Program-made: the position numbers and the translations under genes
The notes under the pieces: generated by a model
Told to the model about the DNA's origin: nothing
Seen by the model: the letters and a program-made list of their open reading frames with translations, nothing else
The model's database searches: none
Assembly: GCA_964012805.1 (NCBI GenBank)
Contig: CAXGUD010000001.1
Coordinates: 822 to 32,821 of the forward strand
From: an uncultured Bacteriovoracaceae bacterium
GTDB taxonomy: Bacteria; Bdellovibrionota; Bacteriovoracia; Bacteriovoracales; Bacteriovoracaceae
Length of the DNA stretch: 32,000 nt
Direction of reading: 5' to 3'
Shown here: positions 1 through 32,000 of the stretch, piece after piece
How positions within the stretch are numbered: the stretch's first letter is position 1
Layout: each line of letters starts with the position of its first letter

Positions 1-281
1 CCTACTAAAAGTCATCTTTAAAAATTTAAAGTAAATTCAAACTTTATTTCGACACTTCATTTAAAACCTTTATTTGTTTATAAATGATCATTTAACTTGT
101 CTTTTAACATAAAAAAATATGGAGTAAGGTTAAAAGATAAGATGTCAATAAGTTCATTTTTTTAAACAAAACTAATAAAGTACTTTAATGCCTTTAGACT
201 CATTTAAAAATAAAATATAAAATCGATAAATATAAACTGCTATTAACATTTAAGTAATGTACTTTAAAAGGTGGTCTATCC

Positions 282-1424
282 TTGAGAAAGTTTTCCTTTA
301 TTTTTTTTCTTTTATTTTCTTTTTCATCTATTGGAAAAACTCCCGGTAAAGTTTTTAAAGATTATATAAAATCTCTCCAAAGCCAAAAAGCTTTAAAGGA
401 AACAGTCAAAATAGGAGACGGTATTTTTCTTAATCTTTCTAACCCTTCTGAAAAGTTCATTCTCCAACAAATGGATGTAAAAGTCTTAAAAGAAGTTGTT
501 GTAGAAAATAGAGCTGAAGTTTTTTTTCTTATAACCTGGCCGGTTAAACCTCTAGCGATAGAAAATTTTTTAAAAAAAGAAGAAAACAATAATCTTAAAA
601 ATGAAATTCCCAATGAATATATTGAATTAAAGAAGATAGGTAAAAAACGAGTTATTAATATTGGAACGATTTCCGTCCTTAAGGGGAAGGCCATCTTTTA
701 TAAAAATGAAGGAAAATGGTCTCAATTTATTAAAACGAAGAATAAACAAAACACTGTGATTAAGAGCTATTGCATTACACATCATATTCATGAGGCGATG
801 GAGCTTAATGAAAAGAGAAAGAAATTTTACTCTGCTTTAACAAATGGTAGAAGTAGAATCCTTTCTAACTTCTTAATCGCATCAGAAAAAATGTCTCTTT
901 TTGCAGTAAAAATGATGGAGCTGCAGGCCCTTCCCTTTAATAAACTAGGAGTAGATATCCTTTGCAAAGAAATGATTTCTATGAAAAAAGCTCCCGCCTT
1001 TCAAAGTAAAAAACCTCTTAAAAAATTTCCTAAGATGAAAAGATTTAAAAAGTGGAATAGTAAAAATCTTGTTAAAGACCTTTATAAAAACTACAAAAAA
1101 AGAGATTTTAAAGAGCTTTCAACCGTTCTAAGAAAAGAATTGGAAAAGCTTAAAAGGTTCCCTGGAATGTATTGTATGCATAGGCATATAGTTGAATCAA
1201 TTCTAAGGACTGCTAATTATGGCCCTATCCATAAAGAAAAAGCGAAAAGCCTAGGGCTTAACACTAAAAATGTAGAAAAATTAGGCGAGATTTCATGGAA
1301 CTTTATATTGTCGCAGATCATAACATTTCCCCTGGCCCATCAGATTGATAAGATGGCCTACCCTTTTCAGCAAGAAGGAATTCCTATCATTTGTCAGGAT
1401 GTCCCGCATATTCCTGAATATTGA
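282..1424 (+). CDS. secreted hypothetical protein (380 aa)
   Basis: Long ORF with hydrophobic N-terminal signal-like segment (MRKFSFIFFLLFSFSSIG); TTG start preceded by AGGTGG. No family recognised. Confidence 0.75.
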   Translation: MRKFSFIFFLLFSFSSIGKTPGKVFKDYIKSLQSQKALKETVKIGDGIFLNLSNPSEKFILQQMDVKVLKEVVVENRAEVFFLITWPVKPLAIENFLKKEENNNLKNEIPNEYIELKKIGKKRVINIGTISVLKGKAIFYKNEGKWSQFIKTKNKQNTVIKSYCITHHIHEAMELNEKRKKFYSALTNGRSRILSNFLIASEKMSLFAVKMMELQALPFNKLGVDILCKEMISMKKAPAFQSKKPLKKFPKMKRFKKWNSKNLVKDLYKNYKKRDFKELSTVLRKELEKLKRFPGMYCMHRHIVESILRTANYGPIHKEKAKSLGLNTKNVEKLGEISWNFILSQIITFPLAHQIDKMAYPFQQEGIPIICQDVPHIPEY

Positions 1425-1428
1425 ATCT

Positions 1429-3243
1429 CTAAAAATAATATATATGGGAAAATTCAAAACTAACTTCCTGCATGTTTTGTTCTAATTCTTTAAGAGAATC
1501 TATTTTCAAAGAAAGAGTATGACTAGGATTTAGGTGAAAAGATTGCTCAAAGCTTAAAGTAAGGATTTTAGACTTATCATTCAAAAAATTATTATCTAAG
1601 CGGACATTAAATAAAGATTTCATGTCGAAAACTTCTCGTATGACCATTCCAAAAGTTGGAAACATATAGAGATAATAAAAGTCTTTACTAATAGCTGTAC
1701 CTAATCCTAGCATGGCATAAAGGTCTATATCTTTGGCCAATCTAAAATTTAGCCCTGAGGCCAACTCAACATCAAAACTGAGATTAGGTCTTAGGTTACT
1801 GTTATAATGTTTATGAATGCCTGTTTTTACATTAAAGGATAAACCTTTAGTTAAAGGGTCGTAAGGCACGAGGGATAGAGCTTCAAAAAAAGTAAGGGTG
1901 TCAAGCTCAATTTTTTTATCTTTAAAATTATAAAGCAGTTTAAAATCGGCGAGTTTAAGCTGCCTCTCTGATAAGAACTGGCGGTTATCATCTCGAAGCT
2001 TTGTGCTTGCATATAAAAAGTTTATACCTAATTTATTATCTTTACCTCCAATGAAACTCATCGAAAATTGAGTATCCTGAGGCGTTTTATAGGGGTTTGT
2101 AAACTTTGAAAGGTTTAAAATTAAAGGCCGTTTTTTTTCATAATTTATAAGCTCTTTTCCAAATTTTTCGTAGTCGATTTGGGATATTTTCTTTTCATTG
2201 TAGCGGATATTATTTAGACCTTGGAGTATTTTCAAGGCCATTAATTTCTCTTTTTCACTAAAATGTTTGGAAGAATAAATATATTTAAAAGTTCTTTTAT
2301 CGAAGGCCTTTTTTATATCTTCAAGCTTAACTTCTTTTATTTCAGGGAAAAAGTTTTTTACAAGCCAGTGATCTGAAGCGATGAGGTCAGTGTAATTAAT
2401 CATTCCAAATGCATACGCATCTTTTATGACGTCTCCAGGGGTTATCCACCAGTGACCGTTTTCAATTTTTTTTGAATGACCTAAGGCCAATAAAAAATGA
2501 GTAAATGTTGCACAATTATATCCAATAAAAAAATAATCCGTTTTTGTATTCTTTAATTCCCATATATGGTAATGGATAAGTGTTCTTTTAAATGGTTCCA
2601 GATTTAAATCAATCTCCCAGACATTACGCTTTTCTTCAATTCGATATCTGTCTATAATTTTTTGATAAGGTTTAAAGAAAACAACTCCCTCCATTCCCAG
2701 GAATAAACTTGTGCTAACTAACCAAAGAGGGTTATGTGTCTTTATTCTTGCAAAATAATTAACTGAATGAGACACCTCATCGCCTATATCGTTCTTTCCA
2801 GACAACTTTAAAAAAGAATGGCCCATCATGCTTGTTGAGGAAAGGATATTTTGAGCAGCATAAACTAATTGAATATTTCGGGCAGGAGCTTTCTTTAAAT
2901 AAGTACTAAAGCCTTTGCACTCTTTAAACGACCCCCCCGCATTTTGTAGTTTTCTTTCTTTTAAATGTCTTTGTAAAAAAATATACCGCGCGGGAAACCT
3001 GCATTTTGCCAAGGGATCTTTAACAAATAAATTTATTGTAAGATTCAGTTCCTCCAAAAGATCTGGCGATCCATAAGACAATAAGAAGTTTTTATCCTTA
3101 TGAAAGAATTTTTTATTTTTATAATGCAATAAAGCCTTCCAAGTAGGCGAAGCATGAATAGATTTTTTTTCCAAATTTTGAAAATCTGCGAAGCAAACGC
3201 TAATTAGGGTATTTAGCATTAAAACTAAAATTAATATGATCAT
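1429..3243 (-). CDS. DUF4105 (Lnb N-terminal periplasmic domain-like) protein with probable C-terminal outer-membrane barrel region
   Basis: 604 aa ORF; signal peptide; motifs SSTSMMGHSFLKL (His) and FFIGYNCATFTHFLL (Cys) typical of DUF4105; C-terminus ends in aromatic residue after alternating beta-strand-like segments. Confidence 0.8.
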   Translation of the reverse strand: MIILILVLMLNTLISVCFADFQNLEKKSIHASPTWKALLHYKNKKFFHKDKNFLLSYGSPDLLEELNLTINLFVKDPLAKCRFPARYIFLQRHLKERKLQNAGGSFKECKGFSTYLKKAPARNIQLVYAAQNILSSTSMMGHSFLKLSGKNDIGDEVSHSVNYFARIKTHNPLWLVSTSLFLGMEGVVFFKPYQKIIDRYRIEEKRNVWEIDLNLEPFKRTLIHYHIWELKNTKTDYFFIGYNCATFTHFLLALGHSKKIENGHWWITPGDVIKDAYAFGMINYTDLIASDHWLVKNFFPEIKEVKLEDIKKAFDKRTFKYIYSSKHFSEKEKLMALKILQGLNNIRYNEKKISQIDYEKFGKELINYEKKRPLILNLSKFTNPYKTPQDTQFSMSFIGGKDNKLGINFLYASTKLRDDNRQFLSERQLKLADFKLLYNFKDKKIELDTLTFFEALSLVPYDPLTKGLSFNVKTGIHKHYNSNLRPNLSFDVELASGLNFRLAKDIDLYAMLGLGTAISKDFYYLYMFPTFGMVIREVFDMKSLFNVRLDNNFLNDKSKILTLSFEQSFHLNPSHTLSLKIDSLKELEQNMQEVSFEFSHIYYF

Positions 3244-3277
3244 TACCTATCTTTAGATTTTTTAAATATATAATTTA

Positions 3278-3311
3278 AGAAAAACAAAAAGAGGAGCCCT
3301 TGGGACTCCTC
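3278..3311 (-). terminator. rho-independent terminator downstream of the interrupted lipoprotein gene
   Basis: Minus strand reads GAGGAGTCCCAAGGGCTCCTC followed by TTTTTGTTTT. Confidence 0.65.
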
Positions 3312-3338
3312 CTATCCGAATCTATTTTTGTCGCTCTT

Positions 3339-3704
3339 TTATTGTTTTTTACATTTAATGACTATTTTTTTAGAGTAATCCCACATGTTACTTGAAGCAA
3401 AGTCAGTTGTAGACCCAAGACCTCCACCGGCTATGATATTAAGAAAAAATACTGGCGATAATTCTGGCTCCACCTTTGTCTTTTCATCACAGTTTTTATT
3501 TTTTGAGAGAATTTCCAAATTTTCTCGGCTTCTCTTTAGCTTAACTTTTGAAGGTATAGAGTATGTCATGCCACCAATTACAACATCAGCTTTTTCACCT
3601 GTGGAAGTTTCAAGACTTACCTGAGTTGTATCTTAGTTAATTATTGAAGCGCAACTTGAAAGAAGAAAAAAGATCAGTAAAAGTGGAATTAATTTAAAAT
3701 TCAT
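3339..3704 (-). pseudogene. short lipoprotein gene interrupted by an in-frame TAA at codon 24
   Basis: Minus-strand ATG at 3704 after GGAG: MNFKLIPLLLIFFLLSSCASIIN*DTTQVSLETSTGEKADVVIGGMTYSIPSKVKLKRSRENLEI...CKKQ*. The lipobox (LLSSC) segment and the body are in the same frame, separated only by TAA at 3635-3633. Confidence 0.7.
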
Positions 3705-3859
3705 AGAATTTCTCCAATTTGGGTTATAAAGTTCTTAGTATAATACCATTTAATCTTAGTAAAAAATTTACAATTCGTAAGAACAAAAAAAAATTAAACT
3801 TTTAAAGTGTAAAAATTTATTGAACCTTTAACAATTTACATAATTTCATAGTTCCAAAA

Positions 3860-3894
3860 CCCGACTTTTTTTATTTCTTCAATAAAAAAACGGG
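3860..3894. terminator. AT-rich hairpin, probable bidirectional terminator
   Basis: CCCGACTTTTTTTATTTCTTCAATAAAAAAACGGG; imperfect inverted repeat in an intergenic region. Confidence 0.45.
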
Positions 3895-4045
3895 ACTTTT
3901 GTGCGAACCATGGCCTCTATTTCATGAATCATTACTTTTCTTATTAAGTTAAATCGGGCTTATTTAAAATACCTTCGGAACTTCGACTCTATTTTTATCA
4001 ATAATTTAAACAGAGAGATTCAATAGATAGAAATAATTTTGAAAT

Positions 4046-4732
4046 TTACCTTCTTCTTAAGACAGCGATCCATCTCATAACGTTTAAAAGGTCAGAAAGA
4101 GAGGATGCTAGATATGTATAAGCGCAGGCCTTAAGAATTTGATGGGCACCTTCATGCTCCAACTCTGAAAAGTCCGGTCTTTTTCTTAAAAGAGGAAGCG
4201 CTCTTTTAAAACTTGCATCTATTTCAACTGGAAGAGTCACAAAGTTAATAATTGTGTTGGATAAGAGTCCTGCAACTCCAACTATAAGAGAAAGAAGACC
4301 AATTCGGGGTGAGCGGGTCACAAGAGTTAAAATGGGAGTGATCATCATAAAGGCCCCTCCCCATTTTTGAACAATCATCCCCAAGGTCGCTAAACTTGTC
4401 CGAAGACCTAAAAGACTATACTTCGTATGATCTTGAATAGCATGCCCAACCTCATGGGCGGCCACCACCAAAGAAGTCAGATCATTTCCATGAGCGTTCT
4501 CTTTACTTAGTCTAACGGCTTTAGCAATAGGGTCATAATGGTCAGGGCCATCAATCGTTTCAACTTGAACATTATGAATTCCATTTTGAAAAAGAAGCTC
4601 CTGGGCCAAGGCATGACCATTTTGAGAAAATGTTTTTGGATGGTTCCTATATTGGTTCAAAACCTTTTTGACATAAAATTGGGGGTAAAGGATCACTAGA
4701 AAAAAAACGACCGCTAAAAGAATGTAGAGCAT
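4046..4732 (-). CDS. YugP-like neutral zinc metallopeptidase, membrane-associated
   Basis: HEVGHAIQ zinc-binding motif, N-terminal TM helix, LPVEIDASFKRAL segment typical of the YugP/Zn_peptidase_2 family. Confidence 0.88.
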   Translation of the reverse strand: MLYILLAVVFFLVILYPQFYVKKVLNQYRNHPKTFSQNGHALAQELLFQNGIHNVQVETIDGPDHYDPIAKAVRLSKENAHGNDLTSLVVAAHEVGHAIQDHTKYSLLGLRTSLATLGMIVQKWGGAFMMITPILTLVTRSPRIGLLSLIVGVAGLLSNTIINFVTLPVEIDASFKRALPLLRKRPDFSELEHEGAHQILKACAYTYLASSLSDLLNVMRWIAVLRRR

Positions 4733-4754
4733 CCCTTACCTCCCTCTCCCTATT

Positions 4755-5042
4755 TTAACCCCAAAATAAAAGAAAAAAAGCAAAAATCAGACACACGACT
4801 CCTCCATTCAAAGGAGTTAAAGTTGTCCCGCCTAAAACCGCCATCATAATAAAGGCACTTCCCAAAAGGGAGATAAAAAACCTCTCACCTCTTGTCGTTT
4901 TCATGGGTAAAAAGCCCTTTGTCTTTTTAGTCGGGATCCTGACTTCCAAAACAGTAAGGCAGATGAGCGAAAGAAATATAAGACCAAAAAAGATGGCAGT
5001 TGGAGTCGTCCAGGCCATCCACTCTAAGTTAATCCCTTCCAT
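4755..5042 (-). CDS. DUF2160-like small membrane protein of glycerol ABC transporter loci
   Basis: 95 aa, hydrophobic; starts 3 bp after the upstream permease stop; same small membrane protein is found in Rhizobium-type glp ABC loci. Confidence 0.75.
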   Translation of the reverse strand: MEGINLEWMAWTTPTAIFFGLIFLSLICLTVLEVRIPTKKTKGFLPMKTTRGERFFISLLGSAFIMMAVLGGTTLTPLNGGVVCLIFAFFLLFWG

Positions 5043-5045
5043 TGA

Positions 5046-5843
5046 TTAAACCCTCCCCAAAGAAAGACCTTTGGCCATATGATGACGGACGGCCCAAATG
5101 ACAAAAAGACCTGGAACAATCGTTAAAACCCCAGCCGCGGCCAAGAGCCCCCAGTCCTGTCCAGCAGCACCTCTCGTCCTTGTCATAACGGCGACAATGG
5201 GCTTGGCGTGTACCGAAGTTAAGGTTCTCGCTAAAAGAAGTTCTACCCAACTAAACATAAAGCAGAAAAAGGCAGCAACGCCAATTCCCGAACGAATAAG
5301 GGGGAGGAATAGCTTAATAAAAAATGACGGAAAAGAATGCCCCTCTAAATAGCTCATCTCGTCTATTTCTTTAGGGATACCGGACATAAAGCCCTCTAGA
5401 ATCCAAACACAAAGTGGGATATTAAAAAGTGTGTGGGCCAAGGCCACTCCCCATAAAGTGTCAAAGAGACCAAAGGTTGAGTAAAGTTGAAAAAAGGGAA
5501 CAAGAAAGACCGCTGGCGGTGACATTCTATTTGTTAGTAACCAAAAAAAGAGGTGCTTATCCCCCATAAAGCGGTATCTCGAAAAGGCGTATGCAGCCGG
5601 TAAAGATACCAACAAACAAAGAATTGTATTGAATAAAACGTATATAAGGGAGTTAAAATAACTCCCGTACCAACTCACATCCTGAAAAATGACCTTATAA
5701 TTCTTTAGCGTAAAGTTTTGGGGGAAAAAACTTAACTCCCCCAAGATTTCTGCATTAGATTTAAAACTCATATTGATAAGCCAATAAAGGGGAATCAATA
5801 TAAAAAGAAAGTAGAGGATTAAAAGCCCCGATCTTTTTTTCAT
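5046..5843 (-). CDS. glpQ: Glycerol-type ABC transporter permease (GlpQ-like)
   Basis: MalG-type permease with EAA-like motif (EMSYLEGHSFPSFFIKLFLPLIRSGIG). Assignment as glycerol permease from operon context. Symbol refers to the transporter, not the phosphodiesterase. Confidence 0.8.
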   Translation of the reverse strand: MKKRSGLLILYFLFILIPLYWLINMSFKSNAEILGELSFFPQNFTLKNYKVIFQDVSWYGSYFNSLIYVLFNTILCLLVSLPAAYAFSRYRFMGDKHLFFWLLTNRMSPPAVFLVPFFQLYSTFGLFDTLWGVALAHTLFNIPLCVWILEGFMSGIPKEIDEMSYLEGHSFPSFFIKLFLPLIRSGIGVAAFFCFMFSWVELLLARTLTSVHAKPIVAVMTRTRGAAGQDWGLLAAAGVLTIVPGLFVIWAVRHHMAKGLSLGRV

Positions 5844-7657
5844 TGAACACTCTTTTTAGGTTGAATCTTTTTTGCTTTCGCCACCTTTTTTGCCCTTTTT
5901 AAAGACCACTCTCTTAAAAGGGTTTTATAGGCAACAGTTTTCCCTTTGGGCTTTTCAACACTCATAAGAGCTTTAGGAGAACCGGGTTGCGATAACCAAA
6001 AGTCTCTTCCCTTAGGCGACTTGGCCATTTTTGGAGCACATTTTTTCATACCTATGCGCTCCAACCTTCCCATAATACGATCCATCTGATTGGCCAAACG
6101 GTCTAAGGCTTGTTGAGGCGTTTTTTCACCATTAATAGCAAGAGAAATATTTTGCCACCAAAGTTGGGCCAATCTCGGGTAATCTGGAACATTCGTACCG
6201 GTCGGTGTCCACCTTACTCTGTCAGGAGAACGGTAAAACTCAACGAGACCACCAAGCTTTGGCGCCATCTTGGTAACAACCGGTGAGTTCAAATCAGATT
6301 CACGAATAGGTGTAAGTCCTTTAATAAACTTTGTTAAAGAAACCGTTTTTGAAACACTAAACTGGGCATAAAGCCAAGCCGCTTTTCTCCTTATTAAAGG
6401 CGTGCTTTTAAGCATCGTCCAAGAACCTGCATCTTGATAACCAAGTTTCATCCCCTCTTCCCAATAAGGGCCATGAGGTGAAGGCGCCATCCTCCACTTA
6501 GGGGTTCCATCTTTATTAACAACTGGAAGACCTTTTTTGAGGCTTGCCTTTGTAAAAGCTGTGTACCAAAAAATCTGCTGGGCCACTTGGCCTTGAGAAG
6601 GCACAGGTCCTGCTTCTGAAAAAGTCATTCCAACGGCCTGTGGTGGAGCGTACTTTTTCAACCAGTCAATGTATTTCGTAAGTGCATAAACAGAAGCCGG
6701 TGCATTCGTCGCTCCCCCTCTTTCAACGCTTGCTCCTACAGGGCGGCAGTTTTCAACACGAATCCCCCACTCATCCACCGGAAGACCATTAGGAATTCCT
6801 TTACTTCCTGTTCCCGCCATAGAAAGCCAAGCGTCCGTAAAGCGCCAACCAAGGGAAGGGTCTTTTTTTCCATAATCCATATGGCCATAAACCCTCTTTC
6901 CATCAATAGTTTTAACATCATTAGTGAAAAAATTAGCTATATCTTCATAGGCAGACCAGTTTTTCGGAACACCTAACTCATAACCGTATTTTGCCTTAAA
7001 CTTCTTTTTAAGATCTGGTCTTTGAAACCAATCATGACGGAACCAATAAAGATTCGCAAATTGTTGATCCGGAAGTTGATAAAGCTTTCCATCCGGTCCT
7101 GTCGTAAAACTCTTTCCTATAAAGTCATCGATATCGAGAGTTGGAAGCGTGACATCTTTACCTTCTCCACCCATAAAGTCACTTAAGGGAACTATATAAT
7201 CCAACCGGGAGTGAGTTCCGATCAAGTCACTATCATTTACATACATATCATAAATGTTTCTACCAGTATGCATTTGAGTTTGAAGCTTTTCAATGACATC
7301 ACCTTCGCCAATAAGATCATGAGTTAACTCAATCCCCGTAAGCTCAGTAAAGGCCTTTGCTAAAGTTTTGGATTCATAAGAATGGGTATCAATACTTTCA
7401 CTAACAACTTGAATTTTCATTCCTCTAAACGGTTTCGAAGCCTTGATAAACCATTCCAACTCTTTTAGTTGATCATCTTTAGAAAGAGTTGAATCCTTAA
7501 ACTCTTTTTTAATGAGATCTTTCGCCTTTTTTAAGGCCATTTTTTCAAAGTCAGTTTGGACATCAGTCGAAGCTCCCAATCCAATAGAGAAAAGACTCAC
7601 AAACCCAATGAGTGAAAAAGTTTTTCGAAAAGACTTTAATAAATGAAAAGCTTTCAT
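5840..7657 (-). CDS. glpV: Glycerol-type ABC transporter substrate-binding protein (GlpV-like)
   Basis: 605 aa, signal peptide; segments such as YWFRHDWFQRPDLKKKFKAKYGYELGVPKNWSAYEDIANFFT resemble the GlpV family. Confidence 0.83.
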   Translation of the reverse strand: MKAFHLLKSFRKTFSLIGFVSLFSIGLGASTDVQTDFEKMALKKAKDLIKKEFKDSTLSKDDQLKELEWFIKASKPFRGMKIQVVSESIDTHSYESKTLAKAFTELTGIELTHDLIGEGDVIEKLQTQMHTGRNIYDMYVNDSDLIGTHSRLDYIVPLSDFMGGEGKDVTLPTLDIDDFIGKSFTTGPDGKLYQLPDQQFANLYWFRHDWFQRPDLKKKFKAKYGYELGVPKNWSAYEDIANFFTNDVKTIDGKRVYGHMDYGKKDPSLGWRFTDAWLSMAGTGSKGIPNGLPVDEWGIRVENCRPVGASVERGGATNAPASVYALTKYIDWLKKYAPPQAVGMTFSEAGPVPSQGQVAQQIFWYTAFTKASLKKGLPVVNKDGTPKWRMAPSPHGPYWEEGMKLGYQDAGSWTMLKSTPLIRRKAAWLYAQFSVSKTVSLTKFIKGLTPIRESDLNSPVVTKMAPKLGGLVEFYRSPDRVRWTPTGTNVPDYPRLAQLWWQNISLAINGEKTPQQALDRLANQMDRIMGRLERIGMKKCAPKMAKSPKGRDFWLSQPGSPKALMSVEKPKGKTVAYKTLLREWSLKRAKKVAKAKKIQPKKSVQ

Positions 7658-8523
7658 TCATTCTCCTTATTTAAAATCCAATTATAAAAAACAAAACTAA
7701 ACAAAAGAATAAAAAGGAAGTAGATGAGAGAGAAGGCGCTAGCAATGCCTAAATCAAATTGGCCAACAGCGAGTTTCGTTAAAAACTGACTCAAAAAAGT
7801 CGTTGAATTCCCAGGCCCTCCTCCTGTTAGAACAAAAGGCTCTGTGTAAATCATAAAGCTGTCCATAAAGCGAAGCATGACAGCGATCATCAAAACATTT
7901 TTTAATTTAGGAAGCTCAATATGACGGAAAACGGCCCAACGGTTGGCACCATCAATAGCAGCGGCCTGGTAATAGGCTTCCGGTATTGCTTTTAAACCAG
8001 AATAGGCCAACAGTACAACAAGAGGAAGCCAGTGCCAAACATCCATAACAAGAACCGTCCACCAGGCATGACTTGGATTATTAGCGTAATTGTAAGTTAA
8101 ACCCAATTGCTTTAGAGTGTGCCCTAAAAGACCTATGTCCGATCTTCCTAATATTTGCCAAATCATACCCACAACATTGTGAGGAATTAAAAGAGGCATG
8201 GCCAGAATAACCAAGCAGAAGGAAACTCTTTTTCCCTTTTTAGGCAACAGAAGAGCGACACCAACACCCAGAGGAATTTGAACAAATAAGACTAAAAAAG
8301 AAAAAAGCATTTGCCTTAGAAAAGCCTGGTGAAGCTCTCTATTTTGGAGGACTTCCCGAAACCACTCCCATCCGACAAAAACTCTTTGGTTAGGCCCCAT
8401 TATATCTTGAAATGAATAATTGACGACGGTCATTAGAGGAATAACTGCACTAAAGGCAACCATTAAAAAAACAGGAAGGACAAAAAGCCAAGCCTTTTCA
8501 TTTTTTATCTTGCCATCTTTCAA
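7654..8523 (-). CDS. glpP: Glycerol-type ABC transporter permease (GlpP-like)
   Basis: MalF-type permease, EAA-like loop (EAYYQAAAIDGANRWAVFRHIELPKLKNVL), 4-bp overlaps with neighbours. Confidence 0.83.
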   Translation of the reverse strand: MKDGKIKNEKAWLFVLPVFLMVAFSAVIPLMTVVNYSFQDIMGPNQRVFVGWEWFREVLQNRELHQAFLRQMLFSFLVLFVQIPLGVGVALLLPKKGKRVSFCLVILAMPLLIPHNVVGMIWQILGRSDIGLLGHTLKQLGLTYNYANNPSHAWWTVLVMDVWHWLPLVVLLAYSGLKAIPEAYYQAAAIDGANRWAVFRHIELPKLKNVLMIAVMLRFMDSFMIYTEPFVLTGGGPGNSTTFLSQFLTKLAVGQFDLGIASAFSLIYFLFILLFSFVFYNWILNKENE

Positions 8524-9599
8524 AGAGACTCTCCAGGAAAAAGGGACACTTTACTCAAGGGAAACTCAACACCAACCCTGTCTCCATGGTGGATTGAATG
8601 GCGACCTTCCAAGACAGCTTTAATTGAAAAAGACTCTTGCTCCAAAGTGAGCAATTGACTTGCACCAAGATAATCCACCTTTTTCACCTTCCAAACCCAA
8701 TCATTTAAGAGACAGGGGTTTAAATTTAGACCAACATGCTGTGGCCTTATTCCTAAAGCCCCCACTCCGTCGGATTGCCTATCTAAGGTTTCAAGGTTTT
8801 TAAAATAGGATTCAATATGGGGAGTGACTTCCATAGGAGAAACTTTTCCCTTATGAACTTTGTAATTTAAAAAATTCATACCGGGAGTTCCAATAAAATG
8901 ACCAACAAAACTAGTTTTAGGGTTTTCAAAAAGGTCTCTTGGACAACCCTGCTGTAATATGCTCCCCTCCTCCATAACCACAACTTCTTCAGCAAAAGTA
9001 AGTGCCTCAGTCTGGTCGTGGGTAACATATAAAAAGCTCAATTCAAGCTCTGCATGAATCTCCTTTAACTTCTTACGGAGAAACCTTTTGAGGCGGGGGC
9101 TTACAGCGGTTAGAGGTTCATCAAAAAGTACCGCTGAGACATCTTTTCTAACAAGCCCTCTTCCAAGCGAAACGAGTTGCTTTAAATGAGGTGACAGTTC
9201 TTTTGCCCCATCCTTAAAGTGATCGGTAAGCTCCAACAATTCTCCTATTTCTTCAACTCTTTTTCTAATCTCGACAGAACCCATTCCGTAATTAAGAAGA
9301 GGAAAGGCCAAGTTTTGAAAAACAGTCATCGTATCGTAGACAACAGGGAACTGAAACACTTGCGCAATTTTCCGCTTTTGTGGTCCGAGGTTTGTCACGT
9401 CTTCTCCATCAAAAAGAACCTTACCCTCTGACGGAGTTAAAAGGCCTGACAAAATTTTAAGAAGGGTCGTTTTTCCACAGCCAGAAGGCCCTAAAAGAGC
9501 TATTCTTTTATGCTTTTCAAACATGCATTCAAGAGGTCCTAAAACCCATTTTTTCTGATCGTAGGAGTGCCTTACTCCTTGGAGTTCAATTTTTGCCAT
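8520..9599 (-). CDS. glpT: ABC transporter ATPase (GlpT-like), intact Walker A/B, non-canonical signature motif
   Basis: Walker A GPSGCGKTTLL, Walker B AVLFDEPL, H-loop YVTHD; signature replaced by ELSPHLKQLVSLGRGLV. Confidence 0.85.
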   Translation of the reverse strand: MAKIELQGVRHSYDQKKWVLGPLECMFEKHKRIALLGPSGCGKTTLLKILSGLLTPSEGKVLFDGEDVTNLGPQKRKIAQVFQFPVVYDTMTVFQNLAFPLLNYGMGSVEIRKRVEEIGELLELTDHFKDGAKELSPHLKQLVSLGRGLVRKDVSAVLFDEPLTAVSPRLKRFLRKKLKEIHAELELSFLYVTHDQTEALTFAEEVVVMEEGSILQQGCPRDLFENPKTSFVGHFIGTPGMNFLNYKVHKGKVSPMEVTPHIESYFKNLETLDRQSDGVGALGIRPQHVGLNLNPCLLNDWVWKVKKVDYLGASQLLTLEQESFSIKAVLEGRHSIHHGDRVGVEFPLSKVSLFPGESL

Positions 9600-9631
9600 A
9601 TACTGTGCCCTAGAAAATTAACCCTACTGTT

Positions 9632-10714
9632 TTAAGAAACACCACAAGGTGATTTTAGTAGTGGCCCTCCTAATTCAAAAACATAGGTCTCGCCCCAATT
9701 AGGCTTTAAATAATACACTTCACCTGGGATAAGATTTTCTATACCTCGTTTTTGTACCTGTAATTCAAGGCCATCCTCTTGCTTAAAGAAAGAAAAAGTT
9801 TCCAAACCATCAAATTCCTGATCTACCAACAGTGCCTCTAAGCAATGGTCGTCCTTTTTATTTACTATTTCTATATTTCCAGGCCTTATGCCTAAAAAGT
9901 ATTCGCCTAAGCCTACCCCTTTCAAATGAGTGGGAACAGGAAACGAAGACGCTTGCCCTAAAACAAGCTGAGACTCTTGTACACGACCTCTTAAAAGATT
10001 CATGGGAGGCTCACTCATCATCTGAGCGGTCTTAATATTGAGCGGCTTTTCAAATACATTCCGGGCCTTATCGTGCTGAAGAATCTGACCATCTTGTAAA
10101 ACAATCGTATCGCCACCCAGACTTAGGGCCTCCCTTGGATCAGCAGTTGCGTAGACAACCGTTGAAGAGCCTTTCTTCAAAATATCCTTTAATTCTTCAC
10201 GGAGTTGCTCCCTCAACTTGTAATCGAGGTTGACAAGAGGATCGTCCAAAAGAAGGAGGTCTGCATCCTTCGCCAGGGCCCTGGCAAAAGCACACCTCTG
10301 CTGCTGTCCACCTGATAACTCCGTCGGTAGACGCTTTAAAAAGTCATGTAGCCCAAATAGCTTGGCCAGCTCTTCAACTTTTTGATTGATTACGCCCTTA
10401 GCGCAACCCCTTCTTCTAAGGGGCGATGCAATATTTTCAAAAACTGTTAAGTTTGGGTAGTTAATAAACTCTTGGTATACAACAGCTATATTTCTTTTCC
10501 TTGGACTCAACCCTGATATATTCACTCCTTTTTGAAGAAGTCTTCCACCACACGGCTTCACAAGACCTGCCAAAACACGAAGTAACGTCGTTCTTTCTCG
10601 GCTTGCAGTCGAAAGAAGACCATGAAGAGTTCCCTCTTCAATTCTGAGGTTTATTCCTGCCAGGATATCTTTTCCTTCATCACGTACAGCAATATTTTCC
10701 ATCACCAAGGCCAT
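9632..10714 (-). CDS. glpS: ABC transporter ATPase (GlpS-like), degenerate Walker A, intact LSGGQ
   Basis: LSGGQQQRCAFARAL signature; P-loop position reads STASRERTTLL; Walker B LLLLDDPL; H-loop position YATADP. Confidence 0.83.
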   Translation of the reverse strand: MALVMENIAVRDEGKDILAGINLRIEEGTLHGLLSTASRERTTLLRVLAGLVKPCGGRLLQKGVNISGLSPRKRNIAVVYQEFINYPNLTVFENIASPLRRRGCAKGVINQKVEELAKLFGLHDFLKRLPTELSGGQQQRCAFARALAKDADLLLLDDPLVNLDYKLREQLREELKDILKKGSSTVVYATADPREALSLGGDTIVLQDGQILQHDKARNVFEKPLNIKTAQMMSEPPMNLLRGRVQESQLVLGQASSFPVPTHLKGVGLGEYFLGIRPGNIEIVNKKDDHCLEALLVDQEFDGLETFSFFKQEDGLELQVQKRGIENLIPGEVYYLKPNWGETYVFELGGPLLKSPCGVS

Positions 10715-10897
10715 GATTGGAATTTCCTTTACTAGAATTAAGGACCTTTAGTCCCTAAAACAATTTCATTAACTTGAGTTAAATTGAGTAAGGGCGAGTT
10801 TAGAACAAGAGTCTTATCATTTCAAGAAATCCTATCAGGAATAATAAATCCTTGATCAAGAAAAGTTAAACGCGCTGTCTCCTAAGCAGTGGGGACC

Positions 10898-11263
10898 TCA
10901 GAGAGAGTCCAAAAGCTCATAGAGTTCTTCGAGAATTAAAGGCTTTTGAAGAAAGAAACTTAAAGACAAAGAAGATGCCAAAGCTTTTACTTCTTTAATA
11001 TTTCCTGAGATAAAGACAATGATAGTATTTTGATTCGGCCCATCAGAGTTCCTGATATCCACGGCCAAATTTGCACCTTTAATCACAGGCATCCTGTGGT
11101 CTAAAAAAATAACATCAAAAGCTTCATTATCAAGAAGATCTTTATATTGGTCTTTTTCACTAGCGATAGAAACTTCATATGAAGATCTGAGTTCAAGACC
11201 TTGCTTAAGCATTTCAAGAATTTCTTCTTCGTCGTCAATAATAAGTATCTTTTTTTTGCCCAT
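10898..11263 (-). CDS. stand-alone response-regulator receiver domain protein
   Basis: ILIIDDEEE, VIFLDHRMP phospho-acceptor Asp, FISG, LQKP Lys. No output domain. The supplied ORF starts at 11272 (GTG); the ATG at 11263 has an AGGTGG site at good spacing. Confidence 0.88.
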   Translation of the reverse strand: MGKKKILIIDDEEEILEMLKQGLELRSSYEVSIASEKDQYKDLLDNEAFDVIFLDHRMPVIKGANLAVDIRNSDGPNQNTIIVFISGNIKEVKALASSLSLSFFLQKPLILEELYELLDSL

Positions 11264-11491
11264 AAAACCCACCTGGCTTACCTGACTACACCGTTTAAGT
11301 AATAAACCGATTTCTTTTTCAATTTTACCTGAAATCCAAAAAGATTGAAGGCGTTATCTTTCCATTGTGATAGAAAAGATCACAGAACTCATTTAGAAAA
11401 CTGTTTTAGTCTCTTTCTTTCTATGGCCACCAAATAAAAACCTTTAATAATTTTATTTAAAGTCGACAAGAACTAACAATAAGGAATTGTT

Positions 11492-11515
11492 TTTTAGAAG
11501 TTTTAATTTCTAAAA
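11492..11515. repeat. perfect 8-bp inverted repeat TTTTAGAA-N8-TTCTAAAA in the 5' region of the motor-like cluster
   Basis: Direct read of sequence; lies just upstream of the first gene's probable ATG (11544). Confidence 0.6.
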
Positions 11516-11543
11516 CCGGAGTTTGAAGGAAAATAAAAAAAAA

Positions 11544-12587
11544 ATGCATAGAACAATTAAATCATTCACCCTTATTGTATTTCTTATCCTGATCATACTA
11601 CAAGACAGATCAAAAGCCGCATCTGAGAAGACCGCTTCCCCCGTTTATAATACTTTTGAATACTTGCTAGGAGAATTCAAAGCAGATATTGATGGTCTTG
11701 CAAAAAAAGTTAGTAATTCGATCCTTCTTAAAGTTTCAGTTGAAGGAGATATAGATAAAACCTTTAATAGGCATGTTAGGCGGTCTTTAGAGTCTTTTCG
11801 CATTAAAGGAAAAAAGTTTCGCTTCCGCCAATGTAAGGCCTGTACTTCTTTAAGGGCCGAAACGATAGGCAATCAAATATACCTTAAAAAGGGAATTACA
11901 GAATTTAAGGATATTCAGGAAATCACTCAAAAACTTGGAACAATGTCTTACGCGGAAGCAAGTGTCGAGGATACCGGAACAAGGCTCATTTTTAAGGTTT
12001 CTTTTTTTAGCTCGCTCAATGCAGAACTTCTTTGGAGTAAAACCTATCAAATGAGGCTCGTCAGCTTTGGTGACCTCAGTTTTACAGCAGCGCTTGAAGT
12101 TAAACAGGCCTTTGGAAGAAATAGCCCTCTTCTTTTTAATGCCTCTTTTGGTGAAAAAATCTATGGTATAGGCCTTATTGACCTCAATGTCACACTAGGC
12201 TTAGCATCAGGGAAAGATAACCCCGAGCAAAAAAAAGGTAGTAGTATCGTCCTTAACCCCAATGAAGATTATGTGAACAGTTACTTTGCTATAGGGCCAA
12301 GGTTAACAGTTAACATTAACGAATTTTTTCAAATGTATTCAAACTGGGGAAGTCAGTTTATCTATGCAGGAACCGGTTTTTGCCAATACACTCGATTGAA
12401 AACAAGCAACGATACAGAAGCACCTACTGGAAAATGGGGCCTTCATATTGAAGCGGGGTATGGAGTTCATCTGGGTAGAACTTTTCTCATCACAGCAGGT
12501 TTAAACAAAGGTCTTTTTCTCAGTTCAGATGACAAAGATCAGGATTATCCTCTTCTCTTTAATATAGGATTTGGATTTAGGTTTTAA
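11544..12587 (+). CDS. signal-peptide protein with N-terminal periplasmic domain and probable C-terminal outer-membrane beta-barrel
   Basis: Supplied ORF begins at 11523 (TTG); ATG at 11544 starts MHRTIKSFTLIVFLILIILQDRSKAA. C-terminal half has repeated amphipathic strand-like segments and ends GFGFRF. Confidence 0.7.
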   Translation: MHRTIKSFTLIVFLILIILQDRSKAASEKTASPVYNTFEYLLGEFKADIDGLAKKVSNSILLKVSVEGDIDKTFNRHVRRSLESFRIKGKKFRFRQCKACTSLRAETIGNQIYLKKGITEFKDIQEITQKLGTMSYAEASVEDTGTRLIFKVSFFSSLNAELLWSKTYQMRLVSFGDLSFTAALEVKQAFGRNSPLLFNASFGEKIYGIGLIDLNVTLGLASGKDNPEQKKGSSIVLNPNEDYVNSYFAIGPRLTVNINEFFQMYSNWGSQFIYAGTGFCQYTRLKTSNDTEAPTGKWGLHIEAGYGVHLGRTFLITAGLNKGLFLSSDDKDQDYPLLFNIGFGFRF

Positions 12588-12636
12588 TTTAAGCAAGCAT
12601 TTTTGAATGAGTGTTATCCCCAAAAAGAGAAAAACC

Positions 12637-13302
12637 ATGATGAAAAAATTATTAATTTCTTTTTTTATCCTTGGACCGTTAACTCAATTGAGTTTCTCTC
12701 AAACATCAATCAAAGAAAAAGACGGCTATATCATCATAAAAGAAGGAAAAAGCCGGGTTCAACTCAACCTTCCGGAAGAAATGAAAGGAGCTGATTCCTA
12801 CATTATAAAGGTGAACAAACTTACAGACTCCAAATCTATTAACGCCGACATTTTAAACCGATCGAAAAACCTAGGTCTTTTTAAAAAAACAAAGGATGAT
12901 CTTAAAAAAGGAGCCGTTAACGAAGCCCTTAAAATTGAATTAATCAAAAAAAGCAATGAAGGAACTTTGAGTAAAAAAGAATTAAAGCTTCTCAATGACT
13001 TAAAGGATCAAGAAAAAGATATTAACAAGAAAAAGAATTTAGATGTTATCACAAACCTTGCCATTGAGAGTTATCTTAAAAAGGCTAATGACGCCTACAA
13101 TGCGAAAAATTATAAAAAGGCCCTTCATTACTCGGAAATGGCCGATCAATTAGACTCTAAAAATTATCGAATCAAGGCCATGATAGGTTCACTTCACTAC
13201 CGATTAGGAAATGACCAACTCGCCAAAAAGTATTGGACGGATTCGCTAAAGTTCAACCCCAACCAACCGAATATTAAGCTGTACATGAGAAAAATAAGGT
13301 AA
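12637..13302 (+). CDS. secreted or lipid-independent periplasmic TPR-containing protein
   Basis: ATG at 12637 gives signal peptide MMKKLLISFFILGPLTQLSFSQ; TPR-like repeats YLKKANDAYNAKNYKKALHYSEMADQLDSKNYRIKAMIGSLHYRLGNDQLAKKYW. Confidence 0.75.
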   Translation: MMKKLLISFFILGPLTQLSFSQTSIKEKDGYIIIKEGKSRVQLNLPEEMKGADSYIIKVNKLTDSKSINADILNRSKNLGLFKKTKDDLKKGAVNEALKIELIKKSNEGTLSKKELKLLNDLKDQEKDINKKKNLDVITNLAIESYLKKANDAYNAKNYKKALHYSEMADQLDSKNYRIKAMIGSLHYRLGNDQLAKKYWTDSLKFNPNQPNIKLYMRKIR

Positions 13303-13377
13303 TTTTTTTAAAAGTGACAAACGTTTCAATCTTAAATGACTTACCTTTTAAGACTGTTCGTTTATGAAGAGATGTAA

Positions 13378-15186
13378 ATGAGGCTTAATTTAAAATTAAA
13401 ATATTTATGGATCTTCTTAATTTTTCTTCTCTTCAGCGGGCCTAAAGGTGCTTTTACACAAGAAGCATCTCTTATGAGGAACCAACTTCAGCTCGAAAGT
13501 GAACTTAATTCACAAGTAAGAAAAGAGCTCCTCCAAGTTTTCAAAAAAGAGGAATTTATTATCTCTTCCTCTATAAAATTAAAAAGTTACAGAGTTACAA
13601 AAGTTCTGGAACAAGAAAGCCAAATAAACAAACAACCTAAAAAAAAGGGAAGTGAGCAAGAAATACTGCCAGGTTTTTACGATTCTGCCCCCTCAATAAC
13701 AAACGAAATGGCCAATGAACAAGTAAGAAAAGTATATGGCCACGAAACAAAAACTGAATTAGAAAAGGCCCAATTGAAGATTTTAGTCGATGAAAGCGTA
13801 ACAGATACCAGGCTTGACGCAGCAAAAAAATTACTCACTCAAAGGTTAACAAATAGCTTTGGAGGAAAAATTGACATCCAATTCCTCCCAGCTGTCCTCA
13901 AATCAAAATTAGCACCAGTTCCTTTTTACCAAGAGTTTACTGGATACCTAAAGGATAATATGGGACTGCTTCTCCTGTTTTTTTGTTCACTTATCTTTCT
14001 TTTTGTCCTTGCTTCTTTAATCAACCGTATAAGGCCAAAAGATCAAATGCCTCCGGTTTGGTCATATAACCCACCTATGACACCCCCAATAGATTCAATG
14101 GGAGGCTTTGGTGGCCCCCCTCCTCTTCCTGGAGGAGGTCAAAGACCTCATATAGAATTAGGCCCCAACACTCTTCCCCTACCAGGAAGTCATGAAAAAG
14201 AACTTGATGAATTAGAAATAGACAAAAAAATAAACAAATTTGTTAGCGTTATATGCAAAGAACCTTTTGTCACAAGAAAGTTTTTTCAGACCCTTGATAG
14301 AGATAATCAAAAAAGCTTTATGGCGCTTTTTACAAGTAAGAGTTCAAAAGTGGCGCTTGGAGAATTTTTTGGAGAAACACTTTTAGGACCAGAAGCAGGC
14401 GATATTGCCAGTCTGGACAATGAGATGGACCTTGAGGAAAAAGCCGAATTTTTAGAGTTTATCTCTCTAGAACATGATAGATTTAAAAACCTTATGGCCA
14501 TCAAAAATGGCCAGCGTTTTTCTATTTTATCTCTTATGAATGATAAGGAACTTCAATACGTCTTTTCGAATGAGTCCCCCAGAGATATTGCTTTTCTCCT
14601 TCACTTTCTTCCAAGAGACTCCATTTCTGGTGTTTTAAGCAGGATGGATAGCGAACAGAAAACTGAAATTATTTTAAACTTGAAAAAGTCCTCTCAATTA
14701 TCAGGAGAAGATGAAAGAGAAATTGAAGAAAGGCTTAATAAAAAAATTAATACTTTTGCCTCAAGCGCTTTTTCAACTTTCATGAGTGAAGACTCCTTAG
14801 TTGGAAGTATCTTAGATGAGTCCGATAATGCCCAAGAAATTTTAGATAGAATATCAAGTAAAGATAAAAACCTTGCTAAAAGCTTCAAATCCCACTCATT
14901 AAACTTTGATTATTTTATAGAAAATGAATTGGACTCTCTTGCAAGAATTTTTGAAACAATACCAAATGAAATGTTGGCCTTAAGCCTTATCGAATATGGT
15001 AAAGATGAAAGATCAACAATTTTAGAAGCACTTTCCCCCACAAGGAGAAAAGTCATCGCTTCTTCAATGCTCATGAACTCAAAAGCATCACACGAAGAAA
15101 TAAGAAAAGCCAAATTAGAGTCATCTAAGATTGCTCGGAAAACCTATCAATTATTACAAAGAAATAAAATGGGTAAGGCATCATGA
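13378..15186 (+). CDS. membrane-anchored FliG-like protein: signal/periplasmic region, TM helix, Pro/Gly-rich linker, FliG-like cytoplasmic domains
   Basis: N-terminal hydrophobic segment, TM MGLLLLFFCSLIFLFVLASLI, linker with GGFGGPPPLPGGG; NESPRDIAFLLHFLPRDSISGVLSRMDSEQKTEIILNL resembles FliG middle domain; SILDESDNAQEILDRISSKDKNLAKSF...LALSLIEYGKDERSTILEALSPTRRKVIAS...IARKTYQLLQ resembles FliG C-terminal domain. Confidence 0.72.
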   Translation: MRLNLKLKYLWIFLIFLLFSGPKGAFTQEASLMRNQLQLESELNSQVRKELLQVFKKEEFIISSSIKLKSYRVTKVLEQESQINKQPKKKGSEQEILPGFYDSAPSITNEMANEQVRKVYGHETKTELEKAQLKILVDESVTDTRLDAAKKLLTQRLTNSFGGKIDIQFLPAVLKSKLAPVPFYQEFTGYLKDNMGLLLLFFCSLIFLFVLASLINRIRPKDQMPPVWSYNPPMTPPIDSMGGFGGPPPLPGGGQRPHIELGPNTLPLPGSHEKELDELEIDKKINKFVSVICKEPFVTRKFFQTLDRDNQKSFMALFTSKSSKVALGEFFGETLLGPEAGDIASLDNEMDLEEKAEFLEFISLEHDRFKNLMAIKNGQRFSILSLMNDKELQYVFSNESPRDIAFLLHFLPRDSISGVLSRMDSEQKTEIILNLKKSSQLSGEDEREIEERLNKKINTFASSAFSTFMSEDSLVGSILDESDNAQEILDRISSKDKNLAKSFKSHSLNFDYFIENELDSLARIFETIPNEMLALSLIEYGKDERSTILEALSPTRRKVIASSMLMNSKASHEEIRKAKLESSKIARKTYQLLQRNKMGKAS

Positions 15187-15240
15187 ATGAAGATAAGGAA
15201 AAAAATAGTTTTATAAAACCAAACAAAATAAAGGTCTAAA

Positions 15241-15990
15241 ATGCTAGCGAGATTACTACAACTCCCCTTCAGAATTTTGGGAATAGCCTTGATTTTGGCC
15301 GGGACCTATATTTGTGTTAAGTATGATGTGAAGCCTTCTTATTACGGTATTTACCATCCACCATCTCTTGCCCTTGTTGGTTTAGTTTTGGCCGGTGTGG
15401 CGATGTTCAGCTATAAAATTCAAACACTCTTTAGTATTTTCTTAGGTTGCTTAGGTGAATCACCCAGTTCATGCCGCTCCTATTTTCAAATCATGGAAAA
15501 AAAACTACCGGAACTTATTGACGTTTACTTTAGTGAAGGGCCCTCGGCACTAACCTCTCGCCTCCCTAACGGGTCAGAAAAAGAGCTTTGGCTTCAGGTC
15601 TTTACTAAGTTAGAAGCACAAATTTCACCAAGTGATTTGATTCAGGTTATGAATAAATATGCTTCTGACTATAAATCAAGAATCAATAGAGAAGTTTTAG
15701 TCGCCGGAACGGTAGGAAGTTTGGCCCCAACAATAGGTGTTTTAGGTACAGTTTTGGGCCTTATAAAACTTTTAGGGAACCTTCAGGACTTTTCAAGCTT
15801 GGGTTCTAATATGGCCTTGGCACTGATAACAACTCTTTATGGAATTGTTTTCAATGCGCTTCTCATAACTCCCGTTGTAGGTCGGTTAGAGGAATATAGG
15901 ACCTTTAGGCTTCAAATTTTTAGACAGATAATTTATTGGCTTGAATGCCTGGAACAAAAAAGAGCAGGCAGTGTTATAGAGCATAAATAG
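15241..15990 (+). CDS. MotA-like stator protein
   Basis: IYHPPSLALVGLVLAG, then GTVGSLAPTIGVLGTVLGLIKLLGNLQDFSSLGSNMALALITTLYGIVFNALLITPVVGRLEE, matching the conserved MotA TM3-TM4 pattern. Confidence 0.88.
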   Translation: MLARLLQLPFRILGIALILAGTYICVKYDVKPSYYGIYHPPSLALVGLVLAGVAMFSYKIQTLFSIFLGCLGESPSSCRSYFQIMEKKLPELIDVYFSEGPSALTSRLPNGSEKELWLQVFTKLEAQISPSDLIQVMNKYASDYKSRINREVLVAGTVGSLAPTIGVLGTVLGLIKLLGNLQDFSSLGSNMALALITTLYGIVFNALLITPVVGRLEEYRTFRLQIFRQIIYWLECLEQKRAGSVIEHK

Positions 15991-16020
15991 TCTATAAAAA
16001 ATAAGGAGTCACAACTCCAG

Positions 16021-16713
16021 ATGACCAAAAAACGTCATAAGGAAAAAGCTTCCTCTTTCGATGATGACCAAGAAAGCGGAGCTGAGAGCATTTCTAAATC
16101 TAGCTGGGCCGCATCCTATGGTGATGTTGTTAGTGTTCTTTTGTGTTTTTTTATCATCCTTTCAACAACAAGTAATATGAATTCAAAAAATGTTGAAAAA
16201 ATGAAAGAGGCCATGAGTGATGAAACACCTCAAGGTAAAAAGAAAAAGCTCAAATCAAAAGACGTCATGAAAAAACTCAAAGAGATAATTAAAATAAAAA
16301 ATCTTCAGAAGGATATCACTCTTGTAGAGGAACTTGACGGAACAAAGCTCATTATTAATGATCGTCTTCTTTTTTCTTCAGGAGGCGCAAAAATCATGCC
16401 TGAAAACATCGGAGAAATAAGAGAAATTATAAGAAGCTTTATCGACCTACCACCTCACTACCGGTTTAAAGTCGAAGGCCATACAGATGATGTTCCCATC
16501 AAAAGTAGAAAATTTCCTACAAATTGGCACCTCTCAGTTTCAAGGGCCCTTTCTCTTTTACAAGTTTTTCTTCAAGAAGGTATTTATGAAAAAAGACTAA
16601 GCTTCCATGGCTTTGCTTCATTCCAACCTCTTGCAAAAACTGAGGGGCTTCAGGGTGAAGACCTTAGAAAGGCCAGAAAAAAGAACAGAAGAGTTGTCAT
16701 TAAGGTTTACTGA
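16021..16713 (+). CDS. MotB-like stator protein with OmpA-like peptidoglycan-binding domain
   Basis: WAASYGDVVSVLLCFFIILST (plug/TM with ion-binding Asp35, codon 16123-16125) and RFKVEGHTDDVPIKSRKFPTNWHLSVSRALSLLQVFL. Confidence 0.9.
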   Translation: MTKKRHKEKASSFDDDQESGAESISKSSWAASYGDVVSVLLCFFIILSTTSNMNSKNVEKMKEAMSDETPQGKKKKLKSKDVMKKLKEIIKIKNLQKDITLVEELDGTKLIINDRLLFSSGGAKIMPENIGEIREIIRSFIDLPPHYRFKVEGHTDDVPIKSRKFPTNWHLSVSRALSLLQVFLQEGIYEKRLSFHGFASFQPLAKTEGLQGEDLRKARKKNRRVVIKVY

Positions 16714-16766
16714 CTCAACAATCATCCATTAAAATAACTTATCAACAAAGAAGATGAATTTATTTT

Positions 16767-17855
16767 ATGAAAAAGAAACACCCATTTTTTTTGGGACTTT
16801 GTATTAAGGTCCTTCTTTTTACCATAATTTCTCCTTTCGGGGAAGCTGCAACGAACTTTTTTAAAATCACAAACATTAATTCAGGGGGTGATCCACTTGT
16901 TAACGCTGCACTTTTGGAATTTGAATCCAATGTCAATCAAAATCTTCCTTCAATAGAAAGTACTGACCTGACAACAGATACAGTCAACTCCAATATCATC
17001 TCTAATAAGGGACTTGGAGTTGACTATACAAACTCCATGAAACGTTTTTTGGTAGGCTGGTCTCAAAGTGCTTCAGTTAATGTCGGAAGCAGTGAAAATA
17101 TCCTAAGTGGGGCCAAAACCGTAAAAGGTTTTGGAATGGCAACCCAATTTAACTTAGGGTTTAACCTTCAACCTTTAAAGAAACGTAAATTGATCAACCT
17201 ACCTTCATTTTGGGGTCTCGACCTTAATAACTCAAAAATTTTTATGGGCCTAATGACCGGACGAACAAGCCAAAAAGTAAGTGGTTATACACTCGGCTTC
17301 GAAATTTTTACCGCCAACCTCCGTATTATGACGAAGCTCAAAAAAGCTGAAGACTTCAAAAGCTACTTTTTTAAGTGGGGTGGTATTGACTTAAGCACAG
17401 GGCTCGAAACTAATAAAACAGCCCTCTCAGTCAGTGTGCCAAGAAATGAGTCAATTACGGCTTCCAATTCATACAAAACAACTTTTGACGGCATAGTTGG
17501 CTTTAAGGTCGATTCCTCAAGTTTTAGTATTCCTCTTGAAGTCTCAGCCAGTGCAACCTTCTTTTCTTTTATCGATTTGTTTTGGGGCCTTGGTACTGAT
17601 TTAAACTTTGGGTATGGAAGGGGCTCGAGTTTTTCAGACTCTAATGTCTTGATCTTTGATAACTTAAATAACCAAGTTGGAACTGCTGACGCCGAGTTCA
17701 ATGTAGGCTCAACAGGGTCCCCCTCAATCTTGAATGCTCGGTGGTTTGCTGGGACCCAAGTTAACCTATGGAAAATGAAAGTTTCACTTCAAGCACAACA
17801 TTCTATGATCCACGGGATTTGGGGCTTTGGAGGTAATTTTAACTTCATTTTTTAA
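16767..17855 (+). CDS. probable outer-membrane beta-barrel protein
   Basis: Signal peptide, Gly/aromatic alternating strands, C-terminus GGNFNFIF ending in Phe. Confidence 0.65.
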   Translation: MKKKHPFFLGLCIKVLLFTIISPFGEAATNFFKITNINSGGDPLVNAALLEFESNVNQNLPSIESTDLTTDTVNSNIISNKGLGVDYTNSMKRFLVGWSQSASVNVGSSENILSGAKTVKGFGMATQFNLGFNLQPLKKRKLINLPSFWGLDLNNSKIFMGLMTGRTSQKVSGYTLGFEIFTANLRIMTKLKKAEDFKSYFFKWGGIDLSTGLETNKTALSVSVPRNESITASNSYKTTFDGIVGFKVDSSSFSIPLEVSASATFFSFIDLFWGLGTDLNFGYGRGSSFSDSNVLIFDNLNNQVGTADAEFNVGSTGSPSILNARWFAGTQVNLWKMKVSLQAQHSMIHGIWGFGGNFNFIF

Positions 17856-17872
17856 GTATTCGGATTCTTTCT

Positions 17873-20467
17873 TTAGATACTTGGAATAATTAAAGAAAAG
17901 GTTGTCCCCTCTCCTTCCTTCGTATCAATTTCGATTCTGCCGCCTAGACTTTCAATATTTTTAAGGACGACATCCATTCCCACTCCCCTACCGGATATCT
18001 CAGTTACATTACTCGCCGTCGAAAAGCCTGGTTTAAAAATGAGTTCTGTCTTTTCTTTTTCATTTAAAAAGTCTTTCGTGGAATCTATGAGACCTTTTTC
18101 TATGGCCTTATTATAAACATCTTCACCATTGATTCCCCGGCCATCATCTTTCAAAGTTAGAATAATATCAGGTCTTTTACGGGTTAGACTAACTTCTATA
18201 TTTCCACTTTTTTCAATTCCATGAGCTATACTATTATTGATAAGATGGATAACAGATTCCCTTATAATTTTTGCATTTTTTCTGTCAAAAAGGGCCTCTA
18301 CTCCACTTACTTTAAAAGATACATTTTTTTCAAGTTTTCTTGCTTCTCTAAAAACTGTTGGCTTTAACTTCAACAATTCTCCTTTTAATTCACTCATCAT
18401 GAGGTTTGCAAAAATTCTTAAAACGGCTTTTGCAGAAGTCATCTCTTTAGCTGAATGAAGAGCTACTTCAAATTTATTTTTTGGGACCTCGATAAACTCC
18501 TCAGACCCATCACTTTCAGAGGAAAGAAACTCTTCCCCAAAAACTTCTTGCGCGCTCTCTTTATAAAAAGTAAGGAGTTCCGTGAGCATTTCTTTAGTCC
18601 GTTCTATCCCATTTTTTTCATAATCAGTTTCAAATCCATGAACTTTATTACTTAATGACTCCAAATTAAAGAACCTTGAACTTCCTTTAATTGTGTGCAG
18701 ACTTCTTTTGACCCCTTCCTCATCACCCCACTCTTCCAATGTTTCAAAAACCTCTTTAATAAAAACTCTAAATTCACTTTTAGTATTGGAAACAATTTCC
18801 TGGAGGACTTGAATCCTGTATTCAGCTTTTTCCTGAGAAACTCTAACAGCTTCTTTTAACTTTTCCTCCTCAGTTATGTCCTCAATAATAAACATAATTC
18901 TTCTTACGATTTCTTGATCATCAATAATAGGACTTAATTGAATTTTTACAATCTTCTCATCTCCGTTTTCCATTTTTAAATTAGTCATCTTGGGAATAAC
19001 ATCTTGCATACTATCAAATTGGAAAATATCCATGTTGATAGAAATACTAAAGACAAAGGCCATTTTTTCTCTAAATTCTTGATTAAAAAGCTCCGCACAT
19101 ACATTTTTCCCTACAATATCTACACCAAATATTTCCGCAGAGTATTTTGAGACAGGAAAAATTACTTTATAAGATTCATCCACAGAAAAAACAGCTTGGC
19201 GCATATTATTCAATATATCTTTTGTCTCATTCAATGAGGAAAAGAGTTCATTTGTCCTTGCTTTAACTTTATTTTCCAAACCCAAATTTGTTTTTTCAAT
19301 TTTACGATAGAGCAATTTAAGTTTATGGTTAGCATCATTTAACTCTTCCGCCCTAATTGCGATGTCATCCCTTTGTAATTTTATATACTCTGCAAAACCA
19401 AAGGACAGAACAATAAGCTTGAGAGAAGTACCTAATAAAAGAGAGTTATCAATGAAGAGGTAAGGTCCAAGAACTTTAAATTTAAATAATATCTGGACAA
19501 TAACAAACAGAACAAAAATATTAAGCGATATGAAAAAATATTTAGCAGTAACACTACCCTTCCTTAATTCATCGTAGGAAAACCAGAATGAAAAAATTAT
19601 GATGGTTGAAAAATAAAAATAAGAAAAGCCTAGGCCGGCCGTAATGGGAGTAAAGAGGCAAACAAAGGTCAGGACGAGTCCTCCCTTTATAAAATTGTTG
19701 CAAAAGTGCAGTAGTTTTTCTCTATCCAGATTTATATAACTTTTTCCAAAAATCAATAAAGTGACGCCAGTTAGGGCAACTAAGCTATTTTGGCCTTGAC
19801 CAGATAACCAGGAACCTTTAAGAAAAGAAACAAATACCATAAGCGTTAATGATAAAACAAAGGCATAAAGAGAAAAAAGAATATAGTTAATATAATTGGA
19901 GGTTAAATAATTGAAAATATTATAAATTATTAATAAAATAATAACTCCATAAAAAAATGAATATAAAGTTTTTTCTTCAAATTGTTTTTCATAGAAAGAA
20001 TCAATCTTTAAAATAGAGATGGGCAACTTTACTTTTTCTTTAAACCTATTACTTTTAAGAACTTGGATAAGCACTTCACTTGTATTTGATTTAATTTTAA
20101 AACTAGGATGTCTATTTTTTAGCCTGAAAAGCATAGAATTATCAGGAGACCAAACCTCAGTTCCTCCTGAAGCTGACTTATAGTAGAATTTAAAGTTCTG
20201 AAAATAGCTATTGTTTATAGTAATAACCTTTTCGAAAGGCCGCTTGGAAATTTTAACCTTTATGTATAGGTCTTTTTTAAAATCATTTAAGATATAGGAG
20301 TCTTCGATGGATTTAACTTTTTGAATATTATTTGGTTTAATAAGTCCTTTGACACCTTCTTCTAACGAACCCAAATATTGAAAAGCCTCGACTTCATATC
20401 CAGAACCAGAAAAACTATTTCCCATGAATAAAGAAATAAAAAATAGAAATGTTATTACTGTTCTCAA
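17873..20467 (-). CDS. hybrid sensor kinase: 7TMR-DISM-like sensor and TM region, PAS, Hpt, CheA-type HATPase; no CheW domain
   Basis: Seven hydrophobic helices after an extracytoplasmic domain; PAS-like NMRQAVFSVDESYKVIFPVS...ITEEEKLKEA; Hpt motif RSLHTIKGSSRFF; N-box IIRESVIHLINNSIAHGIE, DDGRGI, GRGVGMDVV, GEGTTFSLIIP. Confidence 0.85.
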   Translation of the reverse strand: MRTVITFLFFISLFMGNSFSGSGYEVEAFQYLGSLEEGVKGLIKPNNIQKVKSIEDSYILNDFKKDLYIKVKISKRPFEKVITINNSYFQNFKFYYKSASGGTEVWSPDNSMLFRLKNRHPSFKIKSNTSEVLIQVLKSNRFKEKVKLPISILKIDSFYEKQFEEKTLYSFFYGVIILLIIYNIFNYLTSNYINYILFSLYAFVLSLTLMVFVSFLKGSWLSGQGQNSLVALTGVTLLIFGKSYINLDREKLLHFCNNFIKGGLVLTFVCLFTPITAGLGFSYFYFSTIIIFSFWFSYDELRKGSVTAKYFFISLNIFVLFVIVQILFKFKVLGPYLFIDNSLLLGTSLKLIVLSFGFAEYIKLQRDDIAIRAEELNDANHKLKLLYRKIEKTNLGLENKVKARTNELFSSLNETKDILNNMRQAVFSVDESYKVIFPVSKYSAEIFGVDIVGKNVCAELFNQEFREKMAFVFSISINMDIFQFDSMQDVIPKMTNLKMENGDEKIVKIQLSPIIDDQEIVRRIMFIIEDITEEEKLKEAVRVSQEKAEYRIQVLQEIVSNTKSEFRVFIKEVFETLEEWGDEEGVKRSLHTIKGSSRFFNLESLSNKVHGFETDYEKNGIERTKEMLTELLTFYKESAQEVFGEEFLSSESDGSEEFIEVPKNKFEVALHSAKEMTSAKAVLRIFANLMMSELKGELLKLKPTVFREARKLEKNVSFKVSGVEALFDRKNAKIIRESVIHLINNSIAHGIEKSGNIEVSLTRKRPDIILTLKDDGRGINGEDVYNKAIEKGLIDSTKDFLNEKEKTELIFKPGFSTASNVTEISGRGVGMDVVLKNIESLGGRIEIDTKEGEGTTFSLIIPSI

Positions 20468-20626
20468 TTTTTTTTCAACTTTTTCACTTTTAAATTAGTA
20501 CTTGCTGATAATACTTGTCGGCTAAAATAGAAAGAACCTAAACCATTGAAATAAATAATTAGATGCTCTTAAAACGCCAAAATTTAAACTTAGTGAGAGT
20601 AGAAAAAATCAGCAAAGAAAGGTAGT

Positions 20627-21055
20627 TTAAAGGACCTTATTGAAACCATTAGTGGTTAAAATATCAATCGCAGCATCGACCTCAAATCTATAAAAAACAT
20701 TGAAGTCTTGTGGGAAATAAGATGTAGCATTATCTAAACATGAACTAATTTTTCTTACAGAAATCTTATTAGAAAACTTTGAACAACCTATATAATCCAT
20801 AAATCTGTCCCCGAACTCGACTCTTTTTAAAAGGTAGAGCGCTAGTCCCCTATTTTTGTTATCGATTATCAAGTATTTGGAAATGACGTTCTTTACGATT
20901 AAAATTCTAAAAAGGTCATAAGGACTTTTTTCACTTAAGTTTTCTTTTTCAAAGATATAGGACCTTTTAGGAAAATGAATACCACCAAAGGCCCCATGAG
21001 AAGTAAACAAAATAACTATAAATAATACTTTTAATATTCCATTCATTGTTTTCAC
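20627..21055 (-). CDS. small secreted hypothetical protein
   Basis: GTG start after AGGGAAAAG, alternative ATG at 21046; signal peptide LKVLFIVILFTSHGAFG; two Cys in mature part. Confidence 0.65.
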   Translation of the reverse strand: MKTMNGILKVLFIVILFTSHGAFGGIHFPKRSYIFEKENLSEKSPYDLFRILIVKNVISKYLIIDNKNRGLALYLLKRVEFGDRFMDYIGCSKFSNKISVRKISSCLDNATSYFPQDFNVFYRFEVDAAIDILTTNGFNKVL

Positions 21056-21300
21056 GGCTTTTCCCTACTTCAATAAAACGTGCACTAACTTTAATCTATT
21101 GTAGAAGAATTTTTATTTATAAAGAAACTTTTCCTTCGGGTAGTCCTGTGAGTAGAGGTTGCGTTGAAAAAACAGTGTTTTATTTGGCCAGACTTAAGAG
21201 GGGATACCAGCGGCCTTCATCGGTTAAAATAAAATTTGTTTAAATGTCTTGTTTTCTTGGCATTTTCTTAATTTTTTAAAAGAAATTTTATTTTGGAAAC

Positions 21301-21327
21301 TAGGCCTCTTCCCGGAGGAAGGGCCTA
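21301..21327 (-). terminator. hairpin terminator downstream of lipoprotein gene
   Basis: TAGGCC(T)CTTCC-CGGA-GGAAGGGCCTA stem-loop 12 bp after the stop; only a weak T-rich tract. Confidence 0.5.
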
Positions 21328-21338
21328 AACTTAAGGAA

Positions 21339-22091
21339 TTATTTCATCAATGTTGAAGAAAGAATATCTTTCATATGCTCTGGAGTTGTATCATTAGTTT
21401 CAGCAGCTCTAACTATAAGAGCGTCTAAATCTTTTGAGTCACCTTCCATTGACTTTTTGAAAGCTTTAAGTCCTTCACTCGCATCAAAACCAAGAACTTC
21501 TTTAAAGAAAACTTTTGAGTCTTCTGCCGTCATTTGACGAGACTTAGAAGCTTTTTTCCAACCTTGAGCAAGCTTAGCAACGGCAAAAGCCCTGTCCTCA
21601 CTCAAGCCAAATTCGCTTACTAAATGCTCTTCAACTTTCTTAAGGTTCATTTTTTCAACTTTTTGTCCTAACTTTTCCAAATCTTTTGAAGAAGGTTTTG
21701 TTAGTTCGAAAAGATAACCATAGTCATCCATGTAGACTGTATTTCCATAATCATCAAGTCCCCATGGCTCTACATATCTAGAGTTATAGTAATAATGGTC
21801 ATCTGCAAACGTTGTGTTCTCATTAAAATCCCAAACATTCACAGCACGGTATTGATCATTATCGTAATCATAGACTACTATCCAACCATCATACTGCTCA
21901 GTATTGTACTTTTGGAGATAATACTGATCTGGGTTAGAAACACCAGCATCATAATTTAGAGTATCAACAAACCAATCTGCCTCAGCGTAGCCAATACTTG
22001 CAGGGGGGTTATAACCACCTCCGCCTCCACCAGAGCAAGAAACTAGTACAAGAGAAAGTGCCATAAGAAGAATTGAAATAGATTTTTTCAT
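21339..22091 (-). CDS. lipoprotein with poly-Gly linker after the lipobox
   Basis: MKKSISILLMALSLVLVSCSGGGGGGYNPP; lipobox LVSC. Confidence 0.8.
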   Translation of the reverse strand: MKKSISILLMALSLVLVSCSGGGGGGYNPPASIGYAEADWFVDTLNYDAGVSNPDQYYLQKYNTEQYDGWIVVYDYDNDQYRAVNVWDFNENTTFADDHYYYNSRYVEPWGLDDYGNTVYMDDYGYLFELTKPSSKDLEKLGQKVEKMNLKKVEEHLVSEFGLSEDRAFAVAKLAQGWKKASKSRQMTAEDSKVFFKEVLGFDASEGLKAFKKSMEGDSKDLDALIVRAAETNDTTPEHMKDILSSTLMK

Positions 22092-22335
22092 AAGCTTTAA
22101 GTCCTTTTGTATAAAGATCGTCTTAAGTTATTTACACTTTTATCTCCCTTTAGATACAGATAAGGACCCACTTTTTCAAATAAGTTTAGATAAAACCTCT
22201 TTGAAAGAAGAGTATGTATGATTTTCTGGGAAAATGTCAGAAAAAAAGTCCCAAGTTGATACCAAAATAATGAAATTCTTAGCTAAGTCACGTCTTTTTA
22301 ATGATGAAAAGAGAAGTAGATCGCTATGCGCAATG

Positions 22336-23229
22336 CTAATTTTTTGTATACTCTTCAGGATTTTCCAACACATCTATAAACTTTTGAAGACCAAACTTTG
22401 CCACAAGCCCCCCCTCGATTCTTTCATCAAATGAGATCCTGATGGGTAAAACCCTTTCAATTTCAACCTTCCCCTCTTTCGAAATAACTTCATCTTGAAC
22501 TTTCCCTACCATAGCGAAGATCGGACAATTACCCCACTCATAAAGATGATGGAAACCAGGTCTCATTTTCAAGCTTCCTAAGTTGGTTATAATAAGGGAA
22601 GTAAAAAGACCGTCTTCTTTGTAAAACCAAAAAGGAAGTAAGTTATAGTGATCCAAAAATGCAGCGAGTTTGTATATGGGACCAAAAATAAAGTTGGGTA
22701 AGGAGGAAAATAAAGAATGCTCTTTATCTGAATAAGTCTCTTTATCACTTCTCTCTTCTTTAACTCCACCTTTTATCCGCTCGCATAAATCATCAAAATT
22801 TTTAAACTTAGAAAGATTCAATTTTAGAAAAGAGGTTTTTGATCCCATTTCTTTCAAGTCTTTTTTCACGGTAAAAGAAATATGAACACCATTTCTTAAA
22901 TACAGTCTATTACCAGAGCAAAACCGGTTCATTTCCGGACAATTTTCCAAAGCAACCTTTCCCGCCCAAACCAAAATATTCATAATACTGAACCGGTCGT
23001 TATGCTTTTTAACAAAAGTTTCTAAGTTTTTGGCCCTAATCGATACATCAAAATAAACTGTTGAGGACTGCCTGTCGGGGCAAGCAAAAAGGAGCATAGT
23101 CCTAAAGGGATGGAGGTTTTTAACAAGTTTTCCATCACTTCTTCCACGCTTTAAATTTAAAAGAACCCAAATCAAAACGACAAAAAAAATAAGACCACCT
23201 ATTAATTTAAAATCTAAAACAATAGTCAT
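22336..23229 (-). CDS. membrane-anchored 2-oxoacid dehydrogenase E2 catalytic-domain-like protein, degenerate active site
   Basis: N-terminal TM helix; TSLIITNLGSL and final motif ISFDERIEGGLVAKFL-type (FDERIEGGLVAKFG), corresponding to FDHRxxDGxxAAxFL of E2 acyltransferases. No lipoyl domain. Confidence 0.65.
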   Translation of the reverse strand: MTIVLDFKLIGGLIFFVVLIWVLLNLKRGRSDGKLVKNLHPFRTMLLFACPDRQSSTVYFDVSIRAKNLETFVKKHNDRFSIMNILVWAGKVALENCPEMNRFCSGNRLYLRNGVHISFTVKKDLKEMGSKTSFLKLNLSKFKNFDDLCERIKGGVKEERSDKETYSDKEHSLFSSLPNFIFGPIYKLAAFLDHYNLLPFWFYKEDGLFTSLIITNLGSLKMRPGFHHLYEWGNCPIFAMVGKVQDEVISKEGKVEIERVLPIRISFDERIEGGLVAKFGLQKFIDVLENPEEYTKN

Positions 23230-23388
23230 TTTCTCTTGACCCCTCTTAAATAAAGCTTACTTATATTGTAACAATTTAAGGTTTTTCTGCCTTCCCCTCT
23301 CATATTTTCCTAACTGAACCTTTGTTTCAAAGGAAAACATTTGTATAATAAGTGGGCCCATTACTTATAAATTCGGCTGGGAAACTCT

Positions 23389-24402
23389 ATGAATAAAGAT
23401 ATTTCATCTTCCTGGATTAATTTGGCACATCACCGTCTCGGTACTAAAGTCCTGTACGCTACTGACGACTTTTTTGGAGAAAAAGAAAACCTGATAAAAC
23501 CTGGACGAGGAATCTATGTTCCTGATAAATACACGGACCGAGGAAAATGGATGGATGGATGGGAAAGCAGGAGGAAAAGAGTTGAAGGCCATGATTATTG
23601 TGACATCAAACTTGGGTTACCTGGAATCATCGAAGGCCTAGATATTGACACAAACCATTTTCTCGGCAATCACCCCCCCTTTGCTTCTGTTGAAGCGACC
23701 TATGACAACAATATTGTAGAGAATACTAAATGGACTGAAATACTAACTCAATCTCCTTTAAAAGCAGGCTCTCAAAATATCTTTGAAATCTCCAATGGGC
23801 AAAAATGGAAATACGTAAGGCTCCATATATATCCAGATGGAGGAGTCGCCCGCTTTAGGGTTTACGGAACTCCAGCAATTGACTGGGACCAGAAAAAAAA
23901 CGTGGAGAAAATAGATTTGGCCTCTATTTTAAACGGTGGACGGGTGGTTCTCTGTAATGACATGTTTTTTAGCGATAAAAATAACCTTATTATGCCTGGC
24001 CCTGGTATCAATATGGGGGATGGATGGGAAACGAGGAGGAAAAGGGCCAAAAAATTAGGAGATCCACTCGACCCTGATTGGGCGATCCTTTCCTTGGGTA
24101 AACCAGGTATAATTTCAGAAGCGGAAATTGATACGTCTCATTTTGTAGGTAATTTTCCCGACTGTGCTTCTTTAGAAGGCTTATTTCTTGGGGAATCTGA
24201 CAATAACATAATAAAATCCTTACCTGATCTAACTGATAAAGATTGGAGACCCTTACTTCCAAAGACGAAACTCAACCCAGATTACAAGCATTTATTTGAA
24301 AAGGAAATTCAATCAATTGGGAAGATTTCCCATGTGCGCATTAGGATTTATCCGGATGGTGGTGTCAGTAGACTTCGACTTTGGGGTAAGCCAACGTTTT
24401 AA
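23389..24402 (+). CDS. alc: allantoicase
   Basis: Two allantoicase-type repeats; GKWMDGWESRRKR...HDYCDIKLGLPGIIEGLDIDTNHFLGNHPPFASVEA and MGDGWETRRKR...DWAILSLGKPGIISEAEIDTSHFVGNFPDCASLEG. Confidence 0.93.
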   Translation: MNKDISSSWINLAHHRLGTKVLYATDDFFGEKENLIKPGRGIYVPDKYTDRGKWMDGWESRRKRVEGHDYCDIKLGLPGIIEGLDIDTNHFLGNHPPFASVEATYDNNIVENTKWTEILTQSPLKAGSQNIFEISNGQKWKYVRLHIYPDGGVARFRVYGTPAIDWDQKKNVEKIDLASILNGGRVVLCNDMFFSDKNNLIMPGPGINMGDGWETRRKRAKKLGDPLDPDWAILSLGKPGIISEAEIDTSHFVGNFPDCASLEGLFLGESDNNIIKSLPDLTDKDWRPLLPKTKLNPDYKHLFEKEIQSIGKISHVRIRIYPDGGVSRLRLWGKPTF

Positions 24403-24509
24403 TAATTCCCAAGCCTTAAAAGCGCATTAAATAAATTATCCCACTATAAAAATAAGCTTTTATTCCGATATATCCTTCATAAAAACAGGAACAGATAAGG
24501 TATTCTGAA

Positions 24510-25928
24510 TTGAGAATATTATTTTATTTTTTTCTCTTAATTTTCATTTTGATTCCAAAAACATATGCCATTCAGTCTCATTATGTTTGGGTCAAACATC
24601 CCTCCAAACTTAAGGGTGATTGCTATGAGGTAGACACAGAAACAGGTGGAAAAAAATACTCTAATAAGGTCAATAAAAAAATCTGTAGACCGGCCAACAC
24701 CATTCATTTTTGGATTGGAGAAAAAGAGAAACTGAGAGGTCATTGTTATGAGTCCGACCCAGAAACAAGAGGAGAAAAATATATTAGTAAGGTACAAGCT
24801 CTTAAATGTCTTCCTAAAAGAACTGAAAAGGTATGGCTCGAAACAGAAATAAAAAGGGGCTGCTACCTCGTTGATTCCTTAACTAAAGGTGAACACTTTT
24901 TAATGAAAGTTGGAGTAGATGAATGTCAAAAGAAGCAATCTACTTACTTTCACTTTCAAGCCTTACCAAAGAAAATGAGTGGTATCTGCTTAGAGCTTGA
25001 TAGCAAAACAAACGGAAAGTTTTTTAAAAATAAAGTAAAAACTGAAAATTGCAGACCACCAAATACTAAGATCCTTTGGATTAAGAAAAAGTTAAGGCCA
25101 AATGAAGGACAATGTTACGAAGTAGATCGGGATAAGGGAGCTAATGGTTTTATCTTAAAACTACCAAGAAAATATTGTTTTAAAATGAAGAGCCATTTCG
25201 CATGGGTTTACAAAAAAGAATTTGTTGGAAACTGCTATGAATTTTCTAAAGGACCTTCAAACGAAGATATCAGTCAAAAAGTTGGAAAAGAAAAATGCAA
25301 ACCAGACCAAACTATTTTTTTGTGGGCCGGTGAGGGTTACTTGAAAGGGAAATGTTATGAAGTAGATTCGAATTTAAAAGCAAAAGGATATTCAAAAAGC
25401 GTCAATAAAAAAAAGTGCAGACCTTCTTCTTTTTTAACAAAGTGGATAAAGAAAAGGCCTAAAGAAAAGGGTTCTTGCTACGAATTGGATAATGAAACGA
25501 AAGGCTTTCAATATTCAAGAAAAGTTAATAAAAAAGAGTGCTCATCAGATACGATCTCAACTGTATGGAAACCCAATCGCGATGGCTGGGGAGGTAATTG
25601 TTCTGACTTGGTAAAGATGGAAAATGGCCAAATGATGAAGATATCAACAAAAACGGAAAAGTGTCGCCCTTTGAGGATAAAATATATTTGGAAACCAAAA
25701 AGTAGATTTGAGGGTAAGTGCTATGAAGTTGACTTTGATAAGGGGAATTTTGCCTATTCTAAGACTGTCAAAAAGGAATCGTGCAAGCCAGGTTTTAATG
25801 ATCTAAGAAACGTTTTCGTTCCAAATAGAAAAGGAAGAGGCGGAAACTGTATTCAGATTGATAAACAAACTAACGGTTATCGATATTCAAAAAAAATAAA
25901 TATTGAATTTTGTCGTTTAACTAATTAA
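24510..25928 (+). CDS. secreted protein built from about 11 tandem two-cysteine repeats
   Basis: Repeating unit approx. W-x(5-8)-G-x-CYEVD-x(3)-G-x(2)-YSKKVNKKxCRPxxT, 37-42 aa each; signal-peptide-like N-terminus. Confidence 0.85.
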   Translation: MRILFYFFLLIFILIPKTYAIQSHYVWVKHPSKLKGDCYEVDTETGGKKYSNKVNKKICRPANTIHFWIGEKEKLRGHCYESDPETRGEKYISKVQALKCLPKRTEKVWLETEIKRGCYLVDSLTKGEHFLMKVGVDECQKKQSTYFHFQALPKKMSGICLELDSKTNGKFFKNKVKTENCRPPNTKILWIKKKLRPNEGQCYEVDRDKGANGFILKLPRKYCFKMKSHFAWVYKKEFVGNCYEFSKGPSNEDISQKVGKEKCKPDQTIFLWAGEGYLKGKCYEVDSNLKAKGYSKSVNKKKCRPSSFLTKWIKKRPKEKGSCYELDNETKGFQYSRKVNKKECSSDTISTVWKPNRDGWGGNCSDLVKMENGQMMKISTKTEKCRPLRIKYIWKPKSRFEGKCYEVDFDKGNFAYSKTVKKESCKPGFNDLRNVFVPNRKGRGGNCIQIDKQTNGYRYSKKINIEFCRLTN

Positions 25929-26106
25929 AGGTGGTTACCTTTAATAACTAAAAACTCTCTTTAAAAAGACAAACCCTTTTTCTTTGTTTTTTACTACTAA
26001 ACATTTTTATTCCCAAATTCTTTTATTATTTTCTTAGTTGATTAAAATAAGACTTAGGTCTTTAATTATATAATTTAATATCTTTTCCAGACTAAAAAGG
26101 TTCAAA

Positions 26107-28200
26107 ATGATAACAAATATAATAAGAACAACTTTTATCAATGCTACGTTAATTATCTTTTGCAACATCATAGTAAATAGCTCTAAAGCAAATGATAAAT
26201 TATTTTTCGAATGGGATTATGAGAACCATCCTCAAAATATGGTAGACCGCTATACCACTGTTTTTGAAGAGTTACCTCTTGAAGGTGAAATTCAAAATCA
26301 ACCCTGGAGTGGAGATTATTGGCCTACTCAAAAAGGAGGGATCTCTTACCGTTGGTATGTCCGTAAAGCAATCCCACACGATAGCATTGAGAGGTTTGGT
26401 TATAAATTTCTAGACATGAAAAAATATCAAAAAGACTTAAAAAATAAAAAGCACCTTATAAACAGAAAAACAAAGCTGGAATTTATTAGAGATCACGGAC
26501 CAAGAGAAGGTATTAAAAAATATGAAGATTATATAAAAACAGCACCAGAAATTGTGATTGATCCCGCAGAGCTTTCTCCTGCTGAAAAGTATGATCTTTT
26601 AATGGGAGATAAAAACTGGTCTCTTACAAGAAGAGAAAGAAAACGATCAGATATTTACGACTTAATTAAAGCCCTCAAAAAAGACCCTAAAGCCAATAGA
26701 GAGAGCTTTATTCCTAGTTGGTGGGGTCTATGCCACGCATGGGCTCCGGCCACAATTCTTTATGAAAACCCAAACCCAATAGGATATTCCAATCCATTTT
26801 CAAGAGAGCCTGCCCCCATAAAGTTAAAGAATCCTTCTGGAATTGAAGTTCCCTTTGGAAGTGCCGATATCAAAGCACTTCTTACAGTCCATCTAGACAT
26901 CGCTGAGAGCACCTCGGGTTCGACAATCTTTTTAGGAAGCCGCTGTAACCTGGAATTAGAGCAGCACTTCCAATCATTCAGCCGAGGAGAAATTAGTGAA
27001 ATAGAACTCCGTGGGCTCCTTGAAAGAGAAGGCTGTAATGACACAAATGCCGGTAGTTTTCATATTACCCTAACAAACCTCATAGGCCACTATAAGACTG
27101 GTTTTATTATGGATCATGATAGAGGAAGCGAAGTCTGGAATCAAGGAATAGTATCATATAAGATTTTAGAAAATATTGATAAGCCTGTTCCAGAAAAGTT
27201 TAAGAAAAATGTTTCAAGAATTGTGTCCGTAAAAAACGAGGTCACATGGATATCAGAAATTAATCAGAGCTGGAAAAAAGTTAATCTTGCTGGAAGAAAT
27301 GGTTTTCAAAAAAGCGTTTATAATTATGAGCTTTACCTCAATCCACAAAATGAAATTATTGGAGGGACCTGGCTAGATCAAACCAACTTATCAAATAAAA
27401 ATTGGAAAGATAGACCTGATTTCCTTTGGATGAGACCAAAAATAAGTTTTTCGAAAAGTATACCTGGGCTCAGTAAAATTTATTCTAAATCAATAGGAAA
27501 AAAAGAGAAGTTAAAACCTAAAAAAGCCTGGAAGAAGGCCTTCAAAAAAATAAAATTATCTAACAAGTTTATCAGAAATACAAAAGAGTTTACCAAGAAG
27601 AAAAAAGAAGAAAAAAAGAAATACCTTCAATCATTAAGGAAAAAGTCAATAGATGCTTTTAAAAGAAGAGTCGATTTAAACAAAAAATTAAAAAAGGATT
27701 TAAAAAAGAAATTTGGTAATATTCTTTCAAAGGTAAGAAGAAGTATTTTAAAGAGAGAAAGGTCTATTATAAAACGAAGAAGTCACTTAGAAGAAAAAGA
27801 TGGAAAGGTTCTATGCCACGTCCTTTATCACACTAGTGAAGAGGATAATTATCAGGATTTCAAAGCCGAAGGGGAAGATATTCAAAGTTCCTGCAAAGCC
27901 GCCTTACAAAAGTGCGAAAATTATAAGTTTTCAAATAAAATTAAAAACGCCAAGGAGTATTGTTTAAAAGGAAAAAGTAAAGACTACCTCTATACATGTA
28001 CATACACACTCTTTGCAAACCCAGACCCAATAAACTGGCTCATTAAAAAGACCAGAACTGGCAGAAAGATGGGTACTTTTAAACACAAGGCACTTATTGA
28101 AGATGTCGCCTGTTTAAGACCAAAAAAGAACTGCGAAAAAAGAAGATTTTGGAAAAGAACCTGTAAAAAAGAGGTCAAGCGCCCTCTTATCAGGCTTTAA
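26107..28200 (+). CDS. secreted transglutaminase-elicitor-like protein with Lys/Arg-rich region and Cys-containing C-terminal domain
   Basis: SWWGLCHAWAPATIL (Cys209, codon 26731-26733), FGSADIKALLTVHLD, GSFHITLTNLIGHYKTGFIMDHDRGSEVWNQGIVSYKI match the TGase elicitor (GP42/Pep-13 family) pattern as I recall it. Confidence 0.72.
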   Translation: MITNIIRTTFINATLIIFCNIIVNSSKANDKLFFEWDYENHPQNMVDRYTTVFEELPLEGEIQNQPWSGDYWPTQKGGISYRWYVRKAIPHDSIERFGYKFLDMKKYQKDLKNKKHLINRKTKLEFIRDHGPREGIKKYEDYIKTAPEIVIDPAELSPAEKYDLLMGDKNWSLTRRERKRSDIYDLIKALKKDPKANRESFIPSWWGLCHAWAPATILYENPNPIGYSNPFSREPAPIKLKNPSGIEVPFGSADIKALLTVHLDIAESTSGSTIFLGSRCNLELEQHFQSFSRGEISEIELRGLLEREGCNDTNAGSFHITLTNLIGHYKTGFIMDHDRGSEVWNQGIVSYKILENIDKPVPEKFKKNVSRIVSVKNEVTWISEINQSWKKVNLAGRNGFQKSVYNYELYLNPQNEIIGGTWLDQTNLSNKNWKDRPDFLWMRPKISFSKSIPGLSKIYSKSIGKKEKLKPKKAWKKAFKKIKLSNKFIRNTKEFTKKKKEEKKKYLQSLRKKSIDAFKRRVDLNKKLKKDLKKKFGNILSKVRRSILKRERSIIKRRSHLEEKDGKVLCHVLYHTSEEDNYQDFKAEGEDIQSSCKAALQKCENYKFSNKIKNAKEYCLKGKSKDYLYTCTYTLFANPDPINWLIKKTRTGRKMGTFKHKALIEDVACLRPKKNCEKRRFWKRTCKKEVKRPLIRL

Positions 28201-28547
28201 GAGACCGGATTCCATTATTTCGTGCCAAAAAATAAATATTTCAATGATTTTTATTGCCTTTTAAGCTTCTAAAGGTCCCTTTAAGGGGTTAATTATACTA
28301 ATCAGCAGGTTTTAGCAAAGAGTTAAATATACTTTATTGAGTTATTTAATGGAGCTGCCTAACAGGCCATTTGTATTTAATCGAGGACAACTTTCTTTTT
28401 TGTAAGCTTTTTTCAAACTGCACCAATAATGCACTTTCTTTTCAATTTCTGCACCTTCTTTTTCCCAATTTTTTTTTTATATAACAATTTAGAATTATCT
28501 CATAGGGTGAGTAATACGTTTAGAGCCCTTGAAGGAGGTACTTTAAA

Positions 28548-28751
28548 ATGCAATATAAACTTGAAACTATTTTGAAAAAATACAACATTGATGACATCAC
28601 ACATGGTATTGCCTACAATATTTCTGATCTTTCTCAGATCAAATATTGGGATAAGTCAGGAAAAGAGATTGTTGTCTCTTTTAATACCAGTGAACTATCT
28701 CCAGGTATTTTTTGTTTTAGAATTGCTGAGGGATCAATAACGATTCTTTAA
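28548..28751 (+). CDS. small hypothetical protein (67 aa)
   Basis: Strong RBS AAGGAGG 9-10 nt upstream of ATG. Confidence 0.65.
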   Translation: MQYKLETILKKYNIDDITHGIAYNISDLSQIKYWDKSGKEIVVSFNTSELSPGIFCFRIAEGSITIL

Positions 28752-28766
28752 TGTTGAGAGGTTTTG

Positions 28767-28949
28767 ATGAAAGGCGAAAATAAGTGCGAGCCTAAAAAAG
28801 TCGTTATTTATTATGAGATTGAAGGCGAGGAAGGCTCAACTAAAAAAATGACTTGTAATATTGTTGGTGAGTTAGATATGGATTTTATTATGTTCGCCTT
28901 ACGAAAGTGGAGCAACAAGTCCGTCTATAAAAGTCATGAATTCCTATAG
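28767..28949 (+). CDS. small acidic hypothetical protein (60 aa)
   Basis: Adjacent to previous small gene; GAGAGG before ATG at 28767 (supplied ORF begins at an upstream TTG). Confidence 0.55.
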   Translation: MKGENKCEPKKVVIYYEIEGEEGSTKKMTCNIVGELDMDFIMFALRKWSNKSVYKSHEFL

Positions 28950-29027
28950 GCCTCTTAAATAAATTATATTCGAAGATAAAAAATTAAATGCCGAGCCTTT
29001 CCTACCGTTAAGGAATGGGGGTAACGT

Positions 29028-30848
29028 TTGGCGGTAGATAGAAGTAATCAAAAAAAAATTTCCTTTGAAGAACTCATAAGCAATCACGGAATGGCTTCAA
29101 TTCTTGCTGTTGATGACAATCAAAAAAATATACAAGTTATTGGTCAACTTCTAAAACATGCCACTTGGTGTTCACTATCTGTTTGTTTAGAAAGTCAAAA
29201 AGCTATAAAGTTGGCTGCAAAAATCCGTCCTGACATTATTCTTTTAGACCTTCATATGCCTAAACTTAATGGTATTGATGTCTTGAAAAAATTAAATGAG
29301 ATGGAAATATTGGAAACAAGTACAGTTATATTTTTAACGGCTGACAGAGAAATTGAAAACCGTCTGGAAGGTCTATCACTTGGCTGCGCAGACTATATTC
29401 AAAAGCCATTTAATTCCGATGAATTTATTATTAAATTGAAGTACCACATAAAGATGAGGTATTATGAAAAAGAAATACTTAATACACTAAAGAACACGAA
29501 TAACCTACTGGATAATATTAATCAAGCCATTTTTTCTATTAATAAAAATGGTGAAATAATTAATCCTATCTCTAATCATTCAAAAGAAATTTTTGGTTCG
29601 AACATTGAACCTGGCATTCATATAAATTCATTCCTCCAAGGTAAATTTCAATTTTCAGAAGAGGAAATTAGATCTTTTTTAGAGCAACTTTTAAGTTCCT
29701 TTAAACAATCAAAAATAAATTGGACCGAGATAGAAAGAAGCTTTCCCAAAAAATTTTTATTAACTAGAAGTAGAGAAAAAATAAAAATACTTAAAATAAA
29801 CTACTCATCTGTTTGGAATGGTGAACAGCTTGAAAACATTATCTTTTATTTTAACGACATAACAGACAAAGAAAAGGTAGAAGATGAATCGACTAAATAT
29901 AGCCTTAGTCAAATTTCATCCCTAAGCAGCATTAACTTAGAAACCCTAAGAAGCTGGACAAAGAGGTTTCATATTAAAGGCGATTTTTCTCATGAAGAAA
30001 GTAAATTTCGCTTTTCAGGGAAAGAACTCAAAAAATTTCAGCTTTATAAGGAACTAATAGAAAAAGGGGAAAATATTGGTGCATTAGTTAAATTGAGTTA
30101 TAAGGAACTTATAAAAAGAAAAAATTTTTTGACTGAAGAAAAATCCAGACCAATAAAAATGAATGAAAGCTCAATTAAAAGTTATGATCTAGTTAACACC
30201 CTTCACTTTTTTATGACACAAAAAAAATTTGATATTTTCCAAAGAGACTTTAATAAGCTTCCCACTATTTACAATCAAAGAGAGTTAGTTTTTGATATCA
30301 TTCTTCCTTTTCTAAAATTAAGGAATAAGGATAGGTTTTGGAATAATTTTTCAGATGCAAAAAAAGACTTTTTAAATTTCTACCTTATAAAAAAAATAAT
30401 AGAGTTTGCTGTACCTAAAAAAAGTATTCCCATAAATGAGGTTAAAAAAATATTTTTACTGGACTTTTTTCCCTCAAACACATCTTTAACTTGTCCCATT
30501 CTTTTACTTTTAGCTTCTTACCATAATTTTGAAACTTATTATATAAAAGAAAATATACTTAACCCTTCTTTTTTAAAAATATTGAAAGAAGAAAAAGATT
30601 CAATAATTTTTCTTAATTTAGATAAGAAAGGATCTTTTGATGAAACAGAGTTCAATGCAATAAACAAAGACATCCTTAACTCGTCTGCGTTAAAAAAGGC
30701 AGAAGTAATTCTCTTCAATAACCACCCCACAATCAAAATTGATAATGAAAAGAACCTTCACCTTAATGTTATTAATTCCTTTGAAGACGTTGACCAATTT
30801 TTTATAGACCTATCAAATGAAAAAGCGAAAATCAAAAGTGCAGCTTAG
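29028..30848 (+). CDS. regulator: receiver, PAS, MerR-type HTH, degenerate B12-binding-like domain
   Basis: Receiver (SILAVDDN, IILLDLHMP, FLTAD, IQKPF); PAS-like NINQAIFSINKNGEIINPIS...DITDKEKVED; MerR HTH YSLSQISSLSSINLETLRSWTKRF...KFRFSGKELKKFQLYKELIEKGENIGALVKLSYKEL; C-terminal region aligns in pattern with the CarH/LitR B12-binding module. Probable TTG start at 29028. Confidence 0.72.
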   Translation: MAVDRSNQKKISFEELISNHGMASILAVDDNQKNIQVIGQLLKHATWCSLSVCLESQKAIKLAAKIRPDIILLDLHMPKLNGIDVLKKLNEMEILETSTVIFLTADREIENRLEGLSLGCADYIQKPFNSDEFIIKLKYHIKMRYYEKEILNTLKNTNNLLDNINQAIFSINKNGEIINPISNHSKEIFGSNIEPGIHINSFLQGKFQFSEEEIRSFLEQLLSSFKQSKINWTEIERSFPKKFLLTRSREKIKILKINYSSVWNGEQLENIIFYFNDITDKEKVEDESTKYSLSQISSLSSINLETLRSWTKRFHIKGDFSHEESKFRFSGKELKKFQLYKELIEKGENIGALVKLSYKELIKRKNFLTEEKSRPIKMNESSIKSYDLVNTLHFFMTQKKFDIFQRDFNKLPTIYNQRELVFDIILPFLKLRNKDRFWNNFSDAKKDFLNFYLIKKIIEFAVPKKSIPINEVKKIFLLDFFPSNTSLTCPILLLLASYHNFETYYIKENILNPSFLKILKEEKDSIIFLNLDKKGSFDETEFNAINKDILNSSALKKAEVILFNNHPTIKIDNEKNLHLNVINSFEDVDQFFIDLSNEKAKIKSAA

Positions 30849-30927
30849 TCTTTTAAACAATGATAAAAATAGAAATACAACTAAAGAGAGAAATCTCATT
30901 ATATAAAAAGTACAAAAGAATCCTTAA

Positions 30928-31563
30928 TCACCTTAAAAAACCTAATCTTTTCAAAAGATTAAAAGTTAAGTGAGCAGTGATCCCCCAAATTCTATTATCT
31001 TCGTAAAAAAACTCATATAAGGGGTATGAAATACCTTGAAATGTTCTTTCTGTTTTTAAAAAACGATCTTCATTTACAAGTTCTGATATAGGGGCCCTAA
31101 AAACTTTGTGAACTTCTCTTGGGTCTATTTTTACATTGTTCAAGTCGAAGGGACTTCTAAAGTAAGCAATTACTGGCGTTATAAAAAACCTGGAAATAAG
31201 AGAAGGGTAAAGGGGCAAGCTTCCAACAATTGTGAAGTTATTTCTTTCAATTCCCACCTCTTCATAGGTTTCTCTAAGGGCACAATCAAATGCCGACTCT
31301 CCTTCAGATTGTTTACCGCCTGGAAAGCTAATCTGTCCTTTATGAGATGGCATCTCATCAGTTCTTAATGTATAAAGGATTTCAATATTTTCAATTTTTT
31401 CTACGACCTCAGGACAACTTAAACAAATGAGGACCGAAGCTGGCCTATGAGGGTTATTTTCAATATATGAGTCAACCGAATCCTGGGCCTTACCTTTTTC
31501 AAAATAAGGTACTTCCTGATCTAAACCATTCTTAATAGCTTTTTCTAAAGTTGATCTATCCAA
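30928..31563 (-). CDS. Nudix hydrolase, CoA pyrophosphatase-like
   Basis: Nudix box GKQSEGESAFDCALRETYEEVGI preceded by LRTDEMPSHKGQISFPGG, typical of the CoA-type (NudL-like) subgroup. Probable TTG start. Confidence 0.85.
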   Translation of the reverse strand: MDRSTLEKAIKNGLDQEVPYFEKGKAQDSVDSYIENNPHRPASVLICLSCPEVVEKIENIEILYTLRTDEMPSHKGQISFPGGKQSEGESAFDCALRETYEEVGIERNNFTIVGSLPLYPSLISRFFITPVIAYFRSPFDLNNVKIDPREVHKVFRAPISELVNEDRFLKTERTFQGISYPLYEFFYEDNRIWGITAHLTFNLLKRLGFLR

Positions 31564-31577
31564 AAAATATTTCCTTT

Positions 31578-31604
31578 ATTGTCTGTATTGTCTGTATTGT
31601 CTTG
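31578..31604. repeat. short tandem repeat, 9-bp unit ATTGTCTGT
   Basis: ATTGTCTGT ATTGTCTGT ATTGTCTTG, just upstream of the Nudix gene start. Confidence 0.6.
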
Positions 31605-31886
31605 TCATTGCGGAAAAGCCCTACAGCTAATAAGGGTAAGACTGATTTATGGAATCTTTTTTAAATCCTTATCTAAAAAGCTTCGGTTAGTTTAACTTTA
31701 AAACTACCCCACCTTGTTTGAACTTACAACTCTCAAAGAAGCGCTAATTCCTTCATAGATTGTGCTTATCCATTAATTTATTTATTAATTATTAGACAGA
31801 TTCAATTTTTTTTTGGTTTAAGGAGGTTCAAATACTTTTTAACACTCAAACAAAGTTTTTATCTAAAACGGTATCGCTTTTTTTCA

Positions 31887-32000
31887 CTAATTTCTTTCTT
31901 CTTTCTTATAGGCGACGATTGTAAGGCCTGTCTTTTTTTCAAACTCTCTAATTAAGTCCAGATTATCTTCAGATAGTTGAGCTAGATCGTATTTCTTTTC
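31887..32000 (-). CDS. 3' end of a CDS continuing past the window
   Basis: Minus-strand open frame from window edge: EKKYDLAQLSEDNLDLIREFEKKTGLTIVAYKKEERN*. Confidence 0.45.
   Translation of the reverse strand, partial: EKKYDLAQLSEDNLDLIREFEKKTGLTIVAYKKEERN

Follow-up and report, generated by a model that had tools for sequence, protein, structure and literature searches.

The window, that is, the whole 32-kb stretch of DNA that was analysed, carries a six-gene cluster that looks like a bare flagellar engine: a one-protein rotor and an ion-driven stator, accompanied by novel outer-envelope partners and without a flagellum. Its homologies, domain architecture, conserved gene linkage and purifying selection were observed directly, and the balance of evidence leans modestly toward a self-contained, flagellum-independent motor made from the flagellar rotor/stator core, with its output through envelope partners. 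No description of an equivalent conserved machine was found in the literature searched. The genes, named here W1 to W6 after their products, are:

11544..12587, + strand: W1, secreted protein of ~347 aa with a signal peptide (ORF; homologues adjoin the rotor gene)
12607..13302, + strand: W2, secreted periplasmic protein with a signal peptide and a C-terminal TPR region (TPR_2)
13378..15186, + strand: W3, single-chain rotor candidate of 602 aa (Pfam, AF2, Foldseek, hhalign)
15241..15990, + strand: W4, MotA-type stator A subunit of 249 aa (MotA_ExbB, 69.7 bits; four hydrophobic segments)
16021..16713, + strand: W5, MotB-type stator B subunit of 230 aa (MotB_plug, 42.6 bits; OmpA, 37.4 bits)
16767..17855, + strand: W6, secreted protein of 362 aa, Lsa36-like (Leptospira surface-protein family; NCBIfam NF047512)

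An ORF scan recovered the six same-strand genes described in the original prediction, with intergenic gaps from W1 to W6 of 19, 75, 54, 30 and 53 bp. The W1 reading frame is present, but the start proposed for it (11492) was slightly off; the earliest possible start is a TTG at 11523, and the ATG at 11544 is more likely because AAGGA lies 13 nt upstream and the same start is found in the related locus L001.

W3 joins FliF and FliG domains in one chain

W3 is a natural single-chain FliF(RBM3)-TM-FliG rotor, with rotation and ring formation being inferred. Its parts are:

residues 2-19: N-terminal signal/anchor helix
residues ~26-172: periplasmic S-ring domain of the FliF RBM3 type, with a collar formed by a beta-hairpin and an LPGF loop that is near-invariant
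residues ~183-217: TM helix
residues 219-272: disordered Pro/Gly linker
residues 278-601: cytoplasmic FliG-like region, comprising an N-like helical part, FliG_M and FliG_C

The expectation that the FliG-like protein would carry a membrane anchor was borne out, but what the anchor region consists of had been missed. The periplasmic half of W3 is the RBM3/beta-collar domain of the FliF MS-ring, a new result, and gene 3 is therefore a FliF-FliG fusion. In the AF2 model (mean pLDDT 84.6, from an alignment of 111 sequences) this half adopts an alpha-beta-beta-alpha-beta fold with a long hairpin (pLDDT 94-98), and a Foldseek search of the PDB returned ~18 FliF S-ring/RBM3 entries (E=1.3e-4 to 2e-3). 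An independent profile-profile match was obtained to residues 231-432 of E. coli FliF (hhalign 94.1%, E=1.3e-7). As in the flagellar core (FliF MS-ring, FliG and MotA5B2), an RBM3 S-ring domain with a beta-collar insertion lies between two membrane helices, and this criterion for a FliF-type domain is met with a collar of one hairpin instead of the two in FliF. The next Foldseek match, SpoIIIAG of the sporulation ring (E=0.048), is likewise an RBM with an inserted beta-hairpin and a large ring builder, but it comes without a FliG domain or stator, and the match is much weaker than those to FliF RBM3.

Unlike in FliF, RBM1 and RBM2 are absent from W3, whose ~150-residue periplasmic region aligns to RBM3 alone; Pfam YscJ_FliF gave no match in W3 or in the diverse family members tested. 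In FliF, the type III export gate sits within the inner ring formed by RBM1 and RBM2, and without them W3 has no housing for such a gate. An RBM3 fragment by itself builds an S-ring and collar (PMC11739650, PMC8786727), and the homologue of the W3 periplasmic domain self-assembles into 33-34-mer rings (PMC11739650). By analogy with this published self-assembly of RBM3 fragments (PMC11739650, PMC8786727), a W3 ring of ~33-34 subunits may be inferred.

The FliG-like call made for gene 3 holds, and the finding that would have refuted it, a lack of FliG similarity in 13378-15186, was not made. Pfam matches to FliG_M (43.1 bits), FliG_C (33.4 bits) and MgtE_N (32 bits) were all above cut-offs, and FliG_C was matched in all 21 of the diverse W3 family members tested. 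Strong similarity was also found to T. maritima FliG-MC by PDB sequence search (E=3e-8), to full-length FliG by Foldseek against the PDB (E=1.9e-7 over 318 columns) and to FliG residues 3-326 by hhalign (99.9%, E=2.4e-36). The assignment of the FliG_N-like part remains provisional, being backed by the predicted fold and by length only, without a confident sequence alignment.

W3 also departs from FliG in several respects. FliG is soluble, about 330 aa long and encoded alongside fliF, fliM and fliN, whereas W3 is a 602-aa membrane protein, and neither fliM nor fliN was found in the window or in annotated related loci. Against the FliG equivalog TIGR00207 it reached 44.4 bits and did not pass the cut-off of 226.7. 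The FliM-binding EHPQR motif of FliG_M is absent from W3, with NESPRD at that place in the window, and the corresponding positions are variable across the family (<60% conservation). Finally, the charged torque-helix residues of FliG are not conserved in the hhalign alignment, which counts against the motor reading: K264 corresponds to I538, R281 to T555, D288/D289 to S562/S563 and R297 to S571. The S562/S563 positions are acidic in only 9-12% of the family, and the sole remaining torque-helix charge is R556, one position past the R281 equivalent, which is K/R in 91%.

Fusions of FliF and FliG are known from other settings. The natural fusion of Chlamydiaceae likewise combines a shortened FliF with a FliG-like cytoplasmic domain in the absence of a flagellum (Bergeron 2016, PMC4768692). 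It is about 330 aa long, contains RBM2, an unassigned RBM and only the middle domain of FliG, and has been proposed to act with the T3SS, with no MotAB, TPR or barrel partner genes described (PMC4768692); W3, by contrast, keeps RBM3 with its collar, a full-length FliG-like region that includes FliG_C, and a dedicated stator. Engineered Salmonella and Vibrio fusions demonstrate that MS/S-rings can still form when FliF and FliG are covalently joined (PMC11481574, PMC10941966), but these are laboratory constructs with full-length FliF in a complete flagellar system.

The stator pair resembles flagellar MotAB

The MotA-like and MotB-like calls were confirmed by Pfam (MotA_ExbB, MotB_plug and OmpA) and by hhalign to E. 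coli MotA and MotB. The best NCBIfam scores of W4 were to flagellar MotA/PomA/MotP (57-66 bits), as against 29 for TolQ and 15-18 for ExbB, all below equivalog cut-offs; the top MotA score of 66 bits did not pass its cut-off of 340. Only flagellar MotA/PomA structures were matched in the PDB at E<0.01, with no ExbB or TolQ structure at that level. By hhalign, W4 matches E. coli MotA (92%) from residue 97 onward, and the equivalents of MotA P173 and P222 are invariant in the module MotA alignment and kept in W4. Its cytoplasmic loop is divergent and aligns poorly to flagellar MotA, the HMM matches starting only at ~residue 122. In the hhalign alignment, the loop charges R90 and E98, which pair with FliG, are not conserved, R90 falling on F97, a position that is Y/F across the family, and E98 on the variable T105, a further difference from the flagellar core alongside the lost FliG charges D288/D289/R297/K264.

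In W5, a TM helix bears the channel aspartate D35 (D32 in E. coli); a plug segment and a peptidoglycan-binding domain of the OmpA type are also present. Scores against NCBIfam MotD/MotB/MotS were 88-122 bits, below cut-offs (best 122 vs 283), hhalign to E. coli MotB gave 98.4%, and D35 is kept in every complete homologue. The stator hallmarks are retained (a four-segment MotA with both prolines, and a MotB with channel Asp, plug and OmpA-like domain), and flagellar MotA/PomA, rather than TolQ/ExbB, are the families closest to it.

A MotA/ExbB-family channel also powers non-flagellar work beyond the inner membrane in ExbBD-TonB, TolQR-TolA, AglRQS-Glt, GldLM and ZorAB. None of these is known to have a FliG/FliF-type partner. 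They differ further in that W4 scores nearer to MotA/PomA than to TolQ/ExbB/ZorA and W5 has a flagellar-type plug and OmpA domain; AglRQS of the Agl-Glt system is TolQR-like, whereas W4/W5 are MotA/MotB-like, and Pfam found no TonB or TolA domain in the cluster. Of this group, a Zorya-kind anti-phage defence system using a MotAB-like unit can hardly be credited here. PADLOC ZorB models do match W5 at 45-65 bits, as generic MotB-type hits, and ZorA matches W4 very weakly at 13 bits, but W5 reaches as much as 122 bits against flagellar MotB models, ZorC and ZorD are missing, PADLOC gave no hit for the other four proteins, and the long ZorA tail is lacking. A FliF/FliG rotor, moreover, has no place in such a system, and the gene context is one of housekeeping, not defence islands.

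Envelope partners and a lineage-specific accessory

In W1, the fold of the N-terminal domain is unknown; this domain carries a conserved CxxC, in which C104 is invariant. The C-terminal half is rich in Gly and aromatic residues and ends in ...GFGFRF. That half matched Pfam OMP_b-brl_2 and OMP_b-brl below cut-off (E=2e-3 and 6e-3), and no PDB sequence match was found. W1 is probably a small outer-membrane beta-barrel, a prediction with only weak support. Of the two outer-membrane barrels originally predicted, the other, gene 6, is unsupported; W6 had no Pfam-A hit.

The periplasmic TPR protein foreseen for gene 2 is indeed secreted and has a TPR region, but the single TPR_2 repeat (residues 193-219, 24.8 bits) falls just below cut-off, accompanied by weak PilW/BamD-type matches. 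Wherever a related locus extends far enough on its flanks, it carries a specific homologue of W2. Because W1 and W2 lack informative homologues, the output of the module is a guess.

W6 scored 71.6 bits against NF047512 (Lsa36), for which the cut-off is 90, and its homologue in L002 is labelled PF28316 Lsa36. No relationship between W6 and W1 was detectable. Homologues were confined to two close relatives, L001 and L002; W6 is a lineage-specific accessory outside the conserved core, so that the proposed six-gene operon stands as a unit for five of its genes. None of W1, W2 and W6 showed similarity to any of 28 E. coli flagellar proteins.

Proposed mechanism

In the proposed motor, W3 would do the jobs of FliF and FliG in one chain, its RBM3/beta-collar domain forming an S-ring-like ring in the periplasm and its FliG-like domains, connected through one TM helix and the flexible linker, a ring beneath the membrane. 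W4 and W5 would assemble into MotA5B2-type units held to peptidoglycan by the OmpA-like domain, a stoichiometry that is inferred, as is contact between W3 and W4. The MotA ring, powered by ions moving through the Asp35 channel of MotB, would rotate against the FliG_C-like domain and in this way drive the W3 ring. As W3 lacks RBM1/RBM2 and the FliM-binding motif, it would support neither rod/filament export nor a FliM/FliN switch. The W3 collar and LPGF loop align with the FliF loop thought to associate with the rod; in place of a rod they may engage W2, the TPR protein, and W1, the outer-membrane protein, both of them exported by Sec. These two, in roles that are likewise inferred, would either receive the torque or force where it reaches the outer membrane or serve as a scaffold for the stators; the inferred cellular function is to move the cell over surfaces or to do work in the envelope.

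A non-rotary force or signal transducer of the Ton/Tol kind is a possible but unlikely account of the same parts. The MotAB-type unit would pull or remodel W3, present as a monomer or small oligomer, with a periplasmic relay via the TPR protein to W1, in roles such as gating, envelope maintenance or trans-envelope signalling. Such a device would suit parts that span inner membrane, periplasm and outer membrane, as well as the missing torque-interface charges in W3 and W4, and other 5:2 motors are reported to drive periplasmic partners likewise (PMC12204202, PMC12965293). ECF sigma factor and probable anti-sigma genes, recalling TonB-dependent signalling, adjoin the module in L005 and L007, but neither the window nor most of the loci have them. 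W3, moreover, lacks both an extended periplasmic linker and a C-terminal domain of the TonB/TolA type; in the periplasm it carries a ring-building motif with a homologue that self-assembles into 33-34-mers (PMC11739650), in the cytoplasm it has a FliG-like unit that is complete, and the stator, with plug and OmpA domain, is closer to MotA/PomA than to ExbBD/TolQR.

Conservation, linkage and genomic context

The five-gene core (barrel-like protein, TPR protein, rotor, MotA and MotB) recurs in ~16 loci from diverse uncultured bacteria in several gene orders, as the proposed synteny check had sought. Wherever flanking sequence is available (L001, L002, L004-L010, L020, L021, L025-L027, L030), the rotor gene adjoins MotA and MotB; W1 homologues adjoin the rotor gene in L001, L003-L005, L007-L010, L020, L021, L025 and L030, and homologues of both W1 and W2 are present in 12 loci. 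Module MotA proteins form a separate score class (>=172 vs <=119), and every locus of this class with enough flank carries W3. The rotor architecture is common to at least 100 sequence clusters (50% identity) and is kept, with its near-invariant residues, down to ~20% identity.

This breadth bears on whether the genes are the decaying relic of a lost flagellum without present function, which seems highly improbable. The gene set is reduced, and both W1 and W3 are broken by frameshifts in L003. However, dN/dS against L001, an 80%-identical relative, was 0.01-0.10 for all six genes, which are thus real and constrained; strong purifying selection acts on them, and the architecture persists across the clusters described above with consistent linkage to non-flagellar partners.

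No flagellar genes other than those of the cluster were found in the window, and in the annotated loci L002-L010 there were none up to 7-10 kb away; no fliM/fliN, export, rod, hook or filament genes lie nearby. In the metagenome module loci L020-L031, screened for canonical FliF/FliG only and not for other flagellar genes, there was none besides W3. Neighbouring flagellar genes, the second finding that would have undone the original prediction, were therefore not encountered, and its rotor/stator logic (FliG-like protein, MotA and MotB), non-flagellar context and envelope-spanning parts survived every test run.

The genes might still serve a true flagellum, as a paralogous rotor segment and extra stator set for particular conditions, though this appears improbable. 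All recognisable domains are flagellar, and Bdellovibrio has several motAB pairs. In isolates of Halobacteriovorax, the flagellum is polar and the flagellar pathway intact (PMC12724312). Against such an accessory role, W3 lacks RBM1/RBM2 and the EHPQR motif, the charges for pairing with canonical MotA or FliG are lost in W3 and W4, the module travels with W1/W2 and not with flagellar genes in its ~16 loci, and W1, W2 and W6 have no counterpart among the 28 flagellar proteins compared.

The arrangement is seen again, in unfused form, in L041, which shows the same logic in separate genes: a mini-FliF with RBM3 only (PF08345, 44 bits), a FliG-like protein, MotA, MotB and a TPR protein to which the TPR part of W2 is homologous (hhalign 91%, E=1e-6). 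This split variant lies between Fic and GlnRS genes. The surroundings of the related loci are housekeeping genes and not defence islands.

Gene Content of the Cluster

Six ORFs follow one another on the + strand at ~11.5-17.9 kb of the window, separated by intergenic gaps of 19-75 bp, and are referred to here as W1-W6:

W1, start probably at 11544, + strand, barrel-like protein
W2, + strand, TPR protein
W3, 13378-15186, + strand, rotor candidate of 602 aa
W4, 15241-15990, + strand, MotA-type protein
W5, 16021-16713, + strand, MotB-type protein
W6, + strand, Lsa36-like protein

The original prediction placed six genes on one strand, which was confirmed, and started the first of them at 11492, which was not: an ATG at 11544 is likelier than 11492 or 11523, because it has AAGGA 13 nt upstream and matches the start position in one relative. 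Domain searches upheld the labels given to the three central genes, with FliG_M, FliG_C and MgtE_N all above Pfam cut-offs in W3, MotA_ExbB at 69.7 bits in W4, and MotB_plug and OmpA domains in W5; a single TPR was found in W2. Of the two outer-membrane barrels that had also been proposed, W1 has only weak support, from sub-threshold matches confined to its C-terminal half, beyond which no Pfam, NCBIfam or PDB match was obtained, and W6 has none, its score being 71.6 bits to the Leptospira Lsa36 surface-protein family, below the cut-off of 90. The two proteins are unrelated to each other. The claim that the cluster stands without other flagellar genes held for the rest of the 32-kb window, where domain searches found none and which encodes an ABC transporter, a receiver domain, a 7TM-PAS-Hpt-ATPase kinase, allantoicase and other unrelated proteins. 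Promoter and terminator scans gave no more sites than shuffled sequence, and an Rfam search gave no match.

As a separate matter, L-ring, P-ring or rod homology of W1, W2 and W6 was rejected after hhalign comparison with 28 E. coli flagellar proteins (FlgA-N, FliE-R), in which the probability was <1% throughout.

W3 Combines FliF and FliG Domains

The predicted organization of W3, from the N-terminus, is as follows:

Segment 1, hydrophobic helix at the N-terminus
Segment 2, ~150 residues, predicted periplasmic
Segment 3, TM helix
Segment 4, disordered Pro/Gly linker
Segment 5, cytoplasmic helical region of ~325 residues

Word-index homologue searches with a diverse W3 alignment and with a distant member recovered little other than the query or its near relatives, the exception being a pair of ordinary FliG proteins; the family came to light through an exhaustive profile search of representatives, which yielded 276 relatives at E <=1e-3. 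Among the best 150 of these, most were 480-724 aa long and matched over their full length. An AlphaFold2 model built from a 111-sequence alignment (mean pLDDT 84.6; 94-98 in the periplasmic domain) predicts a periplasmic fold of alpha-beta-beta-alpha-beta plus a long hairpin, which is the pattern of a ring-building motif. Searched against the PDB with Foldseek, the model matched essentially the whole of FliG (E=1.9e-7 over 318 aligned columns) and ~18 FliF S-ring/RBM3 structures (E=1.3e-4 to 2e-3, probability 1.0), with SpoIIIAG, a known RBM3 relative, ranking after the latter. The same two sets had already been obtained with a poorer, seven-sequence model.

Profile-profile alignment, which is independent of the structure, led to the same proteins. 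Tested against an alignment in which E. coli FliF was combined with seven FliFs from plasmids, the periplasmic profile of the W3 family aligned to E. coli FliF 231-432 over 144 columns (probability 94.1%, E=1.3e-7), a range that in Salmonella numbering is exactly RBM3a, beta-collar and RBM3b (PMC11739650). For the cytoplasmic profile, the aligned range was FliG 3-326 (99.9%, E=2.4e-36), with low confidence in the FliG_N-equivalent stretch, the first ~100 residues of the cytoplasmic region. Profile methods were required, as the isolated FliG_C segment had no phmmer match in the PDB. On the strength of the two Foldseek sets and the FliF and FliG alignments, W3 is a natural FliF(RBM3)-TM-FliG fusion with the membrane topology of FliF.

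The most conserved element of the family is LPGF (W3 residues 97-100; P in 109/111 and G in 110/111), in the loop that caps the periplasmic hairpin; it aligns with the conserved 'GVPGAL' loop of FliF atop the beta-collar. Unlike FliF, W3 is without RBM1 and RBM2, the inner-ring parts around the export gate, and unlike in FliG, the FliM-binding EHPQR motif of FliG_M is not conserved in the family. Leptospira interrogans MY479_RS01260 (PMC13066512) may or may not be a member of this membrane-anchored family.

The Stator and Its Rotor Interface

W5 aligned with E. coli MotB at a probability of 98.4% (hhalign), its D35 falling on the channel Asp32 and being kept in all complete homologues, and it retains both plug and OmpA-like domain. 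W4 has four hydrophobic segments and both conserved prolines; a sequence search of the PDB at E<0.01 gave no matches other than flagellar MotA/PomA, and W4 scored 57-66 bits with MotA/PomA/MotP models, above TolQ (29) and ExbB (18), while lying far under every equivalog cut-off. By those criteria for flagellar-type stators that could be checked, namely four hydrophobic segments in the A subunit together with a plug of MotB type and a peptidoglycan-binding domain of OmpA type (PMC12505986), W4/W5 is, judged from sequence, a stator of the flagellar type with a rotor interface of its own.

The divergence at that interface affects both sides. In comparison with the torque helix of E. coli FliG, D288/D289 are replaced by S562/S563, R297 by S571 and K264 by I538 in W3, and the sole charge kept is R556, one position after R281 and 91% K/R in the family. 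In comparison with E. coli MotA, the cytoplasmic loop of W4 is divergent, with R90 replaced by a conserved aromatic and E98 by a variable position. Mainly because the charge pairs are not conserved, classical torque generation by W3-W5 can be proposed with only moderate confidence, a little above even. The same loss of torque-interface charges, together with ECF sigma/anti-sigma neighbours in two loci, would speak for a non-rotary transducer of the Ton/Tol kind, which we regard as unlikely while keeping it in consideration. For a Zorya-like defence role, which seems scarcely tenable, PADLOC gave no support.

Conservation and Linkage

With 99.8% identity over 14.7 kb (window 8240-22987), the 43.6-kb contig MDTD01182839.1 from a marine metagenome is the nearest public sequence and probably comes from the same population as the source of the window. 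The nearest named genome, a Halobacteriovoraceae MAG (L001), has ~80% nucleotide identity and the same gene order, and was the only find of a contig scan with a narrow alignment. Relative to this MAG, selection is observed on every gene of the cluster, dN/dS being 0.01-0.10 for each of W1-W6; that the genes are a dead relic is barely credible.

Linkage of the genes was also observed on contigs of distant W3-family members (~20% identical to W3), compared by phmmer and HMMs. MotA and MotB homologues adjoin the rotor gene at every locus compared, and W1 (~300-350 aa) and W2 (TPR) homologues are found at every locus with sufficient upstream sequence. Because W6 is present only in two close relatives (L001 and L002), the conserved unit, hereafter the module, consists of five genes, W1-W5. 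Its order varies, being barrel-TPR-rotor-MotA-MotB in some loci and barrel-TPR-MotA-MotB-rotor in others, and in a third arrangement (L030:3542-8315, also L029 and L031) W1-W2-rotor is divergent from MotA-MotB on the opposite strand, which shows that linkage persists despite rearrangement. In the reverse direction, a metagenome scan with a six-sequence alignment of the module MotA returned 80 loci with bimodal scores, 12 at >=172 and 68 at <=119. An HMM census found the rotor at 6/6 high-scoring loci with sufficient flank and an RBM3-like domain in 0/68 ordinary MotA loci, the latter a weak negative because many contigs are short.

At annotated loci the neighbours of the module are housekeeping genes (rpoBC and ribosomal proteins, gyrA, lepA, GAPDH), and no flagellar genes lie within 7-10 kb of it in the annotated distant loci. 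That the module is an accessory part of a true flagellum is improbable: RBM1/2 and the FliM motif are missing, the rotor-stator interface is incompatible, and the linkage is constantly to non-flagellar partners. Lineage labels are known for only two loci, Halobacteriovoraceae and a 'Deltaproteobacteria bacterium' MAG (P0009, MBI2981155.1); the remainder are metagenome bins of 28-48% GC.

Two further observations concern individual loci. In L003, a close relative, two genes are each split into two ORFs, W1 into 222 + 84 aa (3314-4389) and the one for the rotor into 172 + 375 aa (5055-6697); the cause may be frameshifts introduced in assembly, or the module may be decaying in this lineage. Two distant loci have, directly adjoining the module, genes for an ECF-type sigma factor (Sigma70_r2) and for a homologous 255-278-aa protein, a possible anti-sigma factor (L005:4312-5518 and L007:6326-7670).

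A Split Variant

An unfused module was found at L041:4985-9954 (JGI contig Ga0233447_1001654), a locus among those with ordinary-scoring MotA:

Gene 1, mini-FliF of 324 aa: TM, RBM3 only, TM, short cytoplasmic tail
Gene 2, FliG-like protein of 329 aa
Gene 3, MotA
Gene 4, MotB
Gene 5, protein of 164 aa, unknown family
Gene 6, protein of 342 aa: beta-rich N-terminal part, C-terminal TPR homologous to W2

The mini-FliF matches Pfam YscJ_FliF_C (PF08345) with 44 bits, aligns to FliF 231-432 and has an LPGL motif. The module is flanked by Fic on one side and phosphomannose isomerase/GlnRS genes on the other, and no other flagellar genes were found in L041. Because the same logic appears here without fusion, this locus lends independent support to W3 being FliF plus FliG.

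Proposed Mechanism

Homology, architecture, linkage and selection rest on direct evidence, whereas the mechanism and the cellular function are inference. Formation of a membrane ring by W3 is inferred from published findings that an isolated RBM3 fragment assembles into S-ring and collar (PMC11739650, PMC8786727) and that engineered FliF-FliG fusions assemble rings (PMC11481574). The W3 oligomer would have its collar in the periplasm and its FliG-like ring in the cytoplasm, and rotation, also inferred, would follow as W4/W5 units anchored to peptidoglycan use the ion current through D35 to push against the FliG_C-like domain. Since FliM/FliN and a housing for the export gate are missing, the ring would have no conventional switch and nothing would be exported through it. 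The sole candidates for engaging the collar and LPGF loop are the Sec-exported W2 and W1, whose roles are likewise inferred: they may be the load, through which force reaches the cell surface or outer membrane, or may instead be a stator scaffold. TPR proteins scaffold stators in Campylobacter-type motors.

The most far-reaching interpretation still compatible with the data, to which we give somewhat less than even confidence, sees in the module a free-standing rotary engine. The flagellar MS-ring/FliG/stator core would work alone, lacking switch, rod, hook, filament and type III export, and would act on outer-envelope partners of its own. Whether such an engine descended from a flagellar motor by reduction or survives as a relative of the motor that preceded flagella, it would be a seventh class of 5:2-motor-driven machine. 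Because Halobacteriovorax isolates are flagellated (PMC12724312), module and flagellum likely co-exist in the organism of the window.

Relation to Known Systems

The module can be classed as the rotor/stator core of the flagellum, newly configured without a flagellum and joined to new partners. We know of no FliF/FliG partner in non-flagellar 5:2 motors (Exb/Ton, Tol, Agl-Glt, GldLM, Zorya). The nearest natural precedent, the Chlamydiaceae FliF-FliG fusion, differs from W3 in the pieces that it keeps (RBM2 and FliG_M), and no stator or envelope partners were described for it (PMC4768692). In the accessible part of a recent survey of MotAB relatives, FliG is mentioned once in the main text and no such partner is described (PMC12505986). 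No description of the module was found in the literature searched, which mostly did not cover subscription journals, and a prior description is not excluded.

The origin of the flagellar motor is a long-standing open question: could a torque-generating rotor and stator exist and be useful without a secretion apparatus and filament? This question becomes testable with a module that is conserved and under selection and yet comprises just a MotAB stator and a FliF-RBM3/FliG rotor, and such modules exist both fused and split, with non-flagellar partners. Whether the minimal ring rotates, what it drives, and whether it is basal to or derived from flagellar FliF/FliG/MotAB are questions that it raises. 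The module would be a further new kind of ion-driven, envelope-spanning machine; its rotor and stator genes, at ~2.3 kb, offer a possible compact model for torque generation, and its divergent rotor-stator interface is in effect nature's own test of which contacts are indispensable.

Neighbouring Genes

Four other genes of the window were noted:

10898-11272, - strand, stand-alone CheY-like receiver, divergent, just upstream of the operon
17873-20467, - strand, 864-aa 7TMR-DISM/PAS/Hpt/HATPase kinase, convergent, just downstream of the operon
26107-28200, + strand, 697-aa protein with transglutaminase-elicitor domain (PF16683, E=1e-35)
1429-3243, - strand, 604-aa protein with Lnb_N/DUF7840/DUF7843

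Because the kinase has an Hpt domain and no HisKA match, its phosphorylation site would, on domain content, be arranged as in CheA. Receiver and kinase are both kept in close relatives (L001, L003) and absent from distant loci, and may be lineage-specific regulators of the motor. The 697-aa and 604-aa proteins are unrelated to the motor; the transglutaminase-elicitor family is known from oomycetes.

Follow-up and report, generated by a model that had tools for sequence, protein, structure and literature searches.

In the plus strand of the window, i.e., the whole stretch of 32,000 nucleotides which was analysed, a gene cluster was found in which one open reading frame, at 13378..15186, has an ATG start and codes for a protein of 602 amino acids. 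By Pfam searches, an AF2 model, Foldseek, hhalign and a family profile, the product was recognised as a fusion protein in which an RBM3-type part of FliF, a transmembrane (TM) helix, a linker and the N, M and C domains of FliG follow one another. Its N-terminus aligns from residue 1 with homologues of 87–90% identity, and the start codon is thus supported. The next genes downstream encode a MotA-like (15241..15990) and a MotB-like protein (16021..16713), both on the plus strand, as are all other genes of the cluster. Upstream are the genes for a putative outer-membrane protein, OMP1 (11523..12587, with an alternative ATG start at 11544), and for a secreted TPR protein (12607..13302; TPR_2, 2e-5). 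OMP1 has a signal peptide, a periplasmic alpha/beta domain with a CxxC motif, whose residues C97 and C100 are invariant among homologues, and a beta-barrel-like C-terminal part ending with GFGFRF. Only weak matches to OMP_b-brl were obtained for OMP1, and no relative was detected in the PDB, Pfam or NCBIfam. The last gene of the operon (16767..17855) codes for OMP2, a protein with a signal peptide and the terminal residues NFNFIF, which resembles Lsa36/LIC_11975 (NCBIfam, 5.5e-20, below the cut-off). It is lineage-specific, being present only in close relatives (L001, L009–L013) among the loci examined. Terminator or promoter signals in the intergenic regions were not above shuffled expectation.

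The genes for the fusion protein, MotA and MotB are mutually adjacent in all 14 diverse loci which were compared, in three gene orders, and the fusion gene was recovered beside MotA also when the locus search began from MotA alone. Homologues of OMP1 were found by blastp in 10 of these 14 loci; the same number was obtained for the TPR gene, with a further weak HMM match in L036. At three loci (L003, L004, L005) genes for an ECF sigma factor and a putative anti-sigma factor are located directly upstream of this module. No genes for an export gate, rod, hook, filament or FliM/FliN were detected near the fusion gene; no further flagellar family was matched among the open reading frames of the window that were scanned, fliM and fliN being absent there and in the cluster, and flagellar genes were absent from the module loci displayed.

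Architecture of the fusion protein

A Kyte-Doolittle scan showed a short hydrophobic run (residues 9–21) within the N-terminal segment of residues 1–27 (13378..13458); the segment is read as a Sec-type signal, and its core of 13 residues does not reach the length of a TM helix. Classical signal peptides with AxA-type sites occur in many members of the fusion family, and the signal peptide is probably cleaved and not used as TM1, unlike the situation in FliF. The periplasmic domain of residues 28–180 (13459..13917), which resembles RBM3 with its beta-collar according to the model, Foldseek and weak sequence matches, is composed in the AF2 model of a helix (26–51), a strand (60–82), a loop (83–114), a second strand (115–138), a helix (143–161) and a final strand (165–172). 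Hydropathy and a model helix of residues 183–217 place the TM helix at residues ~195–217 (13960..14028), and residues 197–215 are the only strong hydrophobic segment of the protein (Kyte-Doolittle score of 3.03). A cytoplasmic linker, residues 218–277 (14029..14208), contains 15 Pro and 9 Gly per 60 residues and is predicted to be disordered, with pLDDT values of < 50 for residues 219–235 and 237–273. It is followed by a FliG_N-like helical region (residues 278–377; 14209..14508), a FliG middle domain (residues ~378–470; 14509..14787) and a FliG C-terminal domain (residues ~471–602; 14788..15183). The model used here was built from 54 sequences (pLDDT 80.9); an earlier one, based on 7 close relatives, had a low pLDDT of 57.

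A sequence-only reading of this DNA had proposed a composite of FliF- and FliG-like parts, in which a signal segment and a ring-type periplasmic module are connected by a TM helix and a flexible linker to FliG domains. The open reading frame is real, the three peptides quoted in that reading are present at residues 133–172, 232–257 and 510–538, and Pfam, AF2 and Foldseek agree on the composite.

The FliF-like periplasmic domain

The order of elements in the periplasmic domain, alpha-beta-beta-alpha-beta with a long beta-hairpin, is that of a ring-building motif, and its core was modelled with pLDDT values of > 90. The best fold matches were 17 FliF S-ring/RBM3 chains (E 2.4e-4 to 2.1e-3, prob 1.0), followed by SpoIIIAG (E 8.3e-2, prob 0.97), i.e., ring-forming proteins and not a clear non-ring fold, which would have spoken against the composite; a FliF model was also matched by the model of the fusion protein (E 3.5e-7). 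The TM-scores to FliF were modest, 0.38–0.44, with an rmsd of ~10 Å. Taken alone, the sequence similarity of this domain to FliF does not reach significance (hhalign prob 16% with E. coli FliF; PDB match with E 0.19), and no Pfam match to YscJ_FliF or YscJ_FliF_C was obtained in 54 family members at E values up to 1; two independent weak matches fall at the start of RBM3, namely at E. coli FliF 235–269 and at residues 245–286 of the FliF chain 12dr_A. An RBM3 plus beta-collar domain, connected to FliG by a TM helix and then a cytoplasmic tail, is thus recognised at the level of the fold only. In the model, only one RBM, with a hairpin, is present in the periplasmic region of ~150 residues, and the SctJ-like domains RBM1 and RBM2 are absent. 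These two modules surround the export gate in FliF.

The most conserved feature of the fusion family is an LPGF motif (residues 97–100; 13666..13677) located in the tip loop of the long beta-hairpin, with G99 in 54 of 54 members and P98 and F100 in 52 each; E80 is conserved in 50 of 54.

The FliG-like domains

Pfam matches in the fusion protein were above the gathering cut-offs, both for FliG_M (residues 391–462; E 5.1e-11, 43.1 bits, cut-off 25) and for FliG_C (residues 491–588; E 6e-8, 33.4 bits, cut-off 23.3), the latter being found in 51 of the 54 family members. E. coli FliG was aligned with the fusion protein by hhalign with a prob of 96.6% (E 5e-10), and the family profile matched T. 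maritima FliG far beyond chance (E 2.6e-34). In Foldseek searches, full-length FliG chains of 310–331 residues were aligned over 318–336 columns of the model, and the FliG_C domain was superimposed on 8ucs_H/1qc7 with a TM-score of 0.78 and an rmsd of ~2 Å. The FliG_N-like nature of residues 278–377 is moderately supported, since the window protein gave no direct FliG_N match by sequence; 13 of the 54 family members did so, and Foldseek agrees. Equivalog-level scores for FliG were not reached (TIGR00207, 44.4 bits, cut-off 226.7; PRK05686, 26.5, cut-off 550). The protein also differs from the soluble FliG of ~330 amino acids encoded in flagellar loci by its length of 602 amino acids, signal peptide, periplasmic domain and TM helix.

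Two functional sites depart from those of FliG. The EHPQR motif of FliG_M, which binds FliM, is not conserved: the window protein has E-S-P-R at the EHPQ columns (hhalign), and in the fusion family His is not among the eight commonest residues listed for its column, while Gln is rare. The other site is the torque helix, which had been placed previously at residues 510–538; this segment aligns with the MFXF hinge and the start of ARM_C of FliG, and the true equivalent is SPTRRKVIASSMLMNSKASH at residues 553–572 (15034..15093), according to FliG alignments and family residue frequencies. Among the torque-helix charges (K264, R281, D288, D289 and R297 in E. coli) only the equivalent of R281 is kept, R556, which is Arg in 51 of 54 family members. 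The equivalents of D288/D289 are S563/M564, mostly hydrophobic or polar across the family; that of R297 is H572, and the R297 and K264 columns are variable. Of the "minimal MS-ring/C-ring fusion" suggested in the sequence-only reading, the FliF/FliG composite was borne out, but the missing RBM1/RBM2, the altered EHPQR motif and the lack of fliM/fliN in the cluster and in the scanned open reading frames of the window do not fit such a description in its full sense.

The stator genes and the rotor–stator interface

The MotA-type stator A subunit (249 amino acids, PF01618 with E 2.6e-19) has 4 TM helices, a cytoplasmic loop of ~90 amino acids and equivalents of the TM3/TM4 prolines P173 and P222. 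Its TM3/TM4 region is far closer to flagellar MotA/PomA (1e-13) than to ExbB/TolQ (0.03). The MotB-type subunit possesses a plug (MotB_plug, 4.6e-11), an Asp35 in its TM segment, which aligns with D32 of E. coli, and an OmpA-like peptidoglycan-binding domain (OmpA, 3.3e-9). The MotA proteins of the module form a distinct group (202–373 bits, all others ≤ 111 bits), and equivalog-level NCBIfam scores were not reached, either for MotA (66.4 bits vs 340) or for MotB with the MotD model (121.7 vs 283).

A Zorya-type anti-phage system and an MgtE-like regulator of Mg2+ transport were weighed as other identities. MotB matched ZorB models (1.7e-18), MotA weakly matched ZorA (0.0076), and the fusion protein gave an MgtE_N match (1.8e-7). 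The flagellar models of NCBIfam, MotD for MotB (4e-35) and MotA (1.9e-18), scored much better than those of Zorya; ZorC, ZorD and ZorE are absent, the other genes gave no PADLOC match, and the MotA protein of 249 amino acids does not have the long tail of ZorA. Likewise, the E value for FliG given above compares with 0.005 for MgtE from the PDB, CBS and MgtE membrane domains are missing, and the MgtE_N repeat is related to FliG. Both identities were rejected and are, in our opinion, extremely improbable; nor did any other helical repeat come near FliG as a match for the C-terminal part.

The charges of the MotA loop which pair with FliG, R90 and E98, are not kept in the window protein, where F97 and T105 are found instead. 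The R90 column is Tyr in 10 of the 13 other module MotA proteins aligned, the exceptions being Arg (Melittangium) and Thr (L036/L043), and the E98 position is variable. In the core subfamily, the change of R90 to Tyr or Phe is accompanied by non-acidic residues at the equivalents of D288/D289, as had been anticipated when a mirroring of the altered charge pattern in MotA was suggested; the conserved Arg556 is left without its classical partner E98. The Melittangium fusion protein retains LREEL and the R297 equivalent, and its MotA retains Arg at the R90 column; from the sequence, an ALE tripeptide in this MotA probably corresponds to E98, where the automatic alignment puts Ala. In L036/L043 one acidic residue is left in the FliG part, and MotA has Glu at E98 and an Arg beside the R90 column. 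This covariation comprises three subfamilies only. Since the interface residues have diverged jointly with a dedicated MotA, the module is unlikely to engage in cross-talk with canonical motors.

Family and hosts

A search by word index with the single protein yielded 6 close relatives, and one with the 54-member alignment added nothing, the index being too insensitive for such divergence; the divergent family was reached by an exhaustive HMMER search. When clustered at 50% identity it comprises at least 111 clusters, which are 16–25% identical to the window protein, and it has no name; in at least 111 of the 146 representative clusters analysed the periplasmic part and the FliG part occur together. 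When the MC domains were placed in a neighbour-joining tree, one group free of fusions contained 24 of the 32 short canonical FliG proteins. Two loci (L061, L062) with a mini-FliF and then a separate FliG-like gene were considered as unfused intermediates and were set aside. Their junctions coincide with C9 and A6/poly-A stretches in long-read-type assembly contigs, one of them labelled 1.75x coverage, and in both cases the downstream frame continues open through the junction; hence the splits are probably frameshift artefacts.

The size of the family bears on the notion that the gene is left over from a decaying flagellar operon and has no current function. Isolated rotor genes have been reported in non-motile species (PMC12199754), which would be in line with it. 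The reading frame is intact, though, and a large and old family with such divergence has kept its architecture, invariant motifs and a five-gene synteny; we regard decay as very improbable.

The hosts of the module include Bdellovibrionota and Melittangium boletus (Myxococcota). The homologue in Melittangium belongs to a distant branch and has a periplasmic domain that matches the family HMM only weakly (1.4e-4), with PPGF in place of LPGF. Halobacteriovoraceae and other Bdellovibrionota are flagellated, and the module could perhaps be an accessory or alternative rotor–stator set for the ordinary flagellum of its host, e.g., a condition-specific paralogous MS-ring/FliG in flagellated predators. 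One contig (L064) encodes the module and FlgK about 7 kb apart, and the Pseudobacteriovorax homologue is named FliG in UniRef. Such a role appears improbable to us in view of the missing RBM1/RBM2 and FliM-binding motif, the interface which diverged jointly with its own MotA, the module loci without flagellar genes and the occurrence in Melittangium boletus. Myxobacteria are known, at the level of the group, as non-flagellated. Since the module is present also in a myxobacterium, its output should not be flagellar swimming.

Proposed function

With the observed architecture, fold matches, conservation in the family, fixed gene linkage and interface covariation in mind, the module would most likely represent a flagellar-type rotor–stator pair which operates without an export apparatus or filament. 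Our preferred explanation, which we hold to be somewhat better than an even chance, is that a shortened FliF, fused in nature to a complete FliG, serves as the rotor-side partner of the adjacent MotA/MotB; what we infer is that a ring is formed and rotates, in which direction the force flows, and what kind of output results. The periplasmic RBM3-like domains could oligomerise to a membrane ring, as do SpoIIIAG and FliF, the latter with about 33–34 subunits per ring; that the fusion protein forms a ring is suggested by its modelled fold. The long Pro/Gly linker would allow the FliG domains to build a cytoplasmic ring below the membrane. In stator units of the MotA5B2 type, the plug would open and the OmpA-like domain of MotB would anchor to peptidoglycan; ions passing the conserved Asp could then cause the units to push the FliG_C domains, and the ring would turn. 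The contact would be a re-made one, with an aromatic residue for R90 of MotA and hydrophobic residues for the acidic pair of FliG. Torque or force may exit through the periplasmic collar, with its loop bearing the near-invariant LPGF, to the TPR protein and the outer-membrane protein with CxxC. Such a machine would work without a type III export gate, rod, hook, filament or FliM/FliN.

The same genes could be read as a force transducer without a rotating ring, in which the fusion protein would be a single-pass link similar to TonB or TolA, MotAB would pull or twist FliG_C, and the periplasmic domain would relay the force to OMP1 and the TPR protein; the Ton, Tol-Pal and Agl-Glt systems would be the models. 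The gene set is indeed like that of an envelope-spanning energiser (a 5:2-type motor, a protein anchored in the inner membrane, TPR and outer-membrane-type proteins), the sigma/putative anti-sigma pairs upstream of three loci recall Fec-type Ton systems, and FliM/FliN are missing as a scaffold for a FliG ring. TonB, TolA and GltG/J, however, contact their motors by a TM helix and not by a FliG domain in the cytoplasm; the fold of the periplasmic domain matches a ring-forming RBM3 with a collar, as in FliF and SpoIIIAG, and not TonB/TolA; and a MotB with plug and peptidoglycan-binding domain is that of a fixed flagellar stator. We therefore consider a transducer of this kind rather unlikely, albeit the most serious of the alternatives.

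Returning to the rotor–stator pair, a conserved cluster with MotA/MotB and two envelope proteins, which is found also in a myxobacterium, suggests a flagellum-type rotary motor with another job. More specifically, it might be an autonomous motor that drives a process of the outer envelope in Bdellovibrionota and in non-flagellated Myxococcota, a proposal which we put forward tentatively and with well under even confidence. If this is true, either the motor core has been exapted or a relative of some pre-flagellar rotary device has survived, and in both cases a torque-generating module could exist independently of an export module.

To our knowledge, FliG and MotAB act together only in the flagellum. 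As a candidate for their non-flagellar use, the module is both concrete and widespread, with a co-evolved interface and envelope partners of its own, and it bears on the question whether flagellar motor and export apparatus arose as separable modules. Should the fusion protein rotate, it would join the few ion-driven rotary machines known and would offer a natural minimal system for torque generation by FliG and MotA without export apparatus or switch complex. The replaced salt bridges (Arg/Asp-Asp to aromatic/hydrophobic) provide a natural test of the importance of charge pairs for torque. Cultured hosts suitable for study are Pseudobacteriovorax antillogorgiicola and Melittangium boletus DSM 14713.

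Comparison with known systems

In the literature searched, whose coverage was incomplete so that absence is no proof of novelty, the module was not described, and the fusion of Chlamydia was the only precedent. In E. coli, fliF and fliG are adjacent, overlapping genes, and the domain order of the fusion protein is that of fliF followed by fliG, i.e., RBM3/collar, TM helix, disordered tail and FliG N-M-C. The stator is likewise of the flagellar kind, with a 4-TM MotA in which P173 and P222 have equivalents, and a MotB that possesses the plug, the Asp and an OmpA-like domain. The differences from flagellar FliF/FliG are the single polypeptide, the loss of RBM1/RBM2 and EHPQR, the replaced charge pairs of torque helix and MotA loop, and the module's own TPR and outer-membrane-type partners and its myxobacterial occurrence.

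The FliF-FliG fusion of Chlamydiaceae is a protein of ~330 amino acids with RBM2, one RBM-like unit and an M-like region of FliG only, but no SpoIIIAG-like RBM3; it was proposed to work with the injectisome, and no MotAB partner was described (Bergeron 2016; PMC4768692). Common to both families are a natural single polypeptide, a shortened periplasmic region of FliF, a TM helix, a FliG-like part and an occurrence in non-flagellated bacteria; the family of the window protein is set apart from the published description by RBM3, a full FliG including the torque domain and an adjacent stator (PMC4768692). Laboratory fusions, i.e., Salmonella mutants and Vibrio FliFG (PDB 8z4d/8z4g), demonstrate that covalently linked 1:1 FliF-FliG still forms rings, and the Vibrio FliFG chain matches the window protein by sequence (8.9e-23) and in the S-ring fold (4.1e-4). 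Those fusions are engineered or spontaneous, full-length and part of complete flagella, in contrast to a natural stand-alone system. SpoIIIAG of the sporulation channel has a similar single RBM with a beta-insertion and forms a large ring, but possesses neither a FliG domain nor a stator and belongs to a separate system of Firmicutes.

Finally, ExbBD-TonB, TolQR-TolA-TolB-Pal-CpoB, AglRQS-Glt, GldLM and ZorAB resemble the module in that an ion motor of the inner membrane energises proteins of the outer envelope, and the TPR and outer-membrane-type proteins of the gene set, as well as the ECF sigma factors upstream at some loci, are further points of likeness to such 5:2 motors. Unlike these, the motor of the module is of the flagellar MotAB type, anchored to peptidoglycan, and would be coupled to its partner by a cytoplasmic FliG domain instead of TM contacts.

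Architecture of the fusion protein

The sole ORF at 13378..15186 (+), with an ATG start and 602 amino acids, coincides exactly with that of the sequence-only reading, and the three peptides quoted there were found at residues 133–172, 232–257 and 510–538. The start codon is supported, since homologues with 87–90% identity align from residue 1. Hydropathy analysis showed only one strong transmembrane (TM) segment (residues 197–215) and a short hydrophobic run near the N-terminus (residues 9–21). The N-terminal segment of numerous family members resembles a cleavable Sec signal, with sites of the AxA type; the mature protein is thus probably single-pass, in contrast to FliF with its two TM segments. 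The linker from the TM helix to the first cytoplasmic helix contains 15 Pro and 9 Gly among its 60 residues, and the structural model shows it as disordered. Hydropathy, linker composition and disorder, and Pfam matches therefore bear out the earlier proposal of a TM helix followed by a flexible Pro/Gly linker and FliG domains.

A first model, for which 7 close sequences were used, was of poor quality (pLDDT 57). The final model was based on an alignment of 54 family members, including distant full-length relatives from an exhaustive HMMER search, and reached a mean pLDDT of 80.9, with values >90 within the periplasmic core. The predicted periplasmic elements are a helix (residues 26–51), a strand (60–82), a loop (83–114), a strand (115–138), a helix (143–161) and a strand (165–172). 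This alpha-beta-beta-alpha-beta order is that of a ring-building motif (RBM), with the central two strands drawn out as a long hairpin. When the PDB was searched with Foldseek, the best match other than FliG was the integrative model of FliF, 9a67_A (3.5e-7); 17 cryo-EM chains of the S-ring, RBM3 or collar of Salmonella and Vibrio FliF followed at E 2.4e-4 to 2.1e-3 with probability 1.0, their target TM-scores of 0.38–0.44 indicating moderate fold similarity, and SpoIIIAG was matched at 8.3e-2. Sequence comparisons were not significant, either with E. coli FliF (hhalign probability 16%) or between FliF chain 12dr_A and the family profile (E 0.19), and no member of the 54 matched Pfam YscJ_FliF or YscJ_FliF_C. 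The two weak FliF matches converge on RBM3, at its first helix and strand (E. coli FliF 235–269; 12dr_A 245–286). Judged by the model, the periplasmic half is FliF RBM3-like; since the region has room for one RBM only, RBM1 and RBM2 are absent.

In the cytoplasmic half, Pfam FliG_M (residues 391–462, E 5.1e-11) and FliG_C (residues 491–588, E 6e-8) were matched above gathering score. MgtE_N, a family akin to FliG, was matched more weakly, but a relationship to MgtE is disfavoured: the profile of the 54 diverse members found T. maritima FliG at E 2.6e-34 and MgtE at 0.005. A profile of close relatives matched T. maritima FliG MC at E 2.7e-8, and residues 108–316 of E. coli FliG (reference sequence from NC_000913.3) were aligned by hhalign with a probability of 96.6% (E 5e-10). 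Of the 54 members, 51 had FliG_C, 36 had FliG_M and 13 had FliG_N. No direct sequence match to FliG_N was found in the fusion protein of the window; since Foldseek aligns full-length FliG chains with the final model over 318–336 columns, e.g., 8wiw_3 (4.3e-7) and 3hjl (1.8e-6), residues 278–377 are probably its counterpart. The isolated C-terminal domain could be superposed on 8ucs_H and 1qc7 with a TM-score of 0.78 at about 2 A.

Family, conservation and hosts

The HMMER search of 1.84 billion representatives yielded 276 proteins with E ≤0.001. The top 150 matches were mostly 480–720 amino acids long with end-to-end alignment, and local HMMs found the periplasmic domain together with the FliG part in at least 111 of 146 analysable matches. 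Identity to the fusion protein of the window is 16–25% beyond close relatives. The most conserved positions lie in the periplasmic hairpin loop (G99, 54/54; P98 and F100, 52/54 each; E80, 50/54) and in the cytoplasmic part (R556, 51/54; N530 and F381, 50/54 each). The reading of the protein as a decaying remnant is disfavoured. Members are named "hypothetical protein" in databases, except for "FliG" in Pseudobacteriovorax; the family is genuine and unnamed. A neighbour-joining tree of the MC domains is compatible with both a flagellum-derived and an early-branching origin of the family.

A Halobacteriovoraceae MAG (Bdellovibrionota) encodes a protein with 87% identity to the fusion protein, and the MotA gene of the window is 100% identical to that of marine metagenome contig MDTD01182839.1. 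Cultured hosts are Pseudobacteriovorax antillogorgiicola (Bdellovibrionota, Oligoflexia) and, on a more distant branch, Melittangium boletus (Myxococcota), whose protein of 571 amino acids shows a signal peptide, the motif PPGF, a TM helix, a linker rich in Pro, and FliG_C above the Pfam cut-off. Myxobacteria are gliders and are not known to have flagella.

Gene neighbourhood

The fusion gene belongs to six co-directional genes with gaps of 19–75 nt: OMP1 (11523–12587, +), a TPR protein (12607–13302), the fusion gene, MotA-like (15241–15990) and MotB-like (16021–16713) genes, and an Lsa36-like outer-membrane-type protein (16767–17855, +). Terminator-like sites did not exceed shuffled expectation. 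No other flagellar family was matched among the window ORFs scanned, and a role as flagellar accessory is disfavoured. The fusion gene adjoined MotA and MotB in all of 14 diverse loci, the TPR and OMP1 genes were each present in 10 (blastp), and no further conserved neighbour was found. Identification of the module as a Zorya system is also disfavoured. Three gene orders occur (OMP1-TPR-fusion-MotA-MotB, OMP1-TPR-MotA-MotB-fusion and a divergent arrangement) with constant adjacency, and thus linkage was retained through rearrangement. In a search with the MotA alignment only, the fusion gene adjoined every subfamily MotA with sufficient flanking DNA.

OMP1 carries an invariant CxxC in a periplasmic alpha/beta domain and has an aromatic, beta-signal-like C-terminal end; no relatives were detected in Pfam, NCBIfam or PDB sequences, and it is a separate uncharacterised family. 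The last gene product is similar to Leptospira surface (lipo)proteins of the Lsa36/LIC_11975 family (a below-cut-off NCBIfam match, 5.5e-20), ends in beta-signal-like NFNFIF and accompanies the module solely in close Halobacteriovoraceae relatives.

In two contigs of long-read type (L061 and L062), a mini-FliF with TM segment and Pro-rich tail was called separately from a FliG-like gene. These apparently unfused versions probably represent assembly frameshifts: the breaks lie at homopolymer runs (L061 7860–8040, C9; L062 6560–6720, A6/poly-A) with the downstream frame open across the junction.

A large sensor kinase (7TMR-DISM 7TM, PAS, Hpt, HATPase_c; 17873–20467, −) converges on the operon end, and response-regulator genes are also found near the module in two other loci (L004, L060); this proximity may be coincidence or shared regulation. 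Elsewhere in the window, an ABC importer operon (5046–10714, −) has two genes each for ATPases and permeases, and its solute-binding protein, at 605 amino acids, is unusually long. A protein of 697 amino acids (26107–28200, +) matches TGase_elicitor (PF16683, E 1.1e-35), a family familiar chiefly from the transglutaminase elicitors of oomycetes; such a protein would be unusual for a marine Bdellovibrionota contig. A Lnb_N/DUF7840/DUF7843 protein (1429–3243, −) and an allantoicase (23389–24402, +) seem unremarkable neighbours, without any evident connection to the module.

MotAB-type stator and putative rotor-stator interface

Against solved structures, the MotA-like protein gave E 1e-13 to 1e-10 for flagellar MotA/PomA and about 0.03 for ExbB/TolQ; it retains the equivalents of P173 and P222. 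By score, module MotAs group apart from all others (202–373 bits versus ≤111 bits). The MotB-like protein has a plug, an OmpA-like domain and Asp35 aligned to E. coli D32.

Residues 510–538, earlier taken for the torque helix, align with the FliG MFXF hinge and the start of ARM_C; the true equivalent is 553–572. Within it, R556 corresponds to E. coli R281, and the D288/D289 equivalents are S563/M564, mostly hydrophobic or polar family-wide; equivalents of R297 and K264 are variable. In MotA, the R90 column holds Phe in the window and Tyr in 10 of the 13 other module MotAs aligned, and the E98 column is variable. The Melittangium fusion protein retains LREEL and the R297-equivalent Arg; its MotA has Arg in the R90 column and an ALE tripeptide which is probably the E98 counterpart, though the automatic alignment puts Ala in that column. 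In two further loci (L036 and L043), the FliG part has one acidic residue, and MotA has Glu at E98 and Arg beside the R90 column. The sequence-only reading had expected torque-helix charges to be mirrored in the MotA loop, and both sides of the classical R90-D288/D289 contact are indeed retained or lost jointly, in three subfamilies only, as expected from direct contact between the fusion protein and MotA. Upstream of the aromatic R90 replacement, an acidic residue is found in most module MotAs (D-x-Y-Y/F, residues ~92–98); this residue could be a new partner of the conserved Arg556.

Proposed mechanism and comparison with known systems

Architecture and fold matches, together with conservation, linkage and covariation, are observed; the best-supported reading is a rotor-stator pair of fusion protein and MotAB. 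For oligomerisation, rotation and output of such a machine we infer that RBM3-like domains would form a membrane ring and the linker would place the FliG domains beneath the membrane. MotAB units anchored to the peptidoglycan would supply the drive to FliG_C, and the output would pass through a periplasmic collar, in which conservation peaks at the LPGF loop, and reach the TPR and OMP1 proteins.

At three distant loci, the module is directly preceded upstream by genes for a sigma factor of ECF type (Sigma70_r2) and for a putative anti-sigma protein of 255–285 amino acids (L003 4312–5518; L004 2985–4360; L005 6326–7670); the window has no such pair upstream, and a divergent response-regulator gene (10898–11272, −) instead. 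The sigma factor and the envelope-spanning gene set favour the main rival, a TonB/TolA-like transducer acting without ring formation; the ring-type fold and the coupling via cytoplasmic FliG argue against it.

The module failed equivalog-level tests for FliG, FliF and MotA, as well as several motif tests, which sets it apart as a variant of the flagellar rotor and stator outside these families. No published description was found in the literature searched, the coverage of which was incomplete; a 2025 survey explicitly posed the question of rotor proteins in filament-less species (PMC12199754). The nearest natural precedent is the FliF-FliG fusion of Chlamydiaceae, which is reported to retain RBM2 in place of RBM3 and to contain only a FliG M-like region, and which has no described stator partner (PMC4768692). 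Laboratory fusions of FliF and FliG assemble rings.

What the first reader, a model, noticed from the sequence alone, without database searches (positions are those of the whole stretch)
29028..30848. Unusual regulator: receiver + PAS + MerR HTH + apparently B12-free CarH/LitR-like domain
After a receiver and a PAS-like domain the protein reads YSLSQISSLSSINLETLRSWTKRF...KFRFSGKELKKFQLYKELIEKGENIGALVKLSYKEL, which follows the MerR-type HTH of CarA/CarH/LitR regulators. The next region (NQRELVFDIILPFLKLRNKDRFWNNFSDAKKDFLNFYLI...DFFPSNTSLTCPILLLLASYHNFETYYIK) keeps the layout of their helical and Rossmann-like cobalamin modules. However, the W-x9-EH position reads W-x9-FL and the axial-His position (ExHxxG) reads SLTCP, so cobalamin binding seems lost. 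Fusion to receiver and PAS input suggests phospho- or ligand-control replaced light/B12 control. The middle PAS region also resembles that of the kinase at 17873-20467 (NMRQAVFSVDESYKVIFPVS vs NINQAIFSINKNGEIINPIS).
Basis: partly seen in the sequence, partly recalled or inferred. Interest (0 to 1): 0.76.

Follow-up and report, generated by a model that had tools for sequence, protein, structure and literature searches.

The report
Response regulator with B12-less CarH module
This gene from a marine predatory-bacterium lineage encodes a two-component response regulator whose DNA-binding half descends from the vitamin-B12 light sensor CarH/LitR but has lost every B12-binding signature, so a former photoreceptor module now appears to work under phosphorylation control.

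Summary
ORF 29028-30848 (606 aa) has a catalytically complete receiver, a divergent PAS domain shared with the window's 7TMR-DISM kinase, and a MerR HTH closest to CarA/LitR/CarH. Its tail has the four-helix-bundle plus Rossmann layout of the CarH cobalamin-binding domain. Three results support tail homology. A tail-only profile retrieves MerR/B12-binding proteins. hhalign against canonical relatives gives 98.6% probability, E 6.5e-16. The top 23 Foldseek PDB hits are all Thermus CarH.

The B12 signature is gone: W131->R436, E141-H142->K446-D447, H177->T485, GG->NN. Only 5 of 27 signature positions survive.

The fusion is rare. About a dozen proteins in three clades were found among 5.8 billion, all from marine Bdellovibrionota (Bacteriovoracales/Halobacteriovoraceae), and all are annotated only as "response regulator".

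Two new leads emerged. A conserved 67-aa orphan protein accompanies two of the three clades. Three conserved RCACY direct repeats (spacing 11 and 20 nt) lie upstream of it, resembling CarH-type operators.

B12-free LitR classes, B12-independent CarA and REC-MerR regulators are already known. This is therefore a new variant of a known kind. The mechanism (phosphorylation replacing B12 as the switch) is inferred, not shown.

The parts
29028..30848 (+). Regulator gene, 606 aa with a TTG start. An alternative ATG lies at 29091 (M22).
   Evidence: Homologs conserve residues upstream of M22. A GGGGG Shine-Dalgarno-like run ends 6 nt before the TTG.
29094..29441 (+). Receiver (REC) domain, residues 23-138. 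The acidic pair D29/D30, phospho-acceptor D74, T104 and K126 are all present.
   Evidence: Pfam E 1e-22. These residues are invariant columns and were read directly from the sequence. The domain superposes on CheY-like receiver structures at TM about 0.87.
29442..29495 (+). Long connecting helix (residues about 139-156) between REC and PAS.
   Evidence: AF2 model helix 130-155. It is 88-94% identical within the clade.
29496..29867 (+). Divergent PAS-like domain, residues about 157-280. It has no conserved Cys or His that would suggest a flavin or heme cofactor.
   Evidence: PAS_9 at E 2e-4, below threshold; 6 of 10 members hit PAS_9; PDB 3mxq at 2e-4. Homologous to the kinase PAS region, E 5e-10. 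The model shows a beta-sheet/helix PAS-like pattern.
29895..30101 (+). MerR-type winged HTH, residues about 290-358. The recognition helix reads ETLRSWTKRF, where the family has RxWERRY.
   Evidence: The domain is 78-86% identical within the clade.
30180..30413 (+). Helical bundle, residues about 385-462, equivalent to the CarH four-helix bundle. CarH W131, E141 and H142 correspond to R436, K446 and D447.
30414..30845 (+). Rossmann-like alpha/beta module, residues about 463-606, equivalent to the CarH B12-binding domain. E175, H177 and G180 correspond to S483, T485 and T488. GG corresponds to N563-N564.
28419..28455 (+). Candidate operator. It consists of three direct repeats, TGCACC, TGCACT and TGCACC (core RCACY), with starts spaced 11 and 20 nt.
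   Evidence: The pattern is unique in the window, with 0 of 100 shuffles matching. It is conserved at orthologous sites in L002-L004 and, as ACACC/ACACC/GCACC with the same spacing, in L009. An analogous GTGCA x3 lies upstream of a stand-alone CarH-like gene in L008.
28490..28495 (+). Conserved TAnAAT, a possible -10 element, 39 nt downstream of the start of the third repeat.
   Evidence: Alignment. The L009 equivalent TAAAAT lies 41 nt downstream. This is an inference only.
28548..28751 (+). sORF1, a 67-aa orphan protein. It is a conserved neighbour of the regulator in two of the three clades.
   Evidence: 94% identical in L002-L004, about 40% in L001, L006 and L007, and also present in L009. 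The family has 18 members, all from the same lineage.
28764..28949 (+). sORF2, about 59-61 aa, conserved only in the window clade.
   Evidence: 77% identical in L002-L004 and 49% in L009.
17873..20467 (-). 7TMR-DISM / PAS-like / Hpt / HATPase_c kinase. It shares the PAS-like domain and is a possible phosphodonor.
   Evidence: It is syntenic in L002. A 7TMR-DISM hybrid kinase also lies next to the third-clade regulator in L010. Partnership is inferred, not shown.

Best explanation
The gene encodes a phosphorylation-controlled transcription factor of the LitR/CarH lineage.

SHOWN:
- An N-terminal receiver with all catalytic residues, and a divergent PAS domain, are fused upstream of a complete CarH-type unit (MerR HTH, four-helix bundle, Rossmann module).
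- The cobalamin-contact signatures of that unit have been replaced.
- The tail is nevertheless under purifying selection.

INFERRED:
- The former cobalamin-binding module no longer binds B12. It serves as the oligomerisation scaffold, as in B12-independent CarA dimers.
- Phosphorylation of D74, transmitted through the long helix and the PAS domain, takes over the role AdoB12 and light play in CarH. That role is to switch the assembly state or geometry that lets several HTH domains engage tandem direct repeats.
- The likely target is the RCACY x3 site upstream of the sORF1-sORF2-regulator gene string, which would make the unit autoregulated.
- The phosphodonor may be the 7TMR-DISM kinase that carries the same PAS-like domain.
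For: Architecture.

HTH subtype: the family profile's best solved matches are CarA, LitR and CarH.

Tail homology:
- A tail-only profile without the HTH, searched against 1.84 billion representatives, returns 33 proteins. Of the 27 scanned, 25 have MerR_1, 12 have B12-binding and 9 have B12-binding_2.
- hhalign of REC-fused tails against only the canonical-motif stand-alone relatives gives 98.6% probability, E 6.5e-16, over 211 columns.
- That canonical set hits CarH/LitR at 4e-24, the CarH CBD alone at 2e-10, and MetH and corrinoid proteins.
- The AF2 model of the C-terminal half (pLDDT 84.6) has all of its top 23 Foldseek PDB hits in TtCarH, best E 1e-9 over about 315 columns. The CBD alone reaches TM up to 0.70.

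Signature loss: (5 of 27 positions kept). The axial position varies as T/K/Q/H among close homologs, so it is unconstrained.

Selection on the tail: the bundle is 71/70/56% and the Rossmann module 59/54/45% identical to P0002/P0003/P0004.

All three REC-fused clades lack the axial His, while 10 of 24 stand-alone relatives keep it.

Operator lead. CarH-family proteins bind 11-bp tandem direct repeats, and CarA is a B12-independent dimer (PMC9304148).

Operon-like layout: sORF1, sORF2 and the regulator are co-directional with gaps of 12 and 78 nt, and no terminator is predicted.
Against: There is no experimental evidence of any kind.

Loss of B12 binding is inferred from motifs. Some corrinoid proteins bind cobalamin without a His ligand (my own knowledge). 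P0004 has a His at the axial column, and the P0141 clade keeps Glu-His in the bundle.

The recognition helix deviates from RxWERRY (RSWTKRF), so DNA specificity, and even DNA binding, is unproven.

The repeat pattern was defined post hoc from the same sequences. The repeats lie about 40-70 nt upstream of the putative -10, which fits activation as well as repression. No such repeats were found in the clade-ii loci.

The kinase is 8.5 kb away on the other strand. Clade-ii loci carry a single-domain REC gene and different kinases instead.

Inter-domain geometry in the full model is unreliable (pTM 0.40).
Confidence: 0.6

Rival explanations
1. The tail still binds a corrinoid or another tetrapyrrole in a His-off mode. 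The protein would then integrate light or cofactor status with phosphorylation, as a dual-input photoreceptor response regulator.
For: The complete bundle plus Rossmann fold is retained and is under purifying selection. Clade ii has a strictly conserved ENP(Y/F/H)WELEV loop at the former His site, which suggests a functional pocket. The P0141 clade retains Glu-His in the bundle, and P0004 has a His at the axial column. His-off corrinoid binding is known in other protein families (my own knowledge).
Against: Only 5 of 27 canonical signature positions remain, and none is a cofactor contact. GG has become NN and ExHxxG has become SNTSLT. The axial column varies T/K/Q/H among 54-70%-identical homologs, so it is unconstrained. 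No cobalamin uptake or biosynthesis genes appear in the 32-kb window. LitR classes II-V are reported or inferred to lack a B12-binding domain or the ability to bind B12 (PMC9758184).
Confidence: 0.1
2. The PAS domain is the real sensor, binding a small ligand. The receiver would be a secondary or modulatory input, so the protein would act essentially as a one-component ligand-responsive MerR-type regulator.
For: The PAS domain sits directly before the HTH. The same PAS-like domain occurs in the 7TMR-DISM kinase and in the REC-PAS-Hpt-HATPase proteins (P0007), which suggests a shared signal.
Against: No cofactor- or ligand-binding signature is conserved. The invariant columns are L, N, Q, F, S, G, P, D and T, with no Cys or His. 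The PAS domain is one of the less conserved domains (63/66/52%), whereas REC is the most conserved (85/85/70%) and is catalytically intact. PAS domains in such positions often serve only as dimerisation or transmission modules (my own knowledge).
Confidence: 0.15
3. The MerR-CarH-like half no longer binds DNA. The protein would be a phospho-regulated protein-protein interaction hub, for example sequestering the 67-aa protein or another factor.
For: The recognition helix deviates from RxWERRY at three positions. The small partner-like protein is genomically linked in two clades.
Against: The HTH is the second most conserved domain (82/86/78%) and matches MerR/CarA profiles over its whole length. 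Clade ii keeps a canonical LRTWERR(Y/H) helix. A conserved direct-repeat site sits beside the gene.
Confidence: 0.1

Closest known systems
CarH / class I LitR (Thermus thermophilus CarH, PDB 5C8D/5C8E; AdoB12-dependent photoreceptor repressor)
   Same: It has the same three-part unit: MerR winged HTH, four-helix bundle, five-stranded Rossmann module. CarH is the top structural match (E 1e-9, about 315 columns) and among the best sequence-profile matches for the HTH. The candidate operator consists of tandem direct repeats with 11-nt spacing, like CarH operators (PMC9304148).
   Different: Wx9EH and D/ExHxxG...GG are all replaced. The unit is preceded by about 290 residues of receiver plus PAS. 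The recognition helix is RSWTKRF rather than RxWERRY. There is no carotenoid or photolyase gene context.
CarA (Myxococcus xanthus, B12-independent CarH paralogue)
   Same: It is a CarH-fold regulator whose activity does not depend on B12. CarA is a constitutive dimer that binds cooperatively, and it is controlled by another input (the antirepressor CarS) rather than by the cofactor (PMC9304148). The HTH profile's best PDB hit is the CarA DBD 2jml.
   Different: CarA still keeps the classic B12-binding His motif and the Glu-His (PMC9304148), and this protein keeps neither. CarA has no receiver or PAS domain. No CarS homolog was detected: the sORF1 profile has no meaningful PDB sequence match.
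Class II-V LitR (for example Pseudomonas PplR/PmlR2, Burkholderia class III LitR)
   Same: These are LitR/CarH-family MerR regulators that lack B12-binding capacity and are controlled by other means, such as a partner LOV protein (PMC9758184).
   Different: Class II retains only the four-helix bundle, and classes III-V have unrelated C-termini (PMC9758184). Here both subdomains are retained. None of those classes is described with an N-terminal receiver or PAS. Different taxa are involved.
REC-MerR response regulators (a minor output class in Galperin's response-regulator classification, as cited in PMC2222644)
   Same: A receiver domain is fused to a MerR-type HTH output.
   Different: I could not access the primary classification paper, so I do not know whether any described member carries PAS and a CarH-type tail. 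In my searches the PAS + MerR + CarH-like-tail combination occurred only in this small Bdellovibrionota family.

Membership tests
LitR/CarH family (MerR-type regulators with a C-terminal cobalamin-binding domain) | MerR-type winged HTH of the CarA/CarH/LitR subtype | tested here: met
   The family profile's best PDB hits are 2jml CarA DBD (4.5e-6), 3whp LitR and 5c8d CarH (3e-4), ahead of TnrA/GlnR, BmrR and CueR. Pfam MerR_1 hits 6 of 6 members, best 1e-12.
LitR/CarH family | RxWERRY motif in the recognition helix (PMC9304148) | tested here: inconclusive
   The window clade reads R-S-W-T-K-R-F, keeping R, W and R, with E->T, R->K and Y->F. Clade ii reads R-T-W-E-R-R-Y/H, which is canonical.
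LitR/CarH family | Four-helix bundle plus Rossmann fold following the HTH | tested here: met
   hhalign gives 98.6% probability, E 6.5e-16, against canonical relatives. The top 23 Foldseek hits are TtCarH, with CBD TM up to 0.70. This rests on a predicted model, not an experimental structure.
LitR/CarH family | Wx9EH motif contacting the upper axial adenosyl group (defines bona fide CarH photoreceptors, PMC9304148) | tested here: not met
   The equivalent positions are R436, K446 and D447.
LitR/CarH family | D/ExHx2G/P...SxT/V...GG cobalamin-binding motif with the lower axial His | tested here: not met
   The motif reads S483-N-T485-S-L-T488, and GG has become N563-N564. Only 5 of 27 canonical signature positions are kept.
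LitR/CarH family | HTH at the N-terminus of a roughly 300-aa protein | tested here: not met
   The HTH starts at residue 290, after the REC and PAS domains.
LitR/CarH family | AdoB12 binding and light-dependent oligomerisation and DNA binding | not testable with these tools
   This needs purified protein, spectroscopy and SEC or EMSA.
LitR/CarH family | Operator made of 11-bp tandem direct repeats (PMC9304148) | tested here: inconclusive
   RCACY x3 with spacing 11 and 20 nt is unique in the window (0 of 100 shuffles) and conserved in orthologous loci. Binding has not been shown.
CarA-type B12-independent paralogues | Retains the classic B12-binding His motif and Glu-His but lacks the Trp; controlled by the CarS antirepressor (PMC9304148) | tested here: not met
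   Both the His motif and Glu-His are absent. No CarS-like sequence was detected for the neighbouring small proteins.
Two-component response regulators (CheY-like receiver) | Receiver fold with the acidic pair, phospho-acceptor Asp, Thr/Ser and Lys | tested here: met
   Pfam E 1e-22. D29, D30, D74, T104 and K126 are invariant. The domain superposes on receiver structures at TM about 0.87.
PAS domain superfamily | Match to PAS profiles and the PAS fold | tested here: inconclusive
   PAS_9 matches at E 2e-4, 22 bits against a cutoff of 27, covering profile positions 2-103. Six of 10 members hit PAS_9 (best 1e-6). PDB 3mxq matches at 2e-4. The results are consistent but below curated thresholds. 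The model's secondary structure is compatible.

The most novel reading that the evidence does not exclude
The degenerate cobalamin-binding domain has been converted into a phosphorylation-gated oligomerisation switch. Receiver phosphorylation would replace AdoB12 as the trigger that assembles CarH-like oligomers on tandem RCACY repeats. The co-inherited 67-aa orphan protein would be a dedicated partner, such as a CarS-like antirepressor or co-factor. Together they would form a lineage-specific three-part regulatory module in marine predatory bacteria.
Probability: 0.25. Interest if true: 0.7.

Novelty: new variant of a known kind. Interest (0 to 1): 0.5.

Why it matters
CarH is both a model for how a cofactor-binding enzyme module became a photoreceptor and a widely used optogenetic and biomaterial tool. 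This would be a natural case in which the same scaffold has lost the cofactor and been wired to a receiver and a PAS domain. It would show a further step in that module's evolution: cofactor enzyme, then photoreceptor, then phospho-controlled scaffold. It could also suggest how CarH-type assembly might be put under non-optical control.

The family also matters for annotation. These proteins are currently labelled only 'response regulator' or 'CheY-like', and their DNA-binding output goes unrecognised.

Finally, the finding gives an experimentally tractable unit in poorly studied marine Bacteriovoracales: the regulator, the conserved small protein, a candidate operator and a candidate 7TMR-DISM kinase.

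Tried and rejected
1. Default MAFFT alignments of the tails (A2, A3) put an 18-20-residue gap in the Rossmann region of clade ii and misaligned the motif loop. L-INS-i with more sequences and hhalign both gave gap-free, mutually consistent registers, so I used those.

2. The first hhalign (A3 vs A4) was partly circular because A4 contained family members P0122, P0123 and P0141. I repeated it against canonical stand-alone proteins only.

3. A direct phmmer search of the whole protein against PDB found only receiver domains. The single-sequence Pfam scan gave no PAS or B12 hit.

4. The full-length model's fold search was dominated by receiver hits, so I modelled the C-terminal half separately.

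6. A CarS-like identity for sORF1 found no support. There were no Pfam or NCBIfam hits. The PDB profile hits were repetitive WD40 designs with no passing stretch, which is an artefact.

7. The 58-aa ORF next to the third-clade regulator in L010 may be a remote sORF1 relative, but hhalign gave only E 0.0027 and 11% probability, which is inconclusive.

8. The promoter/terminator consensus scan gave fewer promoter-like hits than the shuffles and no terminators, so it was uninformative.

9. The generic repeat search found part of the TGCAC repeats (family D2). Their significance only became clear through cross-locus alignment.

The SignatureFinder CarH-mining paper does not mention receiver or PAS fusions. 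Phrase searches for REC-MerR or REC-PAS-MerR found nothing relevant.
Full report
**What is there**

A 100%-identical database entry (P0001, 585 aa) was called from the internal ATG at M22. However, residues 10-22 ('SFEELISNHG') are conserved in homologs, and a G-rich Shine-Dalgarno-like run ends 6 nt before the TTG. I therefore keep the long form.

The window is syntenic with TARA Oceans and other marine metagenome contigs. Every named relative comes from Bdellovibrionota: Bacteriovoracales, Halobacteriovoraceae or Bacteriovoracaceae.

**Domain by domain**

1. **Receiver.** Pfam Response_reg covers residues 25-136 at E 1e-22. The acidic pair D29/D30, the phospho-acceptor D74, T104 and K126 are invariant in the family. 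The modelled domain superposes on solved receivers at TM about 0.87. It has everything a phosphorylatable receiver needs.

2. **PAS-like domain.**
 - The whole protein gives no Pfam PAS hit. The isolated middle region matches PAS_9 over the full profile at E 2e-4 (22 bits, gathering score 27).
 - Six of 10 family members hit PAS_9 (best 1e-6), and some also hit PAS and PAS_4.
 - The family profile hits the solved sensor domain 3mxq at E 2e-4 over 122 residues.
BLASTP gives E 5e-10 for residues 142-290 against kinase residues 399-540. That stretch overlaps the kinase's own sub-threshold PAS_9 hit. The kinase is 7TMR-DISM_7TM + PAS_9 + Hpt + HATPase_c.
 - No Cys or His is conserved in this domain, so nothing points to a LOV or heme sensor.

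3. **MerR HTH.** The single sequence is borderline (21.2 bits against a 21.6 cutoff). A profile of the family's C-terminal halves finds CarA DBD 2jml (4.5e-6), Thermus LitR 3whp and CarH 5c8d (3e-4). These rank ahead of TnrA/GlnR, BmrR and CueR. The recognition helix reads RSWTKRF where the family motif is RxWERRY (PMC9304148). The sister clade keeps RTWERR(Y/H).

**The tail is a CarH-type cobalamin-binding domain by descent**

Three independent lines agree.

1. **Tail-only profile search.** A profile of the tail alone (residues 364-606, no HTH) was searched against 1.84 billion representative proteins and returned 33 hits. Most are proteins of about 300 aa that match from about residue 85 onward. 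Of the 27 scanned, 25 carry MerR_1, 12 carry Pfam B12-binding and 9 carry B12-binding_2.

2. **Non-circular profile-profile test.**
 - I aligned only the ten stand-alone relatives that keep canonical motifs (A11).
 - hhalign of the REC-fused tails against that set gives 98.6% probability and E 6.5e-16 over 211 columns.
 - A11 itself hits CarH/LitR at 4e-24 and the isolated CarH cobalamin-binding domain at 2e-10. It also hits methionine synthase, corrinoid proteins and ornithine aminomutase.

3. **Predicted fold.**
 - An AlphaFold2 model of the C-terminal half built with 32 sequences has pLDDT 84.6 and pTM 0.65.
 - Its top 23 Foldseek hits in the PDB are all Thermus CarH. Full-length chains align over about 315 columns (best E 1e-9), and the cobalamin-binding domain alone reaches TM up to 0.70.
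 - Other MerR-linked B12 domains follow (8jbs, photocobilin 8j2w).
 - Even the full-length model, where receiver hits dominate, recovers CarH at E 2.5e-8.

**The cobalamin signature is gone**

The L-INS-i alignment of 37 tails plus the CarH segment printed has no gaps in either motif region for the window protein and its close homologs. It agrees with hhalign. The PDB chain index is native numbering plus 20, because the chain's residue 21 is Met1.

| CarH residue (native numbering) | Window residue |
|---|---|
| W131 | R436 |
| E141-H142 | K446-D447 |
| E175 | S483 |
| H177 (lower axial ligand) | T485 |
| G180 | T488 |
| GG | N563-N564 |

Of 27 tail positions that are at least 90% identical among the canonical relatives, the window protein keeps 5, and none is a cofactor contact. 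CarH itself keeps 13.

The axial column reads T, K, Q and H in four homologs that are 54-70% identical, so it is unconstrained.

The sister clade has a strictly conserved ENP(Y/F/H)WELEV at that site, with His replaced by Trp. A third clade (P0141) keeps Glu-His but lacks the axial His.

The tail is not decaying. The bundle is 71/70/56% identical and the Rossmann module 59/54/45% identical to P0002/P0003/P0004. For comparison, REC is 85/85/70% and the HTH 82/86/78%.

**How common the architecture is**

A REC-less profile (PAS + HTH + tail) was searched against 5.8 billion proteins. It found only 10 proteins, all of them REC-containing members of this family.

Adding the representative search and the GTDB genome scan gives three clades:
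- the window clade (P0001-P0006, P0154, L009);
- clade ii (P0008, P0009, P0123, P0153, and the ORFs in L005-L007; one Bacteriovoracales genome has two paralogs);
- the P0141 clade (L010).

Sources label them only 'response regulator' or 'CheY-like chemotaxis protein'.

Two shorter entries (P0122, P0156) that look like REC-less versions sit on contigs of about 1.5 kb and may be truncated.

The REC-PAS module also occurs fused to a CheA-like Hpt-HATPase output in P0007. That protein is 36% identical to the window protein over REC-PAS and matches the window kinase at E 2e-48. REC-PAS is therefore a reusable input cassette in this lineage.

**Context and leads**

*Conserved small proteins.*
- Two small ORFs lie directly upstream and co-directional: sORF1 (28548-28751, 67 aa) and sORF2 (28764-28949).
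- sORF1 is 94% identical in L002-L004, more conserved than the regulator at 69%.
- sORF1 has about 40%-identical homologs next to clade-ii regulators in L001, L006 and L007. There it follows a single-domain receiver gene.
- The more distant ortholog locus L009 keeps the order TGase-elicitor, sORF1, sORF2, regulator, NUDIX.
- The sORF1 family has 18 members of about 67 aa, all from the same lineage. It has no Pfam, NCBIfam or PDB sequence match.

*Candidate operator.*
- In the otherwise diverged sORF1 upstream region, the best-conserved block holds three direct repeats: TGCACC, TGCACT and TGCACC at 28419, 28430 and 28450 (spacing 11 and 20 nt).
- TGCAC-N6-TGCAC occurs once in the window, and 0 of 100 shuffles produce a match.
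- L009 has ACACC, ACACC and GCACC with the same 11/20 spacing, followed by the same T-rich/CCCA tract and TAAAAT.
- The degenerate pattern RCACY-N6-RCACY-N15-RCACY is unique in the window (0 of 100 shuffles). In about 100 kb of fetched loci it occurs only at these orthologous sites.
- A stand-alone CarH-like gene in a Bacteriovoracaceae genome (L008, which retains 'AQEH') has GTGCA x3 (spacing 17 and 11 nt) ending about 15 nt before its start codon.
- CarH-family proteins are known to bind 11-bp tandem direct repeats (PMC9304148).
- The pattern was defined post hoc, and binding is untested.

**Most likely mechanism (inferred)**

D74 would be phosphorylated, possibly by the 7TMR-DISM kinase that shares the PAS-like domain. 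A 7TMR-DISM hybrid kinase also neighbours the third-clade regulator. The signal would pass through the long helix and the PAS domain. It would change how the CarH-like scaffold arranges its HTH domains on the RCACY repeats. That would control the sORF1-sORF2-regulator string.

This parallels CarA, which uses the same fold as a B12-independent dimerisation scaffold and is controlled by another input (PMC9304148). It also parallels class II LitR, which is controlled by a partner LOV protein (PMC9758184).

Rival explanations are given separately: residual His-off corrinoid binding, a PAS-ligand-driven one-component mode, and a non-DNA-binding hub. None is excluded, but each has evidence against it.

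**Comparison with what is known, and novelty**

B12-free LitR classes II-V (PMC9758184), B12-independent CarA (PMC9304148) and REC-MerR response regulators as a minor class (PMC2222644) are all on record.

The following did not turn up in my literature searches:
- a complete but cofactor-signature-free CarH unit placed behind a receiver and a PAS domain;
- its confinement to marine Bacteriovoracales;
- its linkage to an orphan 67-aa protein.

The claim of an undescribed architecture is therefore provisional.

My verdict is a new variant of a known kind. It is well supported as to what it is, and only inferred as to how it works.

Noticed in passing
window 28548-28751 and 28764-28949; L001 2844-3050; L006 3332-3535; L007 9656-9856 and 9919-10119; L009 8001-8201: An orphan 67-aa protein family (invariant G20, Y23, N24, W34, G38, E40, G53-I54, C56-F57, G62) is genomically linked to the regulator in two clades. 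It is more conserved than the regulator (94% against 69%). The family has 18 members, all from marine Bdellovibrionota, with no Pfam or PDB match. sORF2 is conserved only in the window clade.
   Followed up: partly
window 28419-28455; L002 7346-7382; L003 176-212; L004 76-112; L009 7834-7869: Three conserved direct repeats (RCACY, spacing 11 and 20 nt) lie upstream of sORF1. The arrangement is unique in the window and matched by 0 of 100 shuffles. It is a candidate operator of CarH direct-repeat type.
   Followed up: partly
L008 7928-7962 and 7977-8531: A stand-alone CarH-like gene in an uncultured Bacteriovoracaceae genome keeps the 'SIAQEH' motif. It has GTGCA x3 (spacing 17 and 11 nt) ending about 15 nt before its ATG, which looks like an autoregulatory operator. 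The gene runs off the contig end.
   Followed up: partly
P0007 / P0168 (Bdellovibrionota MAG), compared with window 17873-20467: The same REC + PAS-like cassette is fused to a CheA-like Hpt + HATPase_c output in other proteins (E 2e-48 to the window's 7TMR-DISM kinase). REC-PAS therefore seems to be a modular input unit combined with different outputs in this lineage.
   Followed up: partly
window 26107-28200; L001 5641-7335; L002 5019-7112; L009 3543-5494: A TGase_elicitor-family gene with a long lysine-rich, Cys-containing C-terminal extension is a neighbour of the regulator in both the window clade and clade ii.
   Followed up: no
window 13378-17855: An atypically long (602 aa) FliG-like protein (MgtE_N + FliG_M + FliG_C) is followed by a MotA/MotB pair and an unannotated 362-aa ORF. 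These sit directly beside the 7TMR-DISM kinase.
   Followed up: no
window 10898-11272 (-): A single-domain receiver gene lies next to an ABC transporter operon. Clade-ii regulator loci also carry a single-domain receiver immediately downstream of the regulator (L001 2438-2815, L006 2923-3282, L007 9275-9628).
   Followed up: no
P0004 and P0141 (alignment): P0004 (57% identical) has a His (KGHSLS) at the column of the CarH axial His. The P0141 clade retains Glu-His in the bundle but lacks the axial His. These may be chance or intermediate states in the loss of the cofactor site.
   Followed up: no
window 4001-12000: G+C is about 0.38-0.41 across the ABC-transporter/peptidase block, against 0.30-0.35 in most of the rest of the window.
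   Followed up: no
L009 8583-10320: The ortholog on the 224-kb 'pilon' contig is split into several frames, and the gene caller reports only small ORFs there. This is probably long-read indel error rather than a pseudogene.
   Followed up: no
L010 2547-5471: The third-clade regulator is flanked by a 7TMR-DISMED2 + 7TMR-DISM_7TM + HisKA + HATPase_c + REC hybrid kinase. This is a second association of the family with 7TMR-DISM sensors.
   Followed up: no
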